This document shows positions 1 through 64,000 of a DNA stretch of 64,000 bases, one piece after another. The stretch lies in the IMG/VR virus record IMGVR_UViG_3300045988_173816, positions 220,027-284,026 of that record, one strand, 5' to 3'. How positions within the stretch are numbered: position 1 is the stretch's first letter; every line of letters starts with the position of its first letter. The stretch is from a virus. The position numbers and the translations under genes were made by a program. The notes beneath the pieces are model-generated. The model worked only from the letters and a program-made list of their open reading frames with translations. It did not search any database and was not told where the DNA came from.

Positions 1-1311
1 GTTTTCCACCAATTTAAACGTGACGTTACAGATGCTGAGATTGTAATTGTAATTGGTATGTCTGGGTCTGGTAAGTCGTTTGAAATGAAGATGTTAGCTA
101 CACAGTTTGCAGCTAATGATAATATGATTATGACTATCAATGACTATGAAGGTGGAGAATACAAAGGTCTAGGTCAATTGCTTGCTGAAGATTTCCAAGT
201 TGTTTCGTTGGATTTGGGAATGGGTTCAGGTCGTTACCTCGACCCAGTTCCGATTGTTCCAACTGGTGATGAAGAAATGGACAATACCTTGTTTACTCGT
301 TCTCGTAAGAATATTATTGACTTGTTCAGAGCAGTAGCTGGTTTGGAAACCTTGAAGAAGTACGCTTGGATTCCTTTAATTATTGAGCGTGGGGTTGACT
401 TGTTTTATAGTAACTATGGGGTATCGATTGACCCTCAAACGTGGCACGCGCTAGAGGGTTGCTCTATTTATACAGTATATGAGTATTTGAAAAAATATCG
501 TCCGAATTTAGATGATGTTTTAAACTCTATTACTGAGGAAGATAAAAATATTTTAAGTGAAGAAGATATTAAAGAGTTGTACAAAGACGCTTTAAAAGAC
601 TTTCAAAAAGACTATCTTTATTTCTTGGAAACCTTTGGTTCTTATTTTGAAAAAAGTAAGAAGTTGAACAACTACTTTAAATATCCGATTTACTTAAAGG
701 ATATTATTGATGCAAAATTAGTTATTTGTGACTATAACATGCGTGGGGTTCCAGAAAGTCAGTTGTCTGAATTGGATGCTATTCTTATTCCTATGAATGC
801 AGCAACTGTAGCTTATTACCGTACTGTGTATCCTTTCTCACGTGGTCTTTACAATGTGAAGATTTGGGAGGAGTTGCAACGTTTCAGCTCTCTTCCAAAT
901 GCAGTAGAGATTTTGAAAACTCCAATCACAGGGGGTCGTAAAGCAGGTGATATTAACATTGTTGCTTCCAATGATCCAGTTAAATTGGTTGAAAAAGATG
1001 AGTTCTCCTTGTTTGCTAACTACACATTAGCAATGGTTGGTAAGATTAAGTCCCCAGTTTATCAAGAGATTGTATGCAAGGCTCTCGGTATCACTGATTT
1101 AGCTGATGAATTAGCCGAGATTGGTTCTGTTATCGAAGAGGATGAGGGTTTGACTGCGGGTTATGATGAGGTTCATGCAGAACCTTATAAGAAAGCCTTT
1201 GTTTTGAAATTGAACTCTGGGGAATCTTCAGTTGTAAAAGCAGACTTACCTCGTGCTTTAAGTGATACTCCACTCTTCAAGACCGGTGTGATTGCGCAAG
1301 ACAAACAGTAA
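1..1311 (+). CDS. VirB4/TrsE-like (HerA-FtsK superfamily) P-loop ATPase, 5'-truncated by the window edge
   Basis: Frame 1 is open from nt 1 (VFHQFKRDVTDAEIVIVIG precedes the listed Met). Walker A GMSGSGKS, then NDYEGGEY (cf. DPxGEY of conjugative VirB4-type ATPases), a Walker-B-like VKIWEE and a GGRKAG motif. Confidence 0.55.
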   Translation, partial: VFHQFKRDVTDAEIVIVIGMSGSGKSFEMKMLATQFAANDNMIMTINDYEGGEYKGLGQLLAEDFQVVSLDLGMGSGRYLDPVPIVPTGDEEMDNTLFTRSRKNIIDLFRAVAGLETLKKYAWIPLIIERGVDLFYSNYGVSIDPQTWHALEGCSIYTVYEYLKKYRPNLDDVLNSITEEDKNILSEEDIKELYKDALKDFQKDYLYFLETFGSYFEKSKKLNNYFKYPIYLKDIIDAKLVICDYNMRGVPESQLSELDAILIPMNAATVAYYRTVYPFSRGLYNVKIWEELQRFSSLPNAVEILKTPITGGRKAGDINIVASNDPVKLVEKDEFSLFANYTLAMVGKIKSPVYQEIVCKALGITDLADELAEIGSVIEEDEGLTAGYDEVHAEPYKKAFVLKLNSGESSVVKADLPRALSDTPLFKTGVIAQDKQ

Positions 1312-1332
1312 GATAGTTTAGGTGATTTGAAC

Positions 1333-1506
1333 ATGATATTATTAAGTTTAGTGCTTTTTCTAGGAGGTATCCTTTGGGGAGTTTCAAACTCTATAACCTC
1401 TGAGAAGTTAAAAGAAGAGGTTAAGAAGAGTCGTTTCCTCGTAATTGGGGTAGGTGTGGTCTATGTTTTAGTAGTCCTTGCAACAACGTTAGAAGGGAAA
1501 CACTAA
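1333..1506 (+). CDS. small membrane protein (57 aa, two hydrophobic segments)
   Basis: Hand-translated ATG 1333 to TAA 1504-1506: MILLSLVLFLGGILWGVSNSITSEKLKEEVKKSRFLVIGVGVVYVLVVLATTLEGKH. The stop overlaps the ATG of the next gene (TAATG). Below the ORF-track size cutoff. Confidence 0.5.
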   Translation: MILLSLVLFLGGILWGVSNSITSEKLKEEVKKSRFLVIGVGVVYVLVVLATTLEGKH

Positions 1507-3995
1507 TGGATTGGCGAAATTCAAATGATGATTTAACGAGACAATCAGATGCTCGAAGGGAGCGAGAAAATCAACCTTTTGAAAATGGGATTAGAGATAG
1601 AGACTCAGGGGGTTTCGGCGGTATGCGCCAAGGTCCAGGTGGCGACCCTTTAGCTCGTATGAGAGGTGCGCAACCTGACCCTTTTGCAAATCGAGTAGGT
1701 GGAGGTTTACCTCCTAGACAACCGTTTGGACAACCTCAAGGGTATCCACAACAAAACCAACCCCCTCAACATTTGAGTCAACATGAAGATTGGATGGATA
1801 AAACTTTTAAAGTAGTTACAGGTTTGTGGAAACATTTAACTTCTTATGTGTGGCCTGTCTTGTCTGAGTCTGATGATATGTTCAGAAGTGACTACAAACT
1901 AAGAAAAGGGTTAACTGCTGCTCTCTTCTATTATGGTGCAGTAGGTGGGTTCTCTTTCTTGTTTGGTTTGTTTACGAAGTTTGCAACTGCACCAGTTATT
2001 TTCGTATCTCTTGTAGGCGGTGGAGCGAGTGGTGGTATTTTCTTGTATAAGAACTCTCAGAATAAGGAGTGGGGGTTGATTGATGACTCTCCAAAGGAAG
2101 AGACTTACCCTCAAGCACCTCAACCGTCAGAGTTTGGCGCTCCAAGGGGTTTTATGGATGATGGTTTTGGTTCTCCAAATTCTAATCCTATGGGTGATTT
2201 TGGACAACCTCCAAGAAGAGAAATTCCAAATGAATTTAGAAACTTTGGTTCAAGTGGTGGTTGGGATGATGAAGAGGAAGAACCTCCATTTCCCAAAAGA
2301 CAAGGTTTTGAACCTATGATGAAACCAAATCCTACTCCATTTGATGATTTGGAAGAAGATGATTTAGAAACTCCTTCCAAGGGTATCCCCTTAAAAGGCG
2401 CAAGCGCTAAGGATATTTGGGGGAGCATAGACGATTCTGAAGATGATTTAGAAGATGAAACAGAAGAGACAGAGGGTAATTCAAATAGTTCCAGAGAAGA
2501 ATTAGAGAATCCTAAAGTTGAAGAAGTTTCCGAAAGTGCATTTAGTGCAGATTTAGCAGGTGGTATCGTTGAACCAGAGTTAGTTTCCCGTAGACTTCTT
2601 GTAGATAAGTATTTATCTCTTTTAGACGGTTCTAGCTTAAAACCTGATTGGTCTCGTGAGGTTCCAGAAGATAGTGTAGAGTTTAAACAATTAGAAACAT
2701 TCCTTCGAGACGCCCAAACAGGTGGAGTTAAAGGTTTGTCTGAGATGGATTGGGTTAATGTGAAGTCTATTACAGAGCGAGTGTCTGTATTTGAGATTAT
2801 TACTGATCGTCCAGAGAAATTAAAAGGTAAAGAAACTCTCTTTGCAAAAGAGATTACAGAGTTGCTGAAAGACCAAATGAAGGGTTATTTTGGAGATAAT
2901 GTAACCACTACTGCAGTTGGTAAAGGTAGTCGTATTGCAATTACTATCTTTAAGCAAACAGGTACTTCCTTTATGTTGAGAGATTTGATTGAGTCGAGTA
3001 AAGATTTCTTCTTAGACACGAAAAATGAACTTCCAGTTGTATTCGGAGCTGATGAATATGGAGAACCGATTCTTCTTGATTTAGCAAAACACACAGGTAC
3101 AATTATTGCAGGGATGGCTCGAACAGGGAAGTCTGTTCTTGCTACGGGTATCGTTAATCAAATGATGGCTTTAAACTCTCCTCGTAAGGTTCAAGTCGTA
3201 GCTGGTGATATGAAAAACAAAGACTCTGACTGGTATCAGATTACCTTACCTCACTTGCGTAAGTTTGCAACAGGTACAAAAGCGATTATGGACTTGCTTG
3301 ATTGGGTTGTATCTGAGGAAGCCCCAAGAAGAAAGAGATTGATTGGTGACCAGTTGAAAATTCAAAACTACAATGCGAATTGTTCGGATGAGTCTGAGCA
3401 GTTGCCTTACTTATTTGTAGTGTTGGATGAAATTATTTCTTTTGCTGAGAAGTTAGACAAAGATGAAAAAGCAGTGTATAAAGCTTATTTGAGTGAAATT
3501 TTAACTGCTTTCCCTAATGTCGGTATCTTCTTAATTTTCGTACCTCATCAACTACACAATGATTACTTCCCTAAAACGGCTTCTCGTATGGTGGGGAATA
3601 GATTTGCAGTTAAGGCAGGTCAACCAATTCAGAAAACGATTTGGGAAGACTCTTATCGTCAAATTGACTTCCCAACCACCAACACAGGTGACTTTGCTTA
3701 CACTCTCGCTGGGTCTGATGAGCCTAAGTTCGGTCACGCTCCTTTGATTATGAGCATGAGTGGTGGTAAAGAGCGTTTAGATAAGTTGTATGAAACTCAG
3801 CGTAAAATGTGGACGAAGTTATACCCAGAAGAAGCAGCTACATCTGCTTATGTCACTCGTTTGAAAAATGAGCAGGCAAGTGCAACGTTAGGTAAGCTCG
3901 GTATTCCAGTTTCGGACACGGATTTCGCAGAAGAAGACTCTTTACGTTTTCCTAAGTCTAATACAAGTAATGTAGACTTTATTCGAGACATTTAA
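1506..3995 (+). CDS. FtsK/SpoIIIE-family DNA translocase-like ATPase with disordered P/Q/G-rich N-terminus, TM segments and acidic linker
   Basis: Walker A IIAGMARTGKSV (nt ~3111-3134), then DMKNK...LPHL, LDWVVSEE..RRK, QNYN and Walker B LPYLFVVLDEI, colinear with the FtsK motor domain. Hydrophobic stretch AALFYYGAVGGFSFLFGLF...VIFVSLVGGG. No recognisable gamma winged-helix at the C-terminus. Confidence 0.8.
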   Translation: MDWRNSNDDLTRQSDARRERENQPFENGIRDRDSGGFGGMRQGPGGDPLARMRGAQPDPFANRVGGGLPPRQPFGQPQGYPQQNQPPQHLSQHEDWMDKTFKVVTGLWKHLTSYVWPVLSESDDMFRSDYKLRKGLTAALFYYGAVGGFSFLFGLFTKFATAPVIFVSLVGGGASGGIFLYKNSQNKEWGLIDDSPKEETYPQAPQPSEFGAPRGFMDDGFGSPNSNPMGDFGQPPRREIPNEFRNFGSSGGWDDEEEEPPFPKRQGFEPMMKPNPTPFDDLEEDDLETPSKGIPLKGASAKDIWGSIDDSEDDLEDETEETEGNSNSSREELENPKVEEVSESAFSADLAGGIVEPELVSRRLLVDKYLSLLDGSSLKPDWSREVPEDSVEFKQLETFLRDAQTGGVKGLSEMDWVNVKSITERVSVFEIITDRPEKLKGKETLFAKEITELLKDQMKGYFGDNVTTTAVGKGSRIAITIFKQTGTSFMLRDLIESSKDFFLDTKNELPVVFGADEYGEPILLDLAKHTGTIIAGMARTGKSVLATGIVNQMMALNSPRKVQVVAGDMKNKDSDWYQITLPHLRKFATGTKAIMDLLDWVVSEEAPRRKRLIGDQLKIQNYNANCSDESEQLPYLFVVLDEIISFAEKLDKDEKAVYKAYLSEILTAFPNVGIFLIFVPHQLHNDYFPKTASRMVGNRFAVKAGQPIQKTIWEDSYRQIDFPTTNTGDFAYTLAGSDEPKFGHAPLIMSMSGGKERLDKLYETQRKMWTKLYPEEAATSAYVTRLKNEQASATLGKLGIPVSDTDFAEEDSLRFPKSNTSNVDFIRDI

Positions 3996-4019
3996 AGGCG
4001 CACAGCAGAAAGATAGGAG

Positions 4020-5063
4020 TTGTACAAGAACATGGAAATTACATATCCAATTAGTAGTTCTAGGTTTCTGCTTGCAATGCAAGTATACGCTAGAAAAATG
4101 GCTTCTTATGAAACTTATGAAGAGGTTAAAAAGAGGGAGTTTGAAAGAATTTCTCTCTTCCGTCCTCTCCCTACAATTTCAAGAGAAAGCATTAAGACAG
4201 AGGTTGTAGAAGAGAGTCCTCGGTATCTTCTCGATACTGAAGGTTCTGAAAATGAGACAGTTGATTTAGATTCTCTGTTTGAAGGTTTTGAAGATATTCA
4301 AGATTCAGATTGGTTAACTTCTATGAAGAGTAAAGAGGAAGTTGAGGTTAGAGATGAGGAAGAAGAGCAAGACCCATTACAAGGAGTTTCTTTTGCAAGT
4401 TTAGGTTTGAGTAGTAGTTCGTCTGATGATGAGCAAGAGTTGGAGCTACAAGAGTTTGAGGTAGACCCTTCAGAGGATGAAGATGAATTTTCCGACCCTT
4501 TTTCAAACTCTCCAAAATCGTCTCTAACCAATCTTGGTTTAGACGTGGATAAACTATCGACCTCAGAAGAAAAATCAAATCTGAGCCAATCTGAAACTTC
4601 TGAGAGTGATTTTGAGAACGAACCAACTAGGGTAGAGTTCAAAGAAGAGATTTTCCGTTCGGACTATGTGGGTAAGAGAGAGCCTTGGACTTATGTTGCA
4701 AAAGAAAAAGAGGTTGTAAAATCTCCACAAACCCAACCAAGGGTATCCGCACCAGAGGTTGCACCTCGTCAAGTTCAAGAGCCTAAACCAACTCCAATAC
4801 CTCAAGTTGTTTCTGCTCCTCAACCAAAACCAGTTGTTCGACCTAAACAGGTTGCGGAAAGACCTCAAATTCAACCTCAACCGCAAGTACAAGATAAAAC
4901 AGTTCGCATGGTAAATGAGGATTTCGTGTCTTACTGTCGTAGAAACTTGAGAGTTTCAGAGAAAGTTGCTTTAGGTTATTTCTCTCCTAGTGAGATAGAG
5001 TCTGCAGTAAGACAAGGTAAGGTTTTGCGTAAAGGTGGTCTTTTAATCTTTGCTCATTCTTGA
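4020..5063 (+). CDS. hypothetical protein, highly acidic centre and P/Q-rich region
   Basis: Long ORF in the operon frame; alternative ATG start at 4032. D/E/S-rich low-complexity core, then PQ-rich repeats (PKPTPIPQVVSAPQPKPVVRPKQ). No family recognised. Confidence 0.55.
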   Translation: MYKNMEITYPISSSRFLLAMQVYARKMASYETYEEVKKREFERISLFRPLPTISRESIKTEVVEESPRYLLDTEGSENETVDLDSLFEGFEDIQDSDWLTSMKSKEEVEVRDEEEEQDPLQGVSFASLGLSSSSSDDEQELELQEFEVDPSEDEDEFSDPFSNSPKSSLTNLGLDVDKLSTSEEKSNLSQSETSESDFENEPTRVEFKEEIFRSDYVGKREPWTYVAKEKEVVKSPQTQPRVSAPEVAPRQVQEPKPTPIPQVVSAPQPKPVVRPKQVAERPQIQPQPQVQDKTVRMVNEDFVSYCRRNLRVSEKVALGYFSPSEIESAVRQGKVLRKGGLLIFAHS

Positions 5064-5081
5064 TTTAGAAAGGTTTCGGTT

Positions 5082-5357
5082 GTGAAATTAGTTGAAAACA
5101 TTCGCTTTGTGAAAGTCAATGCAGAGGGTATCCCAAACGGCATCTGCGGAATTTGTTCTGCTTTGGTAGGTGGTTGGCTTGTGGTTCACGGAATTAAAGT
5201 GAAGCGCCAAGGGTCTCAATACAGAGTTTTATTCCCAGAGCGTAAATTATATGCAGAGGTTTATAAACCAGTAGTAACTGCTTTAAATCCAGAGTTTAAG
5301 AAAGAAGTAGATGCTCTTATTTTAAGTGAGTTTTACAAAGCATTAGAAAATCAATAA
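5082..5357 (+). CDS. SpoVG-like nucleic-acid-binding protein
   Basis: 91 aa. MKLVENIRFVKVNAEGIPNGICGICSALVGGWLVVHGIKV parallels the SpoVG pattern (V.DVR..KVN..G..KA.ASI...D.FVVHDIRV) from memory. Confidence 0.5.
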   Translation: MKLVENIRFVKVNAEGIPNGICGICSALVGGWLVVHGIKVKRQGSQYRVLFPERKLYAEVYKPVVTALNPEFKKEVDALILSEFYKALENQ

Positions 5358-5373
5358 AGTTAAGGGAAATCCC

Positions 5374-5402
5374 TTGACTTTTTTCGTTTAGTTTGATAAA
5401 AT
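5374..5402 (+). promoter_or_regulatory. SigA-type promoter (TTGACT-17-TAAAAT)
   Basis: -35 at 5374-5379, 17-nt spacer, -10 at 5397-5402, upstream of the SNF2 gene. Overlaps a small AAGGGAAATCCCTT hairpin after the SpoVG-like gene. Confidence 0.5.
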
Positions 5403-5435
5403 TAGGTATAAAAACAACAAGAAAGGCGAAAATTT

Positions 5436-7163
5436 GTGGCAGTAACAGAAGTTTCTTTGTACAAAGGTGGTTTTATTGATAAGTCTGCACCAATACAACG
5501 TTATAGGTTATTGGATAGTATTATTCAGAAAGCAAATGAGGATAAAGACCAAGTTGGTTTTCCAGAGTTAGCAGATAGTTTACTAGACTTAACTCCAGAG
5601 CAAATAGACCAAGTAATTGCTACAAAAAGTTCGTTAAAAGAGGGAGTAGCAAAAGGTTCACTTCGGTGGTATCAGACTTATGGAGTTCATTTTATTTTAG
5701 CAGCTCGTTCTGCTTTAATTATGGATAGTGTGGGATTAGGAAAAACTGCTACAGTAGCTTCGGTTATTAACCATGTAGGAGCTTTAAAACAGAGAACTAA
5801 AGGTAAACCTTTGCGTTATTTGTTTTTAACTGAGGTTGGTTTGGTCGCACAAGCTCGTAGAGAGCTAATTCGTTTTACAGGAGATTATGTAGCTACAACT
5901 ACGGGGGATTCAAACCAAGTAAGTGCTTTTATCAAAGAGCAAAAAGAGTTAGGGTATCCTAGTGGTGTAGTTGCTTCGTATTCAGCAGTGTCTTCAAGTC
6001 ATGAGTTTATGTTGTGGCTTGCGCACACTGTGAAGTTGCATGGTAAATTTGATTATTTCTTTATTGATGAGGGTTCGGTGTTAGGTTCTACTAAGTCTGA
6101 TATTTATAAAGCTTGTAAAACTGTACGGACAAAGTTTGCAAACCATGTGGTTGTAATGAACGCTACTCCTTTTGAGAAGTCTATTGAGGGAATGTACAAT
6201 CAGTTGAACTTTTTATTTCCAGATGTGATGCCTTTAAAGACTAAGTTTGAAGAGTTGTTTGTGAAGAAGTCATTTCAAACTCATCAAATTTTAGGCTATA
6301 AAGACCCAGAGTTGTTTAAGGTTTGTACTCGATTTATGGCTTTTGGAACGGCTCGTCAAGAGCTAGGGGTATCCGTTAAAAACTCGACTTGTGAATTGGT
6401 CTTATACAAGCCTTCACATTACCAAAACCAACTGTTTAGTAAGACTAGATACAAGCGTTATGTTTGGGACGAACCGACTTGGTTCGATCCAGATTTGGAG
6501 GTAACTCCAGAGGTTTTACCTAAGTTACAAGTGATAGAGGACTTATTTCAGTATAGGATAGGTCAAGATAAAGCTTTGATTTACGTTCACTCGGTAGAAG
6601 CTCAGAACATTTTAGTTCGGTTCTTAGAGGGGTTGGGTATAAAAGCTCTTACTATTAACGGTGAAGATAATACCCCTAAGAAGAAGGAAGCGAAGTTAAA
6701 AGAGTTCCATGAAGGTGATTATAGAGTGATTGTAACTAACTTGAAGAAGGGTTTGAATTTAGGTTTTATCAACCATTTAGTTTTTTATTCTTTCACAGGA
6801 AACTCAGGAATTACGAATCAGATTGAAGGTCGTATTGTTCGTAGTCAAGATATTCATGATAAGCATATTTACTTAGTTTTAGCTAGAAGAGAAGAGTATA
6901 AAGTTTTAGAAGATGCTTGTGTGAGTACAAAAGATAGATTAGCTCATACAAAACATGAGGTCAGTTTGTTGAACAACTTCTTTTTAAATCCAGACTTAGT
7001 AAACATAGTGGTAGAAGTTACCAAGCAAGAGATTTCGGAAGGTGCAAATTCTTCCATTGTAGCGGTATCTTATTCGAACCAAGATATGAATGGGGTTATA
7101 TCCTACCCTAAGTGGTCGGATGATTTAGAACAAACGAAAGCAGGTTTAACTTTACATGGCTAA
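5436..7163 (+). CDS. SNF2-family helicase/translocase
   Basis: LRWYQ...DSVGLGKTAT (motif I), FFIDEGS (motif II) and a C-terminal helicase domain (LIYVHS..ALTINGED....RVIVTNLKKGLNLG). Confidence 0.8.
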   Translation: MAVTEVSLYKGGFIDKSAPIQRYRLLDSIIQKANEDKDQVGFPELADSLLDLTPEQIDQVIATKSSLKEGVAKGSLRWYQTYGVHFILAARSALIMDSVGLGKTATVASVINHVGALKQRTKGKPLRYLFLTEVGLVAQARRELIRFTGDYVATTTGDSNQVSAFIKEQKELGYPSGVVASYSAVSSSHEFMLWLAHTVKLHGKFDYFFIDEGSVLGSTKSDIYKACKTVRTKFANHVVVMNATPFEKSIEGMYNQLNFLFPDVMPLKTKFEELFVKKSFQTHQILGYKDPELFKVCTRFMAFGTARQELGVSVKNSTCELVLYKPSHYQNQLFSKTRYKRYVWDEPTWFDPDLEVTPEVLPKLQVIEDLFQYRIGQDKALIYVHSVEAQNILVRFLEGLGIKALTINGEDNTPKKKEAKLKEFHEGDYRVIVTNLKKGLNLGFINHLVFYSFTGNSGITNQIEGRIVRSQDIHDKHIYLVLARREEYKVLEDACVSTKDRLAHTKHEVSLLNNFFLNPDLVNIVVEVTKQEISEGANSSIVAVSYSNQDMNGVISYPKWSDDLEQTKAGLTLHG

Positions 7164-7169
7164 GAAGAG

Positions 7170-8830
7170 CGCGGTTAGGATTTTTAGTAGGTACTCTATT
7201 AGGCTAGTGGAGGGTGTTTTGGGTTAGATTTTAATTGGTTTGAGGTTGTTTATGTTATACTAGATTTAGAAAGAGGTGAGAGAAATAGGCAAAAATGTTA
7301 AAAAGAATTTTACTGTTGTTAAATACATTGTCAAAAATACTGATATGAATGCATATTTCATGAGGTTGGCAATTTTAAGTACTAATTTAACAAATACACT
7401 TCTTTATTATCATAGACAGTGGTATTTTTATACTCAAAATGTATATTATACAGAACATCCAAATGAAAGTTTTAGACCTTACCGGTATAATGAAGAAGTT
7501 ATTGATGAATTGAAACGTTATATGTATGAGTATAATCAGAATAAGATTTTGTATGGGAAGAGACCTACTGATTTTATCACTTTTGGGTTAGATGCTTACT
7601 TCTTACATTTTTATTTTAAGAAAATTTGTCAATCCGATTATACAAATGATGACTTACCAGCTCAAGTGGCTCAACAAGTTACTCAAAAGGTTTCACAATC
7701 CTTTAAATCTTTTAAACAAGCTCGAAAAGGCTTTTTTAAAAATCCAGATAAGTATGATACTTGTCCGCAATTACCTAGATATAATAAAGGTAGTAAAATT
7801 TCTCCTTTATATTTTACAAATCAAGCTACTAAAATTAAAAACGGTGTTTTAAAATTCCCTAAGACCAAATTGACACTTCCCTTCACATATAAACCAAAAG
7901 GTAAATATACAAGGATGGAAGTCATTCATAGCTATGGGCAATTTGAATTACGTTTGGTTTTCGAAGAGACCGAAAACCTTAAATTTAGAGAAACAGATGT
8001 AGTGGCAGCTATTGATCCGGGCATAAGTAATCTTATAGCTATTACGACTAATAAAGGTCAGTCCTTATTAGTCAAGGATAAGACTGTAAAATACATCAAT
8101 CAATATGCAAATAAAGAAATTGCTAGAATAAAGTCAGCTCAAATGACAACTGGTGGTTGTGATAAAGTTCAAATGTCGAAACAATTATCAAAAATCTATC
8201 AAAAAAGACAAAGACGAATTGAACATTTGTTTTATGTGCTTGCTAAACATGTGTTAGCCTTTTGCTTAGAAAATAATGTTTCAAAATTAGCTCTTGGTAA
8301 AAATAAAGGGTGGAAACACACTTATAACAAAGGTAAAACTAATAATCAAAACTTTATTCAAATTCCTTATACTAGTCTCTATCGAAAAATACAAGATTTG
8401 TTAACTAAGAACGGAATTGAAGTAATAGAACAAGAAGAATCGTATACATCAAAAGCTTCTGCGATAGATTTAGATGAACTTCCAGTATTTGGAGAAGGAG
8501 ACCTTAATGTTAGTTTTACAGGTATACGGTTTGGAACGCATAGTCGATTGTATAAAACCGGAAAGGGAAATACCATAAACGCTGATATGAATGGTGCTTT
8601 AAATATTTTAAGGAAAGCTTTCCCAGATGTTGAAATTGAACTAAACGATTTACAATATTTAAAGAATCCGAAAGTTTTAAGAAACATGCAAGCCTAATCA
8701 GTAATAACTGTATAGGTGATGGGCGCATTTATGGGTATGCGCGGAGCATCTTTGTAGAGGTTCCGAAAGTACATTTATATAAACTGAATGTACTAATTCA
8801 TTGGTCGAACAACTGGAGAAAGGCTCACGG
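7170..8830 (+). mobile_element. tnpB-only IS200/IS605-type element (boundaries approximate)
   Basis: Contains a single TnpB ORF with no tnpA. About 110 nt of stop-rich non-coding DNA upstream and about 130 nt of non-coding DNA downstream before native-looking coding sequence resumes (~8830-8841). No GGTATC copy inside, unlike the flanks. Confidence 0.55.
7276..8697 (+). CDS. tnpB: TnpB-like RNA-guided nuclease (RuvC-like, zinc-finger-less subtype)
   Basis: RuvC I AAIDPGISNLIAITT, RuvC II EQEESYTSKAS, RuvC III INADMNGALNILRKA. No CxxC pairs between RuvC II and III (SAIDLDELPVFGEG...). GTG start; alternative ATG at 7343. Confidence 0.8.
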   Translation: MREIGKNVKKNFTVVKYIVKNTDMNAYFMRLAILSTNLTNTLLYYHRQWYFYTQNVYYTEHPNESFRPYRYNEEVIDELKRYMYEYNQNKILYGKRPTDFITFGLDAYFLHFYFKKICQSDYTNDDLPAQVAQQVTQKVSQSFKSFKQARKGFFKNPDKYDTCPQLPRYNKGSKISPLYFTNQATKIKNGVLKFPKTKLTLPFTYKPKGKYTRMEVIHSYGQFELRLVFEETENLKFRETDVVAAIDPGISNLIAITTNKGQSLLVKDKTVKYINQYANKEIARIKSAQMTTGGCDKVQMSKQLSKIYQKRQRRIEHLFYVLAKHVLAFCLENNVSKLALGKNKGWKHTYNKGKTNNQNFIQIPYTSLYRKIQDLLTKNGIEVIEQEESYTSKASAIDLDELPVFGEGDLNVSFTGIRFGTHSRLYKTGKGNTINADMNGALNILRKAFPDVEIELNDLQYLKNPKVLRNMQA

Positions 8831-8968
8831 GTATCCACTCTTGCGAAAGAAAACTAAAAAGCTTGCGGTTTATGTGAAACCTGAGTTACAGTCCGTTGAA
8901 CGCACTAAACGACTTCGTTCAGCAAAAGCAGAAGTAGATGAGATTTTAGAACGTCGAGGTTACTTCAA

Positions 8969-9178
8969 ATGAGGTTAGGTGACTTTTTAAGCCTTTCAGA
9001 TTTGCCTTTAGATAGTGAGTCTAAGGTTGAATTTTATGAGATGAAGAACTTTAAAGAAGACATTTTAGCTAATAAATTCTCAAACTTGTATATGATGGGT
9101 GACGGGGTTGGAGATAAAACTCACGCACCTTACGGTTTGTTGATTAACAGTTCTAACTTGATTGTTTTCTTTGAATAA
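8969..9178 (+). CDS. hypothetical protein
   Basis: ORF-track ORF, co-oriented. Its ATG overlaps the stop of a short upstream reading frame (ATGA). Confidence 0.4.
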   Translation: MRLGDFLSLSDLPLDSESKVEFYEMKNFKEDILANKFSNLYMMGDGVGDKTHAPYGLLINSSNLIVFFE

Positions 9179-9216
9179 ACAGTAGGAAAAGAAGAAGTAA
9201 ATAAGGAGATTGTGCT

Positions 9217-10035
9217 TTGAAGTCGTATTTATATCTATCTGATATTCACGCAAATTTTGAGGTATTAAAACAGTTGGAAACTTTACCAGAGTTCACAGAT
9301 GAGAATTGTGAAATTCGCTTTGGTGGTGACTATATTGACGGTTTCGAACTAAAACCAAATGCTACCTTAGATACCCTTCATTTTGTGAAGGGTTTGTGCG
9401 ATAATGGAAAAGCAAGAGCGATTGTAGGAAATCATGATATTTTCTTGTTAGATAGCGCTTTTCGTCCTTTTACGACTAATTGGTGGTGTTATAATGGTCG
9501 AGAGGAAACTCTTGCTAATTTGGGTATTCCTTTTGCTTCTGAGAGCGATTTAAGAGAGCAGTTGTTGTTTTACTTATATGATGAACTAGTTTGGTTGCGT
9601 TCCTTGCCTTATTATATAGAAGACGGTTCTAATATTCTAGTTCACGCAGGTTTTGAGTTAGATTTACCTTTGGACAAACAAGATACTGAGGGTATGGTTT
9701 GGACTCGTGAGTTTTACATTGACTCTTTAAACCATTTAACTGATGTAGATTTGCACCCAGACTTTAAAGGGAAAACAATTATTTCAGGACATACACCAAC
9801 TTGCACGATGAGTGAATACGAACACCCAGTTAATCCTTGTCAAATCTTGAAAGATAGTTTAGAATTGGATGGTAAACCTTTGATTACACGTTACTTTATT
9901 GATGGGGGTTCTAAGTCCGGTTCTGAGTTTTCTCGTATCAACTTATTAAAATTAGATGAAAATGGAAATGAAATTTGGCAAGGATATCTTAATGAGACAG
10001 GTTTTCATTTATACTCAGAGCCAACGAACGGGTAA
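9217..10035 (+). CDS. calcineurin-like metallophosphatase (PrpE/ApaH-type)
   Basis: YLSDIHAN, GGDYIDG, VGNHD, LVHAG and SGHTP motifs in canonical order. Confidence 0.75.
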   Translation: MKSYLYLSDIHANFEVLKQLETLPEFTDENCEIRFGGDYIDGFELKPNATLDTLHFVKGLCDNGKARAIVGNHDIFLLDSAFRPFTTNWWCYNGREETLANLGIPFASESDLREQLLFYLYDELVWLRSLPYYIEDGSNILVHAGFELDLPLDKQDTEGMVWTREFYIDSLNHLTDVDLHPDFKGKTIISGHTPTCTMSEYEHPVNPCQILKDSLELDGKPLITRYFIDGGSKSGSEFSRINLLKLDENGNEIWQGYLNETGFHLYSEPTNG

Positions 10036-10037
10036 CT

Positions 10038-10316
10038 TTGTTAGTAGAAAGTAGTGAAAAGAACATGAATACACACTCAAATTTATTAGGTTTTGACCTC
10101 GAAGGTAATTGGACTGGGATGGACTCTCAAACCTTGAGAGACTTTGCAGACTCTTTTATTGATGTAGTTAATTTTGTGAGTGAAGAAGCTATTGTCTCAG
10201 CTATTTCTGTAATGACTCTTTCCCTCATTTGGATAGGATATCCTCAAAACTGGGTGTATTCTGAGTTCAAAGTAGTTTTTGAAGGTTTACTTAGACGTTA
10301 CAACAGAGATTTATAA
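10038..10316 (+). CDS. hypothetical protein
   Basis: ORF-track ORF, tightly packed and co-oriented. Confidence 0.45.
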   Translation: MLVESSEKNMNTHSNLLGFDLEGNWTGMDSQTLRDFADSFIDVVNFVSEEAIVSAISVMTLSLIWIGYPQNWVYSEFKVVFEGLLRRYNRDL

Positions 10317-10339
10317 AAACAGAAAGAGTAGTTTAGACA

Positions 10340-10741
10340 ATGAAAACACCAATGATTTTAACCGACTTAGAAAAGTTGGTAACAGAGTATACTAGTAAAG
10401 ACCATAGTTCACAAGGTTTCAATTTCAAATCAAGTGAATTTGATTATGAGTGGGAAGTAAGCAAATTGAATTGGTACTTTTACTTTAACAGAGAAGATGC
10501 AGGTCTTTTTGCAGCCGATTTTCAAGTTGTTCGAGATTATGCTTACTTCCGTATCGAGTTCCCACTTTATCTTTATCGTGGCAGTGAATTTTGCTCAGAA
10601 GATTCAGAGGTGTTTAAAGATGTAGACTTGGAGTTTTCTTTCCGCAACGGTTGGCTCAAAATAACTACGATTGTAACTGAGGAAACAGACTTACACCATG
10701 TTTTTGATGTTCTGTTTTCTATTCTAAAAGACTATAATTAA
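10340..10741 (+). CDS. hypothetical protein
   Basis: ORF-track ORF, co-oriented, ATG start. Confidence 0.5.
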   Translation: MKTPMILTDLEKLVTEYTSKDHSSQGFNFKSSEFDYEWEVSKLNWYFYFNREDAGLFAADFQVVRDYAYFRIEFPLYLYRGSEFCSEDSEVFKDVDLEFSFRNGWLKITTIVTEETDLHHVFDVLFSILKDYN

Positions 10742-10756
10742 ACTGGAGATTATGAA

Positions 10757-11653
10757 ATGAAATTGTGTAAATCCACAGAGTGTTCAGATGGTTTAGTTTT
10801 TGATACAGTTGTGAATAAATTGGTTCCTTGTCCTTTGTGTGAGGAATTAAGAACAAAACAAGTTATTGAAGGTGTACAGTCGCAAGAAGGTGTAACTCAA
10901 GGTCTATCTGAGAAATTAGGTCTTCGAAGGGTATTCTCTCGTTTGTTTGTAGATTTAAAACAAGTGTTAGGAGACTTAACTACTGAGAGTTTAGATATTG
11001 AACAGTTTAACTCGATTGAAGATTCAATTGGAGCTTTAGTAGGTTCTCTGTCTCTAGGTAAGAAACCCAAAACTTCTGTCCTTTTTTACTTAGGTGTGCG
11101 AGCCGATATTGAAATGTTAGCCTTTTGGTTATTAGGTTCTGCTTATAAGGCTGGTTTGAGTGTTCATCCTTTTATCACACCGTTTCGTTTGCAGGGTATC
11201 AAACAAAAGCGTGAGGACTATGAAAACTTAATGTTGAGTGAAGTAGTGGTAATTGCTTATAGTCCTTCTATGCGTGAAGATGGTTATATGGTGGAGGACT
11301 TTGTAAGACAACGCGCTTTTGAAGGGAAATCTACTTATGTAATTTTGACTGATGGTTCTCAAATAAATAACGTTCTTCAACGGTTGGGTTCTGAGGATAG
11401 TTATTCACCTAGACAGTATTTGTATATCGGTATCCCTCGTCAGAATAGTACCGATGAAGAAAAAGTAGCAAGGACAAACCGAGTAATTCGTAATTCTAAT
11501 AAAGTGTTAGGTCTGAGTATGTCTGAGGTTACTTTAGATGAAGTTCAACCACAAAACAGTAATATTAAGAGCAAGTCTAAATCACAAAGTAAACGGACAA
11601 ATAAATCAGTTGCAACACTAAGTTCTTCTGAAGCTTCGTTATATAAACTTTAA
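10757..11653 (+). CDS. hypothetical protein with N-terminal Cys4 zinc-ribbon-like motif
   Basis: CKSTEC....CPLC near the N-terminus. No family recognised. Confidence 0.5.
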   Translation: MKLCKSTECSDGLVFDTVVNKLVPCPLCEELRTKQVIEGVQSQEGVTQGLSEKLGLRRVFSRLFVDLKQVLGDLTTESLDIEQFNSIEDSIGALVGSLSLGKKPKTSVLFYLGVRADIEMLAFWLLGSAYKAGLSVHPFITPFRLQGIKQKREDYENLMLSEVVVIAYSPSMREDGYMVEDFVRQRAFEGKSTYVILTDGSQINNVLQRLGSEDSYSPRQYLYIGIPRQNSTDEEKVARTNRVIRNSNKVLGLSMSEVTLDEVQPQNSNIKSKSKSQSKRTNKSVATLSSSEASLYKL

Positions 11654-11654
11654 T

Positions 11655-12869
11655 TTGCAATTAGGAAAGATAGGTAAGATTTTGGAATTAGTTAGAAGTA
11701 ATCAATCAGAGGTTCAAACAAGTAATGGTTATACGACTACCTTACTTGCACAAATCACCTTTGACTCACAAGATAAAACGAGTCGTATTGTAGAAGACCC
11801 TAATTTACATGGGGATGAAGTTTTTGTAAAGTTAGTCGTAGCACCAGGGAGTACAAATAACACTCCTAGTTCTTCTATTTCGTTGATTAGAAATGTAGTA
11901 GATGTAGCAAGTGGTTTAGAAAAACCGTTTTATGATACATACCCAGTTACGATTGCAGAAGATGGTTCAATATTGTTGGATTCAAGCTATTATTTAGAAG
12001 ATACGGCTTTGTTAACCGTTACTCCATTTATGGAAGAGTGGTTAAAAGAGCTTTATAGATTAGCTAGAGAGACTTTGGCTAGTATGTATTCAGAGAGTGT
12101 ATCTATTTCAGAAAGTTTGTCCTTATCTGAATCTGAGTCTTTGAGTATTTATCAATCTGAGTCTTTATCCGAGTCAGAAAGCTTGGCTTTTTCTGAGTCG
12201 CAAAGTATTTCAGAGTCGTTCTCTATGTCTACCTCTGCTTCTTTGGATAGTCATAGTCACAGTATGTCTACTTCGGTTTCAGAACATATAGCTAGTGTTT
12301 CCACTAGTGTTTCTAAGTCTTTATCTTTGATTGAGAGTGAAGCTTTACATTCACTCTCGGCATCTATGTCTGAACTAGCTTTAAGTGAAGAAACAAAAGT
12401 GTTTGATAGTCTTTCTGCTTATGCAGAGAGCGAGCGTTCTAGTTATGAAGTTTTAGAAAGTTTAGCTTTGCAGTTAGAACCTATTCGATTAGCTTATGAA
12501 TTAGGTGAGGTTTCTACAGGTGATTTGTTAGAGCAAATGAATCGAGAAGTTTCCTTACCTACCTTGAAGACAGATATTTCAAGTGCTTTAGATTATGAAG
12601 AAGAGTCTACGGAAGCTGTTGAGGGTATCCTTGTAGATGAAATCCTTGTAGATGAAGAAGATACACCAAGCTCTTCAAATTCTAAACCTAACCACGGGGG
12701 TTTGTTTAGTAGTTTGTTTGGTAAAAAACGAGATTCATATACTGATTTGGTTGCAAAAGAAACGAGTAAACAGATTAGTGCTGTAAATAGTCCTGCAAAT
12801 GTTTCGGTAAAACAACCTACTGAAATTGAAATTGGTGGGGGAGCTTATAAGATTGAGATTGAAGATTAG
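11655..12869 (+). CDS. hypothetical protein with central Ser/Glu-rich repeat region
   Basis: TTG start one nt after the upstream stop. Repeats SESLSLSESESLSIYQSESLSESESLAFSESQSISESFS. No signal peptide. Confidence 0.5.
   Translation: MQLGKIGKILELVRSNQSEVQTSNGYTTTLLAQITFDSQDKTSRIVEDPNLHGDEVFVKLVVAPGSTNNTPSSSISLIRNVVDVASGLEKPFYDTYPVTIAEDGSILLDSSYYLEDTALLTVTPFMEEWLKELYRLARETLASMYSESVSISESLSLSESESLSIYQSESLSESESLAFSESQSISESFSMSTSASLDSHSHSMSTSVSEHIASVSTSVSKSLSLIESEALHSLSASMSELALSEETKVFDSLSAYAESERSSYEVLESLALQLEPIRLAYELGEVSTGDLLEQMNREVSLPTLKTDISSALDYEEESTEAVEGILVDEILVDEEDTPSSSNSKPNHGGLFSSLFGKKRDSYTDLVAKETSKQISAVNSPANVSVKQPTEIEIGGGAYKIEIED
12090..12380 (+). repeat. coding low-complexity (S-E-S-L/V-S)n repeat
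   Basis: Iterated tct/tca-gag-tct-ttg units visible in the DNA and in the translation. Confidence 0.7.
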
Positions 12870-12902
12870 CTTTCTGCTTTTCTTCTTTTATTTAAAATAG
12901 TC

Positions 12903-12931
12903 TTGATTTATTGACTTTATTGTGTTATAAT
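12903..12931 (+). promoter_or_regulatory. SigA-type promoter (TTGATT-17-TATAAT, TG-extended)
   Basis: -35 at 12903-12908 and -10 at 12926-12931, preceded by TGT, in the 96-nt gap upstream of the 12966 gene. Confidence 0.6.
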
Positions 12932-12965
12932 AAACTTATTAAAAAAGAATGCGAGATATTTAAAA

Positions 12966-13904
12966 ATGAAAAAATTAACTTTGACAAAAGATCTAGTAGA
13001 GAAATATGCACCTTATGTTCGTATCACAACGGACTCTAAACCAAATGTAGGTTCTATTCGTGTAAGTAATAATAACTTCCGTTGGAGTGCTTCTAGTGAA
13101 GATTTTGAGTATTTGTTTGGTTTGTCTATTGTTATGATGGCTTACTCTTCAGATGTTGTAAATAAGATTAAAGAGAAATACGGTTTCAAACAACCTTACT
13201 TTGACTTCACATTTGAGGGGTATACTCCAATTGAGTTGGTTCAATTGGTTGAGTCTACAGTAGGTCGTAAACTACCTAAAGGTGGTCGTCCAAAACCTCA
13301 ATTTGCAAACTTTAAAGGTACTTTGATTGAGTATGGTACAAAACCACGTGAGGTTGGTTCAACTAAAAAGGATGAACAAGTGGATACTCCTAAAGTTGAG
13401 TCTATTGATGAAGCTAAAGGGTCAAAAACTTCTTCTAAGTCTAAACCTAAAGGTAAAGGTAAGTCTAAGTTAAAGAAGACTGAGGTAAAATCAAAAGAGT
13501 CCACAGAAGCGGTATCTGAGGTTGTAGCTTCAACTACTCAGGAGTCTAGTAAGGTTGTTGAATTCGAAGAGGTAGTTGTTCCTAAATCTGAAAGTGAGGG
13601 TTCAGACGTAGAGTCTGATCGATTTCCCGATTCAACTTCAACTGTGGAAACAGAGCATTTGGAAGTAACTGAAGTTGAAGAGGTGAATGTTCAAGAACTA
13701 TTAAATAATTTGGACACGTTGACTGCTGAGTTAGATAGTCTATCTAAAGAATTGGATGAACATAAGTCTAAAATTGAAGTTTTAGCAAATGAAAATAAAG
13801 TATTGAAAGAGAAGGTAGATACGGCTCTTAAAGGTGTATTCTCTGCTTTGCGTTATACACTTAAAGAGAGTTTTAATCGTCTTTTTGGTCGTAAACAGAA
13901 ATAA
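12966..13904 (+). CDS. hypothetical protein (Lys-rich linker, C-terminal coiled coil)
   Basis: ORF-track ORF downstream of its own promoter. KSKPKGKGKSKLKK stretch and an LNNLDTLTAELDSLSKELDEHKSKIEVL heptad-like segment. Confidence 0.55.
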   Translation: MKKLTLTKDLVEKYAPYVRITTDSKPNVGSIRVSNNNFRWSASSEDFEYLFGLSIVMMAYSSDVVNKIKEKYGFKQPYFDFTFEGYTPIELVQLVESTVGRKLPKGGRPKPQFANFKGTLIEYGTKPREVGSTKKDEQVDTPKVESIDEAKGSKTSSKSKPKGKGKSKLKKTEVKSKESTEAVSEVVASTTQESSKVVEFEEVVVPKSESEGSDVESDRFPDSTSTVETEHLEVTEVEEVNVQELLNNLDTLTAELDSLSKELDEHKSKIEVLANENKVLKEKVDTALKGVFSALRYTLKESFNRLFGRKQK

Positions 13905-13906
13905 GC

Positions 13907-14185
13907 TTGGTATACGTCATGTTTGCAGTTGTAGAATTGATTTTAACGAACAGTCAGAAGATTACATTGAGTGCTGGAGATCAAATTACGATTGGTGCAG
14001 TTGGTGAGGACTACAAAGGGAGTTGGTGTTGTTTATCAAAGACTTCAGATAGTTCTTACCTTCGAAGGTTTTTAATTGGAGTGCCAGATGATGCACTGAT
14101 TAGTGTCGGTCGTAATAGGGTATCCTTTAAGCGTTCTGAGGTTTTCTCAATTAAGGATGTAACTTCTAATTCTGATGAAAAGTAG
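13907..14185 (+). CDS. hypothetical protein
   Basis: ORF-track ORF, TTG start 2 nt after the upstream stop. Confidence 0.4.
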   Translation: MVYVMFAVVELILTNSQKITLSAGDQITIGAVGEDYKGSWCCLSKTSDSSYLRRFLIGVPDDALISVGRNRVSFKRSEVFSIKDVTSNSDEK

Positions 14186-14216
14186 CGAGAAATAGGTTGA
14201 TAAGGTGGATTGAAAA

Positions 14217-15041
14217 ATGGTACATCCCTATTATACAGAGAAGATACTTCCATTCTTGGAACAAAATAAAATTGTCAATAAGTTGGTGAAAACTCCTTTC
14301 TTTGGTACAGGTTTTGAGTTGAAGGAGTTAGCTAAGACCTTGAGAGCAGATGAAGAAATTCGCTATATTACTGCTTGTAAAAGTGGTGAAGCACGAGTTT
14401 TAGTTTGTGTTACCAATTTGCGCTTGCATATTTTGGATAAAGGTTTAATTTTAAATAAATATCAATTAACTGTAAACTTACCTCAGATTGCAAGTGTGCA
14501 AAGAGGTAGAGGTATCTTCTTTGGTTCTGTGGTTATTTCAGTCTTAGGTTTTGATGATAATATTTACCTTACTGATTTTTGGGGTAAGGACACCGAAGAC
14601 TTTCAACGAATTTTGCAAGATGCCATAACTGATTATGGTTTGGGTCGTAGTCAATTCACTCAATCTAATTATTATCAACCAAATATAGATTTCAGTGTAT
14701 ATCCAACTAGAGAGGAAATAGCTTCAATGGATCAAGATTATAGACGCAACAATTACCAAATGAATAACCCAGCCTATAATTATTTAACTGGAGAACCTTT
14801 TACAGAAGCAGAACTATTAGAGATGGGTCTTGACCGTTTTGGTCAACCTTTGGAAAAGAAACAAGCGCCTAGTCAAACTCAAGCTCAACCTAGTCGAAGT
14901 GTTTCAAGACCAACTCAACCTAGGGTATCTCAAAATCAACGACAGTCTTTGCAACCTAGAGTTCCAAGACCTCCAAAGGATGTTTCAAATATGACGACAC
15001 AAGAAAAGTTTGATGCGCTTGAACGTGGTGGTTGGTTTTAA
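14217..15041 (+). CDS. bacterial PH-domain-like protein with Q/P-rich tail
   Basis: EEIRYITACKSGEARVLVCVTNLRLHILDKG...IASVQRGRGIFFGSVVISV resembles bPH/YokE-like PH domains (recollection). Confidence 0.45.
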   Translation: MVHPYYTEKILPFLEQNKIVNKLVKTPFFGTGFELKELAKTLRADEEIRYITACKSGEARVLVCVTNLRLHILDKGLILNKYQLTVNLPQIASVQRGRGIFFGSVVISVLGFDDNIYLTDFWGKDTEDFQRILQDAITDYGLGRSQFTQSNYYQPNIDFSVYPTREEIASMDQDYRRNNYQMNNPAYNYLTGEPFTEAELLEMGLDRFGQPLEKKQAPSQTQAQPSRSVSRPTQPRVSQNQRQSLQPRVPRPPKDVSNMTTQEKFDALERGGWF

Positions 15042-15081
15042 TTAGATTAAACTAAAAATTAGAGAGGAGACGTTGTCATAA

Positions 15082-16674
15082 GTGTTTGAAGATAAAGAGC
15101 TTTGGGAGTTGATGTCTGAAGCAGAAGATACTGAGTCTGCTTATGTGTCAGATATTACACCTTCTGAGATTTCAGATAAAAGCCCAGAGGTTCAACTTGA
15201 ATATTATGAAAATCAAGTGATGGGGTATCTTCTTAGGGATTTCGACTCTCTAAGAGGTCAGATGGGGCGCTTGCAGAACGATTATTTCCGCAATGAGAAT
15301 TATGTGCTTTATTCTATGTTGAAGAAAGTACAGATGGAAAGAGGTTTGTTGCTTGATTTAGACTACTTGAAAGTTTACTTGCAAGCAAACGCTTCTGAGA
15401 TTGCGCAAGATACTGACCGTATTCAATTTGAATCTTATGTAAGTGAAGGTTCAACTGCTATTGAAGGTTTATTAGTTTCGGTAGTAGAGGTTTACCAAAA
15501 ATATCGTAATCCTTCCTTCTTGAAAGAACCAACTTTTGAAGATGCTTTAACTCGTTTTAAATTGGTTTATGCTAAATTAGCATTTAACGATTCTTTGCAA
15601 CAGGCTTCGATTGCACTTACTAACCCTATTCGTTCGCAGAGAAAAACATTCTTTGGTATCGAAGGTGCACTTGATTTCCTTTCACAGAAAGTAAATAGTA
15701 TTAAGGCTTCCCTAGGTAAAGAGAACTCTTACCAATTGGTTTGTGCATCTGATATTGACTTTGAAGAGGAAGAATCTCGTAGACCTACTTTACTTTCCAA
15801 CTTGCAACACTTACCAACTTTGAGTGAGACTATTGGAGGTATTTACACCAATACTTTTGCAGTCTTTGCAGCACCAGAAAAGGGGATGAAGTCAAAATTT
15901 GCAGTTCGCTTGTCTCATGAAATTCTCTTAAATGGTTTTGGTATTTGTTTTTGGGGTAAGGAAGGTGGAGCTGGAAAGGTAATGGCTGAGTTGCGTGCAA
16001 CTCACTTTGATTACTACTACAACGTACAAAGAGGTCAAAACTACGAAAAGATTGCTGGTATCGACATTCAACGTGGTACTTTAGATAGTTCTGTTGCAGA
16101 GTTAGAAAAAATTTCTCGTATGGACTTGGTAAGTAACCCAAATTATGGTAAAATATATTTACCAGATTATCCGTTTGAGTTGGAATCGGTTGAAACGGTT
16201 CTCCGAGTTGCAGCAGAGGAAAAAGAGTGTAAGTTTGTTGTCATTGACTACGCACAAGCGATGGATAGCAGTCAATACCCAGATAAGAAAACCATGTTAG
16301 AGAAATTGTCTATACGTTTAGAGACTTTGAAAGGGTTGTTGGACATTTGTGTTTGGCTACCTTCTCAGTTAGCGACTGATGTTATTCAAGACTTAGGTAA
16401 GGGTATCCACCGTGAGTTGCGAAATGTTACGGCTGACTCGAAAGAGTTGACAAAATCGGCAGACTTAAACTTAATGTTGTATACAAATGATGCTATGTCT
16501 GCAAAGAATATAGCGAAAATGTACTTACTTCCTTCACGTTTAGCCGGAGAAATGGCTCCAATTTCAGTTTTTACGGATAAAGTGGCAAATAATGTGATTG
16601 AGATGAAAGACCAAGTGATAGAAATGCGGAACGGTGAAGCTGTCGTCTTGGACGTTGAGGATATAAATGTCTAA
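15082..16674 (+). CDS. DnaB-like replicative helicase
   Basis: Walker-A-like AAPEKGMKSKFA (cf. ARPGMGKTAF) and KFVVIDYAQAM (cf. DnaB VIDYLQLM). Confidence 0.6.
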   Translation: MFEDKELWELMSEAEDTESAYVSDITPSEISDKSPEVQLEYYENQVMGYLLRDFDSLRGQMGRLQNDYFRNENYVLYSMLKKVQMERGLLLDLDYLKVYLQANASEIAQDTDRIQFESYVSEGSTAIEGLLVSVVEVYQKYRNPSFLKEPTFEDALTRFKLVYAKLAFNDSLQQASIALTNPIRSQRKTFFGIEGALDFLSQKVNSIKASLGKENSYQLVCASDIDFEEEESRRPTLLSNLQHLPTLSETIGGIYTNTFAVFAAPEKGMKSKFAVRLSHEILLNGFGICFWGKEGGAGKVMAELRATHFDYYYNVQRGQNYEKIAGIDIQRGTLDSSVAELEKISRMDLVSNPNYGKIYLPDYPFELESVETVLRVAAEEKECKFVVIDYAQAMDSSQYPDKKTMLEKLSIRLETLKGLLDICVWLPSQLATDVIQDLGKGIHRELRNVTADSKELTKSADLNLMLYTNDAMSAKNIAKMYLLPSRLAGEMAPISVFTDKVANNVIEMKDQVIEMRNGEAVVLDVEDINV

Positions 16675-18079
16675 GTTTGAAATATGTGTGAGTGTCGAGG
16701 ATTTAGCGCAGTTCTTTAAGGTGTCTGAGGACTATGTTCGTTCTCAGGCTCAGTATGAAGTCATGAAAGTAAAAGGGGATTTAGAAGTTATTTCTAAAGA
16801 GACTTACCCACGATTAAGTAAGGTGTTGTTTTCACAAGCACCTTCTTTGTGCGTTTATACTTTGGAGTCTGTGACTGGGGTTTTGAAGTCTATTTATGAT
16901 AAGCGTGAATTTATAGATAAGTTTTTAGATTCTGAACCTAAGTCTATTGTGAAAGATTTATTCACAGGAGTATTGTATTATTGGTCAGATAGTATTATTT
17001 CTGAGTATTATCAGTTTGTAAAAGACTTACAAAAGCAATTATTATTTACATTAGAGAAGGTTGCTTTAGATTTTGATTTAGAACCCGTTCAACTCTATTC
17101 TTTGATACGTTACCTAGATTTACGTTTAGTTCCGTTGGTGGGTTCTAAAACTCAGCGCAAGGTTTATATTTTACCTAGTGTAACTTATGCTACTATTTGT
17201 GCTTATTTAACTCAAAATCAGTTAGTTGATTTGACTTTAACTGAGAGAGGTCGTTTAACTTCTATGGGAGTTAAACCAGAATATGTTAAAAGTGCAGGTA
17301 CGTTTTTAAATAAAACAGTCTTGGACTATTTAAGGAGTTCAAACTCTCAAGGTTCGGTTGAAATTGAAGGTAAATTTTATGTTCCTTACACGACATTTTT
17401 AGCACAACTAGGTTTGAAACCTATGGATATTTCTAGTGGGTTGAAAACTTTGTTAGTGGATACTTCGGTATCTGAGGGTGAATTTGTTTCTTATGATTTT
17501 GTTCGAGAGGTTGACACCTATAAACAGAACAATGCAGCTTTAGATATTCGGTTGTGTTTACTTTGTTGTTTAGATTTATTAGATAAAGATACGGCTTTAA
17601 CATTGATTTCTAGCTATGAGTTTAGAGGGTACTATAATCAAATTTTATCTCGTAAATTTGTACCTCTAAGCAAGTCTAGTTATAAGTATGTTGCAGAAAA
17701 TTCTAAACCTTTAGTGTGTCAACAGTTACAGTTACCTTTTTATTCCAAAGAATTATTTTTACAGACTCTACGTGTTGTAGTAAGAGGTTTACCACTAGAC
17801 ACTACCTACACAGGGTATCTAAGTGTTTATCGTCTTGCTGAGTTTTTAACACAGTCAAGTGAAACTTATAAAGTACCTATATTTTTAACTAAACGTGATA
17901 GTGGATTTGAGGTTGCAGCCAATAAGAAGAGTTGGAACTCTTTAATTTCTGTCTCTTCAAGTATTATTCTAGCACCAGAGTCTTTAGTTTCCGAGGGTTT
18001 GTTACAAGCTTATTATGATTGGGAAACTAAGGAATATGAGTATATTAGTAAAGGGGTTGAGGAAATTTTAAATGGTTAA
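16667..18079 (+). CDS. hypothetical protein
   Basis: 470-aa ORF overlapping the upstream gene by 8 nt. Confidence 0.55.
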   Translation: MSKFEICVSVEDLAQFFKVSEDYVRSQAQYEVMKVKGDLEVISKETYPRLSKVLFSQAPSLCVYTLESVTGVLKSIYDKREFIDKFLDSEPKSIVKDLFTGVLYYWSDSIISEYYQFVKDLQKQLLFTLEKVALDFDLEPVQLYSLIRYLDLRLVPLVGSKTQRKVYILPSVTYATICAYLTQNQLVDLTLTERGRLTSMGVKPEYVKSAGTFLNKTVLDYLRSSNSQGSVEIEGKFYVPYTTFLAQLGLKPMDISSGLKTLLVDTSVSEGEFVSYDFVREVDTYKQNNAALDIRLCLLCCLDLLDKDTALTLISSYEFRGYYNQILSRKFVPLSKSSYKYVAENSKPLVCQQLQLPFYSKELFLQTLRVVVRGLPLDTTYTGYLSVYRLAEFLTQSSETYKVPIFLTKRDSGFEVAANKKSWNSLISVSSSIILAPESLVSEGLLQAYYDWETKEYEYISKGVEEILNG

Positions 18080-18737
18080 ACAACAGTTTACAAAAGAGAT
18101 ATTAGATCAATTTGTAGAAGATTTCTACGACCTCTTTATGGAGGGTATTTTAGAGTTTACGAATAAGTACACAATTGTATATAAAGAAGAGTTAAACAGT
18201 AGTGAAGCTCGTTCGGTGATTGATTTAGGTTTGGCTTATGATTGGTTATGGATTGCTGAGATTGAAGGGACTCCACTTGTTTATATTGAAGTTGTGGATT
18301 TAGTAGTTCAAGAGTGTCTATTAGTTCACTATACAAAACAGTTGGGGTATTCAGATTTGCAAGCTGAAACTACAATCAAAGAGTTGAAAGATTTATATTT
18401 AGCTGAAGTGGTGCGTTTTTTGCACGAGTTGACGAATTTGATTGGTGAACAAGATAATTTGAGATCTTTTGCAGTTGCAAGTTTAGTAGATGAGCATCAT
18501 TTACGTTTAGATAAAAAGTTGGTTCCTACTTTCCATTTATCTTTAACTGAGATGTTTAAATTGTTGGAAAGTTTACAACTTCGTCCTTATGGTTTTTGGG
18601 AGGGTCAAGAACATCATCAGTTCAAAGAACCTAAAGGGTATTTCGAAAAACCTCTTAAGGGTGTTCGTGTAGATGAGTTAGTTTCTGCAATTTTTATCAG
18701 AGGTGTTTATCCAAAAAGAAAGTCGGTGCATGATTAG
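18072..18737 (+). CDS. hypothetical protein
   Basis: ORF-track ORF, 8-nt overlap with the upstream gene. Confidence 0.5.
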   Translation: MVKQQFTKEILDQFVEDFYDLFMEGILEFTNKYTIVYKEELNSSEARSVIDLGLAYDWLWIAEIEGTPLVYIEVVDLVVQECLLVHYTKQLGYSDLQAETTIKELKDLYLAEVVRFLHELTNLIGEQDNLRSFAVASLVDEHHLRLDKKLVPTFHLSLTEMFKLLESLQLRPYGFWEGQEHHQFKEPKGYFEKPLKGVRVDELVSAIFIRGVYPKRKSVHD

Positions 18738-19006
18738 TGAGTTATGAATATTCTAAATTGAAACAACCTTATTTGTTAGATATTTTGGAGTCTTATGTAG
18801 GTTCTAGGGAAATAACTTTCTTAGAAGGTTCAGAATCTACTATGCTTTACATTGGTGACTCTATGTTATTTTTAATAACAGATGGTTTTGTGCAATATGT
18901 TAGTGGTGCTCCGAGTCATTTATCGAGACGCAATATAGATATGATTAGAGATAAGGTACAGTCAGCAGTTACTTTGTATTGTACAGTAGTAGGTGGTTCT
19001 ACATGA
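18737..19006 (+). CDS. hypothetical protein
   Basis: ORF-track ORF. Its GTG start overlaps the upstream stop. Confidence 0.4.
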   Translation: MSYEYSKLKQPYLLDILESYVGSREITFLEGSESTMLYIGDSMLFLITDGFVQYVSGAPSHLSRRNIDMIRDKVQSAVTLYCTVVGGST

Positions 19007-19629
19007 TTGGTACTTCAAGAGTAAAAAGACGAACGGTTAAAGCTTCTTACCGTCAGTTAGAAGAGCAGTTGCTTTATCATAGAAACTTTATGGGTCATTA
19101 TGATATAACCATTTCAAACTATTGGGATGTGGTTGTTTGCAAACATCAACCTAGATATTCTAGTTACAGATTTAGTGCTGGTAATAGTCGTGTCGTTTGT
19201 CCTTTCCATGAGGATTTGAAACCCTCCCTCGGTATCGTCAAAGATGGTGAAACTGGCATTGAAATTTTTAACTGCTTTGGTTGTGGTGTAAAAGGTACAA
19301 TTATTGGTTTTCATAAGTTGTTTGCAGAGCAATACTTAGGAGAGCGGTATCCGAATGGTTTTGGCTACTTACAAAGTTTAGCTAAACTATACGGTATTGA
19401 ACTAAGTGATACTATTGTAGAGGTTCAAGAAGAGAAGTCTAAATTTGACTTTTCAAAAGCTCCACCTTATACAGTTGCTATTCATAGAGAAAATGTGGAG
19501 ACTTTAAAAGAGAAGTTCAACCAAGGTTCTTTATCTCTAAATGGATTGAAAGAGCAGTTGACCTTAATTACCAATAAGGTTCTCGAAGTAAAATCGTCTA
19601 AGAAAAGTACAGAAGGAGGAACAGTTTAA
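18979..19629 (+). CDS. DnaG-type CHC2 zinc-finger (primase zinc-binding domain) protein without a recognisable TOPRIM domain
   Basis: CPFHEDLKPSLGI...FNCFGCGVKGTIIGF matches the CHC2 zinc-binding motif CPFH..K.PS......CFGCG. Confidence 0.6.
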   Translation: MYSSRWFYMIGTSRVKRRTVKASYRQLEEQLLYHRNFMGHYDITISNYWDVVVCKHQPRYSSYRFSAGNSRVVCPFHEDLKPSLGIVKDGETGIEIFNCFGCGVKGTIIGFHKLFAEQYLGERYPNGFGYLQSLAKLYGIELSDTIVEVQEEKSKFDFSKAPPYTVAIHRENVETLKEKFNQGSLSLNGLKEQLTLITNKVLEVKSSKKSTEGGTV

Positions 19630-20561
19630 TGTTTACATTCGATATGGAAGACTTTGGTGGCTCTCTTTGTTTTACTTACTTAGATTACTTCAAAGAGGGT
19701 TCTGAGCGTTTTGGTTTAAACCGTATTCTGGCTTTAGACTTGTCTAAAACTTCCACGGGTATCGCCTATTGGAACGGTCAAACTTTGGAAACCTTTAATT
19801 TAAAGAGTTCAATTAAAGATTTAGACAGTCCTTACTCAGTAGGTCTTCGAATGCAAGAGTTGAAAGATTTCTTGCTTGTGAAGGTTTTAAAAGGAGAAGT
19901 GGAGCTTGATATGTTGTGTGTGGAAGAAGCTTTGCTCGGAAACAACGCTAAGACCTCTTCTGTAGCTTACGCACTCAACTTCACACTTGATTACTTGTTG
20001 GCAGAAGGTGTCTTAAAGACTAAGCGGTTCTTTAGGGTATCCAACAAAACGTGGAAAGCTACCTTGCGCTCAGAAACAGGTTTAGCACCATTGAAGAAAG
20101 CAATTTGGTCGAAAGATAGTGCTGAAAAAGAAGAAATTCTCTTGTGTTTACAAGAACTAGCACATCCTTGGGCGAACAAATGGAGAGAATATGACTCCTT
20201 TGAGGTATATTTGAAGAGTGGCTACCAAGACCAACTAGATGCAGTCGGTTTAGCACTTCATTGTGTGAAGATTTATGGTTTAGACGAGAAACCGCAAGTG
20301 TTAAGTAGAAAAGCTACTGTTAAGGTTTATACAGATAAGGAAAAAGCTGAAAAATATGCTAAATTCCCAGTAGAACACATTAGTGGTATCCCCAAAAATC
20401 AAATTCACACGTGGGTTGATACTTGTGGGAAAGAAGAAGTTGAGTCTAAGTCTTACATTTTAGAAACTCCTCACCTTGGACGCTTTGGTGTGAAAGCAGA
20501 GGTCTTTGAAGAGTCTGATATGTATTACATTGTGGTCAATGTAGCTTTAGTTACAGTTTAG
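19629..20561 (+). CDS. RuvC-like (RNase H-fold) nuclease, putative junction resolvase
   Basis: ILALDLSKTSTGIAYW (first Asp), CVEEALLG (Glu) and QLDAVGLALH (C-terminal Asp/His), in RuvC-like order. Confidence 0.45.
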   Translation: MFTFDMEDFGGSLCFTYLDYFKEGSERFGLNRILALDLSKTSTGIAYWNGQTLETFNLKSSIKDLDSPYSVGLRMQELKDFLLVKVLKGEVELDMLCVEEALLGNNAKTSSVAYALNFTLDYLLAEGVLKTKRFFRVSNKTWKATLRSETGLAPLKKAIWSKDSAEKEEILLCLQELAHPWANKWREYDSFEVYLKSGYQDQLDAVGLALHCVKIYGLDEKPQVLSRKATVKVYTDKEKAEKYAKFPVEHISGIPKNQIHTWVDTCGKEEVESKSYILETPHLGRFGVKAEVFEESDMYYIVVNVALVTV

Positions 20562-20619
20562 AAATAATAGCAGTTTAGTCCATTAGGGTACAACGCTTTG
20601 AGCTAGAAAGTAGGTCTAT

Positions 20620-20964
20620 ATGGCACTTGGTTCTAAGACAGAGTTGATAAGACAAGCTTTTCTCTATTTATTTGGAGAAGGTTATGAGAATAAATTAACA
20701 AAGTTCCCAGAAGATGAGGTCTTTCCTCAGACGATTAAGCATTTTGACCAACATGGTCTCCACTATTTACCTTCTGAGATACATACAGTTCAAGTTTCTA
20801 ATGGTCAAAGTGAAGCACAAGTAACAGTTTCTTGTGCTATGTGTCATTTGTGTAGGTCTTTGTATGGTAAAGTAGAAGATATTCATTATGTTCTTGAATA
20901 TCAACCAACACAATCAGGTCAAGCCTTGATTCATGGTTTGAATTTGAATGCAACAGAATTTTAG
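20620..20964 (+). CDS. hypothetical protein
   Basis: ORF-track ORF with a spaced RBS-like AGAAAGTAGG upstream. Confidence 0.45.
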   Translation: MALGSKTELIRQAFLYLFGEGYENKLTKFPEDEVFPQTIKHFDQHGLHYLPSEIHTVQVSNGQSEAQVTVSCAMCHLCRSLYGKVEDIHYVLEYQPTQSGQALIHGLNLNATEF

Positions 20965-20983
20965 AAAGAAGTAGGTTTCTTAA

Positions 20984-21565
20984 ATGGAGCAACATGTTTC
21001 CAGTATTAGAGCAGAGGTTTTACGACAACTCATAGGGGTCTCCGGAGGTTGGTTCGTTCGTATTATCCTTGTTTCGCTTATGTTTTGGTTTGCTTTTTAT
21101 GTATATGAGTCTTTGGTAGATGGTACACTTAGTGGTCGTTTATCTTTGCTGAAGCAAGCTCTCTTCAATGGTGTGAAAGAATTTAAAGTAAAAACGATTT
21201 CAACTGCACCTTTCTTGTATTTTCTAGTCGGTATGATGTTGCTAACTGCAGGTTACACGTTAGGTTACAACATTTCGACTAACTATATTAGTGGAGAGAT
21301 TACCTTGATTACAACAGTCGCAAGAATTACCAATTTCTATGCTTTGACTGTTTCGGTTATTGAAATGATTTTAACGGCATGTACGGCTTTGGTGTTCTTG
21401 TCTGCTGCAAGTTCTATTCGTAGAAATGGTAGAGAAGCTTATCAAGTAAGTACATTAGCTAAGTTAAACTTAAATCTCTTAAAGTTTTTTAGATTATTTG
21501 GTATCTTAGCAGTTATTTCGCTTGGTATTGCTTCAATGGTCTTTTGTTATTTGGTGATTAAATAG
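20984..21565 (+). CDS. multi-pass membrane protein
   Basis: Four to five hydrophobic segments in the translation. Confidence 0.55.
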   Translation: MEQHVSSIRAEVLRQLIGVSGGWFVRIILVSLMFWFAFYVYESLVDGTLSGRLSLLKQALFNGVKEFKVKTISTAPFLYFLVGMMLLTAGYTLGYNISTNYISGEITLITTVARITNFYALTVSVIEMILTACTALVFLSAASSIRRNGREAYQVSTLAKLNLNLLKFFRLFGILAVISLGIASMVFCYLVIK

Positions 21566-21596
21566 TAAGTGGTAGGCGCTTACTATTTTTCTTTTT
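21563..21596 (+). terminator. intrinsic terminator
   Basis: TAGTAAG/CTTACTA 7-bp stem, 9-nt loop, then TTTTTCTTTTT. Confidence 0.55.
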
Positions 21597-21611
21597 AGTT
21601 TATTTTAGTTC

Positions 21612-21640
21612 TTGCAAATTGCTATAAAAAATGATAAACT
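21612..21640 (+). promoter_or_regulatory. SigA-type promoter (TTGCAA-17-TAAACT, TG-extended)
   Basis: -35 at 21612-21617 and -10 at 21635-21640, preceded by TGA. Confidence 0.5.
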
Positions 21641-21664
21641 AACAAAAAGTAAGTATATGAGAGG

Positions 21665-23053
21665 GTGGGTTTTAATTTGCAAACAAAATTGGAAGTTTCC
21701 CCATTTCTAGGTATAGTACCTAATGCAATTGATATAGGTACTCGACTTAAAGAATTATTAGAGAAAAAAGAGCAATTAGTAAGTAAACTGGATCGAGAGT
21801 TAGCCGAAGGTTCTTATACACAAAACCTTGTGGTATCGTATTATTTGTTGGAAAAAGAGTTACAATTTTTACGAGAACAGTTGTTACTTAGGTCTGAGGA
21901 TACGTTATTAGGGAAGGATTACATTAAGTATCAAGATACTTTAAAAGCTCGTTTACCTAAAGGTGATTTGTATTTATTAGAAGAGAGTCAAAAGTCTACA
22001 GTTCTCCCATATTTAATGAGGTCAGAACCTTTTTACGAAGATTATGTGAAGTTGTTAGAATTAGCGGCACAAGATAATGTAGAGTTATACTTGGAAGTAT
22101 TTTTAAGTAATAACAAAGTCACTTTGGTTTATGAGTTTGGTTCATTTCAACGAGCTATTTCTTTAGAGGAAGGTAGAGAAGGTGTAGATTGTACACAATT
22201 GGTATTGCCTTACTTGGAACGTAGAGGTTTGACGAACTTAGTTGCTTTGTCTAAAATACCTAAGAGCGCAATTTGTGGATATATGTATACTTCCATTGTG
22301 GATGAGCATTTAACACCAAATATGAGTTATACAAAGTTAAACTTAACACCTCAGTTGATTTCAACTATTCGTTTCTATGCTTCTGATTATGTTGAATTTG
22401 GTTTGGACTTCCCAACTAGGGAAGTTGAGTGTAAATTCTTGGTTGATTTAGGTTTTGTTACTTTACCTTATATTCGATATAATTTAGAGTCAGGGCAAAC
22501 CATTCACACCATCGTGGAGGACTGGGTATCCTCGCTTGAAGATTTAGCTGATGTTAGTGCATTGTCTACAAATTTACGAGTGAGTGTAGTTAGTCATCAT
22601 AGCAGTCGCTTTAAAGAGTTTGGTTTTGATAGTGTGGTTGTAAATCCAATTTTGTGGTCTATAAATCCTCAGAAAGCGAAGTTACAATACATTCATTGGA
22701 AACAGACTTTAGAAGGCTTGAGACCTTTTGCAGTAGTTTCTTATCTTGATGTAACTTCTCAATTAGAAGTACAAGGGAAATTGTATAGAGGGTTTTATGA
22801 GTTTGCGACAAGTCAAGAGACGTTGTTGAGTAAAGCTTTAGACTTAGGTGTATATATAAAAAATAATGAAGACTTAGGGGTAGAGGTTTTAGGTGATAAA
22901 GTGTTAGAATTGCCTTTAGATAGCCCATTGGACATTCTAGTGCTAGGTTTAAAACCAGAGAGTTCGATTTACTTTTGGTCAGCGCCAGAGTTAGGTATAA
23001 CTACGGTGTGTGACTCATTAGGTAGAACTGTAAGTCAATTGTTAAGAAAGTAG
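21665..23053 (+). CDS. LigA-like (NAD-dependent DNA ligase adenylation/OB-like) protein lacking the KxDG lysine; probably non-catalytic
   Basis: LEVFLSNNKVTLVYEFGSFQRAISLEEGREGVDCT aligns by eye with E. coli LigA [34 protein letters not shown] (shared Y-E-x-G, A, G..G.D.T). K, D, G of KxDG and the RGDG are replaced. Downstream segments LVDLGF and W.I....K are colinear. Confidence 0.3.
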   Translation: MGFNLQTKLEVSPFLGIVPNAIDIGTRLKELLEKKEQLVSKLDRELAEGSYTQNLVVSYYLLEKELQFLREQLLLRSEDTLLGKDYIKYQDTLKARLPKGDLYLLEESQKSTVLPYLMRSEPFYEDYVKLLELAAQDNVELYLEVFLSNNKVTLVYEFGSFQRAISLEEGREGVDCTQLVLPYLERRGLTNLVALSKIPKSAICGYMYTSIVDEHLTPNMSYTKLNLTPQLISTIRFYASDYVEFGLDFPTREVECKFLVDLGFVTLPYIRYNLESGQTIHTIVEDWVSSLEDLADVSALSTNLRVSVVSHHSSRFKEFGFDSVVVNPILWSINPQKAKLQYIHWKQTLEGLRPFAVVSYLDVTSQLEVQGKLYRGFYEFATSQETLLSKALDLGVYIKNNEDLGVEVLGDKVLELPLDSPLDILVLGLKPESSIYFWSAPELGITTVCDSLGRTVSQLLRK

Positions 23054-23059
23054 GTTCAT

Positions 23060-24700
23060 GTGGATAAAGATAATTTGTGGGGAGATTTGGATGACTTAGA
23101 GGTTGGTGTATCTTTGAGTCAAGAACAAGCTCCAGTAGGAGAAGAAGTAGCACCTTATTCAGAAGTTGGAGAAGAAGTTGTAGAGTGGTCACCAGAAGTC
23201 TCAAAATCGCCCAGTTTCGATTTAGAAGAAGTAGGTGGGGAAAATATAACCTCAGAAGAAGAACGCGATACAGAGCAAAGAGGAGCTTCTGAGAGCATTT
23301 CTGATTTAGATGAACTAGAGGTAGAAATACCAGTAGATATTGTAGGGGTCTCAGAAACTTCTTCGGTACTTAGTCCATTTGAGGATATTGATAAGATTTT
23401 AAGTGGGTTGAAGTACGACCGAGAGTTGCGTATGGACTTACCGATTGAGTCTATTGTAATTACGGAGTTTGATAAGAAAGCTCGTTTTGCAACTAAGAAT
23501 GGTTTGACTGCATCGATTGAAGACTTTGGTAGGGTTTTAAATCCTATTGATGTCTTGGCTTTGCCCTCGGTAGATGGCGAAGAAATCGAAATGTATACAT
23601 TGATTTCAGGTCTTCGTCGCGTTTATGGGGCTTCAAGAAATGGTTACAAGACTATACCAGCTTTTGTGTGGCACTTTGCAGACTATGAGAAAGCACAACG
23701 TTTAGTTCCTTTACTTGGTTTGATTTTAAATAAGCAGCAACAACATAGTTATCAAGAAATTTGGAACGGACTGTCTACCTTGGAACATGAGTATGGTTTA
23801 AAATTCTCTCAAATTGAGCGCTTGTACCCTTATTTGGAGAGTGGAGATATTCTGAAATTGAAAGAGGTCTGCAGTGAGTCAGATACTTACCCAGAGCCTA
23901 TGACTGAGTTGTTTGCAGGTAAGTACACTTTAGATAAGGCTTACAAGGAGTTGGTAAAACAACGAAAAGAGCGTGATGTACTTGAGGAAGAAGACCATAA
24001 AGGTATCCTTTCTTCGACTGAGCTTGGTAAAGAAGCAGTAGTCTCTGGGGAAGATGGAGGTTCAAGCTCTGAGAGTGGTTCAGAAGAGAGTGAAAACTCA
24101 GGTAACAACAAACTGAGCGCCCAAGAAGTAGATGAACTTCTTGAATTGGCTGATAACTCTATGGATAATTTAACTTTGGAAAGTGCTTTAGAACAAGCAG
24201 ATGCAGTCGATAAGGGTATTGTTCAAGACCGTAAAGGTGACGGAGATGATGATTTAACACCAGAGGTTAAGAACAAGATTAAAGCTCGCGATAAAATGGT
24301 TTGTCAGTGCTGTTCTAAAGACAAGGTTGAAAACCAAGGTGCTTTCTTATCTCAGTTGGTTGTTCACCACAAAGTACCTGTTCACGCTGGTGGAACAGAT
24401 GATGAAAAGAACTTGATTACCTTGTGTATTGGTTGCCACCACTTATTGCACACTATGGAGAAAATGGGTACTTTGACTACAGACAAAGAGCATTTAGACA
24501 CTATGGATGAAGAGTTCCGTAGACGGATTTTAAATGCTTGGTCTCTTGCTTATATTGCGATTAAAGCAGGTGAGAAGAAAGGTTATTCTCGTAAGGAAAG
24601 AGCTAAGAAAGCTCAAGAAAGTCTAGGTCATAAATTCCCCGGACAAGATATTAAGAATGACTTAGCTTTAAGAACTGCGTTAGATGTAAGTTCTAAATAA
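23060..24700 (+). CDS. ParB/Srx-like N-terminal domain + C-terminal HNH nuclease fusion
   Basis: LPIESIVITEF...GLTASIEDFGRVLNPIDVL...LISGLRRVYGA (ParB boxes). CQCCS...HHKVPVHAGGTDDEKNLITLCIGCHHLLH (HNH). Confidence 0.7.
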   Translation: MDKDNLWGDLDDLEVGVSLSQEQAPVGEEVAPYSEVGEEVVEWSPEVSKSPSFDLEEVGGENITSEEERDTEQRGASESISDLDELEVEIPVDIVGVSETSSVLSPFEDIDKILSGLKYDRELRMDLPIESIVITEFDKKARFATKNGLTASIEDFGRVLNPIDVLALPSVDGEEIEMYTLISGLRRVYGASRNGYKTIPAFVWHFADYEKAQRLVPLLGLILNKQQQHSYQEIWNGLSTLEHEYGLKFSQIERLYPYLESGDILKLKEVCSESDTYPEPMTELFAGKYTLDKAYKELVKQRKERDVLEEEDHKGILSSTELGKEAVVSGEDGGSSSESGSEESENSGNNKLSAQEVDELLELADNSMDNLTLESALEQADAVDKGIVQDRKGDGDDDLTPEVKNKIKARDKMVCQCCSKDKVENQGAFLSQLVVHHKVPVHAGGTDDEKNLITLCIGCHHLLHTMEKMGTLTTDKEHLDTMDEEFRRRILNAWSLAYIAIKAGEKKGYSRKERAKKAQESLGHKFPGQDIKNDLALRTALDVSSK

Positions 24701-24718
24701 AATTTAAACATAGAATAG

Positions 24719-24749
24719 GGTATGCGGGATTTTTCTGCGTACCTTTTTT
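24719..24749 (+). terminator. intrinsic terminator
   Basis: GGTATGCGG/CTGCGTACC stem (two G-T wobbles), 7-nt loop, then TTTTTT. Confidence 0.6.
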
Positions 24750-24787
24750 GATAAGTGGTAGATTAAATCGAAAGGTTTTACTTAGTC

Positions 24788-27481
24788 ATGAAATTACATA
24801 AAAATTTACTGCGAGAGCGTTTTGCAAATGGTGTTGGGGTATCATTGACTTACAACCCAACTAACGGTGAGCGTTTTATCAAGTCTTTGTTTAATGCTTT
24901 AAATAAGACAAATACTGACAGAGCTTTTGTAATCGATGATGTTATGCAAAAGTTAGTCACTTACTTTGATAAGAAAAACTTGGATTTTTTCAGCACTGAA
25001 ACAGGTGGGAAACAACCAGACTTGGAACTCCGCCAGATTGGTGTAGTGTATCGTCATTCTCCAAATGAAGTTCCTACTATGGAGTTGAACTCTGATGAGA
25101 AAGTTTGGAGTGAAGAAAAACGTGAGTCTTATGTAGGACAGATGAAGAAATTTGCCATGAATGCATATTACAATTGTGAAAATGGCATTTTCTATACTTA
25201 TGTTTATGGCTGGTTCAATAAAGAGAAAGAAGACTACAATCATATTTTCTTTATTAGTAATGATGCAGAACCAAAAACTCGCTCTTCTCACTATAAAACG
25301 CTTGTCCAAAAACTTTCTATCACTCGTTCAACTGGTTTTAATTACTTCTTTAAGTATAGGTTTAGTATTTACTATGCCCCACAACTGTCCTCAGTTTTGG
25401 ACTTCTTAGATCTGATTACAAAAGAAGTTGTAGCTACAAAGTTGAAGAGTTGGGTAGATTTTAACTCACAACAATTTATAGCAGGCTATGATGCTTCTAA
25501 AAACAAAGCTAGTTACACAACTCGGTATCCAAACTTACCTCAAGACCGTCAAAGTAAAGAGTTTAAAGAGGTTGTTAACCAGAGTTCGCTTGACTTGATT
25601 TATAAAGCATTTATGCGTAGTTTGGCAAATTATTTGATGGGTTCCCCTGCTAAGAACAAAACCATGCTTAAAGTCATGGCAGAGTATTTATATGAGTTAT
25701 ACTTAGATGACTTTAATATTACTCTTATGGAAGAGTATGATAGAGTTCAAAAGTCGGACTACGCTAAGTCTTTTGAAACAAAGCGTAACATCCCAACTAA
25801 AATTCAAGCTGCTATGGATTCAACGAAGTTCTTAGAGTATGGTTTCGGCTTTGTGGAGTTCGATGAACAGTTTGACTTAGAGAAATTACCTGATATTGAA
25901 GAACAATGGGGTTTAATTCACAAAGCTTTACCACATTCAGAACAAAAACCAGAGTTACGTTTCCGTAAGATTGAGCATCGGAAAGCTCACGGTGTCTATT
26001 TCCCAGCTTTTGACTGTATTACGATTAGTGTTCGTAATGTAAATTCTATGCTTCACGAATATGGACACCATATTGATTTTACTTACGATAAAGACCAAAA
26101 CTTATCTATGTCTGACGAGTTCCGTCCACTCCTTAAAGGGTATCAGAAAAATCTCTCGGACGGTGGAGTTTATAAAGGTTCTATGTTGAATTACTTCTTA
26201 ACTCCTACTGAGGTTTTCGCACGTGCTTTTGAAATTTACTGTGTGACGGTACTGCCTAGAGTGAGCTTTACTGAGAGTTTAGCTGACTATGACCATAAAT
26301 TTGAATACCAATGGTTGATTCTACATACGGAAGAAGTATTGACTTACTTTGATAGTAAGTTCCCACACATAAGAGAAGAAGTAGCTAACATTCAACAAAA
26401 TGAAAAATTTTCTACTTTAACGTATTTAACTGAGGGTACAAAAGAAGAAGAGCTTGCACCAAATCAAGTAAAAGCAGGTGGTTTTACTATTACGATTGAA
26501 GAGGGTGCAGGTAAGTCTGCTCTTGAAGGTAAAGAGTTAATTCCAATAGGTCGAGATAGTAACGGTATTTTAACACATGCAGTTGTAGATAAACCAAGTA
26601 AACAAGCAGAGGACTTATACAACGGTATCTCTATCTCAGATGAGATTTTAGATGAGGACATGTTTGAAGAAGTAGCTTTCCTACTTGACCCAGTCTCTTT
26701 TTCTGATGGAACTACCTTTGGTGGGGTTGTTTATTTAGTTAAACAAGATAAAGGTGTTGTTTATCAAACATTTAGAGCAACTGATAGAGATTTTGCAACT
26801 ATTGAGAATTTCATTACTGTATTGCATGAAGATAATGATTATTCTGCTGAAAAGAGTTACTTGGTTGTTAGAAGTCTATTGACTGAAAAAGCTCAGAAAC
26901 ATGGACTTAAGGTTCAATCAGTAACTAAAGGTATCGCTTCTCTACGTTTTTCTGATTTTAAGGATGTAGACTTTGGCACAAGTCCAGAGGATAGAGTTAC
27001 AGCAGTAAATAAGTTAATGGGTAATTTAGTTAAGTCTTATGCAACTTACTTAGAGAAGAAGTCACAACGAGCTAATGATAGAAAGTTGAAAGACTTATTC
27101 AAGAAGAAAGCTCATGAAGAGATTGCGAAAGACAGAGATATTTTCGGAGAATCTTGGAATTTTGACTTTGTACTTTCAGAGTACGATGAAGCAATTTTTG
27201 TAGAACAATTACCTAATAATAAAGAATTGGTTAAGAAACATGCTCAACTTGTAGATGAACTATTTATTTATTTGTACCCAGATTTGGGTGGTTCTCACTC
27301 GGACTATATGAGTAGTGCAGTATACAAAGCTTTGGTCGATAATGATTTGTGTGTGCATCTTTATTTAGAGGGTGAATTACGAGAATTGGTTAAAGCTAAA
27401 ATTAACGAAACGGCTTTAAATCCAGGAAGAACATTTAGTAGACTAGCTGAGTTAGGTTTAGACTTAACTGTTGGGGTGTGA
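24788..27481 (+). CDS. large (897 aa) protein with zincin HExxH motif; polyvalent-protein-like
   Basis: MLHEYGHHIDF (HExxH) at about residue 420, followed by TEVFARAFE. Size and context resemble large polyvalent proteins of phages and conjugative elements (recollection). Confidence 0.4.
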   Translation: MKLHKNLLRERFANGVGVSLTYNPTNGERFIKSLFNALNKTNTDRAFVIDDVMQKLVTYFDKKNLDFFSTETGGKQPDLELRQIGVVYRHSPNEVPTMELNSDEKVWSEEKRESYVGQMKKFAMNAYYNCENGIFYTYVYGWFNKEKEDYNHIFFISNDAEPKTRSSHYKTLVQKLSITRSTGFNYFFKYRFSIYYAPQLSSVLDFLDLITKEVVATKLKSWVDFNSQQFIAGYDASKNKASYTTRYPNLPQDRQSKEFKEVVNQSSLDLIYKAFMRSLANYLMGSPAKNKTMLKVMAEYLYELYLDDFNITLMEEYDRVQKSDYAKSFETKRNIPTKIQAAMDSTKFLEYGFGFVEFDEQFDLEKLPDIEEQWGLIHKALPHSEQKPELRFRKIEHRKAHGVYFPAFDCITISVRNVNSMLHEYGHHIDFTYDKDQNLSMSDEFRPLLKGYQKNLSDGGVYKGSMLNYFLTPTEVFARAFEIYCVTVLPRVSFTESLADYDHKFEYQWLILHTEEVLTYFDSKFPHIREEVANIQQNEKFSTLTYLTEGTKEEELAPNQVKAGGFTITIEEGAGKSALEGKELIPIGRDSNGILTHAVVDKPSKQAEDLYNGISISDEILDEDMFEEVAFLLDPVSFSDGTTFGGVVYLVKQDKGVVYQTFRATDRDFATIENFITVLHEDNDYSAEKSYLVVRSLLTEKAQKHGLKVQSVTKGIASLRFSDFKDVDFGTSPEDRVTAVNKLMGNLVKSYATYLEKKSQRANDRKLKDLFKKKAHEEIAKDRDIFGESWNFDFVLSEYDEAIFVEQLPNNKELVKKHAQLVDELFIYLYPDLGGSHSDYMSSAVYKALVDNDLCVHLYLEGELRELVKAKINETALNPGRTFSRLAELGLDLTVGV

Positions 27482-28152
27482 AGATGAGAATTTATAAAAC
27501 TTATAGAAATAGCAGTGGTGAAGTTTTAAAGATTGTTTACGATGAAGATGCAAGTAACCCTTTATCGAATGCAGACACTTTGTTCAACTTATATACTTGG
27601 TCTCGTAAATATAATTCTATTCAAGTTAATCCATATCGTACTATGGAAGAGTTTATAGATACTTATTTAGGTGAAGGTTCTTTTGCTAGATACAGAGAGA
27701 AGTGTATTGACTCAGGTTTAAATTCCGTAGGATTTGCGAAAGTCCTTTGTGAGCAACTAAGACAGCGTAAGGGTATCCTCGCTTTTCCTATTCTTTCTTA
27801 CAATCATGGTGATATTCAATACTATTTAGGTGATAATATTGACCGTTGGGATGGTGCAGTTTCAGGCTTTGCTTGGGTTGCTAAATATAAGGTTTATCAA
27901 GAGTTTGGTGTCTCAAAGATTAGCTCTAAATTAACAGAGCATTTAAAATCGCACATTACTAGTGATTTAGACTTTTACAATAAATATGTTAGAGGTGATT
28001 CTTATGGTTTTGAACTTTATGGTTCTGATGGTAAGTTCTTAGACTCAGGTTATGGTATATATGATCAAGAAGATGAACCAGACTATCTGTTCAACACAAT
28101 TTTAAGTTTTTTGAGTACAAAAGATAAGTCTTTTGTTGAAGTTAATGATTAA
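27478..28152 (+). CDS. hypothetical protein
   Basis: ORF-track ORF, 4-nt overlap (GTGA) with the upstream gene. Confidence 0.5.
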   Translation: MKMRIYKTYRNSSGEVLKIVYDEDASNPLSNADTLFNLYTWSRKYNSIQVNPYRTMEEFIDTYLGEGSFARYREKCIDSGLNSVGFAKVLCEQLRQRKGILAFPILSYNHGDIQYYLGDNIDRWDGAVSGFAWVAKYKVYQEFGVSKISSKLTEHLKSHITSDLDFYNKYVRGDSYGFELYGSDGKFLDSGYGIYDQEDEPDYLFNTILSFLSTKDKSFVEVND

Positions 28153-28179
28153 AGAGAGGTTTACCTCTCTTTCTTTTTC
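28153..28179 (+). terminator. intrinsic terminator
   Basis: AGAGAGG/CCTCTCT stem, TTTA loop, then TTCTTTTT. Confidence 0.7.
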
Positions 28180-28197
28180 TTACATTCAAGAAAGTTA

Positions 28198-28226
28198 TTG
28201 CAAATACTTTTTAGTTTTGTTATAAT
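28198..28226 (+). promoter_or_regulatory. SigA-type promoter (TTGCAA-17-TATAAT, TG-extended)
   Basis: -35 at 28198-28203 and -10 at 28221-28226, preceded by TGT. Confidence 0.65.
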
Positions 28227-28261
28227 AACTCTATTATGAAAATTTAGGAGGTCTTGATTTT

Positions 28262-28996
28262 ATGAAATCCAGACAAGAAATTAAAAAGCAAGCAAGAGAT
28301 TTGATTGCAAAAGACAACTTATGGTTAGCTTTAGGGTTGCCGTGTTTGATACTTGTTTTAGTGGATTTAGCTTTTGCATTTAGTGAAAGTGCCACAGGGG
28401 TATCTTCAGTTATCTCTGGACTAACTTTGCTCTATGAACTATGTGCAAGTCTTTATGTCTTTGACCTTTTAACGAAACAACATCCAGTAGGAAAACAGTT
28501 AGGTCGTAAGATTTCGGACATGTTTAGTAGTCTAACTGCTCATACTTTTAAAACAGGCTTACTAGTTGGTTTTATGATTGGTTTGTGGTTCTTCTTACCT
28601 TATGTAATCGGTATCGGTCTAATTGTCGCTGCTTTGGTGTCGAATGGTTTTGGTCTACTCTTTTGGTTTGGAGTTGCTTTATTACTCTTTGGTGGCTTTA
28701 TCGGTTTGATAAAAACTTACGAATACACTTTAGCAGTTTATCTAGCAAAAACAAATGAGGAGCTTGGTTTGTTTGCACTACTTAAAGAAAGTAAGCAGAA
28801 GATGAAAGGTCATAAAATGACTTTGTTCGTACAGAACTTGAGTTTCTTTTGGTGGGGTCTAGGAGTATTTGCAACAGGTGGTTTGCTTGGACTTTATGTT
28901 ACTCCGTATGTAGTTGCTTCAACAACCTTTTTCGCAGTAGAAGTCTTGGGTATCCACAATTCTGATGAACCTCAAAAAGATTTAGAAATCTTTTAA
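28262..28996 (+). CDS. DUF975-like integral membrane protein
   Basis: AGGAGG RBS. N-terminus MKSRQEIKKQARDLIAKDNLW followed by multiple TM segments, typical of DUF975 (recollection). Own promoter and terminator. Confidence 0.55.
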   Translation: MKSRQEIKKQARDLIAKDNLWLALGLPCLILVLVDLAFAFSESATGVSSVISGLTLLYELCASLYVFDLLTKQHPVGKQLGRKISDMFSSLTAHTFKTGLLVGFMIGLWFFLPYVIGIGLIVAALVSNGFGLLFWFGVALLLFGGFIGLIKTYEYTLAVYLAKTNEELGLFALLKESKQKMKGHKMTLFVQNLSFFWWGLGVFATGGLLGLYVTPYVVASTTFFAVEVLGIHNSDEPQKDLEIF

Positions 28997-29007
28997 TAAC
29001 AGAGTGA

Positions 29008-29030
29008 AAGAGAGCTAAAGCTCTCTTTTT
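29008..29030 (+). terminator. intrinsic terminator
   Basis: AAGAGAGC/GCTCTCTT stem, TAAA loop and T-run. Confidence 0.7.
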
Positions 29031-29032
29031 AC

Positions 29033-29061
29033 TTGATTTAATAGGGTTTTTGTGATATAAT
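29033..29061 (+). promoter_or_regulatory. SigA-type promoter (TTGATT-17-TATAAT, TG-extended)
   Basis: -35 at 29033-29038 and -10 at 29056-29061, preceded by TGA. Confidence 0.65.
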
Positions 29062-29086
29062 AGAGAAAATTTAGGAGGTTTTGTTT

Positions 29087-29596
29087 ATGAAAGTCAGTAA
29101 AGAAAAAGCAATAGTAACATTTAATTATCCGTATCAGTTGTATGGAATTAGTTTTGCTCTTGATGAGGTTAACTATGAGCATCTGTATAAAATGTTTATT
29201 AGGTATTGTTCTCGTTATGATGGTTTTGCCTTTAGCGTTTTAAGTAAAAACCCCGATTTCAGCTATTTCACCAAAGATAAACAGACGGTGCGAAGCCAGA
29301 TAGATTTGATTTTCAATGAAGTATTAGCTCTGGACTTAGATGCTGAAGGGTTTTGTGAATTTGGTACGATTGAGTCCGACAACGGTGTTAAAGTACATGT
29401 TTGTTTTAGCAAGCTTTCCGATACAAGTGGTAGAGTGACTAAAGAAAATTCTTTTGCAGCACCTGTAATTCTGTTTGAGTTTAAACTTTCAGTACGTGGT
29501 GAAGATCGTCCAAAAGCTCGATTTCTAATGACCATTACAAAAGAAAAAGACTTGAAGCAAGGTTTACCTGATTGGGGTATTCAGTATGAAGATTAG
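29087..29596 (+). CDS. hypothetical protein, paralog A of a tandem pair
   Basis: ATG 29087 sits 8 nt after AGGAGG (the ORF track starts at TTG 29081). MKVSKEKAIVTFNYPYQ... is alignable over its full length with the next ORF. Confidence 0.6.
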   Translation: MKVSKEKAIVTFNYPYQLYGISFALDEVNYEHLYKMFIRYCSRYDGFAFSVLSKNPDFSYFTKDKQTVRSQIDLIFNEVLALDLDAEGFCEFGTIESDNGVKVHVCFSKLSDTSGRVTKENSFAAPVILFEFKLSVRGEDRPKARFLMTITKEKDLKQGLPDWGIQYED

Positions 29597-30080
29597 TAAA
29601 GAAACCGCAATAGTAACGTTCACTTATCCGTATCAGTCTCATGGGGATAGCTACTTTCTTGACGAAATTAACTACGAAGATCTGTACAAGTTTTTCATTG
29701 ATTATTGTACTTACTTTGACGGATTTGCCTTTAGTGCTTTAACTTCTAACACAACATTTGCTGATTTTACGGAAAACAAAGAGACAGTGAGAAGTCAAAT
29801 TGATTTGATTTTTAATGAAGTATTAGCCTTAGATACAGATGCTAAGGGTTTTTACAAATACGGTACTGTAAAGTCTGAGAGAGGTCTTACTGTAGATGTT
29901 TGTTTTAGTAAGTTTTCGGATACAGAACCTAGAGTCGTTGATTATGGTTCTCATATTTCTCCTTTGATTGTCTTTAAGTTTGAACTTTCTTTTCTTGGTG
30001 AGAAACGCCCAGAATCTCGTTTTATGATGACAGTTACGAAAGAAAAAGACTTGAAACAAGGTTTACCTAATTGGAGGTAA
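29586..30080 (+). CDS. hypothetical protein, paralog B of a tandem pair
   Basis: MKISKETAIVTFTYPYQ...VRSQIDLIFNEVLALD...KEKDLKQGLP, shared with paralog A. Overlaps paralog A by 11 nt. Confidence 0.6.
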   Translation: MKISKETAIVTFTYPYQSHGDSYFLDEINYEDLYKFFIDYCTYFDGFAFSALTSNTTFADFTENKETVRSQIDLIFNEVLALDTDAKGFYKYGTVKSERGLTVDVCFSKFSDTEPRVVDYGSHISPLIVFKFELSFLGEKRPESRFMMTVTKEKDLKQGLPNWR

Positions 30081-30086
30081 TATTAT

Positions 30087-30416
30087 ATGTTTAAATTATC
30101 AAACGGAAAAACATATTCCCGTTTAGAGATTTACTGCTTTGATGACTCGCTAGGTTATATAACGAAAACCCCACAAGGGTATCATTTTACACTCGTCAAG
30201 TCTGAAAACCTCCGCCACAAGTTCACTTTGCTTAATTTGAGTGAACAATCTACCTCAGAAGAAATAAGAAACTGGATGAAGGGGTGCTTAACTATAACCG
30301 ATTCACGCGCTAATAGAAGTGAATGTTATCCAAGCTGGTGTCGTACAATGGAAGATGAGATTTCGGTTTATTCTCACTTTCTTGATTGTGATATGAGGAG
30401 GTGGGAATATGTTTAA
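30087..30416 (+). CDS. HipS-like small protein (stand-alone HipA N-terminal subdomain-like)
   Basis: 109 aa, immediately upstream of and overlapping (ATGTTTAA) the HipA-like kinase ORF. EIYCFDDSLGYITKTPQGYHF and IRNWMKGCLTITDSRAN resemble HipA N-terminal segments (recollection). Confidence 0.35.
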   Translation: MFKLSNGKTYSRLEIYCFDDSLGYITKTPQGYHFTLVKSENLRHKFTLLNLSEQSTSEEIRNWMKGCLTITDSRANRSECYPSWCRTMEDEISVYSHFLDCDMRRWEYV

Positions 30417-31215
30417 ACCTACCTCAAGTTTAGGGTATCAACCAAAATACACTTCTCCTAATGGTGGTTATTGGTACAAAGAAGATTTTAAAGGTGGGGA
30501 AGCTTTTGTGGAAGTTTTAGTTTCTACTTTTCTAAGGTCTTGTAATTATATGACTTCTAAAGATTTTGTACCTTACTACTTTAAACACACTTCAGTTGAT
30601 TCTTTTGATTTAAGAACTTGTGTGTCTTCAAACTTCTTACAAAAAGGAGAGCAGTTCATTTCATTTAAAAACCTTTTGTCTTTAGTGCATCCTCCTACGG
30701 ATACTTTAGTAGGTTTCGACTCTAAATTAGACTATATTAGTTCTGTTTTCCAACAAACGGTCGGTCAGTCTTTCCGAGAAGAACTGTTAAGGTTGTTGAC
30801 GCTAGATGTTATGTTTAGAAACACAGATAGACACCTCTCCAATTTCGGTATTATTTTAACTCCTAACTGCTCTATTCGGTTCGCCCCTATATTTGATAAC
30901 GGACTTGCTTTAGGGGTCTCAGAAGGTGCTTATTTTGATTTAGACAACCTTATAAAAGGTTTCGGTTATAAAATTAAACCTTATGAACTTGCGGTATCCA
31001 CTTTATCTCCAAAAATTGATACTTCTTATTTTCCGTTTGATGTCCTTTATTTTGTTGAGGTAGTGGATAAAAATATTCCTAAGTCCAATCTATTGTTAGG
31101 TTTCTTAAATTTGTTGGTTTTGTATTATCCGACTGATTGCAAGGGTAGAGACACTAAAGAGGTTTTAGAGTCCGTATTTGGCGAATTTAGTAGAAAGAGA
31201 TTTTTAAATGACTGA
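30409..31215 (+). CDS. HipA-family (HipT-like) Ser/Thr kinase core
   Basis: DVMFRNTDRHLSNFGIIL (catalytic loop, cf. N.DRH..N) and FAPIFDNGLAL (cf. PaYD), typical of the HipA C-terminal kinase domain. Confidence 0.6.
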   Translation: MFKPTSSLGYQPKYTSPNGGYWYKEDFKGGEAFVEVLVSTFLRSCNYMTSKDFVPYYFKHTSVDSFDLRTCVSSNFLQKGEQFISFKNLLSLVHPPTDTLVGFDSKLDYISSVFQQTVGQSFREELLRLLTLDVMFRNTDRHLSNFGIILTPNCSIRFAPIFDNGLALGVSEGAYFDLDNLIKGFGYKIKPYELAVSTLSPKIDTSYFPFDVLYFVEVVDKNIPKSNLLLGFLNLLVLYYPTDCKGRDTKEVLESVFGEFSRKRFLND

Positions 31216-31606
31216 TCAAGCTATGTCTAACGCTCAAGGTTTCAAAGTTTGGTACAACAATAGAAAACGAAGTAGTGTGGTGCTTTTAACTTTAGTTCTT
31301 ATCTTTTTATTGACTAGTTTCTTACCTAGTTTTATTAAGAACTTCCCAACTTTAATTACCTATGTTTTTGGATTTTCGAAGGTTAATGCTTTTGTTCCTT
31401 TAAAGTTTACTTATTTTATACGTTTTAGCTTTATTTACTTGGTATCCGTTGGTTTTACTGCACTTATTGAAACAAATGAACTAGAACCTTATGACAATTT
31501 GACCTTTTTAATCTTCTCATTATTTATGGTTTTAGTAGTTGTAGTTGTTTCTTTAATAGGTTTCCTTTTTATTTCTGCAACGGTTCCAACTAATTTAATT
31601 AAATAA
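31208..31606 (+). CDS. multi-pass membrane protein
   Basis: Three to four hydrophobic segments. 8-nt overlap with the kinase gene. Confidence 0.5.
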   Translation: MTDQAMSNAQGFKVWYNNRKRSSVVLLTLVLIFLLTSFLPSFIKNFPTLITYVFGFSKVNAFVPLKFTYFIRFSFIYLVSVGFTALIETNELEPYDNLTFLIFSLFMVLVVVVVSLIGFLFISATVPTNLIK

Positions 31607-31621
31607 GAAAGTGGTATTTAA

Positions 31622-31906
31622 AATGTTAACGAAGATTTAGACGAACTAATTGAAGACTACAACGAACGCTATCGCAACGCAAACGATTGGGTATTCTACG
31701 CTACAACAGAACTTGAACTAGAAGAAGCAAAAGCAAATAAAGCTCAATTAGTTCACGATTACTCTCAAGCTCTTTACGACTTCTTATGGGACAAACTTCC
31801 TCAACTAACTGCAAAAGATTGCATTGCTTTTGATTTAGTGCCTTATGGGGTGTGGAAACGGTTTAGTGGAAAATTTGGTTTGATTTTAAAGAAAATTAAG
31901 GAGTAA
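31622..31906 (+). pseudogene. start-less 94-codon ORF (possibly frameshifted small gene)
   Basis: Hand translation NVNEDLDELIEDYNERYRNANDWVFYATTELELEEAKANKAQLVHDY...KKIKE*. No ATG/GTG/TTG near its 5' end. An RBS-preceded ATG at 31623 is one nt out of frame and stops after 5 codons. Confidence 0.3.
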
Positions 31907-31925
31907 TCTCCTGTAAATAAATTTG

Positions 31926-31954
31926 TTGACAAAGATAATAACTTGTGCTAAAAT
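31926..31954 (+). promoter_or_regulatory. SigA-type promoter (TTGACA-17-TAAAAT, TG-extended)
   Basis: -35 at 31926-31931 and -10 at 31949-31954, preceded by TGC, 7 nt upstream of the tnpA ATG region. Confidence 0.6.
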
Positions 31955-31960
31955 ATACTC

Positions 31961-32584
31961 ATGATTAAATTACAAGACATGGCTAACCGATTAGGTGTCA
32001 GCATAAAAACATTACAAAGATGGGATCGTGAGGGTATTTTAGTAGCTAAACGAACCCCAACTAATAGACGTTATTACACAGAAGACCAATACTTGTCTTA
32101 TGTAGGTAAATCTCAACCTAAAGGTTTAATTTTGGCTTACACAAGGGTATCCAGTAGAGGTCAAATAGATGATTTAATTTCACAAACAGAGTTTTTAAAG
32201 CAATTTGTAAATGCCAAAGGTGAGATTTTAGATGAAGTTATTTCAGATATAGGTTCTGGTCTTAACTATAACCGTAAGAATTGGAATAAATTACTTTTAG
32301 ATTATGTAGCTAAAGGTTTGGTGAGTAAAATCTATATCACTTATAAAGACCGATTTGTTCGTTTTGGTTTTGATTGGTTTGAGCGCTTTTGTAATTACTA
32401 TAACTGTAAAATTGTAGTAGTGAAAAATGAAACTACCTCACCACAACAAGAATTGGTAGATGATTTAATTTCGATTATCCATGTGTTTTCTTGTCGTATT
32501 TATGGTTTGAGAAAGTACAAGAAGGAGTTGAAGGACGATGAGAGCGTACAAGACAGAAATAGACCCAACTCCAAGTCAAATTGA
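31961..32584 (+). CDS. tnpA: IS607-family serine recombinase TnpA (MerR-like HTH + resolvase catalytic domain)
   Basis: LQDMANRLGVSIKTLQRWDREGIL (HTH) and ILAYTRVSSRGQIDDL (catalytic Ser motif). Confidence 0.85.
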   Translation: MIKLQDMANRLGVSIKTLQRWDREGILVAKRTPTNRRYYTEDQYLSYVGKSQPKGLILAYTRVSSRGQIDDLISQTEFLKQFVNAKGEILDEVISDIGSGLNYNRKNWNKLLLDYVAKGLVSKIYITYKDRFVRFGFDWFERFCNYYNCKIVVVKNETTSPQQELVDDLISIIHVFSCRIYGLRKYKKELKDDESVQDRNRPNSKSN

Positions 32585-33719
32585 GTTGATACATAAGACT
32601 TTTGGGTGTACTCGATATATTTACAACCAATTTGTATCTGAGAACTTAGAGAATTTAGCTTCGGATAAAGACTTTATTTCTGCTTTTGACTACTCAAAAA
32701 GAGTCAATAACGATCCTACTACACCTACTTGGTTAAAAGAAGTACCAAGTAAAGCAGTAAAACAAGCTTTAATTTATGCAGATAGGGCTTTTAAAGACTA
32801 TTTTTATAAACGCAATGGTAAACCTAAGTTTAAAAAGAAAGGTTTAAGTGAGAGTTTCTACCTCATAGGAACTATAAAAGTTGAGCGCCATCGTATATTT
32901 GTACCTGTTTTAAAGTGGCTTCGTTTGAAGGAGTTTGGCTATATTCCTAAGAACATCACCTCTGTAACAATTTCCATGAAAAATGGCAGATATTACATTT
33001 CTTGCTTATGTAAAGATGAAATTGATGAACGTATTCCTTTGTCTGACTACAATATGGGTATCGATTTTGGTCTGAAAGACCAATTTATTACAGAAGATAG
33101 AATTATACCTTCTATCAATAAGTCTTTGCGTATTAGAAAATTGGAACAACGTTTACGAAGAGAACAAAGAAAGTTGTCTCGTAAATATGAAGCAAATATG
33201 GTCGATAAGGTTTACTATCAATCCGGGGCTAAGAAAGGTCAACTTAAGTCTTATAAGTGGTTGAAACCTTTATCTGAGTGCAAGAATATTCAAAAGCAGA
33301 AATTGAAAGTAGCTCGTATCCGTGAGCGTTTAACTCGTATTCGAACGGAATATAATCGAAAAGCATTGCGTTCTTTAGTTTTAGAGCGAAAACCAAGCTC
33401 TATTACTATTGAAGACTTAGCAGTGTGTAATATGATGAAAAACCGTCATTTGAGTAAAACGATTTCAAAAGCGCAGTGGTATCAGTCTCGACTTTACTTA
33501 GAAAATTTGTGTAAAAAGCTAGGTATAAAATTGAGATTAGTAAGTAGATTTTATCCATCTAGTAAACTATGTTCGGATTGTGGTTTTAAGTATAAAGACT
33601 TGAAACTAAACGAAAGAGCTTGGACTTGTTCTAATTGTGGTAGTAAACATGATAGAGATGTTAATGCAGCCATCAATTTAGGACAATGTAAAGAATATAC
33701 TGTATTGACTGCAGTTTAA
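32538..33719 (+). CDS. tnpB: TnpB RNA-guided nuclease (zinc-finger-containing subtype)
   Basis: MRAYKTEIDPT N-terminus. RuvC I MGIDFGLKD, RuvC II ITIEDLAV, zinc finger CSDCG...CSNCG, RuvC III HDRDVNAAINL. Confidence 0.85.
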   Translation: MRAYKTEIDPTPSQIELIHKTFGCTRYIYNQFVSENLENLASDKDFISAFDYSKRVNNDPTTPTWLKEVPSKAVKQALIYADRAFKDYFYKRNGKPKFKKKGLSESFYLIGTIKVERHRIFVPVLKWLRLKEFGYIPKNITSVTISMKNGRYYISCLCKDEIDERIPLSDYNMGIDFGLKDQFITEDRIIPSINKSLRIRKLEQRLRREQRKLSRKYEANMVDKVYYQSGAKKGQLKSYKWLKPLSECKNIQKQKLKVARIRERLTRIRTEYNRKALRSLVLERKPSSITIEDLAVCNMMKNRHLSKTISKAQWYQSRLYLENLCKKLGIKLRLVSRFYPSSKLCSDCGFKYKDLKLNERAWTCSNCGSKHDRDVNAAINLGQCKEYTVLTAV

Positions 33720-33860
33720 ATAGGTCACTACCGTGGGTTACACGGGAAGTTAAGTTTGTGGACTGTTATATCAAATGAAAGTAGACTTTGCAGTTCAAAC
33801 TGTAAAGACAAAATCAGACAGGATGAAGCAAGAAAAGTTCTAAAATAATTTAGAAAGGTC

Positions 33861-34304
33861 ATGAAATATATGTTTGAGTATATTTTGTGTAACAGTTGCA
33901 TAATGTTCGTTAAACATTTAATTTCGTTTTTGGTTTGGGTATCCACTATTTTTGTAAGTTTTTCCCATAATCCTTTTTCAACTCTGACTGTTCCATTAGG
34001 AACAAATCCATTAAATGTAGATGATTCTAAGGTTGTAGCTTACTTGAAAGATAATCCAACCGTTGAATATACTTCTAACGTGGGTTTTGTTGATAAAGAT
34101 GAAGACTACGACTTAGCTCGTCTTATGGGTAAAGTAGTGGTAGATATTCGGTATCGAGAGAAACACGTAGTTTCTGAAACAGATTCTTTAGAAGAAGTTC
34201 AAGATAAAATCAATAAGATTAAGTCTGTAACCTCTATCGACTCTGACGAAGTAGCTCTTGCACTGCTTGGTAATATGACAGAAACAGTGAAAGTTTCAGA
34301 CTAG
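33861..34304 (+). CDS. hypothetical protein with N-terminal hydrophobic segment
   Basis: ORF-track ORF. The start is uncertain because the 5' part may overlap the IS right end. Confidence 0.45.
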   Translation: MKYMFEYILCNSCIMFVKHLISFLVWVSTIFVSFSHNPFSTLTVPLGTNPLNVDDSKVVAYLKDNPTVEYTSNVGFVDKDEDYDLARLMGKVVVDIRYREKHVVSETDSLEEVQDKINKIKSVTSIDSDEVALALLGNMTETVKVSD

Positions 34305-34317
34305 TAGTTTGATGTCC

Positions 34318-34346
34318 TTGACAATTCTTAATAGTTGTGCTAAATT
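34318..34346 (+). promoter_or_regulatory. SigA-type promoter (TTGACA-17-TAAATT, TG-extended)
   Basis: -35 at 34318-34323 and -10 at 34341-34346, preceded by TGC. Confidence 0.55.
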
Positions 34347-34352
34347 ATTTAA

Positions 34353-34410
34353 TAGACCATATAACAAACCTAAGATTGAGTGAGTAAATAATATTTCTCG
34401 CTTTTTCTTT
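34353..34410 (+). ncRNA. candidate ~55-60-nt small RNA or leader (promoter to terminator cassette)
   Basis: Lies between the promoter at 34318-34346 and a GAGTGAG/CTCGCTT hairpin (34378-34403) followed by TTTTTCTTTTT. A second promoter (34414-34442) follows for the next gene. No ORF. Confidence 0.3.
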
Positions 34411-34413
34411 TTG

Positions 34414-34442
34414 TTGCATAATCTTAGGATTTGTGGTAAAAT
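34414..34442 (+). promoter_or_regulatory. SigA-type promoter (TTGCAT-17-TAAAAT, TG-extended)
   Basis: -35 at 34414-34419 and -10 at 34437-34442, preceded by TGG. Confidence 0.55.
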
Positions 34443-34483
34443 AATACAAATTAGCAGTTAAAATTATAGTTAGAAAGGAGAGT

Positions 34484-34738
34484 GTGATGTCAACAGTAAT
34501 TACAGTGAAGACCTATACTCAAGCAACGGTTGGTAAACCTATTGCTTTAATTGAAACTTCGTCATTTACAACAGAAAGTTTGCGTGAAGCTCTATTTTCA
34601 TATTTCACAAAAATAGATGAAGTTACGTTACGAACATTTATGAGTGAATTAAATCGTTACGGGGTTGCTTATTTAACACATCAAAATTTGTTGATTCAAA
34701 TTAGTTATATTGGTGCTTTCCCAGAAGTAGATTGGTAA
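34484..34738 (+). CDS. hypothetical protein
   Basis: GTG start after AAAGGAG RBS. ORF-track ORF. Confidence 0.5.
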   Translation: MMSTVITVKTYTQATVGKPIALIETSSFTTESLREALFSYFTKIDEVTLRTFMSELNRYGVAYLTHQNLLIQISYIGAFPEVDW

Positions 34739-34744
34739 GAATAA

Positions 34745-35347
34745 ATGAGTGTAGTAGAGAATAAATTAAAAGAGATAGGGGTATCCTCAGAGGTGTCTTA
34801 TCTTTTTCCAAAACTTTGTACTTATTGCGATTTGGATTTGGGGTTAAGTTCTGACTTAACTGTTTTAAAATGTCCAAATCCTTTCTGCAGAGGGTTATAC
34901 TATCAACGTGCAGTAACTTTTTGCGAGGTGTTAGGTTTAACTCAGTTTAGCTATAGCTTTTTTGAGCGTTTAGTAACTGAATTTGGTTGGAAGTCGGAGT
35001 TTATTTCTGAATTTTACAACCTAGATAAACTCTTGGTTGATATTTCAGATAATGAGTTTCGTTCACGTTTTGAAGTATTTAAGTCTGAGTTACAGAAGGT
35101 AAAAGAGAGTCTAACTTTAGAGCAGTATTTAACTTCATTAGCACTTCCGATGGTTGAGGATATTATTCCTACGCTTTGTGAACGCTATGATACATTGGAC
35201 GAGTTTTATTCAGAGCTTGATATTGTATTGGACTTTGATGGTTATTTGACGATTTTTGGTTTGAGTATAGGTTCTGAGGATTTGATACTACGGTATCTCG
35301 AAATTTTCAATATTTATCGAAGAGATTTATTAGGTTATAAATTGTAG
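34745..35347 (+). CDS. LigA C-terminal-like protein (Cys4 zinc finger + HhH-like region)
   Basis: FPKLCTYCDLDL....LKCPNPFCRGLYYQRAVTF parallels LigA FP..CP.CG.......RC.N..CPAQ...L.HF (recollection). Confidence 0.35.
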   Translation: MSVVENKLKEIGVSSEVSYLFPKLCTYCDLDLGLSSDLTVLKCPNPFCRGLYYQRAVTFCEVLGLTQFSYSFFERLVTEFGWKSEFISEFYNLDKLLVDISDNEFRSRFEVFKSELQKVKESLTLEQYLTSLALPMVEDIIPTLCERYDTLDEFYSELDIVLDFDGYLTIFGLSIGSEDLILRYLEIFNIYRRDLLGYKL

Positions 35348-35379
35348 TTTAGACGGATGAGATTGGTGGTGAGCATAAG

Positions 35380-35670
35380 ATGATGCTTGTAGTAGATAAG
35401 CGTTTTGTGGTTTTAGAATGGAAAACTACAAACCCAAACGTTTATATCGAGGATACAGTTGATTTTGATACGCGTATTGAGTTAACAAGAAGATTGAATA
35501 AAGATGTTTATGAAGTTGTAGTGGAAGAGATTCCAGATGGTGTTTTAAAGAATTTGGTTCATGAAAAGGTAACAGTTTTAGTAGTTCCAACGGAGGCTAC
35601 TTTAACTTACTATGAACGAACAGGTAAAATTCCTGAATTTCTATTTGTGGAGAATATCTTAGGTGGTTAA
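35380..35670 (+). CDS. hypothetical protein
   Basis: ORF-track ORF, co-oriented. Confidence 0.45.
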   Translation: MMLVVDKRFVVLEWKTTNPNVYIEDTVDFDTRIELTRRLNKDVYEVVVEEIPDGVLKNLVHEKVTVLVVPTEATLTYYERTGKIPEFLFVENILGG

Positions 35671-37501
35671 GTTAGGTCAAAAAGGACAAGAATTACTGCA
35701 GTATCTAACTGCGTTCTTCGATAAATACGTTGAAGGTGAAGGTTCTCTAAGTGTCCAAGTTAATTCAGAAGAAACAACAGAAGAGCAAGCTTTATTTTTA
35801 AAGGAGAACAAAAAACTCTTAAAATCGGTTGGGTTACTAGATACAAGTCATTCTGTGAAAGACTTAGGTATGTCTAAACAAGAGCGAGAATTGGAGGGTT
35901 CTTTTTACACTCCTTTAGTTTGGGGTAGAAAAGCTCATGAACTTCTAAGTGACATTCCAAATTTGGAAGACTATGTAGTTTGGGATGCATCTTGTGGGAC
36001 AGGAAACCTTTTAATTAAATTTCCTAAGTGTAAGCACATGTACTTATCTACTCTTCATGAAGAAGATGTTCACTTGACAAAAGAGCGTTTTGAGAAAGAG
36101 CGTCCAGACTTAGAAACTACTGTTTTTCGATTTGATTTTTTAGGTTCTACTGACTCCTTATTGATTCAAAATTTCTCAAGACAACTTCCAGAGGGGTTGC
36201 AGAGGGTCTTACAGAACAATGAAAAGCTCATCATTTTGATGAATCCTCCGTACTCCACTAGAGGTGTATCCACCCCAGTCGCCAAGCGCTTAAGTTCTTT
36301 GAAGTTAAAAGGTTACGCAGCAGACTTATATAGTCAGTTCATGTGGCAAGTAAAGAACTTAGTTCAAGTACATCACTTAACTCAAACTGAGTTAATTTGG
36401 ATGGTTCCAGTTTCCTTTTTATTAAACCGCAGAACTTTTGAGGTTCGGAAAGATTATGCAACTGAGTTTGAGTTTCATAGTGGGTTTATGTCTCCTTTAG
36501 CTGACTTTCAAGGTAGTGCTAATGTAAGCTCAAGTTATTTGTGTACTACACGTTGGTCTACTAACCTCAAAGGCACAAAAGATTTGGTAGAGTTACCTGT
36601 ATATTCTCCAAATGGAGACTTTCTATACAGCCAAGCATTGTATTTAAAAACAAGGAGAGAAACTGCAAGTGACTGGGTTAAGAGTATCCATACTAGAAAC
36701 CATATTTCTTTACAGAAGATTGATAGTAAGGGGAATATAGTTTCAAATGAGTTGTCTCCCAGACAATATACTCCTTTGGGGGTATTTCAATTTTCAAGTT
36801 TATCTTATTTGAGTTTAGCTAAGAACTTAATTACGACTTGTGAGATATTTAGTATGGAAAGTCGAGCTACAAGGTCAATTACAGAACCGTATTTCCCAAT
36901 GTTGACTTACTTATACGCTCTGAAGTTTACTAGAGATATCCCAGTAGAAGTAGCAACTTCCCAAACCAAGATACCTAAGTTTGATGAGATATGGCAAAAG
37001 AGTTACCCTAACTTTGCTCTGTTATTCTTTATCAATCGAGAACTTTATGGTTTGTCTTTAAGGGATGTAGGTTACATGAACAAGGATAATTATGTTAATC
37101 CTTTCTTCTTTGTGTCTGAAGAGAAAGTAAAACAAGCGATTGAAGAGAATACCGATTTGGAATCAAGAACTGCTTTGTTAAAAGATTATAACCTATGGGT
37201 ATCCAAAGGTGCTTGTCTTCCTTTTTATCGAGAAGTGATCAAAGATGCTTTGAACTCGAAGGAGTTATTACCTTTGTTTAGAGAGGTTTATGCACACTTG
37301 GAGGATTTTTATTTGAGTGGTATCCGAAATCGTCGAGTGGACTCCGAAAATAGACTTACAAGCGCAGTAGATTTAGGATTCCACCAACTAAAAGAGTTGA
37401 AAGAAGTTCCAAAATCTGAGGTTTCTTTGTTCTTAGAACACCAAAGAGAAATGAAAGCAGAAGTTGTAAAAATGCTTCAAACTCTCAATTATGAAATATA
37501 A
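35663..37501 (+). CDS. N6-adenine DNA methyltransferase (gamma-class, Eco57I/TaqI-like), no adjacent nuclease recognised
   Basis: SFYTP, motif I VWDASCGTGNLL, motif IV LMNPPYS. About 350-aa C-terminal region could be a target-recognition domain. Confidence 0.75.
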   Translation: MVKLGQKGQELLQYLTAFFDKYVEGEGSLSVQVNSEETTEEQALFLKENKKLLKSVGLLDTSHSVKDLGMSKQERELEGSFYTPLVWGRKAHELLSDIPNLEDYVVWDASCGTGNLLIKFPKCKHMYLSTLHEEDVHLTKERFEKERPDLETTVFRFDFLGSTDSLLIQNFSRQLPEGLQRVLQNNEKLIILMNPPYSTRGVSTPVAKRLSSLKLKGYAADLYSQFMWQVKNLVQVHHLTQTELIWMVPVSFLLNRRTFEVRKDYATEFEFHSGFMSPLADFQGSANVSSSYLCTTRWSTNLKGTKDLVELPVYSPNGDFLYSQALYLKTRRETASDWVKSIHTRNHISLQKIDSKGNIVSNELSPRQYTPLGVFQFSSLSYLSLAKNLITTCEIFSMESRATRSITEPYFPMLTYLYALKFTRDIPVEVATSQTKIPKFDEIWQKSYPNFALLFFINRELYGLSLRDVGYMNKDNYVNPFFFVSEEKVKQAIEENTDLESRTALLKDYNLWVSKGACLPFYREVIKDALNSKELLPLFREVYAHLEDFYLSGIRNRRVDSENRLTSAVDLGFHQLKELKEVPKSEVSLFLEHQREMKAEVVKMLQTLNYEI

Positions 37502-37509
37502 GAAAAGTT

Positions 37510-37540
37510 CCCCTAAAACTTGACTGTTAGGGGATTTTCT
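37510..37540 (+). terminator. intrinsic terminator whose loop carries the next -35
   Basis: CCCCTAA/TTAGGGG stem, 10-nt loop, then ATTTTCT. Confidence 0.55.
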
Positions 37541-37548
37541 GCTATAAT
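37520..37548 (+). promoter_or_regulatory. SigA-type promoter (TTGACT-17-TATAAT, TG-extended)
   Basis: -35 at 37520-37525 (inside the terminator loop) and -10 at 37543-37548, preceded by TGC. Confidence 0.6.
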
Positions 37549-37584
37549 GGAATTTAGAAATTAGAAAAAGAAGGAGACGGAAAT

Positions 37585-38607
37585 TTGGCAATTCATTTAG
37601 ATGATTTATTAAACCCAGAGGCGCAGTTCGCTTCTGTTTTAGTCTACGGCAAAAGCACTCGGTATCTTTCCTTGGTTTCCAACTTGGTTAAGAAACGCTT
37701 TCAAGTAGACTCTTCTTCAGTTATTCGAGTAAATGACTTAAATGAGTTACCAAAAATGGATGCATCGATTCAAATTCGTCCGTTTCGTTCTCCTTACCGT
37801 CTTTTTGTTGTAGATGAACAAAAAACGGAGTTAGCAGAAACAACTGTAAAGTTCTTACAGAGCATTGTAGGGTTCACACGGTTAGTTGTAGGTTATAAGA
37901 ACTACAAACTCTTTCAAAATGTTCGATACAATAAAGAATTGGTAGACTTCCAACCAGATATTATGTTCAGCACCTATATAACTCAGAGTGAGTTTCAGTA
38001 TATTTATGATGTGACTACTAAAGCAAAAGGTTCTGTGAAATTATCTGAGAAGATGTATGGAGTCGTTACTAAGCGGTATCTTCGAGACATTGATGCAGTT
38101 TTTACGATTTTATCTAGTTTAAAAGATGGTATTGAAATTAGAGATAATGCAACTTTGGTGCAATTAGCTGGGGTAGGTTCTCTTCAAATTGAGCGTGTGG
38201 CTTTAAGTATGTTGGTCTCAACCACTAAAACGAAGAGGGGTTTGAATCAATACAAGAAGAAACAACTGCAGAGTTTATTGGAGTTGTCTCATCATAGGAG
38301 TTTTGAGACAGTCCGTAAGTCTCTGTTAGAGTCTTTTAAGGCAATATTGATATTAAAAGAGTTGCTAGTTGAGGGTAAGATTTACCCAGAGATAGGTTTG
38401 TTACCTGATATGAGTAAGTACAATAACTATCGTATAGGGAAGTACGCTCGCTTTTTGGAGCAAATTGATGGGTTGTCTATGGTTGAGATTGTAAACTTTA
38501 TGTCCTTGGTGGGTAGTCGTAAGTGGTCAGAGGAGTTCCATGTAGTTTTCTTTGTTTTGCAAGCAACTAAGTTAATCGGAATAAAAAACGGAGGGTTTGT
38601 ACAGTGA
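37585..38607 (+). CDS. possible DNA polymerase III delta (HolA)-like clamp-loader subunit
   Basis: 340 aa. N-terminal FASVLVYGKSTRYL...RPFRSPYRLFVVDE follows the HolA pattern Y.L.G.E..L....PF....RLVVV (recollection). Confidence 0.3.
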   Translation: MAIHLDDLLNPEAQFASVLVYGKSTRYLSLVSNLVKKRFQVDSSSVIRVNDLNELPKMDASIQIRPFRSPYRLFVVDEQKTELAETTVKFLQSIVGFTRLVVGYKNYKLFQNVRYNKELVDFQPDIMFSTYITQSEFQYIYDVTTKAKGSVKLSEKMYGVVTKRYLRDIDAVFTILSSLKDGIEIRDNATLVQLAGVGSLQIERVALSMLVSTTKTKRGLNQYKKKQLQSLLELSHHRSFETVRKSLLESFKAILILKELLVEGKIYPEIGLLPDMSKYNNYRIGKYARFLEQIDGLSMVEIVNFMSLVGSRKWSEEFHVVFFVLQATKLIGIKNGGFVQ

Positions 38608-39317
38608 GAATAAAAGCAGTTAAAATGGGCGATTATAAAGCAGACAAAGGATTGCAGTTAGATGTAAATACCTCGTCTGTCTGGCAATTTATTGTTTCCG
38701 AAGGGGGTTTTATCTTTTTAGACTGGTTGAAACCAACTAAAGAATATGTAAAACCCAAAGTGGATAATAAAGTAGGTTTCTTTAATTTGTTGTCTATGTT
38801 AGGGCAAGAAGATGAAGAAGAAACCTCTTCTTATGATGAGAGTTTCCAAGTAAACCCTTCTGTTTGTGCTATTGGGGTATCCTTAAATGAGTTTCAGTCT
38901 GATAAAGACAAGTGGCTTTCTTACGGTGTTCCTATCTTTGTTTCTGTTGATTTAGTATCTAAGGATTTGACTGAGGTGGTTTCTTGGTTACAAGAGAGTG
39001 ATTTAGTAGATGAGGTCACTTATGTACTAGATTTAGGTCTGAACTATACTAGTGTTCATGAATTAACTAAACTCTTGAAAGAACGAAAAATTTCAGAAGA
39101 GCAAATTCGTTTAGTGGGTAATTGTGTCTTTAAGTATAAAGGGCAGAATTATTGTGGGTTGTTCTCTCCTAATTGTGCTAAGAGTTATAAGTTAGATTGG
39201 GTTTATGACTCGGAACCGCATAAAGCAACTCAAGTATTTCTAAGTAAAGACTCTTCAAGAGAAGTTCCTATTGAAGACTGTACCTACCCAAAGGTAGTTA
39301 GAACAGGCGGTATCTAA
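38604..39317 (+). CDS. hypothetical protein
   Basis: ORF-track ORF, 4-nt overlap with the upstream gene. Confidence 0.5.
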   Translation: MRIKAVKMGDYKADKGLQLDVNTSSVWQFIVSEGGFIFLDWLKPTKEYVKPKVDNKVGFFNLLSMLGQEDEEETSSYDESFQVNPSVCAIGVSLNEFQSDKDKWLSYGVPIFVSVDLVSKDLTEVVSWLQESDLVDEVTYVLDLGLNYTSVHELTKLLKERKISEEQIRLVGNCVFKYKGQNYCGLFSPNCAKSYKLDWVYDSEPHKATQVFLSKDSSREVPIEDCTYPKVVRTGGI

Positions 39318-39988
39318 TGTTTCTAACAGGTTGTTTTATGGAAAGTATGAACACTACTTTATCTGAACATAGTTTGGAGTTGGTGGGTCAGTATTTACCT
39401 AAAACCAAACATATCAACTATGTCAAAGATTCTTTATACACCTTGGTAACGAAGCGTTTGGATAAAGAGTGGTCAGGTATGAGCGAAAAGCAATTTATTT
39501 ATACAGGGTGGGACGAAAGCGTTCGTGCAAGTGTTCACACGAAGTTAGATAAAATTCGCCACGGTGAGTTTAATATTGGAGTTCGAGAAGATGGAGAGTC
39601 TAAGTTACCGTCAGGAGTTGTAGATGAAAATACGTTGAGTTCTGAGATGTCTTTAGTTCCTCAGTCTGTTCACCGTTGGGAAGTCTTCTTGAATAAACTA
39701 ACAGTAGACACTTTTGACTTTCGAGTAGAGTTAGCAGAGTTAATTGAAGAGTACAATAGGGTATCCAGATTTTTTGAGAACACTTATGGTCTCAATTTCC
39801 GCCTACTGTTGAAGAAAGTATTAGAAGGTGATAGAGATAGTCAAGAGTATTTGGTAGATATTCTGTCTGAGGAAAATGATAAGGTCTTTGTAGAGACTTT
39901 AGGAGAGTTGCTGCACTATGATGAGTTCAAGGACTTTATTTATAGTGAAGTAGACAAGAGCTTGGAAGTGGGTGTCTTATATGAGTGA
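39317..39988 (+). CDS. hypothetical protein
   Basis: ORF-track ORF. Its start overlaps the upstream stop (TAATG). Confidence 0.5.
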   Translation: MFLTGCFMESMNTTLSEHSLELVGQYLPKTKHINYVKDSLYTLVTKRLDKEWSGMSEKQFIYTGWDESVRASVHTKLDKIRHGEFNIGVREDGESKLPSGVVDENTLSSEMSLVPQSVHRWEVFLNKLTVDTFDFRVELAELIEEYNRVSRFFENTYGLNFRLLLKKVLEGDRDSQEYLVDILSEENDKVFVETLGELLHYDEFKDFIYSEVDKSLEVGVLYE

Positions 39989-41084
39989 ACCGTTGATTTT
40001 AAACCCTTACTCCAAACAAGTGAACTTAGATAAATCTTTGCTCTTAGTAGTAGCTCTTGATTTAAGTAAGAAGTGGTATCCACTCGCTCGAAAATTGGGG
40101 TCTTATAAGACTTTAGAGAGTTTTCAAGATGTGATTTTAAATCGCCTATTGAATTTAGAAGATATTGCATTAAGTCACTTAGAAGGCTATGTGAAGCATA
40201 TAGCTCGAAGAAATATCAGTCAACCAACTGAGGTTTTGGTAGAAGACTTTGAAGTATATGACTTTGATAAAGATTTCTCCCCTAGCACTGTAAAGAACAA
40301 TAAAGGTATTGAGTCCTTTTGGTTTAATTGGTTAGATTCATTAAGAACAAAACCTTTAAAACCTTTGAAGAATGAAGAAGAGTTGCTTTATTTATTAAAA
40401 GCAGTATTGATACTACGCTTTATTGAGTCTAAAGGGTTGATTGAACAGTTCACTCTTGAAACCAACTCAGTTTCCTTGCGGTATCGTACTTGGTGGTCAC
40501 AATTCTTAGTGTCTTTAGTAGGTCGAGTAGGTTTGCCTAGTGAAGAAGTGGAGAAGAGAGTTTCTACGTGGCTTAGTTATTATCTGCAGTGTGAGAAAGT
40601 CTTAATTGAAGCTAGTCTCCTTTACTTGAAAGTAGAGAGTCATTTAGTAGACAGTGGATTGTGTTATAAGAAACAACCGATAAGAACTCGTATGAAAGAC
40701 AATAAGTTGTCTGTAAGTGGGTCTAACTCTTACACGATTTATAAGTTAGATACAAGTGCTTATATAGACAAACTCTTTGATTATTACTTTAGAGATAGTT
40801 CGGTATCCCACAGTTTCCGACTTGACTTAGGTTCTCAGACCTTTTATAATATTCCCTACAAAGGTTATGTATTGAAAGGGAACTTGGAAGAGTTGATTTT
40901 AGAGACTCTTGCAAGTTGGTTGGTATTGAACTTTGACTGTCGCTTTATTGGTGTAGTTGGTTCAACTATGTATTTAGAGTTTAAAGAAGATAGTGGTGAG
41001 TTCCCAGTCTTCTTAGTGTATTTCAAAGAAGTATTTCAGTTTGATTTAATTCCTTGTGGTAAGGAAGTTGTGATAGAAAGTTGA
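39972..41084 (+). CDS. hypothetical protein
   Basis: ORF-track ORF, 17-nt overlap with the upstream gene. Confidence 0.5.
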   Translation: MSYMSEPLILNPYSKQVNLDKSLLLVVALDLSKKWYPLARKLGSYKTLESFQDVILNRLLNLEDIALSHLEGYVKHIARRNISQPTEVLVEDFEVYDFDKDFSPSTVKNNKGIESFWFNWLDSLRTKPLKPLKNEEELLYLLKAVLILRFIESKGLIEQFTLETNSVSLRYRTWWSQFLVSLVGRVGLPSEEVEKRVSTWLSYYLQCEKVLIEASLLYLKVESHLVDSGLCYKKQPIRTRMKDNKLSVSGSNSYTIYKLDTSAYIDKLFDYYFRDSSVSHSFRLDLGSQTFYNIPYKGYVLKGNLEELILETLASWLVLNFDCRFIGVVGSTMYLEFKEDSGEFPVFLVYFKEVFQFDLIPCGKEVVIES

Positions 41085-41088
41085 GGTC

Positions 41089-41547
41089 TTGTCGATGTTA
41101 CAAGTAAGTGTAGGTCAAAACAATGGGTTTATGACTTGGGTATTCTATGCAGAAGGTCGCTTAGTTGAGCGTAAGTCTGTGTCTGTTCCTAGAGAAACAA
41201 ATACTCAGAAGTTGATTGAGTTCACAAAGGAAGCTCTAACTTCAGTATTAAAGTATTTAGACACGCAAAAACACCCATATAACACAGAGTCGGTATTGTC
41301 TGTGGAGGTGGGTCGTAAGGTTATTGCTCGTTATTTGAATGAACGTTATTGTAATTCGATTTATGTGAAAGATTTGGAAGATTTGTTGAAGGTCTTTAAC
41401 CGTCTTCCAATCTCGGTCGAAGTTGAATACAACAAAGAAGCAGGATTTTTAATTGCAGACCGTTACAACAAAGAGAAGTACGTAACTGAGCAAGCTACAA
41501 AACACACTTCTGCTTTGGATTGGTTTGATGAAGTGGAAGAAGAGTAA
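41089..41547 (+). CDS. hypothetical protein
   Basis: ORF-track ORF. Faint RNase-H-like TN.Q.L.E..K.AL pattern but no catalytic acidic residues seen. Confidence 0.45.
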   Translation: MSMLQVSVGQNNGFMTWVFYAEGRLVERKSVSVPRETNTQKLIEFTKEALTSVLKYLDTQKHPYNTESVLSVEVGRKVIARYLNERYCNSIYVKDLEDLLKVFNRLPISVEVEYNKEAGFLIADRYNKEKYVTEQATKHTSALDWFDEVEEE

Positions 41548-41588
41548 GTTCTTTAACGATTTTGGAATAAATTTGAAAGGAGATTTTT

Positions 41589-44500
41589 GTGCTAACCTCA
41601 GAGATTAAATTTACTTATAAAGGTCAAGATTACAACTACAAAGGGTATCTGTCCGATTTGACTCACGGTGGTCTCTTGCGTTTAGTAGCTCAAGACGGAG
41701 TTTCTGCTCAGATGCTCATGCAAGATCAAGCAGAGCAGCTAGGTAGAACGTATAGAACGGCTACCTTTTCAAGAGCATCCTTTACGGTAGAGCGTTTGAT
41801 TAAACCAAAGGTTTTATTCGGTGAAGACGGAGTCGATTTATCTATTGCAAAGTCCTTCCAAAAACATCCGTCCTTTGCTTTGTTTGCTTATTTGTACGCA
41901 GTATATAGCTACGCTAAAACCCTCAAAAATGAAATGAGGGGTAGCAAAGGTTTCTTAGCTTTGAGTTTGAAAGAGCTTGAAAATGTAGAAGACAGAGTAG
42001 AGTTTGAAGTTCCTTTTGGAAAAGGTGTTATTGAGCGTAAATACGGTTTGGTTCGTTCTTTGCGCTTTGCAACTCAAGATTTAACAAGTGGAACGTCCTT
42101 AGAGTTCGGATTTATAGAGGATTCTTCCTTTGAGTTTCTACCAAACCAAGAAAGGGTATCCCTTCTTGGTTCGGACGTTATTCGTATGGACTCGATTGGT
42201 ACGGCTTATAAAACGGAAATTTCGAATAATTTAAGAAGACAGTTGTTAGGTCTTCCTAAGATTGAAGTTGTAACTGACTTGAAAGGGTTAGAAAGTTCTG
42301 TAAACCCATTCTACACCACAATGGCAGAAGTCATTGAAATAGAGAACATGAAAGCCAAAGTCGAACAACGAACCCCTCGAAACTTTGAGTGGGTGCGTGA
42401 GCGAGTTCTTACTGGAAAGTACAAGGTTGTGAAACCTCATGAAGTGGAAGATGTTTTCAAGCAGTTGGAAAAAGATTACAAGAAAACAAAACTCACTGCG
42501 TTCGATACGGAGACCACAGGTTTGGATTTTACTTTTAGAGGGTTTTATGGCAAGGGTTCGATTATGGTAGGTGCGGTGTTGTCTGCAAAATCCGGAACCT
42601 CTTACTATTTCCCTTTAGCTCATAAGAAGTTCCCAAATGTCTGTGGTGGTGATATTGAACTATTTGTAGAGAAATACTTGCAACCATATTTAAGAGATAA
42701 AAAGGTCGTAGCCCACAACAACATCTTCGACTGGAAGGTGGGGTATCGACATGGTCTGGTCTACGATTGTTGGCTTGACACACTTGTTGCCATGCGTAAG
42801 ACTTATTCAGCAAGAGACAATGAAGAGTACGGTTTGAAAGCTGTAACAGATAAGTTCTTGCATAGAGAAGCGGTAGAGCTTGATGATTTGACCAAGTGTG
42901 GCTCCTATGAAAAATGTGGTGGAACCTTTGATGAACTAGAAGAAGAGCTTGTAGCCTTTTATGCTTGTCCCGATGCGGACAATACTTTATGTATTGCTCT
43001 TTATTTCTTGGAAAACGATATTTTAGGTAAGTCTGGTTTTGATATGATGCAAGCAGTAGTGCATGATAGTCGTTTTACTTGCGTGGCTGCTTATTCTGAG
43101 TTTTATGGGATGCACTTGAATTTGGAATCCGTTCCTCAACTTCGCTTGCACTACGGTAAACAGTTAGTCTCAGAGTACCGAGATTTGTTGGAGTTCTTAG
43201 CGGTTCATGTACCTCAACATACTGAGGATGGTCTCTTTGCAATTCAAGCAAAAGCGAACTCAATGGTTCTTGGTTTGGACTACGACTTACCAGAGGGTGA
43301 AAAGGTTCTTCACTACAAGTTTGAAGATTACCCTAATGTGTACATTGCACAAAAGAGCGGTTACTCTGTAAACTCTCCAATGAACAAAACGATCGCTTAC
43401 GATTACCTAGGGTATCCCGAACAAATCAGTAAAAAATCAGGAAATTCCACTCTTGATAAGACTGCTTTGAAGTTCTTGAACAAAGGTACAAAACCAGACA
43501 AAGAAAACTTCAGATTGAGCTTTGAGGATTTCGTTACTCGCTCTTTGAGTTTGCTTTCTTCTTGGTTGGGTCATACTCAGAGTAAAGAGAAGTTAGCTGA
43601 GTTGGAGAAAGATGAAAGCCAAAAGAAATTGGTACGTGGTCTCGCTCGTTTAACTCGTTTAGTGGATAACAGACAGTTTGAAGAGTTAACAGACTTAGAT
43701 AACGATACTCTTCGTATTGCAACTAAGTATATCTTTGGAGCAACTTTCGGGTACAAAACTCAAATTGAGTTTGAAGGTGAGAAAGGTTTCCTTGTAAAAC
43801 CAGAGGAAAATGCACCTATTCATCCATTCACGGTCATTTTAGAGTCTCCGCGTAACACTGCTCGTCTTTTTACCAACTTCTTAGATAAAGTTGAGGAAAA
43901 CTTTATTGAAGGGTTCTGTTTCCCAGCGATTGATATGTTCAAGGTCACAGGTCGTTTGTCAACGAAGAAACCGAATATTCAAGGATTTGATGATACCATT
44001 AAGAAAGAGATGACAGCTCGAAACGGCTATTACATGGTCGATACAGACTACGCTTCGAAAGAAAACCGAGTAATTGCGATTATGTCAAAAGAGCAATCTT
44101 TGATTGAAATGTTTAAGGATTGGCGCAATGACTACCACCGTTTCCAGTCTGCTCGATTGAATGGTCTCTTGCAAGAGCAGGTAACAGATAAACTTCGTAA
44201 GATGTCGAAAGGTTTGGTATTCGGTATCAACTTCGGAATGTCCGATATGTCGCTTGGAGAAGTCCTCTTCGGAGAGCGTACAAGAGAAAATGCTCGTAAG
44301 GCAGCTCAAAAGAGAGAAGAGTTCTTCTCATTCCAACGTTCGGTTGAAGGTTGGTTCGAAAATAACGTTAAAACTGCATTGAGCAAAGGGTATTCAACTA
44401 CGATTTTTGGAAGCAAACGCTTCTACAACAAGGATCGAGTGTCCAAGAGTCAGATTAGACGTTACGCTTTGAACCACCCAATCCAAGGTTCGGCAGCGGA

Positions 44501-45512
44501 TATTTACAAGAAAGGGATGGTTGACCTCTTCTCAGATTTGAAAGAACAAGGGTATTTAGGCAAAATCTTGCTCACTGGTTTCATTCATGATGAAGCTACG
44601 ATTGAGGTTCACAACACTATTCACCCTCATGTGGTTCTCGGTCTAATTCGCAAGAACCTTATGGTTGAAATTGAGGGTGGTTGTCCATTGGACTTAGGAT
44701 TTGGAGTCGGTCATTCTTGGTACACTGCAAAGAAAACAGAGTGGCAAGTAGGTCTCCAAGAGCTTATGGAATGGAACTTAGATGCCTATGATTGGGACGG
44801 AGACATTGATAAGTTCATGGTTTGGGCGGAAACTAGAATCCATGAGTTCAACGCAGAAGATGTTGAGAAAAAACTACGCTCTACTACCTTTACAGAAGAT
44901 ACGATTGAACAAGACCGTGTGTTCCCAGTAAATTATGCTTTGGAGTTGAACAAGTATTTGTTAGGTGAATTAACTAAAACTGACCACAGTTGGCAACAAG
45001 CCAGCGGTATCCTCGACTTCCCAGAGAATTTTGAGGACTTAAGTGGAGGTGAGCGTAAAGAGTACATTTACTTGCACCTACCTGACTTACACATCCACAA
45101 GCGTTTGCAACTCTTTTGGAATATGAGAAAAGGCTTTGAGCAATCTATTATCATAGAGTACCGAGACTTGTCTGACTTAGAAACAGTTCAAAAGAAAGCA
45201 GTCGCAACAGAGAGTCAAGAAGCAGAAGAGAAGAAAAAAGAGCGTGAGCGTAAGGTTCAACTCTTGAAAGAACATTTAATGGACTTTGGTTCTAAATTAA
45301 ATGCAGATGGTTCTGTACTTTACTTGCAGTATAGTGAAGGTCTTTACGCAGAGTTAACTACCATGCTCTTACAAGATGATGGTTCTGTTCCTTTGGTTAA
45401 AGTCATTCTTTACTTGCAGAGGGAAGATAAGTTCACTCAACTCACAGGAGTCGGTATCCCACAAGCGCTACTTTCGGATGTAGTTCGAACTGCTCGACAG
45501 TTTGTTCTGTAA
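41589..45512 (+). CDS. family A DNA polymerase with 3'-5' exonuclease domain and large insertions (1307 aa)
   Basis: Exo I FDTETTGLD, Exo II HNNIFDW, Exo III YACPDADNT. Pol motif A VDTDYASKENRVIA, motif B RKMSKGLVFGINFGMS, motif C GFIHDEATIEV. Confidence 0.85.
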   Translation: MLTSEIKFTYKGQDYNYKGYLSDLTHGGLLRLVAQDGVSAQMLMQDQAEQLGRTYRTATFSRASFTVERLIKPKVLFGEDGVDLSIAKSFQKHPSFALFAYLYAVYSYAKTLKNEMRGSKGFLALSLKELENVEDRVEFEVPFGKGVIERKYGLVRSLRFATQDLTSGTSLEFGFIEDSSFEFLPNQERVSLLGSDVIRMDSIGTAYKTEISNNLRRQLLGLPKIEVVTDLKGLESSVNPFYTTMAEVIEIENMKAKVEQRTPRNFEWVRERVLTGKYKVVKPHEVEDVFKQLEKDYKKTKLTAFDTETTGLDFTFRGFYGKGSIMVGAVLSAKSGTSYYFPLAHKKFPNVCGGDIELFVEKYLQPYLRDKKVVAHNNIFDWKVGYRHGLVYDCWLDTLVAMRKTYSARDNEEYGLKAVTDKFLHREAVELDDLTKCGSYEKCGGTFDELEEELVAFYACPDADNTLCIALYFLENDILGKSGFDMMQAVVHDSRFTCVAAYSEFYGMHLNLESVPQLRLHYGKQLVSEYRDLLEFLAVHVPQHTEDGLFAIQAKANSMVLGLDYDLPEGEKVLHYKFEDYPNVYIAQKSGYSVNSPMNKTIAYDYLGYPEQISKKSGNSTLDKTALKFLNKGTKPDKENFRLSFEDFVTRSLSLLSSWLGHTQSKEKLAELEKDESQKKLVRGLARLTRLVDNRQFEELTDLDNDTLRIATKYIFGATFGYKTQIEFEGEKGFLVKPEENAPIHPFTVILESPRNTARLFTNFLDKVEENFIEGFCFPAIDMFKVTGRLSTKKPNIQGFDDTIKKEMTARNGYYMVDTDYASKENRVIAIMSKEQSLIEMFKDWRNDYHRFQSARLNGLLQEQVTDKLRKMSKGLVFGINFGMSDMSLGEVLFGERTRENARKAAQKREEFFSFQRSVEGWFENNVKTALSKGYSTTIFGSKRFYNKDRVSKSQIRRYALNHPIQGSAADIYKKGMVDLFSDLKEQGYLGKILLTGFIHDEATIEVHNTIHPHVVLGLIRKNLMVEIEGGCPLDLGFGVGHSWYTAKKTEWQVGLQELMEWNLDAYDWDGDIDKFMVWAETRIHEFNAEDVEKKLRSTTFTEDTIEQDRVFPVNYALELNKYLLGELTKTDHSWQQASGILDFPENFEDLSGGERKEYIYLHLPDLHIHKRLQLFWNMRKGFEQSIIIEYRDLSDLETVQKKAVATESQEAEEKKKERERKVQLLKEHLMDFGSKLNADGSVLYLQYSEGLYAELTTMLLQDDGSVPLVKVILYLQREDKFTQLTGVGIPQALLSDVVRTARQFVL

Positions 45513-45571
45513 TTTGAATTTAAACCTGTCTGAGAGGTCGTATTTTGGCTTCTGAGCGATTTTAAGATTTG

Positions 45572-45597
45572 GGAGGTAAATTTATACCTCCTTTTTC
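45572..45597 (+). terminator. intrinsic terminator
   Basis: GGAGGTA/TACCTCC stem, 6-nt loop, then TTTTTCT. Confidence 0.65.
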
Positions 45598-45681
45598 TAA
45601 ACTTCGTTAGAGAGTAAATGAGAGTTTTTAACGAATATGAGGTGAAAACCTTAATTCTGTCAAGAAATTTTCTTTTGTTTC

Positions 45682-45710
45682 TTGCATTTCAAGGTTTTTC
45701 ATGATATAAT
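45682..45710 (+). promoter_or_regulatory. SigA-type promoter (TTGCAT-17-TATAAT, TG-extended)
   Basis: -35 at 45682-45687 and -10 at 45705-45710, preceded by TGA. Confidence 0.65.
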
Positions 45711-45742
45711 TATAGAAATAGTTCGTAACAGGAGATTGATGA

Positions 45743-46267
45743 GTGCTAGATGATTTATTAGATAACTTAGAAGTAACAAGCTCTGAGGAGCTTGAAGATA
45801 GAAGTGAATTAGATGAACTAGACGAATTAGAAGTAGGTTCAACAGATTCAATTAAAACCAACGAAGAGGTTGTAGCTGAGTTACAAAGCAAAGAGAAACA
45901 AGTAGCTCGCATTGGTTTTGAGTTGGAGAAAGGGTATCCACTTTTTGAAGTGCGCCTAACTCCAGATTCTCAAATGTCTACAGTCACTATGGATGCGATT
46001 AAAGGTTTGATTTCGTCAAGTACAAGAGATACTAAAAACTTTGAAGACTTTGAGAAAGAGTCTGAGACAGGAGATAAATCTGTTGAAGTATGTATGACTT
46101 TGGTTCTTGCGATTGACCCAAACGAAGCTCCAAAGGAAAAAGTGATTGGTTACTTCAAGAAAGAGAAGTTGCGCCATTTGTATCAGTTAGTGCGTAATTT
46201 AGAACATAAATTTTATTTGGATAAAGACCGAGTATTTTCAGGTCAAAAAATGTTAGCAATTTTGTAG
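45743..46267 (+). CDS. hypothetical protein with acidic N-terminus
   Basis: GTG start after AGGAG RBS. ORF-track ORF. Confidence 0.5.
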   Translation: MLDDLLDNLEVTSSEELEDRSELDELDELEVGSTDSIKTNEEVVAELQSKEKQVARIGFELEKGYPLFEVRLTPDSQMSTVTMDAIKGLISSSTRDTKNFEDFEKESETGDKSVEVCMTLVLAIDPNEAPKEKVIGYFKKEKLRHLYQLVRNLEHKFYLDKDRVFSGQKMLAIL

Positions 46268-46289
46268 AAGCAGTGAGGTTTCGGTATCA

Positions 46290-46694
46290 ATGGTTTCCGT
46301 AGCAACAGAATTTCCATATACACATGGGTTGAAAGAGAAGTTTAAAGGTCTTTTAACAGATGTTACTTCTTTCCAACAAGAACAAGAGAACTTGTTAGAA
46401 ACAAGTGTAGATATGATTGAAGGTGGTTCTAAATACAAACTCTCAGTAACTTTAGAAGCACAAGGAGAGGTGCAGACTATTGGTTTGCTTTGTGATGATG
46501 TTTCTGCTTTGGTTTCAGAGTTTCGAGCTATTTTCCATCAGTACTTAGGGGAAGGCGCATCTCTTTACAAAGTGGTCGAAAAGCGCTTTGGAGAAAAGGT
46601 TGAAAGTAATTCTTTGGATGCAGTTTCTTACTTGGTGATGGTTGATAAAGATGTTTATTGGAATATCTTTGTTACCTTGACTTACTTAGGATAA
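46290..46694 (+). CDS. hypothetical protein
   Basis: ORF-track ORF. Confidence 0.5.
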   Translation: MVSVATEFPYTHGLKEKFKGLLTDVTSFQQEQENLLETSVDMIEGGSKYKLSVTLEAQGEVQTIGLLCDDVSALVSEFRAIFHQYLGEGASLYKVVEKRFGEKVESNSLDAVSYLVMVDKDVYWNIFVTLTYLG

Positions 46695-46699
46695 AGCAC

Positions 46700-47566
46700 A
46701 TGAAACAATTTGATTTATTGAATGAAGTAGCAAAAGAGGGGCGAATTTCTTCGCTCACTCTTTCTGTATATTTAGTAAGTGAAGTAGACCCTCGCAAATT
46801 CTTCCGAGAGGGTGTAAAAGTCTCATCAGCAGTTAAGATTGTGCAAGCGCGCGCACTCTTGGGGTATCATAAAGCTTACGGTGAGCTTATTACAGAAGGG
46901 TTTATCTATGTAAGTGTTCCAAAAAACCAACCATTAGGGCAGATAGTTCACTTAACCGGAACTCTAAGTCCAGTAACTTTTGAAGATTATTCCCCAGAGC
47001 TTTCTTTATTGAGATTTGCTAAAGTAGACGGTCGTTGGGTGATACGAGCTTGTGTGTGTAAGTCTTATAAAGAAAGTCCTTACAAGGAAGATTTAGCAGT
47101 GCGAACTTTGAAGAAATGGCCAGAGGTTCCTTATGCTTTAACGAGTGCTTCAGGTTTGGTATATCCTCGGACGATTGGTTTTGATAGGGAAGTTTTGTAT
47201 AGCGTAAACGATGAATTGGTAGAGAGTGAGTTAGAACATTCTAAACCCCAGTTAGGTTCAACACATTTACCTTTAACTTCAACTCAAAAAGCAGTCTTAG
47301 AAGATATGTTGACATTCCCAGTTCTCCAACTCCAAGTAGAAAATGAAATGATTTTGGAACCAGAAGTTTTAGGGGAGTGGTTGAAGTCTCAAGTAAAGGG
47401 TCGCAATTTGCGAGTTTTTGATTTGCGAGGTCGGTCTTTACCAATGAGTGAGGTATTGAAGAAATTAAGAGGGGGAAGTGGTTTCACTTTAGATACTCAG
47501 TTCGTGCTTCTTGTGTCGCAAGTAACTGAGGGTATCCCTTATATTCAGATAGGAACTGTGAGGTAG
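46700..47566 (+). CDS. hypothetical protein
   Basis: The ORF track starts at 46658, overlapping the upstream gene. In-frame ATG at 46700 (MKQFDLL) just after the upstream stop is preferred. Confidence 0.5.
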   Translation: MKQFDLLNEVAKEGRISSLTLSVYLVSEVDPRKFFREGVKVSSAVKIVQARALLGYHKAYGELITEGFIYVSVPKNQPLGQIVHLTGTLSPVTFEDYSPELSLLRFAKVDGRWVIRACVCKSYKESPYKEDLAVRTLKKWPEVPYALTSASGLVYPRTIGFDREVLYSVNDELVESELEHSKPQLGSTHLPLTSTQKAVLEDMLTFPVLQLQVENEMILEPEVLGEWLKSQVKGRNLRVFDLRGRSLPMSEVLKKLRGGSGFTLDTQFVLLVSQVTEGIPYIQIGTVR

Positions 47567-47570
47567 TAAT

Positions 47571-48734
47571 TTGGGAACAGTAAAATTTTCGAATAAAGAC
47601 AGTCAAAATATCTTGTTATTAGAGTTATCTAAGAAAGAGAAATTGGACGGTTCTATTTATCAACAACTGCTTTCTAGTGGTTTCTTATATAGTGTTCCTA
47701 TTCAGTACAATGAGAAAAAACAGATGGTTCGATATGATTTAACAGGTTTGATTTCTCTAAAGGTACGTCTAGGTTCTGCAATTACGATTGACGAGTTTTA
47801 TTTACTGTTAGCTAATCTTTATCATTCCTTCTTAGAGTTAGTAAACAACTTAGGTGTACATCCTTCTTTGTTAGATTGGTCACCAGATTTGATTTTCTTG
47901 GATGTAAAAGGGAATATTTACTTCACAGTGTATCCTCTGGTGACAAAGACTGTTGAAGGTAGTGGTTATTTTCATTTAGTGAGAACTCTAATTACAAAAG
48001 CTAAACCATTTCAATCTGTGGATAATCAAGGTTTAGAAAGATTGAGAGGTTTTTTACAAGCGGTTGAAACTGGTGCTTCGGACAGTGAATCTTTCATTTA
48101 CAATTTAGGTTTGGAGTCTTTGAAATATAAGTCTGAGAACTTAGGTGATTATCAGTCTCCTCAATTGAAGTTGATTTTAGAGGGTGTTGAAAGTATTGAA
48201 GAAGAGCTTAAACCAGAGGTGATAACTGAGGTTGTAGGTGGGGTTGAGTTGGATTTAACTCACTTAGACACTGAGATGATGGAACGCACAGGTTTGTTAG
48301 ATACTTCCTCAGATGATGATTTGGAACACACCACTATGTTAGAGGGTGATGAAGGTCAAGTAGCGCACTCTATTGGGTATCTTCTTCGTTCCAATGGTGA
48401 TTCTTTTGAATTAGATAGTCGTAGTGGTGTTGATACTTGGGTATTTGGTAAAAGACCTAAGTTTGTTTCAAGTGCTGAGTTAGGTTTTTCTTTGTCTGAT
48501 AATAAATTTATCTCAGGGACTCATTTTAGAGTAATTTATGAAGAAGATGAAGATAGATTCTACGTTGAAGATTTGGGTTCTACAAATGGTACATGGTTGA
48601 AAGACTCGACTTCTCAAACTTCGACTTGGTTAGATTCTGAACGTTTAAGTTTAGGAAAACCTAAGATTATTAAAAATGGTGACACTATTCGTATTGCAAA
48701 AGAGGAAGTGCAATTTAAAGTGAAAGAGGTTTAA
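47571..48734 (+). CDS. FHA-domain protein
   Basis: C-terminal WVFGKRP....ISGTHFRV....YVEDLGSTNGTWL....GDTIRIA is a canonical FHA signature. The linker carries DDDLEHTTMLEGDEG. Confidence 0.8.
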   Translation: MGTVKFSNKDSQNILLLELSKKEKLDGSIYQQLLSSGFLYSVPIQYNEKKQMVRYDLTGLISLKVRLGSAITIDEFYLLLANLYHSFLELVNNLGVHPSLLDWSPDLIFLDVKGNIYFTVYPLVTKTVEGSGYFHLVRTLITKAKPFQSVDNQGLERLRGFLQAVETGASDSESFIYNLGLESLKYKSENLGDYQSPQLKLILEGVESIEEELKPEVITEVVGGVELDLTHLDTEMMERTGLLDTSSDDDLEHTTMLEGDEGQVAHSIGYLLRSNGDSFELDSRSGVDTWVFGKRPKFVSSAELGFSLSDNKFISGTHFRVIYEEDEDRFYVEDLGSTNGTWLKDSTSQTSTWLDSERLSLGKPKIIKNGDTIRIAKEEVQFKVKEV

Positions 48735-48735
48735 A

Positions 48736-49506
48736 GTGAGACTAGAATATTATTCCGATAGAGGTGGTTATAACGGTACGTCTCGTGTGCGTGGTTACCG
48801 TGAGCACAATGAAGATACAATTGGTTGTTTTCAATTGGATTTAAAAGGTCAGTCTGCATTACCAATTTATGTTTTAGTTGTTTGTGATGGTATGGGTGGA
48901 GGAGTTCGAGGTAAATACGCTTCGTCATTGACTGTTCAAGCAATTAAGTCTGTGGTTGGTTCAATTACACCATTTGATGAAGATGATGTTGATTTACTTC
49001 GTTTAGTACAGAAAGAAGTTTCAAAGGGTATCCGTAAAGCTCACATGCGCTTGTGTGCAGAGTACGAAAACAAGTCAACGTGTGCAACCACTTGCTCGGT
49101 TGCTATTGTACAAGGCTTTGAGTATTGTACTATTCAAATTGGAGACACAAGGGTTTATGAATTAAGTAGTCAAGGGTTGACTTTGAAAACAGAGGATGAC
49201 TCTTGGGCTTTTAATAAATTGAAATCAGGTGAAATGACTGAAGCTGAAGTTCGAGTTCATAAGAATAGACACATGATTACAAAAGCAGTGGGGGTTTACC
49301 GAGGTTTTCGATTGCAAGAGTCTGATGTTTATACTTTACAAACAGGTTCGGGTATCCTAGTTACCTCAGATGGTTTCTCGGAGTTGTTAACAGAACAAAA
49401 GGCTAAGTTAATTTGGTCTAAGGAAAACCAACTAGAGTCTATGTCTAAGATGATGGTTGGCGAAGGTCAAAAAGACAATATTTCGGCAATTTTTTATATG
49501 CCTTAA
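48736..49506 (+). CDS. PP2C-family Ser/Thr phosphatase
   Basis: RGYREHNEDT, VVCDGMGGG and LVTSDGFSE...DNISAI motifs. Confidence 0.8.
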   Translation: MRLEYYSDRGGYNGTSRVRGYREHNEDTIGCFQLDLKGQSALPIYVLVVCDGMGGGVRGKYASSLTVQAIKSVVGSITPFDEDDVDLLRLVQKEVSKGIRKAHMRLCAEYENKSTCATTCSVAIVQGFEYCTIQIGDTRVYELSSQGLTLKTEDDSWAFNKLKSGEMTEAEVRVHKNRHMITKAVGVYRGFRLQESDVYTLQTGSGILVTSDGFSELLTEQKAKLIWSKENQLESMSKMMVGEGQKDNISAIFYMP

Positions 49507-49547
49507 TATCGGTTTTATTAAGTAACAGTAGAAGTAGGTAGCAGTAA

Positions 49548-50564
49548 ATGACGATTGATATTAAAACTTTAGGTAGAAAACAAGGCTCATTCCTTTTGCA
49601 AGGTATGAGTGTGGGTAAAACTCGCAACGATTCAGATATGTTGCAAGGTTCTATTATTGTACGAGGTGGAGACTTTGTTCGCTTTGTCTGTTTCGACAAT
49701 TTGATTGTGTCTCAGTTTAAAGACAATGGAGTTACCAGTATTTATGTAAGTGATGGTGATGTAACTATTCAAGAGTACAATGATAACTTGTCAGCTAAGT
49801 TAGAAGGTATTCGTAGCTTGTCTTCGGACTACAACCCTGCTGAGTTTATGGAAGTTATTGATCCAAGTAAAAATGCTCATGAAATTGGCGCTTTGGTTCG
49901 CAGATTGATGACGGAGAAAGGCGCCCAGTTGACTTTACACATGTTGAGTGATAGAGGAAAAGAATTGAGTGTTGCAATGGCAGCTCAATACGGAGGGTAT
50001 CATGATGGCAAAGTTGGTGGTTTATTAAACCATATTCGTAAGCTCTTGCGTTATGCTGAGGTTGCTATGACTGAATACGAACTCCTCCACACTATGAGTC
50101 CAGAAGAGCGAGATTTGGTAATTTTGGGCTTGGTAGTTCATGATTTTGGTAAGATTTTGGAATTGAAAAACGGTGCTTATACTGAGATTTCGATTGTACC
50201 TCATACTTATTTAGGGATTGAGATTATTTCTAAGTACAAAGACTTGATTGAGCAGACTTACAATGAAATGTTTTACCGTGAATTACAAGCAATTATTTTA
50301 GAGCACCACGGAGAGTTTGGGGAACGCCCTAAAACCGTCTACGCTTACCTAGTTCATGTTATTGATTTGCTTGATTCAAGGGTATCCGGACTTCAACGAA
50401 AAGTTGAAGGGTTGGAGTTAGGTGACTCTACCTTGGTTTCCTTTGATAATTATAAATTGCAGTTTAATCGTTATGATACAAGTAATACAGGAGCGTTCCC
50501 ACAAGCACCTAAGTCAAGTTCTGTTGCCCCTATTTCAGAAGAAAACTCTGAAACTGTTGATTAG
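49548..50564 (+). CDS. YhaM-like OB-fold + HD-domain phosphohydrolase/3'-5' exonuclease
   Basis: N-terminal OB-like GSFLLQGMSVGKTRNDSDMLQGSIIVRGGDFVRFVCFD. HD motifs LVVHDFGKI and ILEHHGEFGERP. Confidence 0.55.
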   Translation: MTIDIKTLGRKQGSFLLQGMSVGKTRNDSDMLQGSIIVRGGDFVRFVCFDNLIVSQFKDNGVTSIYVSDGDVTIQEYNDNLSAKLEGIRSLSSDYNPAEFMEVIDPSKNAHEIGALVRRLMTEKGAQLTLHMLSDRGKELSVAMAAQYGGYHDGKVGGLLNHIRKLLRYAEVAMTEYELLHTMSPEERDLVILGLVVHDFGKILELKNGAYTEISIVPHTYLGIEIISKYKDLIEQTYNEMFYRELQAIILEHHGEFGERPKTVYAYLVHVIDLLDSRVSGLQRKVEGLELGDSTLVSFDNYKLQFNRYDTSNTGAFPQAPKSSSVAPISEENSETVD

Positions 50565-50585
50565 ATTTTAAGTTTGTGGTACAAT
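50557..50585 (+). promoter_or_regulatory. SigA-type promoter-like sequence (TTGATT-17-TACAAT, TG-extended)
   Basis: -35 at 50557-50562 overlaps the stop of the upstream gene; -10 at 50580-50585, preceded by TGG. Followed within about 20 nt by a terminator hairpin. Confidence 0.4.
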
Positions 50586-50603
50586 ACCATTAAGTAGAAA
50601 AGT

Positions 50604-50627
50604 AAGAGGATTTAATATCCTCTTTTT
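50604..50627 (+). terminator. intrinsic terminator / leader hairpin
   Basis: AAGAGGAT/ATCCTCTT 8-bp stem, 5-nt loop and T-run. Confidence 0.6.
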
Positions 50628-50657
50628 CGTTGATTACAACGAGATTGTAGTAAGAAG

Positions 50658-51263
50658 GTGTTTGATATGTTTGAAAAAGAGAGGGTAATACCTAGAAAAG
50701 CATTGTATTTTTTAATAGGTTTTATGTTTCTATTTGTAATTATTTTGGTCTTACTAGCTAGTTATTTCAGTCCAGTTAAAGAGATTGCACCTAGTCAAGA
50801 TCAGGAACGCCAACAAACGATTGCGAAGGGTGTAACAGACAAGGATTTATCTTTTGACCAACTACCAAGTATCAACTCGGTATCTGAAAGTTCGCCAACT
50901 ACTGATTTTTTGTATACGAAAGAATATCAGTTAAGTCGTTTGGAGAATAAATACAAGTTATCGGAGTTAGATTCTGTTTTAACTAAGCTGGGTGAAGAAT
51001 TTACTTTAGTACAACCTGTAGGTAAAATTGAAGGTGATTCTAATTTAGTTACTTTTCGTTCTCCGAACTATGAGTTGACTTATTCTTTAACTAAAGGTTT
51101 GGTTGGGGTTGGCTATAAAGGTTCTGTAAAGTTGGATCAAGTAGTTCCAAAGTTGTTTGGAGGTAAACAAGTCCAAGAATTAGAGAGCAAAGGTTACGCT
51201 AAAGAAGAGACAACTAAGACAGGGTATCATTACTTTGCACACCCTAAGTTTCAGTTAAATTAG
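50658..51263 (+). CDS. membrane-anchored hypothetical protein
   Basis: GTG start after AAGAAGG. N-terminal TM ALYFLIGFMFLFVIILVLLASYF. Confidence 0.5.
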   Translation: MFDMFEKERVIPRKALYFLIGFMFLFVIILVLLASYFSPVKEIAPSQDQERQQTIAKGVTDKDLSFDQLPSINSVSESSPTTDFLYTKEYQLSRLENKYKLSELDSVLTKLGEEFTLVQPVGKIEGDSNLVTFRSPNYELTYSLTKGLVGVGYKGSVKLDQVVPKLFGGKQVQELESKGYAKEETTKTGYHYFAHPKFQLN

Positions 51264-51275
51264 AAAGGGGAATCT

Positions 51276-52550
51276 ATGAGAAAACAAATTGCGTTATTAA
51301 GTTTATGTAGTATTGTGTTAAGTAGTTCTCCTTTTATGTTGAACTCTACACGTGTGTTAGCAGAGGAGAATAAACCAAGTCAAACTCAAAGTGTGGTGTT
51401 AAAGACTTTGGAGAGAGAAAAAGCTGAGGTAAAAACACAAGCTGAGAGGGTTGGTTTCTTACCAAGTGTCCTTATGGCTCTTTGGGTTCGAAACACTGAT
51501 TTTGGACTAAATCCAAGTGCGTTTTCGGTATCCGATTTTGTATCGGAATTGGTAAATAGTGATTCAGAGTTAGCTCAGAGGTTATTAGAAACAGGTAGCG
51601 CTGATGAAGCAGTTGCTTTGTTGTTTAAGTATAAGTATAGCAATGAGAATGATTTTGTAGGTTCTATGAACTCTGCTCTGTCTTTATCTTATGTAAAAGG
51701 TTTAGATAAAGAACTTTATTATAACGGTGTTAAACCTTTATACGATAAAAGTGAATTAAAGACTGGGAAACAACACAGACTGTCTTGGGTATCTTTAAAT
51801 CAAGATGCAGATTTACCCAGTGAACAGTTAGAATCTAAAGCCGATAGTTCTCTGGCTTTTGAAAGGGTTGGCGAAAAGCGTTTAGCTGAGAGTGGTGAAG
51901 TACGTTTTTTACTACCAACTGAGAATAAACATTGGTGGGAGTTTTGGAAAAAGGGGTTGTCTGAGAGTAAGATAACTTTTGAAAAGGAAACGGTTAACGC
52001 CCCTCAAAATGTTCTAGCTATTGCAAGTGTGTTTGCTAAGAAGTTAGGTTGGTCTTTTGACGGTGCTGGTACAGTTAAGACTTCTAATGGTTTATATGCA
52101 GTTGGTTCAGACAGTCAAAAAGTGCTTGTGAACAAGTTGGGTAAAGTTGTAGCAGTTTGGACAAAAGAAGCAAAACCTTATGGTTTTGAAGGGGTTCAAC
52201 AGATTGTTAAAGGTGCTAATGGGTATCTCACAATCGGTTTACGTTCAAGCAGTTTGTTAGAAGATACACCAAGTGTTGAGTTTGTTTTGAATAAAGAAGG
52301 TAAAGTAGATACAAACTTGTTACAACTCAGCTCAACTGAGAAGGTTGTAGGTACATTTACCTTATATGATGTAGGAACTCGTTATGTAGTTGTTGAAGAT
52401 AGTTCAACAGATACTTATAAAGTTCTCTCAGAATTTGGCGGACAAGTCGGTTCCTCAAATAAAGACGATATTAAAGGTGGAAACTTGGAGGATTTAGCAG
52501 TTTACACTCCAATTAAAACGGAGGTAGGTGTTCTATGGCTTCAAGTTTAA
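51276..52550 (+). CDS. secreted hypothetical protein
   Basis: Signal-peptide-like MRKQIALLSLCSIVLSSSPFMLNSTRVLAEE. Confidence 0.55.
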   Translation: MRKQIALLSLCSIVLSSSPFMLNSTRVLAEENKPSQTQSVVLKTLEREKAEVKTQAERVGFLPSVLMALWVRNTDFGLNPSAFSVSDFVSELVNSDSELAQRLLETGSADEAVALLFKYKYSNENDFVGSMNSALSLSYVKGLDKELYYNGVKPLYDKSELKTGKQHRLSWVSLNQDADLPSEQLESKADSSLAFERVGEKRLAESGEVRFLLPTENKHWWEFWKKGLSESKITFEKETVNAPQNVLAIASVFAKKLGWSFDGAGTVKTSNGLYAVGSDSQKVLVNKLGKVVAVWTKEAKPYGFEGVQQIVKGANGYLTIGLRSSSLLEDTPSVEFVLNKEGKVDTNLLQLSSTEKVVGTFTLYDVGTRYVVVEDSSTDTYKVLSEFGGQVGSSNKDDIKGGNLEDLAVYTPIKTEVGVLWLQV

Positions 52551-53779
52551 AGAAGAGATTGTTGTCTGGTGCTTTACTAGGTGCTACGATACTAACATTA
52601 AGTGGTTCGGTATCCTCAGTCTTTGCAGGTTATACTAATGTTGAGGATATTTCAGAGGATGGTTGGAAAACTATTCGAGGAGCAGCAAAGAAAGCAAAAG
52701 AGTTAGGTATTTCTCCAGAAGCTTTCTCTGGGATGATGGGGAACGCCAATGAGGAGTCTTCCTTCGATGCCACTTTGGAAGAAGCAGGGAATGTAGCTAG
52801 TAGAGGTCTTGGTTTATTCCAGTGGACAGATACTAGTGGGAGTCCTCGAAGAACCCAATATGAAAATTGGGTGAAAGAGAAGGGGTATGACATTAAAGAC
52901 CCAGCTACTGCAGGTGCAGCTTCTATTGAGTACATGAATGAGGAGATGCAAGGAAATTCCGATTTTGGTGCCGGTTTTTGGTCTAGTTATATTCATGGAA
53001 TTTGGGGTAGAAGTGACTTAAATCAAACTTCTAAAAGTTATGATGAATTTAAAAAGGCAAAAGATGTAAAGGGTGCAACTTATGACTTTGTAGCTGCTTT
53101 TGAGAGACCCGCAGCCGATACTTTAGATAAACGAGCTAAAATGGCAGAAGCTATTTATGAGAAAATCAAAGATGAATATGGTACTTCAAACGGAGACGAC
53201 AGTTCAAGCTCTAAGAAGAAAGAGTCGGTATCAGACAATTTGAAACGTTGGTCTGAGGAAGATATTCCGAACATGCCTAAAGACCGTGACTATGGTAAAG
53301 AGGAACGTGGTTTCAAAGATCGTATTGATAAGATTGAGAAGTTAAAAGGTGATGAAGCCACAAGTATTGCTAAGTGGAAAGAAGAACGTGATGTTTCTAT
53401 TCAACGAAGAACGATTAAAGGTACTCGTTTAGTTGTAATGGTGCTTTCTATGATTGCTTTGGTGTATCCTTCATTCTTGCTATTTGCTTATGTGTTTGAC
53501 TCATGGTTTGTTTATGTGGACAGTCCAGCTATGCGTTTAGTAACTTTTAACCGTAGAGCTATTGAGCAGAACAGAAATGGCTCTGGTGGTTTATGGTTTG
53601 CAGACAAGAAAGAAAATGCTCGTTTGAAGACAAAACGTTTAGGTTTAGGAGATACTTTGATTTGGGCTGCAATTTTCAGTATTGTAGGTGTAGCTGGTGT
53701 CTCTGGGTTAATGTATGAAACTGCGGGAAGTATTTGGCAGTTTATTGCAGATTCTTGGGGATATTTTCTCAATGGTTAG
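52535..53779 (+). CDS. secreted lysozyme-like (phage-tail-lysozyme fold) cell-wall hydrolase with C-terminal TM segments
   Basis: Signal peptide. GMMGNANEESSFDATLEE...GLGLFQWTDTSG..R resembles the Phage_lysozyme2/lytic-transglycosylase-like motif (recollection). Two C-terminal hydrophobic segments. Confidence 0.55.
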   Translation: MASSLKKRLLSGALLGATILTLSGSVSSVFAGYTNVEDISEDGWKTIRGAAKKAKELGISPEAFSGMMGNANEESSFDATLEEAGNVASRGLGLFQWTDTSGSPRRTQYENWVKEKGYDIKDPATAGAASIEYMNEEMQGNSDFGAGFWSSYIHGIWGRSDLNQTSKSYDEFKKAKDVKGATYDFVAAFERPAADTLDKRAKMAEAIYEKIKDEYGTSNGDDSSSSKKKESVSDNLKRWSEEDIPNMPKDRDYGKEERGFKDRIDKIEKLKGDEATSIAKWKEERDVSIQRRTIKGTRLVVMVLSMIALVYPSFLLFAYVFDSWFVYVDSPAMRLVTFNRRAIEQNRNGSGGLWFADKKENARLKTKRLGLGDTLIWAAIFSIVGVAGVSGLMYETAGSIWQFIADSWGYFLNG

Positions 53780-53800
53780 AAGAGTTAGGAGTAGATTAGA

Positions 53801-55477
53801 TTGGTTAGAAGTGGATCAGTTAAAACGTATTTAAAAGAGGGTGACATCATTGACAAGTCTTGGGAAGTGATTAAGAAGATTGGTCAAGGTGGGACTGCAA
53901 CTGTTTATTTGGTTCGAGATATTGAATTGAATCGGTATCTTGCATTGAAAGAGGTTCCAGTAAGAAATACTGCGAAGGGTAAGTTACAAGCTAAAGCAGT
54001 TATTGCTGAGATTAGCTTGTTAAAAACCTTGAGTCACCCTTCCATTCCTCGTATTATCAAAATGACTCATGATGCTCATTCAATTTTGATTATTATGGAC
54101 TATATTGATGGTTATTCTTTGCGAGATATTATTCGTAAGAAGAATTATATTCCAGAGTCTATGATTATTCAGTGGGGTGTAGCTTTGTGTAAAACCTTGC
54201 GTTATTTACATAATCATGAGCCTAAGATTATTTATCGAGATTTAAAACCACATAATGTCATGATTACAAATGAAAATCATTTGTACCTTATGGACTTCGG
54301 TATCGCAAAAGAGGTTACGCCTAATTTTGATTATAGTAAAGAACCAAAGTTGGGTACATTAGGTTTTGCAGCACCTGAGATGAGTGCTGATGCAGCATGG
54401 TTTGATGAGCGTTCAGATATTTTTGCTTTAGGTAGAACTTTATTTTTCTTAGCGACTAGAAATAGTCCTTCTGTTACACACATGCCAGATGGTACGCCTA
54501 TTCCGATTTTACCGATTCGACAATATGATTCATCTCGTTCAGTTGGTTTAGAAAAGATTATTCTGAAATGTACGGAGAAAAACCCGGAAGACCGGTATCA
54601 AACGATAGATGAAGTTCTTTATGATTTAGAGCATATTGATGAAATGTCTGAAGGGTTCAGAGCTAAGATTAAGCGCAGAGCGAATATGATTTATTTGTTA
54701 TTTATAACTTTAGTTTTAGGTTTTGTGTTAGTTGGGGGTGGCTTATTATACAGTCGCATTTCTGTTGCAGATACTTATAAGCAAGCTTTAGCCGCAGGGA
54801 AAACCTCTCAGTCTATTGACTCATTGTTGAAGGCTAGTAGTATTGCGCCAAGTGAGGTTGAACCTTACTTAGAGATGGTGAAGATTTATCGAGCTAGTGG
54901 TCATTTTACGAGTGAAGATGAGTTTCAATTGCTGGGTGCTTTGCAAACAAATATTCCAAGTTTGAAGGGTAAAGAAGGTGCAGGAGACTTGCTTTATCAA
55001 GTAGGTCAGTTGTATTGGTTCTATTACCCACAGAACGGTCAAACAAAGTCAGTTTCTTGGTTTGAGCAAGCTAAAGAGTTTGGGGTATCTAAAAAGAATG
55101 CACACTTACTTTCAATTTATTTGGAACTTGGTACATTCAAGAAAGGTATTTTAAGTTCGATTACAGACAACTCTGATAGTGGTATGTATAAGACTTATTG
55201 GGACGCTTTGAGCGAATTAGCAGTTGAAATGGGTGGTGACCCTCAGTTAGAGATTACTTATTTGGAGAGTGTCTTTGATGTAATTGACTCTTACTCAGGT
55301 GGTTTGAAGTCTGATGGTTTGACTTTAGAAGAGTTAACAGAAGTGTTTAATAAAGCAGTTGATTCGTTAAACTCTTATGAAGGTAAAACTGATGAGCAGA
55401 AGAAAACGAAGACTGAGTTACAATCGCGTGTAGATACAATTCGCAATAAGTTAAATACAACTTATGGTGTAAGATAG
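53801..55477 (+). CDS. Hanks-type Ser/Thr protein kinase with TM segment and non-PASTA extracellular domain
   Basis: GQGGTATVY, LALKEV, IIYRDLKPHNVMI, MDFGIAK, GTLGFAAPE. TM IYLLFITLVLGFVLVGGGLLY. No PASTA repeats seen in the C-terminal ~240 aa. Confidence 0.85.
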   Translation: MVRSGSVKTYLKEGDIIDKSWEVIKKIGQGGTATVYLVRDIELNRYLALKEVPVRNTAKGKLQAKAVIAEISLLKTLSHPSIPRIIKMTHDAHSILIIMDYIDGYSLRDIIRKKNYIPESMIIQWGVALCKTLRYLHNHEPKIIYRDLKPHNVMITNENHLYLMDFGIAKEVTPNFDYSKEPKLGTLGFAAPEMSADAAWFDERSDIFALGRTLFFLATRNSPSVTHMPDGTPIPILPIRQYDSSRSVGLEKIILKCTEKNPEDRYQTIDEVLYDLEHIDEMSEGFRAKIKRRANMIYLLFITLVLGFVLVGGGLLYSRISVADTYKQALAAGKTSQSIDSLLKASSIAPSEVEPYLEMVKIYRASGHFTSEDEFQLLGALQTNIPSLKGKEGAGDLLYQVGQLYWFYYPQNGQTKSVSWFEQAKEFGVSKKNAHLLSIYLELGTFKKGILSSITDNSDSGMYKTYWDALSELAVEMGGDPQLEITYLESVFDVIDSYSGGLKSDGLTLEELTEVFNKAVDSLNSYEGKTDEQKKTKTELQSRVDTIRNKLNTTYGVR

Positions 55478-55489
55478 GAGGGGTTACTT

Positions 55490-56047
55490 ATGAATTTAGT
55501 AACAATATTGGGTATCCTTTGTATTCTTGGGTCTACCGTAGGTTTATTGATTATTTCTGCAAAATATGGAATTCGTCCAACTTTGGATACTTATAAAGGT
55601 CGAGATAAACAGAAGGTTTTGAATCGTATTCAAGCTCGTAAGCGCATGATTGGTGCAGAACAAACGATGGAGCTAGTAGAGAAATTTACTGCTTTAGAGG
55701 GTGTATCTCGCACAGGTTCCTTGCGTTCTATGACTACAGGTGCTTTGACTTCTGAGATTTTTAAAAACTCTGATAAGTTAGATAGTTTGTTAGAGAACTT
55801 GATGGATAACAATGCTTCAAATACTGCTAGTTTAGAGGGTGATTCCCCAAGTGTAGGGGTTGGTGCTACAAACGAAGATGCAGTTGAAGAACAAACAGGT
55901 TTGCTTGTTTCAAATAAACCTTTAAGCAGAGCTGAGATAGAAGAGCAACGTTTAATTACAGAGCAGGTCAAGGATTCCGTAGCATTTAGCAACACTCAGA
56001 GTGGTATCTTTAAAGTTACTGCCATTTATGACAATATTGAGTTATAG
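55490..56047 (+). CDS. membrane-anchored hypothetical protein
   Basis: N-terminal TM LVTILGILCILGSTVGLLIISA. Confidence 0.5.
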   Translation: MNLVTILGILCILGSTVGLLIISAKYGIRPTLDTYKGRDKQKVLNRIQARKRMIGAEQTMELVEKFTALEGVSRTGSLRSMTTGALTSEIFKNSDKLDSLLENLMDNNASNTASLEGDSPSVGVGATNEDAVEEQTGLLVSNKPLSRAEIEEQRLITEQVKDSVAFSNTQSGIFKVTAIYDNIEL

Positions 56048-56054
56048 TTTGCTC

Positions 56055-56082
56055 TTGCATAATTAAGAAGTTGTGATATAAT
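56055..56082 (+). promoter_or_regulatory. SigA-type promoter (TTGCAT-16-TATAAT, TG-extended)
   Basis: -35 at 56055-56060 and -10 at 56077-56082, preceded by TGA. Confidence 0.55.
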
Positions 56083-56085
56083 GAA

Positions 56086-56117
56086 AAGAGGATTTGAGGG
56101 TTGTCCTCTTTTTGTTT
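56086..56117 (+). terminator. intrinsic terminator / leader hairpin
   Basis: AAGAGGA/TCCTCTT stem, 11-nt loop, then TTTGTTT. The 5' arm starts only 4 nt after the -10. Confidence 0.5.
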
Positions 56118-56148
56118 AAAAAGTGAAATTGGAAAGACAGGTAAGTAA

Positions 56149-59100
56149 ATGTCAAAAGAGATGAGACGTAAGAAGGCTTTACGTTTACAGGTAAAGAGAG
56201 GTAGTTTTTTAGTTGCTGCTTTGGCGAGTGTAGCGGTAGGTGGCTTGAGTACAGTAGGAGCTGATGAGGTAGTTTCTACTGATACACAACCTAGTGTAGA
56301 GGTTTCTTCTACAACAGAAAAACCTACTGAGTCGGTATCCTCACCGAGTGAAAGTTCTAGTCCTAGTCCTAGTAATTCCAGTGATGGTACAGAGGATGAA
56401 AAACATACTGCAGAAGTTGGTTCTACTGACACTGCAAACAAGTCAGAAGAAACTCCTAAAGAGTCTGAGAAACCGAAGGATTCTAATAGCAGTAGTGAAA
56501 CTAAACCGAGTGGTACTTCTAGTGGTAGTTTAGAATCTGATAAGAAACCTTCGATTGAGGGTTCTACAGCTGGTGATAAAGATAAAGATGATAAACATTC
56601 TTCAGAAAAACCAAATAGTTCTGAAGGGTCAAATTCTAACACCGATAAACCTAAAGATGATGTAGAAGTGAAACCAGAGAAATCCGAAAATGGAGAAGGT
56701 TCTTCTACATCAGATAATGAAAAACCTAAAGAGGAAACTCCAAAAGAGGAGCCTAAAGAAGACCCTAAAGAAACACCTAAAGAAAATCCCAAAGAAGAGC
56801 CTAAAGAGGATGATAAAGTTGATGAAGTAAAACCAGAGCTGAAATTTGAAGATACTTCTAAGGTTGAGCAAGTTGGTCAAAGTTATTTAGTCAATTCAGA
56901 CTCTCGTTTGAAGGTTTCTGTTTCTTTTAACAAGCAGAACATTACGGACTTGAAACTTGTACAGAAGTTACCAAATGGTGTCTTTGAAGAGTTCGACATA
57001 ACTGAGGGGTATCTCTTACCCATCAATTCTACGTTGGAGTTGAGTTATAAAGACTCTGAAGGTAAGAGTCAAACTTTGTATTTAGGTACACTTGAAGATA
57101 AAGCAACTATTTCACTAAGTGTAGTTAAAGCAGATAAGTCTACGGTAGAAGTTGGTGCTAATTTAGTCATTACAGGAGATAGCTTACCAGGTACAATTTT
57201 TGCAACCTCATTAGATGGTAAGTATAAGTTAACAGGTATCTTAAACTCTGAGAACACTTATGTTTTTGATGGTTCTGTATTGTATAGTGGTGATTACACA
57301 TTCAACGTTGAAAGTGGAAGTAGTTCTACTTTTGGTAGAAAATTAGGTACAGTTACATTTGATATTAAGGGTGGGGAACAAGCTTTACCAGTTCCAACTC
57401 CAACTCCAGTTCCTAACCCTACACCAAATCCAACACCTACTCCAAGTGTTGATGTAACACCGACTCCGAACAATGGTGGTTCTACAACTACGACTACCGA
57501 CAAACCAACGCCAACTCCAAATCCAAGTCCAGAACCAACTCCTACGGTTCCAAGTACACCAAGTACACCAGTAACACCGACTCCAAGTGCGCCTGTTGAA
57601 ACTCCAAATGCGGACAATCAAGGTGGGGGTACAGTAATTGTAAACCCTTCTGCACCAAGTACAGATACTACAAATGGGAATACAAACACTCCACCGAATA
57701 ATGGTGGCAAGGTTGATATTGGAGGAGTTTCTGATAAAACCAACTATGTAGATAGTCCAGATAAGTTAACAGTAGGGGTATCTGGTGGTTCTGTCCAAAA
57801 TGTTAAGGCTACGGTGTCTTCACAAGAGGGTACAACTGAGTTGACGGGTCGAGTAGTGAATGGTTCTTTCGTAGCAGATAATCTTCCAGAAAAAGATGGT
57901 GTTTATACTGTAAAAGTTCAAGTAACGGATGATAAAGGTCAAGTTTCTGAGAAGACGATTACCTATGCCGTTAACAAAAACGGTTCAACTTATAATTGGT
58001 TGAATAAAGAAGTGAATGGTGCTTATTATCAATATTTGAGCGAAGATTTGAAACTTTCTGAGCATTCAACCACTCGATTGGACACAGGAAAAACTAAGTT
58101 TACGTTTACCTTAGATGGTAAGGTAGTTTCATTGGATTCTCGTCAAGTTAAAGTTGTTGAGAAGAAGGAAGATGATGGTTCTTACACTTATACTTATACC
58201 TTTGATAAGAGTGCCTTTAGAGATAATGGGGTATGGTCAATTTCGGTAGCTACTGTTGACGTAGATGGTCATGCATCTTCTTCAAATGCTTCAGTTCAGT
58301 TTAAATTTGTACTAGATAATATTGCGCCAGAGTTGAAGATTGAGGGGATTTTAAACAACGGTAAGTATGATACTGCAAAACACCAGTTTAAAGTTTTGGT
58401 GAAAGATAATATTGGGTTAGCAAGAGTTCGAGTTTTAATTAACGGCAAAGTTTATGAGTTCACTCGAAGTGAATTGGAGAAGGGTGAAAAGATTTTAGAT
58501 TTGGAACGCTCTGACAAACCATATACGATTGAAGTTGAGGTTGTAGACTTAGCAGGTAATACAACTACTCAAAAGGTTGATGGTATTACAGTTACTGCAA
58601 GTGATATTCAAGCTCTATTGAACTCTGACACTGTTAAACTAGTGTTAGGTGCTTTAGGTGTAGGTGCTTTTGCAGGTCTACTTGCTTGGTGGGGTTCTTC
58701 GGTTCGTAAACGTAAAGCATTGGAAGCAGAACTTGAGCGTTATCGTATTGGAGCACACTTAGTAACAGAAGCAGAGGGTATCCTTTCTTCAAGTGGGGGG
58801 TCTTCGACAGAAGATACAGGTTTAACTGAGTCTGCAACAGGTCCAGTTGATATGGATTCTGTACTAGCTGAGGGTGTTGCTTCGTTAGGTAGAGATACAG
58901 GTTCTATTGAGTCTTCTGGTAAGTTAAGAGTGTTGGGTTCTTCTGAAGAAGGGACTGAGGTTTTAGGTTCAGAAGAAGGTGACGAAACTACTATGTTAGA
59001 GACTGAGGATTTAGATCCAGATGAGTACACTTCAATTTTAACTTCTGAGGATGATGAACATACTACTGTTTTAACTTCTGAGGAAGATGAACATACTACT

Positions 59101-59271
59101 GTTTTGGATTCTGGTGAAGAAGAACATACTTCTTTGTTGGACGAAGGTTCTGATGAACATACCTCTGTACTAGATGAAGAAAATGAACATACTTCTGTTT
59201 TAGATGAGGAAGAAACAACTCCTTTAGAAGAACGTACTACTATTTTAGATAGTGATTCAGACGAAAAATAA
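56149..59271 (+). CDS. large surface protein: signal peptide, S/E/K-rich and PT-rich linkers, beta-rich repeats, C-terminal TM anchor and acidic Thr-repeat cytoplasmic tail
   Basis: MSKEMRRKKALRLQVKRGSFLVAALASVAVGG signal. PTPTPVPNPTPNPTPTPS linker. TM VKLVLGALGVGAFAGLLAWWG followed by SVRKRK. Tail has about 9 copies of (D/E)EHT(T/S)(V/L)L(D/T). No LPxTG seen. Confidence 0.75.
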   Translation: MSKEMRRKKALRLQVKRGSFLVAALASVAVGGLSTVGADEVVSTDTQPSVEVSSTTEKPTESVSSPSESSSPSPSNSSDGTEDEKHTAEVGSTDTANKSEETPKESEKPKDSNSSSETKPSGTSSGSLESDKKPSIEGSTAGDKDKDDKHSSEKPNSSEGSNSNTDKPKDDVEVKPEKSENGEGSSTSDNEKPKEETPKEEPKEDPKETPKENPKEEPKEDDKVDEVKPELKFEDTSKVEQVGQSYLVNSDSRLKVSVSFNKQNITDLKLVQKLPNGVFEEFDITEGYLLPINSTLELSYKDSEGKSQTLYLGTLEDKATISLSVVKADKSTVEVGANLVITGDSLPGTIFATSLDGKYKLTGILNSENTYVFDGSVLYSGDYTFNVESGSSSTFGRKLGTVTFDIKGGEQALPVPTPTPVPNPTPNPTPTPSVDVTPTPNNGGSTTTTTDKPTPTPNPSPEPTPTVPSTPSTPVTPTPSAPVETPNADNQGGGTVIVNPSAPSTDTTNGNTNTPPNNGGKVDIGGVSDKTNYVDSPDKLTVGVSGGSVQNVKATVSSQEGTTELTGRVVNGSFVADNLPEKDGVYTVKVQVTDDKGQVSEKTITYAVNKNGSTYNWLNKEVNGAYYQYLSEDLKLSEHSTTRLDTGKTKFTFTLDGKVVSLDSRQVKVVEKKEDDGSYTYTYTFDKSAFRDNGVWSISVATVDVDGHASSSNASVQFKFVLDNIAPELKIEGILNNGKYDTAKHQFKVLVKDNIGLARVRVLINGKVYEFTRSELEKGEKILDLERSDKPYTIEVEVVDLAGNTTTQKVDGITVTASDIQALLNSDTVKLVLGALGVGAFAGLLAWWGSSVRKRKALEAELERYRIGAHLVTEAEGILSSSGGSSTEDTGLTESATGPVDMDSVLAEGVASLGRDTGSIESSGKLRVLGSSEEGTEVLGSEEGDETTMLETEDLDPDEYTSILTSEDDEHTTVLTSEEDEHTTVLDSGEEEHTSLLDEGSDEHTSVLDEENEHTSVLDEEETTPLEERTTILDSDSDEK
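57388..57600 (+). repeat. coding Pro/Thr-rich low-complexity linker
   Basis: ccaactccaactccagttcctaaccctacaccaaatccaaca... translating to PVPTPTPVPNPTPNPTPTPS...PTPSAPVETP. Confidence 0.7.
58981..59250 (+). repeat. imperfect ~30-33-bp tandem repeats encoding (D/E)EHT(T/S)xL units
   Basis: gatgaacatactactgttttaacttctgag / gaagatgaacatactactgttttggattct / gaagaacatacttctttgttggac / gatgaacatacctctgtactagat / aatgaacatacttctgttttagat. Confidence 0.75.
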
Positions 59272-59287
59272 ATGAAATATGGTGAAG

Positions 59288-59313
59288 TTTACGGTAGTTG
59301 AGTCTATCGTAAA
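59288..59313 (+). terminator. terminator-like hairpin
   Basis: TTTACGGTAG/CTATCGTAAA 10-bp stem (one G-T), 6-nt loop. Weak T-tract. Confidence 0.4.
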
Positions 59314-59336
59314 CTTTGCTTATAGAAGAGGTCTTC

Positions 59337-59765
59337 ATGAAAGAATTATTTCAAGGTTTTATTGCAAAGCGCTTAGCTACACAGTTAAAAGATTATAGTG
59401 CAAGTGAACTTTTACGATTTTACGGTTCGATGCGAGAAAGAGTATACGCGCATTTAACTATGTTTCTGTTAGGTGCTTTCGCTTTATGTAATTATATTTA
59501 CACTTATGGTTTTGGACAGTGGGTATTATACTTACTTTTAGTTGCTATCTTACTAGGTTTATTAACTTCCGTAGTTTATCATATTGGAGTTTTCACCATG
59601 GTCAAAGGGTATCTACTTCTTCGAATGAAACCTATTTTAGATGAGTCAGAACGCCCAGAGAGCTATTTTAAGAGTAAAATTCCAACCAGTGATATTTCTA
59701 TCACCAGTTTGAAAGTAGAAAGCGTACAGGGTAATTCTGAGCCTTCTGAGGGTAGTCCTGAATAA
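59337..59765 (+). CDS. membrane protein
   Basis: ATG 59337 sits 5 nt after GAAGAGG (the ORF track starts at TTG 59316). Two to three TM segments. Confidence 0.5.
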   Translation: MKELFQGFIAKRLATQLKDYSASELLRFYGSMRERVYAHLTMFLLGAFALCNYIYTYGFGQWVLYLLLVAILLGLLTSVVYHIGVFTMVKGYLLLRMKPILDESERPESYFKSKIPTSDISITSLKVESVQGNSEPSEGSPE

Positions 59766-59787
59766 TGTAGATAGGTTTGTGGTTTAG

Positions 59788-60366
59788 ATGAAAAATGACG
59801 ATGTAGAAAAAATAAAGGAAGATTCTAAAGTTGAAGCGGGTTTCTTTCATAGTTGTTTAAATTGGATTAGTGTATTTGGTATCCTAGTAATTAGTTTACT
59901 GTTTTCTTTTAAACTTTTTTGTAATCCGATTTTAATTTTAGGGGACTCTATGAACCCTACTCTGCAGGATAATCAATTATGGTTTAGTAGAGCGAAACAG
60001 TTAGGAAAACCCAAGAAAACTGACATAGTGGTAGCTTATGAAGTTTTAACTCGAACTAAATTGGTAAAAAGGGTTGTTGCAACTGAAGGTGATGTTCTTA
60101 CTGTTTTGGATTCAGGATTGTATGTAAATCGTTCTTTAGTTGATAAATCTAAGGAGACTATGGGTCTAATTGAAGATAAATCTTCTTGGTTAGGTTCGAA
60201 TAAAGGTTTATCTGTAACTTTGCAAGAGGGGGAATATTTTTTATTAGGGGATAATCGAGAAAATTCAAATGACTCAAGAGATTTGGGTATCTTCCCGGAC
60301 TCGACTATTTCTTCAGTTTTAACTGTTGAAGCTCCAAATTTTTTACGAGATTTATTAGTTAGATAG
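59788..60366 (+). CDS. type I signal peptidase (S26 family)
   Basis: GDSMNPTL (Ser), VKRVVATEGD (Lys) and GDNRENSNDSRD boxes. N-terminal TM. Confidence 0.8.
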   Translation: MKNDDVEKIKEDSKVEAGFFHSCLNWISVFGILVISLLFSFKLFCNPILILGDSMNPTLQDNQLWFSRAKQLGKPKKTDIVVAYEVLTRTKLVKRVVATEGDVLTVLDSGLYVNRSLVDKSKETMGLIEDKSSWLGSNKGLSVTLQEGEYFLLGDNRENSNDSRDLGIFPDSTISSVLTVEAPNFLRDLLVR

Positions 60367-60414
60367 TTTGATTTAATAAATTTTAGAGACTTTATAAATC
60401 TCAGAAACCTTATT

Positions 60415-60457
60415 AAATCAAGGTTTTCTACTTGAAGTTATATAAAATCAAGGTTTT
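60415..60457 (+). repeat. 13-nt direct repeat AAATCAAGGTTTT x2, 30 bp apart, upstream of the HU promoter
   Basis: Copies at 60415-60427 and 60445-60457. Confidence 0.45.
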
Positions 60458-60480
60458 TGAAACTTTTTTGCACAAAACTG

Positions 60481-60509
60481 TTGACAGAATAGGGTTTGTG
60501 TGATATAAT
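60481..60509 (+). promoter_or_regulatory. SigA-type promoter (TTGACA-17-TATAAT, TG-extended)
   Basis: -35 at 60481-60486 and -10 at 60504-60509, preceded by TGA. Confidence 0.7.
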
Positions 60510-60560
60510 GTTTATTGTAAGTTAGCAAAACAGCTAACGAATAAAGAAAGGAGCCAACAA

Positions 60561-60836
60561 ATGGCTAATAAAAAAGATTTGATCGCTAAAGTAGCAGAAG
60601 CTACAGAATTGACTAAGAAAGATTCAGCAGCAGCAGTAGACGCTGTATTCGCAGCAGTAGCTGATTTCCTTGCAGCTGGTGAAAAAGTTCAATTGATTGG
60701 TTTTGGTAACTTTGAAGTGCGTGAACGTGCAGAACGTCAAGGTCGCAACCCACAAACAGGTGCACCTCTTACAATCGCTGCTTCAAAAGTACCAGCGTTT
60801 AAAGCAGGTAAAGTTCTTAAAGACGCTGTTAAATAA
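60561..60836 (+). CDS. hup: HU-family DNA-binding protein
   Basis: [30 protein letters not shown]...[21 protein letters not shown]...KVPAFKAGK. Near-identical over long stretches to streptococcal HU as I remember it. AAAGGAG RBS. Confidence 0.9.
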
Positions 60837-60892
60837 GAATTAACTTTCAAGTTACACGCTTCTATCAAAAAAAATACCTAAGTAATTAGGTT

Positions 60893-60943
60893 AGCTGGGG
60901 TTGCTACCGGATGTTTTCAGTGAGTTGGATTCTCACTCTAGCT
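60893..60943 (+). ncRNA. tRNA-like minihelix 1 (acceptor-like stem + T-arm-like hairpin, no anticodon arm)
   Basis: AGCTGGG...TCTAGCT closing stem (2 G-T). GTGAG-TTGGATT-CTCAC hairpin. The interior shares GTTGCT...GATGTT with minihelix 2. Confidence 0.3.
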
Positions 60944-61245
60944 ATTGCGAGTTTTCTCGCAAAGATGGATAAAAAACATTTTATCATTCCTGATTTAGCA
61001 CTCCGTTTGCGCGGTGCAGTCTAGTCAGGCATAACTATAAGTTGGGCGAAACCGAATAGTTCAACTTGTAGGCTGTAAGTTAACGACTTTTCTTACAGCG
61101 TCTCCGAATTGTCTGGGTCGGTTTTTAAGTAAAGATGTGTTGTTGGTAGATGTTGGTTAGCATTCCAACTTCTCGTAGGACACGAAGGGTATCAGACGCT
61201 CTAAGAAATGCCAAATTCTTTAAGATTTTGGATTCTGCATCTTTC

Positions 61246-61294
61246 ACAAGTGGTCAAGTTGCTGATGTTATGAGGTTGGACTCCTCACACTTGT
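61246..61294 (+). ncRNA. tRNA-like minihelix 2 (49 nt)
   Basis: ACAAGTG / GTCA-AGTTGC-TGAT / GTTA / TGAGG-TTGGACT-CCTCA / CACTTGT: a 7-bp closing stem, a 4-bp D-arm-like hairpin and a 5-bp T-arm-like hairpin with a 7-nt loop. Confidence 0.4.
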
Positions 61295-61441
61295 TTAGTA
61301 AAGTTTTAATGACTTTACTAATACCTTTGTTCATGTTAATGAACACCTCCGATGGAAATTGTGACTCTAGTGTGGTTTATTTTCTCCACATTTCGATGGT
61401 TTAGTTTCACGAATCATGTGCTAGTGCGTTTCATGCGTACA

Positions 61442-61490
61442 ACAAACGGTCTAGTTGCAGACTTGATGGGGTTGGAGTCCTCACGTTTGT
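61442..61490 (+). ncRNA. tRNA-like minihelix 3 (49 nt)
   Basis: ACAAACG / GTCT-AGTTGC-AGAC / TTGA / TGGGG-TTGGAGT-CCTCA / CGTTTGT. Same architecture as minihelix 2, with compensatory changes in both stems. Confidence 0.4.
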
Positions 61491-61595
61491 GTTGAGGGAT
61501 ATCCCTCAAATAGAAATCGGGATTTGTTTTTACAGACAAATCTTTCTTATACTTGTAGACCTAAAGATTTGGCGATGGTTGGGTCTACGTTTCAA

Positions 61596-61679
61596 GCGTG
61601 GATGGCGAAATTGGCAGACGCACACGGTTTAAGCTCGTGCGAACTTTGGTTCATGGGGGTTCAAGTCCCCCTCTGCGCA
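61596..61679 (+). tRNA. tRNA-Leu (anticodon TAA), class II
   Basis: Acceptor GCGTGGA/TCTGCGC, anticodon arm CACGG-TTTAAGC-TCGTG, variable hairpin GAAC-TTTG-GTTC, T-arm GGGGG-TTCAAGT-CCCCC. No encoded CCA. Confidence 0.85.
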
Positions 61680-61785
61680 TACCTTAACTGAAAAAGAAGA
61701 AGTAAACGCATAAAGCAATCCCAAGCGGACTATGTGTGCGGAAATTGATTTCCGTTTGAAATTCGGTTAGGGTTTTCAGTATAAA

Positions 61786-61861
61786 GGTTCCATAGCTCAA
61801 TTGGATAGAGCACACGCCTTCTAAGCGTGGGGTTTTGTAGGTTCGAACCCTACTGGAATCA
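61786..61861 (+). tRNA. tRNA-Arg (anticodon TCT)
   Basis: Acceptor GGTTCCA/TGGAATC, D-arm GCTC-AATTGGATA-GAGC, anticodon arm CACGC-CTTCTAA-GCGTG, T-arm GTAGG-TTCGAAC-CCTAC. Atypical 7-nt variable loop. Confidence 0.8.
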
Positions 61862-62160
61862 TTAGCTTTAGGTGTAAACCTACATCATTATCTTTCTGAC
61901 GACACATAATGGAAGTGTAGTTTCTTGAACAGTGACAAAGCGTTTAAGGAATCAAAAATGATGAATTTGTAACTATTTTCCCGCTCGAATCAATGAACTA
62001 GAGCGACAATAACGATGATGAAGTGTAGCTGACTTTTGAGTTAGTGTGAAGGGGTGGTAGCAAAACGGATGATTGTGTGGAGGAGCTTTTCAGTGTTAGG
62101 TTCGAAACTAATAAGAAAAGTGATGGACACGTTTTGGATAGTTACATAATGCTATATTTA

Positions 62161-62233
62161 GAACTGATAACTCAGTTGGTAGAGTAGCGGACTTTTAATC
62201 CGTTGGTCGCAGGTTCGAGCCCTGCTCGGTTCA
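62161..62233 (+). tRNA. tRNA-Lys (anticodon TTT)
   Basis: Acceptor GAACTGA/TCGGTTC, D-arm ACTC/GAGT, anticodon arm GCGGA-CTTTTAA-TCCGT, T-arm GCAGG-TTCGAGC-CCTGC. Confidence 0.85.
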
Positions 62234-62767
62234 TGCCGGGAAGATTGTTTTGAAGTAATTCATGGCAATTTAGGTTTAACGACTGTAAAAGGTCGCTAAA
62301 TCATTATAGCACAAGCGTAGTGTGCAACCACTATGTGAGTGCTTGAGATTCTTACTTAGTTAAGTAAGAACGCCTAAGTAGAAGGCTAATCTTCTACTAA
62401 CGCTCCTCAGCGATACGAGGTGACGACAACGGTTCGATTAGCGGGCTTAAAGCTAGTCAGATAAGGTTGGTGAGGTTTACTGCGCTCCAAGTCCAAGCAA
62501 TATGCGTGTGGAAAGGTATAGAGTTCTCCTTTTTCAGTAAATCAAGATTAAAACTCAGTTGCAAAACGGTGGAGACAGTTCCACTTATGGGTATCAAAAC
62601 TGTCGTAGAAGCCGTTTTTAAAATCCGATTGCTTTAGATGTCTAGGGTATAAAGCAATAAAACGCACGACAATTCCTATCTTACTAGACAGGGTAGGAAG
62701 TCAAAAACTTGTGGGTTCAACGGTTCTCCCACATAAGATACCAGAGCTGTTAAGGGTATCATATTTA

Positions 62768-62841
62768 GGTGCGATAGCTCAGTTTGGTAGAGCGTTGGAT
62801 TGAAGCTCCATGCGTCGGCGGTTCGATTCCGTCTTGCACCA
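62768..62841 (+). tRNA. tRNA-Phe (anticodon GAA)
   Basis: Acceptor GGTGCGA/TTGCACC, D-arm GCTC/GAGC, anticodon loop TTGAAGC, T-arm GGCGG-TTCGATT-CCGTC. Confidence 0.85.
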
Positions 62842-62867
62842 TAACCGATTAGGGGGTTTTTCCTTTA

Positions 62868-62940
62868 GACTCGGTAGCTCAGTTGGGAGAGCATCTGTCT
62901 TACAAGCAGAAAGTCATTGGTTCGAACCCAGTCCGAGTCA
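62868..62940 (+). tRNA. tRNA-Val (anticodon TAC)
   Basis: Acceptor GACTCGG/CCGAGTC, anticodon arm TCTGT-CTTACAA-GCAGA, T-arm ATTGG-TTCGAAC-CCAGT. Confidence 0.85.
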
Positions 62941-63250
62941 TAACTAACTATTCTCTTAGCGCGCAGATTTTAGTTAGTGGAACCTGTTCTTGTTTTCGAA
63001 ATGTTTAATTTTAGTTTTAGGAACAGACATCCATAAAAGACAAAAAGAACAAGAAACAAACGAAACGCGTTCGTTTACAAACTTTGGTTTATTTTGAACT
63101 TGTTTTAATCTGATACCTCTTTTGTCAATGGGTATCGAATGAAAAAAAAATCAAGTTTCGCTTCTATTTAAACCAAACTCTTCCTTATGTTACTTTCGTT
63201 TAATTAGTAGTTGTCAGCTTCTTACCGAACGGGTACATTAGGGAGTTCAA

Positions 63251-63323
63251 TCCACCATAGCTCAGTTGGTAGAGCACTCGACTGTTAATCGAGTTGTCAC
63301 TGGTTCGAGACCAGTTGGTGGAG
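63251..63323 (+). tRNA. tRNA-Asn (anticodon GTT)
   Basis: Acceptor TCCACCA/TGGTGGA, anticodon arm CTCGA-CTGTTAA-TCGAG, T-arm ACTGG-TTCGAGA-CCAGT. Confidence 0.85.
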
Positions 63324-63783
63324 TTCCATTGTGAGATGGAAGATTAAACTATTTTAATTAGAGAGTTATTGTACACTTAGTCTAACTCTCATCAAGAACC
63401 ACGATGGGATTTGTATAGAATATTTAGTACCCTCTAATTAAAATTTTAGAATCGTAGGGGCTACGAGGATAGCTTGGTTTATTTGCATAACCTATGGGGA
63501 CTAATCAGTTAGTTTTCTAAGTCAGTGTATTACCCAAGAAACTTTTACTTGTAATAGACAACATAGGTAGGAGTAGTTCACATTCTGATTACCACCGATA
63601 GCATGGTGCTTATGTTTGGGTCATGGCTTACGTAGACGAGCCGGTAAATCAGCGGAGTTCTTCTTTTGAAGAGTTGTTCGAATCCTTGCGGTGGTATTAG
63701 TTTTTGTGCCACAACGGCGTGCAACGCTTGAGAGAGGGTTGCAGAAGTTCTTAGAGCAAGTTTTTGCTCTTCGTATTTTTTAT

Positions 63784-63858
63784 CGGAATTTAGCGCAGTT
63801 TGGTTAGCGCACGTGTTTTGGGAACACGGGGTCGCAAGTTCGAATCTTGTCTTTCCGA
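63784..63858 (+). tRNA. tRNA-Pro (anticodon TGG), weak acceptor stem
   Basis: D-arm GCGC/GCGC, anticodon arm CGTGT-TTTGGGA-ACACG, T-arm GCAAG-TTCGAAT-CTTGT. Acceptor CGGAATT/CTTTCCG has two mismatches at its base, but the flanking AT/AT extend pairing outward. Confidence 0.6.
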
Positions 63859-63863
63859 TATAA

Positions 63864-63937
63864 GTACCTTTAGCTTAGATGGTTAAAGCTCTCGGCTCAT
63901 AACCGAGTGACCGTAGGTTCGAGTCCTGCAAGGTACA
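63864..63937 (+). tRNA. tRNA with CAT anticodon (elongator Met or Ile2)
   Basis: Acceptor GTACCTT/AAGGTAC, D-arm GCTT/AAGC, anticodon arm CTCGG-CTCATAA-CCGAG, T-arm GTAGG-TTCGAGT-CCTGC. Lacks initiator features. Confidence 0.8.
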
Positions 63938-63947
63938 TTAAAGTTAT

Positions 63948-64000
63948 GGAAGATTACCCAAGTCTGGCTATAAGGGGACGGTCTTGAAAACCGTTAGGTC
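63948..64000 (+). tRNA. tRNA-Ser (anticodon TGA), 3'-truncated by the window edge
   Basis: GGAAGATTACCCAAGTCTGGCTATAAGGGGACGGTCTTGAAAACCG matches the 5' two-thirds of class II tRNA-Ser(UGA). Confidence 0.7.

Follow-up and report, generated by a model that had tools for sequence, protein, structure and literature searches.

Genes of the locus

The locus was analyzed in a 64-kb stretch of DNA (hereafter the window) from an element that measures at least some 285 kb. Its host is a giant plasmid-like element of the pXO16 family from the human oral microbiome, in which the locus is part of the conserved backbone. The following features were recognized:

46658..47566, + strand: 302-aa protein directly upstream of the FHA gene (homolog in the same position in L002 and pXO16)
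47571..48734, + strand: TseJ-like adaptor, DUF6382-linker-FHA (Pfam, AF2, Foldseek, alignment to TseJ)
48282..48299, + strand: linker motif 1, ERTGLL, aa 238-243 (conservation in 15 homologs)
48324..48341, + strand: linker motif 2, EHTTML, aa 252-257 (conservation in 15 homologs)
48736..49506, + strand: TseF-like PP2C (PPM) Ser/Thr phosphatase, presumed eraser (Pfam PP2C_2)
49548..50564, + strand: HD-domain protein, distantly YhaM-like (Pfam HD; NCBIfam YhaM, E 5.6e-11, below the cutoff)
50658..52550, + strand: two envelope proteins of 201 aa (N-terminal TM helix) and 424 aa (signal peptide), conserved in relatives
52535..53779, + strand: secreted lysozyme-like peptidoglycan hydrolase with a C-terminal membrane region (Pfam Phage_lysozyme2, E 8.5e-24)
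53801..55477, + strand: TseD-like Hanks Ser/Thr kinase, presumed writer (Pfam Pkinase, E 3.6e-45)
55490..56047, + strand: TseH/K-like small single-pass membrane protein, 185 aa, with a disordered cytoplasmic region (position, architecture)
55886..55909, + strand: motif EEQTGLLV of this protein, aa 133-140 (sequence reading)
56149..59271, + strand: TseI-like surface protein, 1040 aa (Pfam Big_13 and Big_3_2)
58639..58692, + strand: TM helix of the surface protein, aa 831-848
58945..59250, + strand: ten tandem acidic T-x-[VILM/P]-L units, aa 933-1034, candidate phospho-Thr docking sites (shuffle test)
59316..60366, + strand: 149-aa membrane protein and type I signal peptidase (Pfam Peptidase_S26, E 4e-28)

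The FHA, PP2C, kinase and surface-protein genes all lie where a preliminary description of this DNA had placed them, and Pfam confirmed the FHA and PP2C domains that it had proposed. In the FHA protein, aa 1-205 form a kinase-like (pseudokinase) DUF6382 domain and aa 264-387 the FHA domain, and the linker that joins them (aa 206-263) is disordered; the Pfam match to FHA covers aa 308-375 (E 4.6e-12), and that to DUF6382 is weak. In the AF2 model (pLDDT 78.6 overall, below 50 in the linker) the N-terminal domain resembles the T7SS pseudokinase YukC/EssB (6z0f), and Foldseek also matched FHA structures. When the family profile was compared with Rad53 FHA1, the phosphothreonine-binding residues were found intact: S315 corresponds to S85 and H318 to H88, STNGTWL is identical, and FGK takes the place of FGR. 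Two observations weigh against the docking scheme proposed below: the canonical phosphate-binding Arg of the GR motif is Lys in the family (Arg in P0072 and in the TseJ of B. haimaensis), and the AF2 model, in which the linker is unphosphorylated, does not confidently place it in contact with the FHA domain.

Both enzymes retain their catalytic residues. The metal-binding and catalytic motifs of the phosphatase (DGMGG, GDTR, SDGF, DNIS) are intact, as are those of the kinase (GQGGTATV, ALKE, YRDLKPHN, DFG, APE), in which Pfam revealed no PASTA repeats; motif reading and Pfam thus bear out the earlier view of this enzyme. A cytoplasmic kinase domain precedes a TM helix (aa 296-317); the extracellular domain beyond it (aa 318-558) is predicted to be all-helical, with 11 helices modeled at low confidence (pLDDT 65). 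Full-length matches connect the kinase with those of pXO16 (E 4e-109) and Eubacterium (TseD, E 8e-76).

Behind its signal peptide, the surface protein has a stalk of low complexity and Ig-like domains, followed by the TM helix, an RKRK sequence and a 192-aa acidic cytoplasmic tail; it matches the Ig-like protein of pXO16 (E 2.5e-29). The 185-aa protein is likened to TseH/K mainly because of its position and architecture, and these are the same in pXO16, L002, L004, L013, L014, L016, and L017, where its counterparts carry one to seven motifs; it has a conserved C-terminal strand, VTAIYDNIEL, and its only direct sequence match is to the N-terminal 68 aa of the L002 protein (E 7e-8).

Several of the remaining genes distinguish the plasmid-borne versions of the module. 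The 302-aa protein, for which no match was found in Pfam, PHROG or PADLOC, has homologs in L002 (E 7e-25) and pXO16 (E 5e-7) and is a conserved partner specific to these versions. The HD-domain gene stands between phosphatase and kinase only in plasmid-borne loci (L002; pXO16, E 3e-34); the chromosomal L004, L013, and L014 lack it. Three oral relatives, L002, L016, and L017, share the lysozyme-like hydrolase and the two envelope proteins of 201 and 424 aa, for which no family match was found. The same relatives have the 149-aa membrane protein and the S26 peptidase as downstream neighbors, and these two may process the secreted proteins of the module.

Acidic T-x-x-L motifs in three proteins of the module

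The preliminary description had reported about nine units in the tail of the surface protein. The TM helix, the acidic tail and the repeats were confirmed, but the units number ten (nine T-x-[VLIM]-L and ETTPLE, repeating about every 11 aa), since the first of them, EGTEVLG, had been missed. The repeats are real and beyond chance: composition-preserving shuffles of the tail contained 0.52 units on average and four at most, and none of 20,000 reached nine. Among the plus-strand ORFs of the window, the strict pattern [DE]HT[TS][VLIM]L was confined to two, the tail (five times) and the FHA linker. The FHA linker carries two conserved motifs rather than the single unit noted before, and the motif of the small membrane protein is a further addition.

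Within the otherwise variable linker both motifs are conserved among 15 homologs that are 35–92% identical to the window protein: E238 and T240 of motif 1 and T254 of motif 2 are invariant, and L243 and L257 are conserved in at least 90%. Across 34 DUF6382-FHA proteins, motifs occurred 2.1 times per 100 aa of linker vs. 0.12 times per 100 aa of N-terminal domain. Tail homologs that are full-length and 67–92% identical contain 7–11 units, a 51% identical homolog contains three, and two short called fragments contain six to eight. Because the repeats persist in all tail homologs, the loss from homologs that would have spoken against the original idea was not observed.

The location of the repeats shifts between systems, with several copies always present. 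Counted for the FHA linker, the small membrane protein and the tail of the Ig-like protein, the copies are 2, 1, and 10 in both the window and L017, 2, 4–5, and 3 in L002, 2, 7, and 0 in pXO16, and 2, 5, and 0 in B. haimaensis; in pXO16 and in chromosomal loci the repeats relocate to the small membrane protein. Even homologs with as little as 25% identity retain the motif Thr and the Leu at +3. Within one element, moreover, the motif subtypes vary together: TG(L/V)L is the form of linker motif 1 and of the small membrane protein, where it reads EEQTG(L/V/F)L, and T(T/S)(V/I)L that of linker motif 2 and the tail repeats. The conservation, relocation and co-variation with the FHA linker point to cognate substrates within the module. 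PknA-dependent phosphothreonine sites have been found to be enriched in upstream acidic residues and in Leu/Val at +3 (PMC7164672), and the sequence context of the motifs fits this reported acceptor preference of a Hanks kinase.

Relationship to T7SSe loci and pXO16

The module had been presented as an undescribed autonomous circuit. Instead, its genes are homologous to the TseJ-TseF-TseD-TseH/K-TseI set of a T7SSe variant and stand in the same order. This variant, with TseJ, TseF, TseD, TseH/K, and TseI, was described by Garrett et al. (2024; PMC11217815), who had already proposed regulation by threonine phosphorylation; DUF6382-FHA is the architecture that defines TseJ. The chromosomal T7SSe locus of B. 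haimaensis (L004) encodes, in this order, EssC, YukD, two WXG100 proteins, DUF6382-FHA, PP2C, the kinase, a TM protein (149 aa) and an Ig-like protein (1615 aa). The window proteins match its TseJ (E 2e-5; near full length, as with the pXO16 FHA protein) and, by tblastn, its TseF (E 1.5e-19), TseD (E 1.6e-66) and TseI (E 5.6e-9, including the last Ig domain and the TM helix). The complete conjugative plasmid pXO16 of B. thuringiensis shares with the window both the module and backbone synteny. Judged by sequence, the locus is the half of a T7SSe-type system that would regulate it and span the envelope, with TseJ-, TseF-, TseD-, TseH/K-, and TseI-like genes.

The five T7SSe-specific components in canonical order could also belong to a complete functional T7SSe, in which the module regulates toxin secretion and EssC, YukD and WXG100 are encoded elsewhere on the element; more than 200 kb of it lie outside the window and could contain EssC, and Garrett et al. 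(PMC11217815) left open whether new T7SS variants occur on plasmids. We regard this as unlikely. Of the four chromosomal loci compared, three (L004, L013, and L015) show core T7SS genes no more than 10 kb away from the module; what can be seen of L015 is limited to the FHA protein, a 143-aa protein and WXG100. The fourth, L014, shows none upstream, and its downstream side ends inside the Ig-like gene. By contrast, Pfam and tblastn revealed no EssC, WXG100 or YukD in the window, which includes 47 kb before the module and 5 kb after it, and no core genes occur in the 10-kb flanks of the module in L002, L016, and L017. The complete pXO16 has the module and, by tblastn (which would miss a very divergent WXG100), no EssC, YukD or WXG100; its sole FtsK-like gene encodes a single-domain protein.

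A putative phosphothreonine circuit

Bacterial Hanks kinases are generally promiscuous, and the kinase and phosphatase might act mainly on host proteins, mimicking the StkP/PhpP-type pair of the host and reprogramming cell division or envelope physiology to the advantage of the plasmid, with the acidic repeats as decoys, autoregulatory substrates or plain low-complexity expansions. The best NCBIfam matches, to the Stk1/PknB catalytic domain (E 1.6e-50) and Stp1/IreP (E 1e-37), agree with this, but they are far below the family cutoffs and limited to catalytic domains, whereas the entire kinase, including the extracellular domain, aligns with the TseD and pXO16 kinases. Together with the signs of in-module substrates given above, this makes a host-directed pair quite improbable. 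A role in defence against phages or plasmids, in which a Ser/Thr kinase would be the core of the system and the Ig-like protein its surface sensor, is in our view very improbable: in PADLOC the kinase has matches to the kinase families mad6 (E 4.8e-55) and PD-T4-6 (E 6e-48), and the PP2C a weak one to PDC-M21C, but these are confined to generic catalytic domains, the FHA, small TM, Ig and 302-aa proteins have no PADLOC match, and architecture and gene order fit T7SSe and no listed defence system. Neutral slippage in an acidic low-complexity tail, with a coincidental likeness to the FHA linker, could account for tandem units whose copy number differs among close relatives, but is strongly disfavoured, since Thr and the +3 Leu are kept across units while other positions and codons diverge, and the motif recurs at non-homologous positions, in systems 25–35% identical and in chromosomal T7SSe loci, with the strict pattern restricted within the window as described above.

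Overall, the best explanation, and in our opinion a fairly probable one, is a motor-less T7SSe half on an element of the pXO16 family, operating by phosphothreonine docking on T-x-x-L motifs. The predicted kinase/FHA/phosphatase logic is well supported by comparison; from these comparisons we infer the phosphorylation of the motifs, their binding by the FHA domain and the signal. In the proposed scenario, the helical extracellular domain of the kinase would sense an envelope or contact cue, and the kinase would phosphorylate the Thr of acidic T-x-Φ-L motifs in the adaptor linker and in the cytoplasmic tails, likewise disordered, of the two membrane proteins whose genes directly follow the kinase gene. 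The FHA domain of the adaptor would dock multivalently on the pT-x-x-L sites and bring the pseudokinase-like DUF6382 domain to the membrane proteins; the adaptor's own linker motifs may serve for self-association or self-inhibition, and PP2C would reset the system. As a best guess, the output would be control of an envelope-spanning structure that serves the plasmid in cell contact or transfer.

In comparison with the T7SSe of Garrett et al. (PMC11217815), the docking motif, the repeats fused to a TseI-like tail and the lack of a secretion ATPase on pXO16-type plasmids are new. The same arrangement of motifs occurs in a chromosomal T7SSe locus, a point not raised in that work, and in the canonical T7SSe the motifs could be read by the FHA domains of EssC instead of TseJ.

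Genes and domains of the module

The open reading frames assigned to the signaling module in the preliminary description all lie where they had been placed, on the + strand, and belong to the following series of genes:

46658–47566, +, 302-aa protein
47571–48734, +, FHA protein (Pfam FHA at aa 308–375, E 4.6e-12)
48736–49506, +, phosphatase (Pfam PP2C_2)
49548–50564, +, HD protein
53801–55477, +, kinase (Pfam protein kinase domain, E 3.6e-45)
55490–56047, +, small transmembrane (TM) protein
56149–59271, +, surface protein of 1040 aa (Pfam Ig-like domains Big_13 and Big_3_2)

The catalytic motifs of the kinase are complete, as had been described, and those of the phosphatase are intact as well. 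The reported lack of PASTA repeats agrees with Pfam, which shows none in 53801–55477. Since, in addition, the NCBIfam scores were under the cutoffs for both the Stk1/PknB type (kinase, 172.7 versus 450) and the Stp1/IreP type (phosphatase, 129.9 versus 230), a PASTA kinase/phosphatase pair (Stk1/Stp1, PknB/PstP) was rejected. The kinase ectodomain is predicted, with low confidence, to be all-helical, as has been published for TsdD and TseD. An anti-phage defense system (PADLOC mad6, PD-T4-6) was dismissed, as the generic kinase catalytic domain alone matched and the partner proteins did not.

The N-terminal part of the FHA protein matched DUF6382 (Pfam, E 2.4e-5, just under the cutoff), and PF19909 is precomputed on most of the 66%-identical homologs of this protein and on a few others. 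In Foldseek searches the N-domain matched the T7SS pseudokinase YukC/EssB (E 5.8e-4, 220 columns) and a kinase domain; because of these structural matches, DUF6382 probably has a kinase-like fold. The family of FHA proteins comprises 73 clusters at 90% identity, all of them metagenomic, on carrier contigs of up to 230–300 kb; the exact protein of the window was found on a human oral metagenome contig of 284 kb.

The surface protein has a signal peptide and a TM helix (aa 831–848) followed by RKRK and by an acidic tail of 192 aa, which is predicted to be cytoplasmic because of the positive-inside rule. Between the phosphatase and the kinase, the window encodes the HD protein, two envelope proteins and a lysozyme-like hydrolase. 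The HD protein is distantly YhaM-like and matches PHROG 5889 (unknown function). Its gene lies 3′ of the PP2C gene in the plasmid-borne versions examined (the oral relatives L001, L002 and L017, and the Bacillus thuringiensis plasmid pXO16) and is absent from the chromosomal loci of the type VII secretion variant T7SSe.

The T-x-Phi-L motif, its proposed reader and writer

The tandem repeat noticed earlier in the tail of the surface protein is real, with a period of about 11 residues, and its count of about nine units rises to ten (nine T-x-[VLIM]-L units and ETTPLE). In 20,000 shuffled tails of the same composition the mean was 0.52 units and the maximum 4. In all + strand ORFs of the window, the strict pattern [DE]HT[TS][VLIM]L was confined to two proteins, in the tail of the surface protein and in the linker of the FHA protein. 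In this linker, EHTTML was confirmed, although it is not the single unit that had been reported: a further motif, ERTGLL (E238-x-T240-x-x-L243), lies upstream and is equally conserved. Among 15 aligned representatives (35–92% identity to the window protein), EHTTML has an invariant Thr, T254, and a Leu, L257, with a conservation of at least 90%. According to AlphaFold2, both motifs would be located in a disordered linker (aa 206–263, pLDDT below 50) that joins the well-predicted N-domain to the FHA domain.

Loss of the repeats from homologs had been named as a result that would speak against their function. Full-length homologs of the surface protein with 67–92% identity retain 7–11 units, two short called fragments have 6–8, and a homolog at 51% identity has three left, so that this objection does not apply.

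The acidic motif with Thr at position 0 and Leu at +3 (T-x-Phi-L) was also found in the small TM protein and at comparable places in related systems.

Number of T-x-Phi-L motifs in the FHA linker, the small TM protein and the tail of the Ig-like surface protein
Window: linker 2; small TM protein 1; tail 10
Oral relative L017 (65% identity): linker 2; small TM protein 1; tail 10
Oral relative L002 (FHA protein about 37% identical by tblastn; surface protein is the 51% homolog): linker 2; small TM protein 4–5; tail 3
pXO16: linker 2; small TM protein 7; tail 0
B. haimaensis chromosomal T7SSe locus: linker 2 (EGTTVLG, EGTTMLG); 149-aa TM protein 5; tail 0

The motifs of the 149-aa protein of B. 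haimaensis include GETTLLS, DETSLLG and EETTLLA, and the tail of the large Ig-like protein of this locus (TseI) is short and motif-free. The Eubacterium locus and a third one have 2–4 motifs on the small TM protein and 2–5 in the linker. From these counts it follows that several copies are always kept and that their carrier switches between two adjacent membrane proteins. Across 34 DUF6382-FHA proteins the motif occurs 2.1 times per 100 residues in the linker versus 0.12 per 100 in the N-domain, with 4–7 tandem copies in some of them. Two subtypes of the motif vary together in each element: linker motif 1 and the small TM protein share TG(L/V/F)L, and linker motif 2 and the tail share T(T/S)(V/I)L. 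Judging from these alignments and counts, T-x-Phi-L is a conserved short linear motif.

The small TM proteins compared here (window 55490–56047; L002 9225–9980; B. haimaensis locus L004 14029–14478; cellular loci L013 13739–14188 and L014 13627–14079) share, in addition, a C-terminal hydrophobic strand-like motif (VTAIYDNIEL, LTVIYHNISL, ITYIHSDNIIV, IVLIHTEEVI), and this strand may be a second docking element that is independent of phosphorylation.

The preliminary description had proposed that the kinase writes the phosphorylated sites, the FHA protein reads them and the PP2C phosphatase erases them. The FHA domain alone retrieved nothing from the PDB with phmmer, and the family profile was needed; its best alignment was to Rad53 FHA1 (E 2.4e-8). 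In this alignment the phosphothreonine-contacting S315 and H318 and the STNGTWL loop are conserved, with the caveat that the canonical FHA Gly-Arg is Gly-Lys in most members of the family. The Arg by which Rad53 selects Asp at +3 aligns with Phe in the family, a substitution that appears compatible with a hydrophobic residue at +3. Foldseek matches of the FHA domain were FHA structures, including those of the self-binding GarA, OdhI and DgcB (tail complex). On the side of the presumed writer, upstream acidic residues and a Leu or Val at +3 are reported to be enriched around phosphothreonine sites that depend on PknA (PMC7164672), and the context of T-x-Phi-L matches this preference. Overall, the comparative sequence evidence supports the proposed phospho-docking well.

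Relationship to T7SSe loci and to pXO16-type plasmids

The closest described counterpart of the module comes from Garrett et al. (2024; Microlife, PMC11217815), the only study mentioning DUF6382 in the literature searched, in which T7SSe and the related T7SSd and T7SSj are presented as type VII secretion variants of Bacillota and Actinomycetota. According to these authors, T7SSe is defined by the EssC-type membrane ATPase TseC, with several FtsK/SpoIIIE domains and N-terminal FHA domains, by two WXG100 proteins (TseA/TseA2) and by the YukD-like ubiquitin-fold protein TseB. Its other parts are the Ser/Thr kinase TseD, which spans the membrane and has a helical ectodomain, the PPM phosphatase TseF, the cytoplasmic DUF6382-FHA protein TseJ, the small proteins TseH and TseK, each with one TM helix and a cytoplasmic stretch that is unstructured, and TseI, a large Ig-like protein exported by Sec, with a TM helix at its C-terminus. 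Control by threonine phosphorylation was proposed there for T7SSd/e/j with no substrate or docking site given; T-x-Phi-L is not mentioned, the respective regions being termed merely short and unstructured, and a literature search found no follow-up paper.

To reach the cellular DUF6382-FHA proteins an exhaustive HMM profile search was needed, a word-indexed profile search having yielded one new relative and a scan of the contigs of GTDB species representatives with the FHA-alignment profile none. The B. haimaensis locus has the order EssC, YukD, toxin-like genes, two WXG100, DUF6382-FHA, PP2C, kinase, 149-aa TM protein and 1615-aa Ig-like protein. By tblastn, its FHA protein (TseJ) aligned with the window protein over nearly the full length (E 2e-5), in line with the FHA and DUF6382 matches of the latter; PP2C (TseF, 1.5e-19), kinase (TseD, 1.6e-66; helical ectodomain predicted) and surface protein (TseI, 5.6e-9, with Big_13 domains) matched as well. 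The window kinase also aligned with the Eubacterium TseD over the full length, including the ectodomain (E 8e-76). The small TM protein corresponds to TseH/TseK in position, topology, motif content and C-terminal strand, with weak sequence homology. The J-F-D-small TM order recurs in two further cellular loci, being followed in L014 by an Ig-like protein and in L013 by a 505-aa protein, a second DUF6382-FHA protein, YukD and EssC. By virtue of this homology and gene order, the window module is, at the sequence level, the J-F-D-H/K-I half of a T7SSe-type system. Therefore, the circuit cannot be called undescribed in its gene set, which is the T7SSe accessory set; three aspects appear to be new, namely T-x-Phi-L as a docking code shared by the whole family, the TseI-like tail to which it is fused, and a module without the ATPase as a backbone feature of pXO16-type and oral giant plasmids.

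The secretion motor was found neither in the 64 kb of the oral element that make up the window nor on pXO16. TseC of B. haimaensis had no tblastn match in the window, where the sole FtsK-domain ORF (1506–3995) has a single ATPase domain and no FHA domain, and on pXO16 it matched only one ATPase domain of the single-domain FtsK-like protein. Pfam detected neither PF06013 nor PF08817 in about 75 ORFs of the window (26 small ones included), and the combined Pfam and tblastn searches found no EssC, WXG100 or YukD there; likewise, tblastn found no WXG100 or YukD anywhere on pXO16, very divergent small proteins being able to escape both searches. As the FHA-bearing EssC partner appears to be missing on the plasmids, the output of the circuit would have to be something else there.

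With respect to the carrier, all genes of the window lie on one strand with steadily positive GC skew. They encode a VirB4-like ATPase fragment, a single-domain FtsK-like membrane ATPase, DnaB, a primase and a PolA-type polymerase of 1307 aa, together with IS605/IS607-type elements, an S26 signal peptidase, HU and eight tRNAs. No phage genome was matched by the region in megablast, and in tblastn against phages the polymerase gave remote PolA matches only. The best plasmid matches of the polymerase and the FHA protein were B. thuringiensis pXO16-type plasmids of about 349.6 kb; pXO16 is a 350-kb plasmid of B. thuringiensis sv. israelensis with aggregation-mediated conjugation (PMC9673590, PMC6199540). 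The whole window (1–64000) is syntenic with such a plasmid, NZ_CP045024.1, in the shared order VirB4-like (E 1e-69), FtsK-like (E 6e-50), SpoVG, SNF2/DEAD helicase, DnaB, primase, PolA (34% identity) and module. On pXO16 the module itself comprises the homolog of the 302-aa protein, FHA, PP2C, HD, kinase (E 4e-109, full length), small TM and Ig-like proteins. The window thus carries the pXO16-family backbone and, because of this synteny, the giant oral element and pXO16 are distantly related by their gene content. The T7SSe proteins of B. haimaensis matched pXO16 too (kinase 46.6% identity, E 1e-93; PP2C 3e-35; Ig protein 1e-26).

The element may or may not belong to the Inocles, giant extrachromosomal elements of oral Streptococcus with 245–368 kb, VirB4 and VirD4, S26 peptidase, tRNAs, replichore GC skew and about 32% GC (PMC12340149). 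It is of oral origin, the contig has 284 kb, and the window has VirB4-like and FtsK-like proteins, an S26 peptidase, eight tRNAs and a steadily positive GC skew; the GC content of the window is 36.6% versus 32%, and the Inocle_004 primers were not found in it. The Inocle paper mentions neither kinase/FHA genes nor pXO16, the pXO16 reviews consulted mention no kinase or FHA module, and the link between the oral element and pXO16 is absent from all of them.

Several further features of the window were recorded. The segment 58–3995, which has homologs on pXO16, encodes the VirB4-like ATPase with its C-terminal part (including GSGKS as Walker A), a TM protein of 59 aa and the FtsK-like protein of 829 aa, with a Gly/Pro/Gln-rich disordered N-terminus, TM segments, a long acidic linker and its single FtsK-like ATPase domain; the VirB4-like and FtsK-like proteins probably correspond to the two ATPases of the pXO16 "tip" transfer locus. 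Two TnpB-type (OrfB_IS605/Cas12f-like TNB) genes are present (7276–8697 and 31961–33719), the second with a MerR-HTH serine recombinase 5′ of it in an IS607-like arrangement. In the oral relative L016, a similar pair of a resolvase and a 425-aa protein sits between the kinase and small TM genes, so that the module tolerates IS insertion. A kinase domain resembling HipA (E 9.5e-8) forms the C-terminal part of a 268-aa protein (30409–31215); this protein, which has no relation to the Hanks module, may be a toxin-antitoxin or persistence-type kinase. The 546-aa protein at 23060–24700 has ParB-N-like and HNH domains, and the 897-aa protein at 24788–27481 weakly matches LPD1 (large polyvalent protein); polyvalent-protein domains are typical of conjugative and phage elements. 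The eight tRNAs (Leu, Arg, Lys, Phe, Val, Asn, Pro, Met; 61596–63937) lie just downstream of the HU and signal peptidase genes.

Proposed mechanism and comparison with known systems

We propose that an envelope cue would activate the TseD-like kinase, which would then phosphorylate the T-x-Phi-L units of the TseI-like tail, of the tail of the small TM protein and of the adaptor linker; the FHA domain of the adaptor would dock multivalently on the phosphorylated units, and the PP2C would reverse the process. Since no more than about 10 residues separate linker motif 2 from the FHA domain that follows it, we infer that the adaptor's own sites more likely bind in trans or compete with the tails, and less likely bring about a simple self-inhibitory closure as in GarA. 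The FHA domains of EssC could also be recruited by these sites in chromosomal T7SSe loci.

The neighborhood offers some indication of what is controlled on plasmids. The 302-aa and HD proteins are common to the window and pXO16, and the hydrolase and signal peptidase are common to the window and its oral relatives only. At best tentatively, these conserved neighbors and the distant conjugative ATPases point to the control of an envelope-spanning or contact-related structure. On pXO16, the Ig protein linked to the kinase does not belong to the aggregation (agr) region, a possibility that was examined: the module occupies 128–152 kb, and the large surface proteins with sortase linkage, presumably of the agr region, are located at 263–290 kb, more than 110 kb away. 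More speculatively, and on balance improbably, pXO16- and Inocle-type giant plasmids might have co-opted the phospho-signaling half of a T7SS and dispensed with the secretion ATPase. They would then own a receptor-like transmembrane device whose ectodomain is Ig-like, whose tail or co-receptor offers up to ten phosphothreonine docking sites and whose adaptor is a soluble FHA-pseudokinase protein. This device would sense cell contact or envelope state and control mating or another plasmid function, T-x-Phi-L being the docking code of all T7SSd/e/j-type systems. If this were true, it would represent a bacterial counterpart of multi-site immunoreceptor tail signaling and a so far unrecognized docking code.

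For T7SSd/e/j, the repeats provide exact, mutable candidate sites on TseH/K-type proteins, the TseJ linker and the TseI-like tail. For giant plasmids, the module gives a first mechanistic handle on a block of unknown genes and links two element families, since it belongs to the conserved backbone both of pXO16, for which the mechanism of transfer is still mostly unexplained, and of giant elements that are very abundant in the human mouth.

Among known systems, the mycobacterial FhaA/FhaB-PstP-PknA/PknB cell-wall operon likewise has an adaptor that docks on phosphorylated membrane proteins, and the FhaA FHA structure 2lc1 was among the Foldseek matches; however, the module lacks RodA, PbpA and PASTA, and its adaptor has DUF6382 rather than DUF3662 as N-terminal domain. 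Switches of the GarA/OdhI/DgcB type share an acidic (E)TT-type motif upstream of the FHA domain in the same protein, whereas the adaptor described here has two motifs and DUF6382 as the partner domain. In the T6SS pathway of PpkA, PppA and Fha, a membrane component phosphorylated on threonine is bound by an FHA protein, leading to assembly; the TssL-pThr/Fha interaction of A. tumefaciens is cited in PMC11217815. That pathway also encodes a membrane Hanks kinase, a PP2C and an FHA adaptor together, but the relationship is at the domain level only, T6SS genes are absent from the module, and the latter has many tandem sites and an adaptor with a pseudokinase-like domain.

The likeness to pXO16 extends to the single-strand gene orientation and the landmark order, although the proteins are just 25–35% identical, the host belongs to a different branch of the phylum, and the repeats of pXO16 are on the small TM protein. 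Where the oral elements have the hydrolase block, pXO16 has about 14 small hypothetical genes in the HD-kinase gap (NZ_CP045024.1, 133.6–142 kb), similar in size and probably paralogs. T7SSe differs from the window in having EssC/TseC, WXG100 and YukD, which were found neither in the window nor on pXO16, and in lacking the insertion of the HD protein, two envelope proteins and hydrolase between phosphatase and kinase; in the window, moreover, the TseI-like tail has the repeats fused to it, and the carrier is a giant plasmid-like element. Nevertheless, the window and T7SSe share homologous TseJ, TseF, TseD, small single-TM protein and TseI in the same gene order, with T-x-Phi-L motifs at matching places in the bona fide T7SSe locus of B. 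haimaensis.

What the first reader, a model, noticed from the sequence alone, without database searches (positions are those of the whole stretch)
60893..61490. Family of 49-51-nt tRNA-like minihelices lacking an anticodon arm, with compensatory base changes
- **Two matching elements.** Two 49-nt elements have identical architecture:
  - 61246-61294: ACAAGTG|GTCA-AGTTGC-TGAT|GTTA|TGAGG-TTGGACT-CCTCA|CACTTGT.
  - 61442-61490: ACAAACG|GTCT-AGTTGC-AGAC|TTGA|TGGGG-TTGGAGT-CCTCA|CGTTTGT.
- **Covariation.** The 7-bp closing (acceptor-like) stem differs at two positions with exact compensation (AGTG/CACT versus AACG/CGTT). The small D-arm-like stem also covaries (GTCA/TGAT versus GTCT/AGAC), while its AGTTGC loop is conserved.
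- **Third member.** A more divergent copy (60893-60943) has the same closing stem plus a GTGAG-TTGGATT-CTCAC hairpin, and shares GTTGCT...GATGTT with the second element.
- **Context and shape.** All lie just upstream of the tRNA array and inside a region with no credible ORF. They resemble tRNAs reduced to acceptor, D and T arms.
- **Possible roles (speculative).** CCA-adding or RNase P/Z substrates, decoys for tRNA-targeting nucleases, primers, or processing signals.
- **Novelty.** I am not aware of such elements being described.
Basis: seen in the sequence. Interest (0 to 1): 0.7.

Follow-up and report, generated by a model that had tools for sequence, protein, structure and literature searches.

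The report
Anticodon-less tRNA mimics in a jumbo phage
A group of uncultivated giant phages carries small, strongly conserved RNA elements that look like tRNAs with the anticodon arm removed; they sit at the borders between a gene, structured RNAs and the phage's tRNA genes, and most likely tell the host's tRNA-trimming enzymes where to cut a long transcript.

Summary
Elements A (61246-61294) and B (61442-61490) are 49-nt three-way junctions: a 7-bp closing stem, a 4-bp D-like arm and a 5-bp T-like arm.

- **Family.** A covariance model finds the same element in about 50 viral and metagenomic loci. Most lie on contigs of 100-290 kb (one of 477 kb). None was found in 185,579 bacterial or archaeal genomes, in GenBank phages or in Rfam.
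- **Structure.** Across 37 distinct sequences, 99.2% of pair cells are paired and 9 of 16 pairs change on both sides.
- **tRNA resemblance.** The T loop is UUGRANU on a G:C closing pair. The D-like loop always ends in GC. This fits a tRNA elbow whose G19:C56 pair is swapped to C:G.
- **Element C.** C (60893-60943) is a related but different 51-nt four-armed mini-cloverleaf.
- **Context.** Every element is followed at once by a hairpin of variable sequence. None encodes CCA, and each has U after the discriminator, as the phage's true tRNAs do. The elements bracket a conserved ~300-nt pseudoknotted RNA, between an HU gene with the region's only consensus promoter and the tRNA array.

Best reading (about 50%): tRNA-mimic punctuation marks cut by RNase P and RNase Z. 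Function is untested. This is a new variant of a known kind.

The parts
60481..60509 (+). Consensus sigma-70-type promoter (TTGACA, 17 nt, TATAAT with TG) upstream of the HU gene. It is the only 12/12 match in 60300-64000.
   Evidence: The same promoter sequence is present in relative L089.
60561..60836 (+). HU-type DNA-binding protein gene, the upstream neighbour of the RNA unit.
   Evidence: ORF. Annotated HU homologues. 80 related loci recovered with it.
60876..60891 (+). Hairpin ACCTAA-gtaa-TTAGGT, ending 1 nt before element C. Candidate 3'-terminal stem of the HU mRNA after cleavage.
   Evidence: Read from the sequence. Some relatives have hairpins of unrelated sequence at the same place.
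60893..60943 (+). Element C, a 51-nt mini-cloverleaf. It has a 7-bp closing stem, a GU/AC arm with loop UGCU, a 3-bp arm with a 4-nt loop, and a 5-bp T-like arm with loop UUGGAUU.
   Evidence: Fold. Five distinct orthologues are 100% paired, with 6 pairs changed on both sides. Only 9.2 bits with the A/B model.
60945..60962 (+). Hairpin TTGCGAG-tttt-CTCGCAA, starting right after the discriminator A60944 of element C.
   Evidence: Read from the sequence. Conserved position with variable sequence in relatives.
60945..61245 (+). Conserved ~300-nt structured RNA between C and A. It has a long-range helix 61111-61116 with 61192-61197, and a closing helix 61131-61139 with 61236-61244 that ends 1 nt before element A.
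   Evidence: Alignments. The long-range helix has 8 distinct hexamer pairs, all 6/6 paired. No Rfam match.
61246..61294 (+). Element A, a 49-nt anticodon-less tRNA mimic: ACAAGTG | GTCA-AGTTGC-TGAT | GTTA | TGAGG-TTGGACT-CCTCA | CACTTGT.
61295..61321 (+). Hairpin directly after element A (an 11-bp stem in the minimum-free-energy fold, including discriminator U61295).
   Evidence: All 37 distinct family contexts scored have a stem of at least 7 bp starting 0-2 nt after the discriminator.
61295..61441 (+). 147-nt structured spacer RNA between A and B (z = -3.6). CCUCC at 61346-61350 is unpaired.
61442..61490 (+). Element B, the second 49-nt anticodon-less tRNA mimic: ACAAACG | GTCT-AGTTGC-AGAC | TTGA | TGGGG-TTGGAGT-CCTCA | CGTTTGT.
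61492..61509 (+). Hairpin TTGAGGG-atat-CCCTCAA directly after discriminator G61491 of element B.
61491..61595 (+). 105-nt structured spacer (z = -4.0) between B and tRNA-Leu.
61596..63937 (+). Array of 8 tRNA genes (Leu-UAA, Arg-UCU, Lys, Phe, Val, Asn, Pro, Met). All lack an encoded CCA. Long structured spacers lie between them.
   Evidence: In the related arrays, U follows the discriminator in 171 of 188 distinct tRNA contexts.

Best explanation
**What A and B are.** They are RNA elements on the + strand that copy the half of a tRNA read by the tRNA end-processing enzymes.
- The 7-bp acceptor stem stacks on a 5-bp T arm, giving a 12-bp helix.
- A small D-like hairpin caps the T loop to form a tRNA-type elbow.
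- The anticodon arm and the two-base linker at positions 8-9 are absent, so the elements cannot decode.

**How they most likely work.** They appear to be transcribed from the consensus promoter in front of the HU gene, as part of one long precursor: HU mRNA, element C, the ~300-nt structured RNA, element A, a 147-nt RNA, element B, a 105-nt RNA, then tRNA-Leu and the rest of the array. Host RNase P would cut at the 5' side of each mimic. Host RNase Z would cut after its discriminator base. This is what happens at the true CCA-less tRNAs further along.

**Predicted outcome.** The mimics act as punctuation where no real tRNA sits. They free the HU mRNA with a 3' hairpin. They free each downstream RNA with a hairpin at its very 5' end, a feature that protects against 5'-end-dependent decay in Firmicutes-type hosts.

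**Shown here.** The structure, its conservation, its strand, its positions, the obligatory 3' hairpin and the shared trailer signature.

**Inferred only.** Co-transcription, the elbow contact, cleavage by RNase P and RNase Z, and any CCA addition to the released 50-nt species.
For: **Structure.**
- 99.2% of cells are paired, 9 of 16 pairs change on both sides, and 0 of 500 shuffles reach the observed values.
- RNAalifold predicts the same junction de novo inside a 430-column alignment of the whole unit.

**tRNA-type features.**
- Stems are 7 + 5 bp with no linker between the T arm and the acceptor 3' strand.
- The closing pair is G:C, as G53:C61 in tRNA.
- The loop is U54-U55-N-R57-A58-N-U60.
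- The D-like loop always ends in GC.

**Elbow.** The pair equivalent to 19:56 is complementary in every class seen.
- True tRNAs: G and C.
- A/B and window-type C: C and G.
- The main-clade 5' element: A and U.
- A third 49-nt kind in L211: G and C.
- The elbow's flat 19:56 face is what RNase P contacts by stacking. RNase Z and CCA-adding enzymes also bind the elbow (PMC4810234).

**Processing signature.**
- No CCA is encoded, and U follows the discriminator in all minihelix contexts.
- U follows it in 171 of 188 true-tRNA contexts of the same arrays.
- CCA is the main antideterminant of RNase Z (PMC4919913).

**Position.**
- The elements sit at fixed borders in all relatives: HU gene, 5' element, structured RNA, minihelix, tRNA-Leu.
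- There is one consensus promoter and no terminator between HU and the array.

**Flanks.**
- A stem of at least 7 bp starts 0-2 nt after the discriminator in 37 of 37 distinct contexts. The figure is 20% at random positions and 41% at true tRNAs. At least eight unrelated hairpin sequences are used.
- Helices close 1-4 nt upstream of the elements.

**Precedents.**
- Plant mitochondrial t-elements are cut by RNase P and RNase Z to make mRNA ends (PMC1920247).
- MHV68 TMERs are a tRNA-like element followed by hairpins released by tRNase Z (PMC4838037).
- Established knowledge, not tested here: acceptor-T-arm minihelices are substrates of RNase P, RNase Z and CCA-adding enzyme.
Against: - No transcript or cleavage data exist for these phages.
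- The elements are conserved in sequence as strongly as real tRNAs: 83% against 84-86%, with flanks at 34-53%. Acceptor pairs 2:71 and 7:66 are nearly invariant. This is more constraint than a purely shape-based cleavage signal needs, and it hints at a sequence-specific partner or a function of the released RNA.
- Stable helices lie 1-4 nt upstream, and a hairpin starts 0-2 nt downstream. These could hinder RNase P, which binds a single-stranded leader, and RNase Z, which threads a single-stranded trailer.
- Local hairpins upstream of the elements are not enriched by the simple measure used.
- The host and its RNase set are unknown.
Confidence: 0.5

Rival explanations
1. The ~50-nt mimics are themselves the functional product. 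Once released, and probably CCA-tailed, they bind or are modified by a factor that reads the acceptor stem and elbow of tRNAs. Candidates are a synthetase, a CCA-adding or repair enzyme, a host toxin or defence nuclease that targets acceptor ends, or a phage enzyme. They would act as a decoy, an inhibitor or a non-ribosomal substrate. This is compatible with processing by RNase P and RNase Z.
For: - Sequence conservation equals that of true tRNAs, while flanks diverge to 34-53%.
- Acceptor pairs 2:71 and 7:66 are nearly invariant.
- The GC in the D-like loop and the UUGRA in the T loop are nearly invariant.
- The window and several relatives carry two copies.
- The swapped 19:56 pair could serve to avoid some tRNA-binding partners while keeping others (inference).
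Against: - No partner is identifiable. None of the 40 window ORFs of at least 149 aa that were scanned has a tRNA-related Pfam domain.
- No constant synthetase identity set is present. G3:U70 occurs in only 3 of 37 distinct sequences.
- With no anticodon loop, the element cannot distract anticodon nucleases.
- This reading does not explain the fixed border positions or the obligatory 3' hairpin.
Confidence: 0.22
2. The mimics are not cut out. They are built-in domains of one large multi-domain phage RNA running from element C to A, or on to tRNA-Leu. They would serve as tRNA-like end caps that protect the RNA, or as T-loop/elbow modules for tertiary or intermolecular docking, as T-loops do in RNase P RNA, rRNA and T-boxes.
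For: - C and A bracket a conserved ~300-nt RNA that has a covarying long-range helix.
- The closing helix of that RNA ends 1-4 nt before element A, and a hairpin starts right after the discriminator. The acceptor stem is therefore wedged between helices.
- All spacers are strongly structured, with z from -3.6 to -4.1.
Against: - The elements keep exactly the tRNA measures that processing enzymes read: 7 + 5 bp, the G53:C61-like pair, a discriminator followed by U, and no CCA.
- The number of A/B copies varies between relatives, one or two, without loss of the rest.
- Similar anticodon-less elements occur elsewhere in related arrays, next to ordinary tRNAs and an ORF.
- No match to GOLLD, ROOL or other large RNA families.
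Confidence: 0.2
3. They are decaying tRNA pseudogenes, or tRNA gene fragments that lost the anticodon arm by deletion, with no present function.
For: - They lie in front of a tRNA array.
- Other reduced tRNA-like sequences occur in related arrays.
- tRNA fragments are common in prokaryotic genomes (PMC9897764, listed but not read).
Against: - Pairing is kept through compensatory changes in all three helices.
- Identity is 83% where the neighbouring non-coding DNA is 34-53%.
- Position is the same in dozens of contigs.
- A constant hairpin partner has a free-running sequence.
- A likely origin from tRNA genes is not excluded. Present neutrality is.
Confidence: 0.03
4. The similarity is a DNA-level feature, such as a recombination or protein-binding site, or it is a chance inverted repeat.
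For: The elements contain inverted repeats, and two copies lie 196 nt apart.
Against: - 45 of 592 pair cells are G.U on the + strand. They would be mismatches on the other strand or in a cruciform.
- There were no descriptor hits in shuffles.
- No copies exist in bacterial genomes that could act as attachment partners.
Confidence: 0.02

Closest known systems
Plant mitochondrial t-elements (tRNA-like processing signals)
   Same: - Both are non-decoding tRNA-like folds with an acceptor stem and a T arm.
- Both sit at the borders of other RNAs inside long precursors.
- t-elements direct RNase P and RNase Z cleavage that creates mRNA 5' and 3' ends, and the excised element can receive C/A additions (PMC1920247).
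- This is the same logic proposed here.
   Different: - t-elements keep the canonical GGTTCRANYCC T arm and irregular cloverleaves, and they are organellar.
- The phage elements are a tight 49-nt family with no anticodon arm, G at position 56 with C in the D-like loop, and an obligatory 3' hairpin.
- Cleavage is shown for t-elements and not for the phage elements.
MHV68 TMERs (herpesvirus tRNA-like element followed by pre-miRNA hairpins)
   Same: - Both are virus-encoded, non-decoding tRNA-like elements followed directly by stem-loops.
- tRNase Z separates the tRNA-like part from the hairpins (PMC4838037).
- The module 'tRNA mimic plus adjacent hairpin' is the same.
   Different: - TMERs are eukaryotic RNA polymerase III units with full cloverleaves, and their hairpins feed Dicer.
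- The phage elements lie in a bacterial-type polycistronic setting, and their hairpins head longer structured RNAs.
mascRNA / MALAT1 and MEN-beta tRNA-like structures
   Same: A tRNA-like structure inside a long non-coding transcript is cut by RNase P to form the 3' end of the upstream RNA, and by RNase Z to release a small tRNA-like RNA that receives CCA (established knowledge).
   Different: - Those structures are mammalian, nuclear and four-armed cloverleaves.
- There is no sequence relation.
tRNA-like domain of tmRNA
   Same: - It has an acceptor stem, a T arm and a reduced D region, with no anticodon arm.
- RNase P and the CCA machinery process it.
- Related phages of this clade carry a tmRNA gene in the same array.
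   Different: - In tmRNA the place of the anticodon arm is taken by a long helix leading to the tag reading frame, and G3:U70 directs alanylation.
- A and B are closed 49-nt modules with a 4-nt linker and A3:U70 in most copies.
- Neither ARAGORN nor Rfam reports a tmRNA match.
Canonical tRNA (Rfam RF00005) and synthetic acceptor-T-arm minihelices
   Same: - Both have the 7 + 5 bp coaxial helix, a G53:C61-like pair and U54, U55, R57 and A58.
- Both have a 4-bp D-like stem, a discriminator, and a CCA-less trailer starting with U, like the phage's own tRNAs.
- Laboratory minihelices are substrates of RNase P, RNase Z and CCA-adding enzyme (established knowledge).
   Different: - The phage elements have no anticodon arm and no 8-9 linker, and 19:56 is swapped to C:G.
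- They are not detected by the tRNA model or by ARAGORN.
- Unlike synthetic minihelices, they keep a D-like arm.
GOLLD and ROOL large RNAs (often next to tRNA genes in phages)
   Same: They are structured non-coding RNA next to phage tRNA genes. This applies to the ~300-nt RNA flanked by C and A.
   Different: - There was no match to either Rfam model at E <= 10 in the window or at E <= 1 in five relatives.
- The size and motifs differ.

Membership tests
Canonical tRNA (RF00005) | 7-bp acceptor stem continuous with a 5-bp T stem and a 7-nt T loop (G53:C61, U54, U55, R57, A58) | tested here: met
   Pair table and distinct sequences. Stems are 7 and 5 bp with no linker. The closing pair G:C is invariant. 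The loop is UUGRANU.
Canonical tRNA (RF00005) | Anticodon arm (5-bp stem, 7-nt loop) | tested here: not met
   Only a 4-nt linker (3 nt in one lineage) lies between the D-like and T-like arms in A and B. C has a 3-bp stem with a 4-nt loop there.
Canonical tRNA (RF00005) | G18-G19 in the D loop and C56 in the T loop; U8-N9 linker | tested here: not met
   The D-like loop ends G-C and the T loop has G at position 56. There are no bases between the acceptor and D stems. The swap keeps complementarity.
Canonical tRNA (RF00005) | Score at or above the family threshold, or a call by a tRNA finder | tested here: not met
   - ARAGORN and Rfam report nothing at A, B or C, even at E <= 10.
- ARAGORN calls a tRNA only after a 2-nt linker and an anticodon arm are grafted in.
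- The scrambled controls were mixed, so that graft test is weak.
tRNA-like processing signals (t-elements, mascRNA type) | Non-decoding tRNA-like fold with an acceptor stem and a T arm | tested here: met
tRNA-like processing signals (t-elements, mascRNA type) | Located at borders of other RNAs within one precursor | tested here: inconclusive
   The border positions are conserved. There is one consensus promoter and no terminator-like site between HU and the array. Co-transcription is inferred from pattern scans only.
tRNA-like processing signals (t-elements, mascRNA type) | Transcript ends coincide with the element's ends; cleavage by RNase P and RNase Z | not testable with these tools
   No expression data or enzymes are available. 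Indirect support only: no CCA, and U after the discriminator as in the true tRNAs.
MHV68 TMER-type module | tRNA-like element directly followed by stem-loop(s) | tested here: met
   37 of 37 distinct contexts have a stem of at least 7 bp starting 0-2 nt after the discriminator, against 20% at random positions.
MHV68 TMER-type module | Internal RNA polymerase III promoter; hairpins are Dicer substrates | not tested
   These are eukaryotic features and were not examined. On the evidence here the elements belong to a phage clade with a bacterial-type promoter upstream of HU.
tmRNA (RF00023) | tRNA-like domain joined to a tag-peptide reading frame; G3:U70 | tested here: not met
   There is no tmRNA call at these sites. 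The elements are closed 49-nt modules. G3:U70 occurs in 3 of 37 distinct sequences.
GOLLD / ROOL | Match to the family covariance model | tested here: not met
   No match in 60800-64000 at E <= 10, or in five related loci at E <= 1.
T-loop motif (tRNA elbow) | Five-base U-N-N-R-A turn with positions 1 and 5 able to pair, capped by a base from a partner loop | tested here: inconclusive
   The sequence pattern is met, and the partner base is complementary in four element classes. Within the A/B family both positions never vary, so there is no covariation there. The three-dimensional contact cannot be tested.

The most novel reading that the evidence does not exclude
The 49-nt elements may be a new class of stand-alone 'half-tRNAs'. 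In this reading they are excised, CCA-tailed and used by the phage as acceptor-and-elbow mimics. They could trap or redirect a host factor that reads tRNA acceptor ends, such as a defence toxin, a synthetase or a repair or CCA enzyme. Alternatively they could carry an amino acid outside the ribosome. Another possibility is that they act as elbow-docking modules of a ~0.6-kb multi-domain phage RNA assembly. The swapped C19:G56 pair would then be a device to keep some tRNA partners and exclude others.
Probability: 0.2. Interest if true: 0.85.

Novelty: new variant of a known kind. Interest (0 to 1): 0.6.

Why it matters
- **Punctuation in a phage.** If correct, a bacterial virus would be using miniature tRNA mimics as punctuation to carve an mRNA, several structured RNAs and a tRNA array out of one transcript. 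That strategy is documented in plant mitochondria, mammalian nuclei and a herpesvirus, but I found no description of it for phage tRNA arrays.
- **A natural minimal substrate.** The elements have been trimmed to acceptor, T arm and a D-like cap, with the 19:56 pair reversed. They offer a ready test of what RNase P, RNase Z and CCA-adding enzymes need from the tRNA elbow.
- **Unannotated RNAs.** The elements flag RNAs that no database annotates. These are a ~300-nt pseudoknotted RNA and a string of highly structured spacers, so the long 'empty' stretches in jumbo-phage tRNA arrays may be arrays of released small RNAs.
- **Practical use.** The family gives a compact, naturally validated module (mimic plus hairpin) for tRNA-based multiplex RNA processing in Gram-positive hosts.

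Tried and rejected
- **Rfam.** At curated thresholds and at E <= 10 over 60800-64000, only the 8 tRNAs and chance-level hits appeared. Nothing matched A, B, C or the RNA between them. Five relatives gave the same result at E <= 1.
- **ARAGORN.** It makes no tRNA or tmRNA call at the elements.
- **Ribozymes.** I compared the junction by eye with the hammerhead core. CUGAUG occurs in A only and is not conserved in B. No self-cleaving ribozyme family matched in Rfam.
- **The ~300-nt RNA.** I considered RNase P RNA, tmRNA (including permuted forms), 6S and SRP for it. There was no Rfam match and no conserved core motif by eye.
- **Coding.** Small ORFs overlap the elements, but relatives differ by insertions and deletions across them.
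- **Terminators.** The T-like arms are picked up by the terminator scan only because the acceptor 3' strand is T-rich. No genuine terminator lies between HU and the array.
- **BLAST against GenBank phages.** A search with 60400-62400 against 50,697 phage records matched only HU and tRNA genes. A search with 60840-61600 matched nothing. The DNA polymerase has no relative above 30% identity. The clade has no sequenced cultured member.
- **GTDB genomes.** A pattern scan gave 3 hits, taken as chance matches. They are in Planctomycetaceae, Alistipes and Bacteroides, and none matches the model.
- **Loose viral scan.** The first pattern returned mostly chance or coding matches. Only 6 of 119 were true.
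- **Grafting test.** Adding an anticodon arm made ARAGORN call a tRNA, but the scrambled controls for B were also called. I count this as uninformative.
- **Literature.** Eight full-text searches found no description of anticodon-less tRNA mimics in phages.
Full report
**1. The observation.**
- A (61246-61294) and B (61442-61490) are 49 nt long and 78% identical.
- Both fold at minimum free energy into the same three-way junction: a 7-bp closing stem, a 4-bp stem with a 6-nt loop, a 4-nt linker, and a 5-bp stem with a 7-nt loop.
- Folding energy alone is unremarkable (z = -0.75 and -0.55). The case rests on comparison between sequences.
- A descriptor for this architecture finds only A and B on both strands of the 64-kb window, and nothing in 50 shuffles.
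- ARAGORN and Rfam see 8 tRNA genes downstream (61596-63937) but nothing at the elements, even at E <= 10.

**2. A family exists.**
- Pattern scans of viral contigs recovered true homologues, mostly on contigs of 100-280 kb.
- In every case the element lies about 100-150 nt upstream of a tRNA-Leu(UAA) gene that opens a tRNA array.
- A covariance model built from 8 sequences found the element in loci fetched through the neighbouring HU protein.
- It also found the element in 38 metagenome loci. The three pattern hits in 185,579 bacterial and archaeal genomes do not match the model.
- GenBank phages contain nothing similar to 60840-61600. The phage's DNA polymerase has no close cultured relative.
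- The family therefore belongs to an uncultivated clade of large phages.

**3. The structure is under selection.** The 50 confident matches give 37 distinct sequences.

| Measure | Value |
|---|---|
| Pair cells forming standard pairs | 99.2% |
| Pairs changed on both sides | 9 of 16, spread over all three helices |
| Shuffles reaching the observed values | 0 of 500 |
| Pairing when partners are slid by 1-3 columns | 31-57% |

- The alignment has essentially no gaps, so alignment fitting is not a concern.
- 45 of 592 pair cells are G.U. They would be A.C mismatches on the opposite strand, so this is a + strand RNA structure. The HU gene and the tRNAs are on the same strand.
- RNAalifold recovers the junction de novo from an alignment of the whole 430-nt unit.
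- The element is as conserved as the phage's real tRNAs and the HU coding sequence:

| Segment | Mean pairwise identity |
|---|---|
| Minihelix | 83% |
| True tRNAs (Leu, Arg) | 84-86% |
| HU coding sequence | 87% |
| RNA upstream of the minihelix | 53% |
| 60 nt downstream | 34% |

**4. How tRNA-like it is.**

*Kept from tRNA:*
- The 7 + 5 bp acceptor/T stack with no intervening base.
- An invariant G:C pair closing the T-like loop, as G53:C61.
- U54, U55, R57, A58 and a pyrimidine at position 60.
- A 4-bp D-like stem.
- A discriminator base and no encoded CCA.

*Missing:*
- The anticodon arm.
- The 8-9 linker.

*Changed:*
- Position 56 is G, and the D-like loop always ends G-C instead of G-G.
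- In tRNA, G18 contacts U55, and G19 pairs with C56 to form the flat outer face of the elbow. RNase P, RNase Z and CCA-adding enzymes all use that face (PMC4810234).
- The phage elements fit the same elbow with the outer pair reversed.

*The equivalent two positions are complementary in every class of element seen in the clade:*

| Element class | Position 19 | Position 56 |
|---|---|---|
| True tRNAs | G | C |
| A/B and window-type C | C | G |
| 5' element of the main clade (loops UGAN and UUUGAUU) | A | U |
| A further 49-nt anticodon-less element after tRNA-Asp in L211 | G | C |

This is suggestive, not proof. Within the A/B family both positions never vary.

**5. Element C.**
- C scores only 9.2 bits with the A/B model.
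- Its five distinct orthologues support a 51-nt four-armed mini-cloverleaf. It has a 3-bp arm with a 4-nt loop in the anticodon-arm position (100% paired, 6 pairs changed on both sides).
- In most relatives the element at this position is a 56-58-nt version with the T loop UUUGAUU.
- C is therefore a positional partner of A/B and a member of the same broad kind. It is not a member of the same family.

**6. Context.** All relatives share the same layout.
- The order is: HU gene, a 5' tRNA-like element, a hairpin, a ~300-nt conserved RNA, an A-type minihelix, a hairpin, then tRNA-Leu.
- The window and a few relatives add a ~150-nt RNA, a second minihelix (B) and a hairpin before tRNA-Leu.
- The ~300-nt RNA is a genuine structured RNA. 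A long-range helix (61111-61116 with 61192-61197) is kept in 8 distinct hexamer pairs, all 6/6 paired. Its closing helix shows a compensatory change in the window and ends 1 nt before A.
- That RNA matches no Rfam family.
- The spacers after A, after B and after tRNA-Leu fold far better than shuffles (z = -3.6 to -4.1).
- The only consensus promoter in 60300-64000 is in front of HU. No terminator-like site separates HU from the array.

**7. The hairpin partner and the trailer.**
- In 37 of 37 distinct contexts, a contiguous stem of at least 7 bp starts 0-2 nt after the discriminator.
- The figure is 20% at random positions and 41% for 188 true-tRNA contexts.
- At least eight unrelated stem sequences are used. 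The hairpin is therefore a selected part of the module.
- The base after the discriminator is U in all minihelix contexts, and in 171 of 188 tRNA contexts. CCA is never encoded.
- RNase Z handles CCA-less precursors, and CCA is its main antideterminant (PMC4919913).

**8. Most likely mechanism.**
- The elements present exactly what the tRNA end-processing enzymes measure.
- They carry the trailer signature of the neighbouring tRNAs.
- They sit at borders inside what looks like one transcription unit.
- They are flanked by helices that would become the protected ends of the neighbouring RNAs.
- I therefore read them as punctuation marks: RNase P cuts 5' of each, and RNase Z cuts after the discriminator. 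This releases the HU mRNA, the ~300-nt RNA and the spacer RNAs.
- The principle is established for plant mitochondrial t-elements (PMC1920247), for mascRNA, and for the herpesvirus TMERs, whose tRNA-like element is followed by hairpins released by tRNase Z (PMC4838037).
- I give this reading about 0.5.

*What weighs against it:*
- There are no expression data.
- Sequence conservation is higher than a shape-only signal needs.
- The flanking helices lie tight against the elements and might hinder the enzymes.

*Rivals:*
- The excised 50-nt RNA is itself the functional agent (0.22). This is compatible with processing.
- The mimics are uncut structural domains of a larger RNA (0.20).
- A neutral pseudogene (0.03) or a DNA-level repeat (0.02) is contradicted by the covariation and by the strand asymmetry.

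**9. Novelty and interest.**
- The concept of a tRNA-like processing element is known.
- Eight full-text literature searches, Rfam and GenBank phages show no description of this family. None shows a natural, conserved, closed acceptor/D/T module without an anticodon arm, or such elements in phage tRNA arrays.
- I classify it as a new variant of a known kind, and I rate interest at 0.6.
- The structure is solid and unusual, and the biology is testable. The function is inferred, and the likeliest function has precedents.

Noticed in passing
window 63590-63697 (+): A ~108-nt element is closed by TACCACCG/CGGTGGTA, with GTTCGAATCC near its 3' end and a possible anticodon-like loop UUUGGGU. It lies between tRNA-Asn and tRNA-Pro. 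ARAGORN and Rfam do not call it, yet it is 81-95% identical in more than 30 related loci. It is a conserved, odd tRNA-like RNA of unknown kind.
   Followed up: partly
window 60945-61245 (+): A conserved ~300-nt structured RNA between elements C and A has a covarying long-range helix (61111-61116 with 61192-61197; 8 distinct hexamer pairs, all paired). It has no Rfam match. It may be the main cargo of the unit.
   Followed up: partly
window 61346-61350 (+): An unpaired CCUCC, the complement of a Shine-Dalgarno GGAGG, lies in the 147-nt RNA after element A. CCTCC occurs within 130 nt after a minihelix in 14 of 39 distinct contexts, against 4.4% of background windows. The released spacer could be an anti-SD small RNA.
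   Followed up: partly
window 61491-61595 and 61680-61785 (+): The spacers between B and tRNA-Leu and between tRNA-Leu and tRNA-Arg fold far better than shuffles (z about -4). The second one pairs its own 5' and 3' ends and is conserved in relatives. The long tRNA-array spacers look like a series of discrete structured RNAs.
   Followed up: partly
L211 11058-11106 and L211 10264-10322: Related phages carry further anticodon-arm-less tRNA-like elements with canonical T loops. One is 49 nt, lies after tRNA-Asp and precedes an ORF. The other is 59 nt and lies before tRNA-Glu.
   Followed up: partly
L211 8434-8805; L148 10085-10273: Related phages encode a tmRNA inside the tRNA array (tag peptide ANNNAPVRMAA in L211). 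The window ends before the corresponding position.
   Followed up: no
window 31961-33834 (+): An IS607-type pair, a serine recombinase with a MerR domain (31961-32584) and TnpB (32538-33719), is followed at once by a RAGATH-18 RNA (33755-33834, 67 bits). A second TnpB-like ORF lies at 7276-8697.
   Followed up: no
window 47571-55477 (+): A cluster of signalling-type genes sits in the phage: an FHA-domain protein (47571-48734), a PP2C phosphatase (48736-49506), an HD-domain protein (49548-50564) and a eukaryotic-type Ser/Thr kinase (53801-55477). A HipA-like kinase domain lies at 30409-31215, and an S26 signal peptidase at 59788-60366.
   Followed up: no
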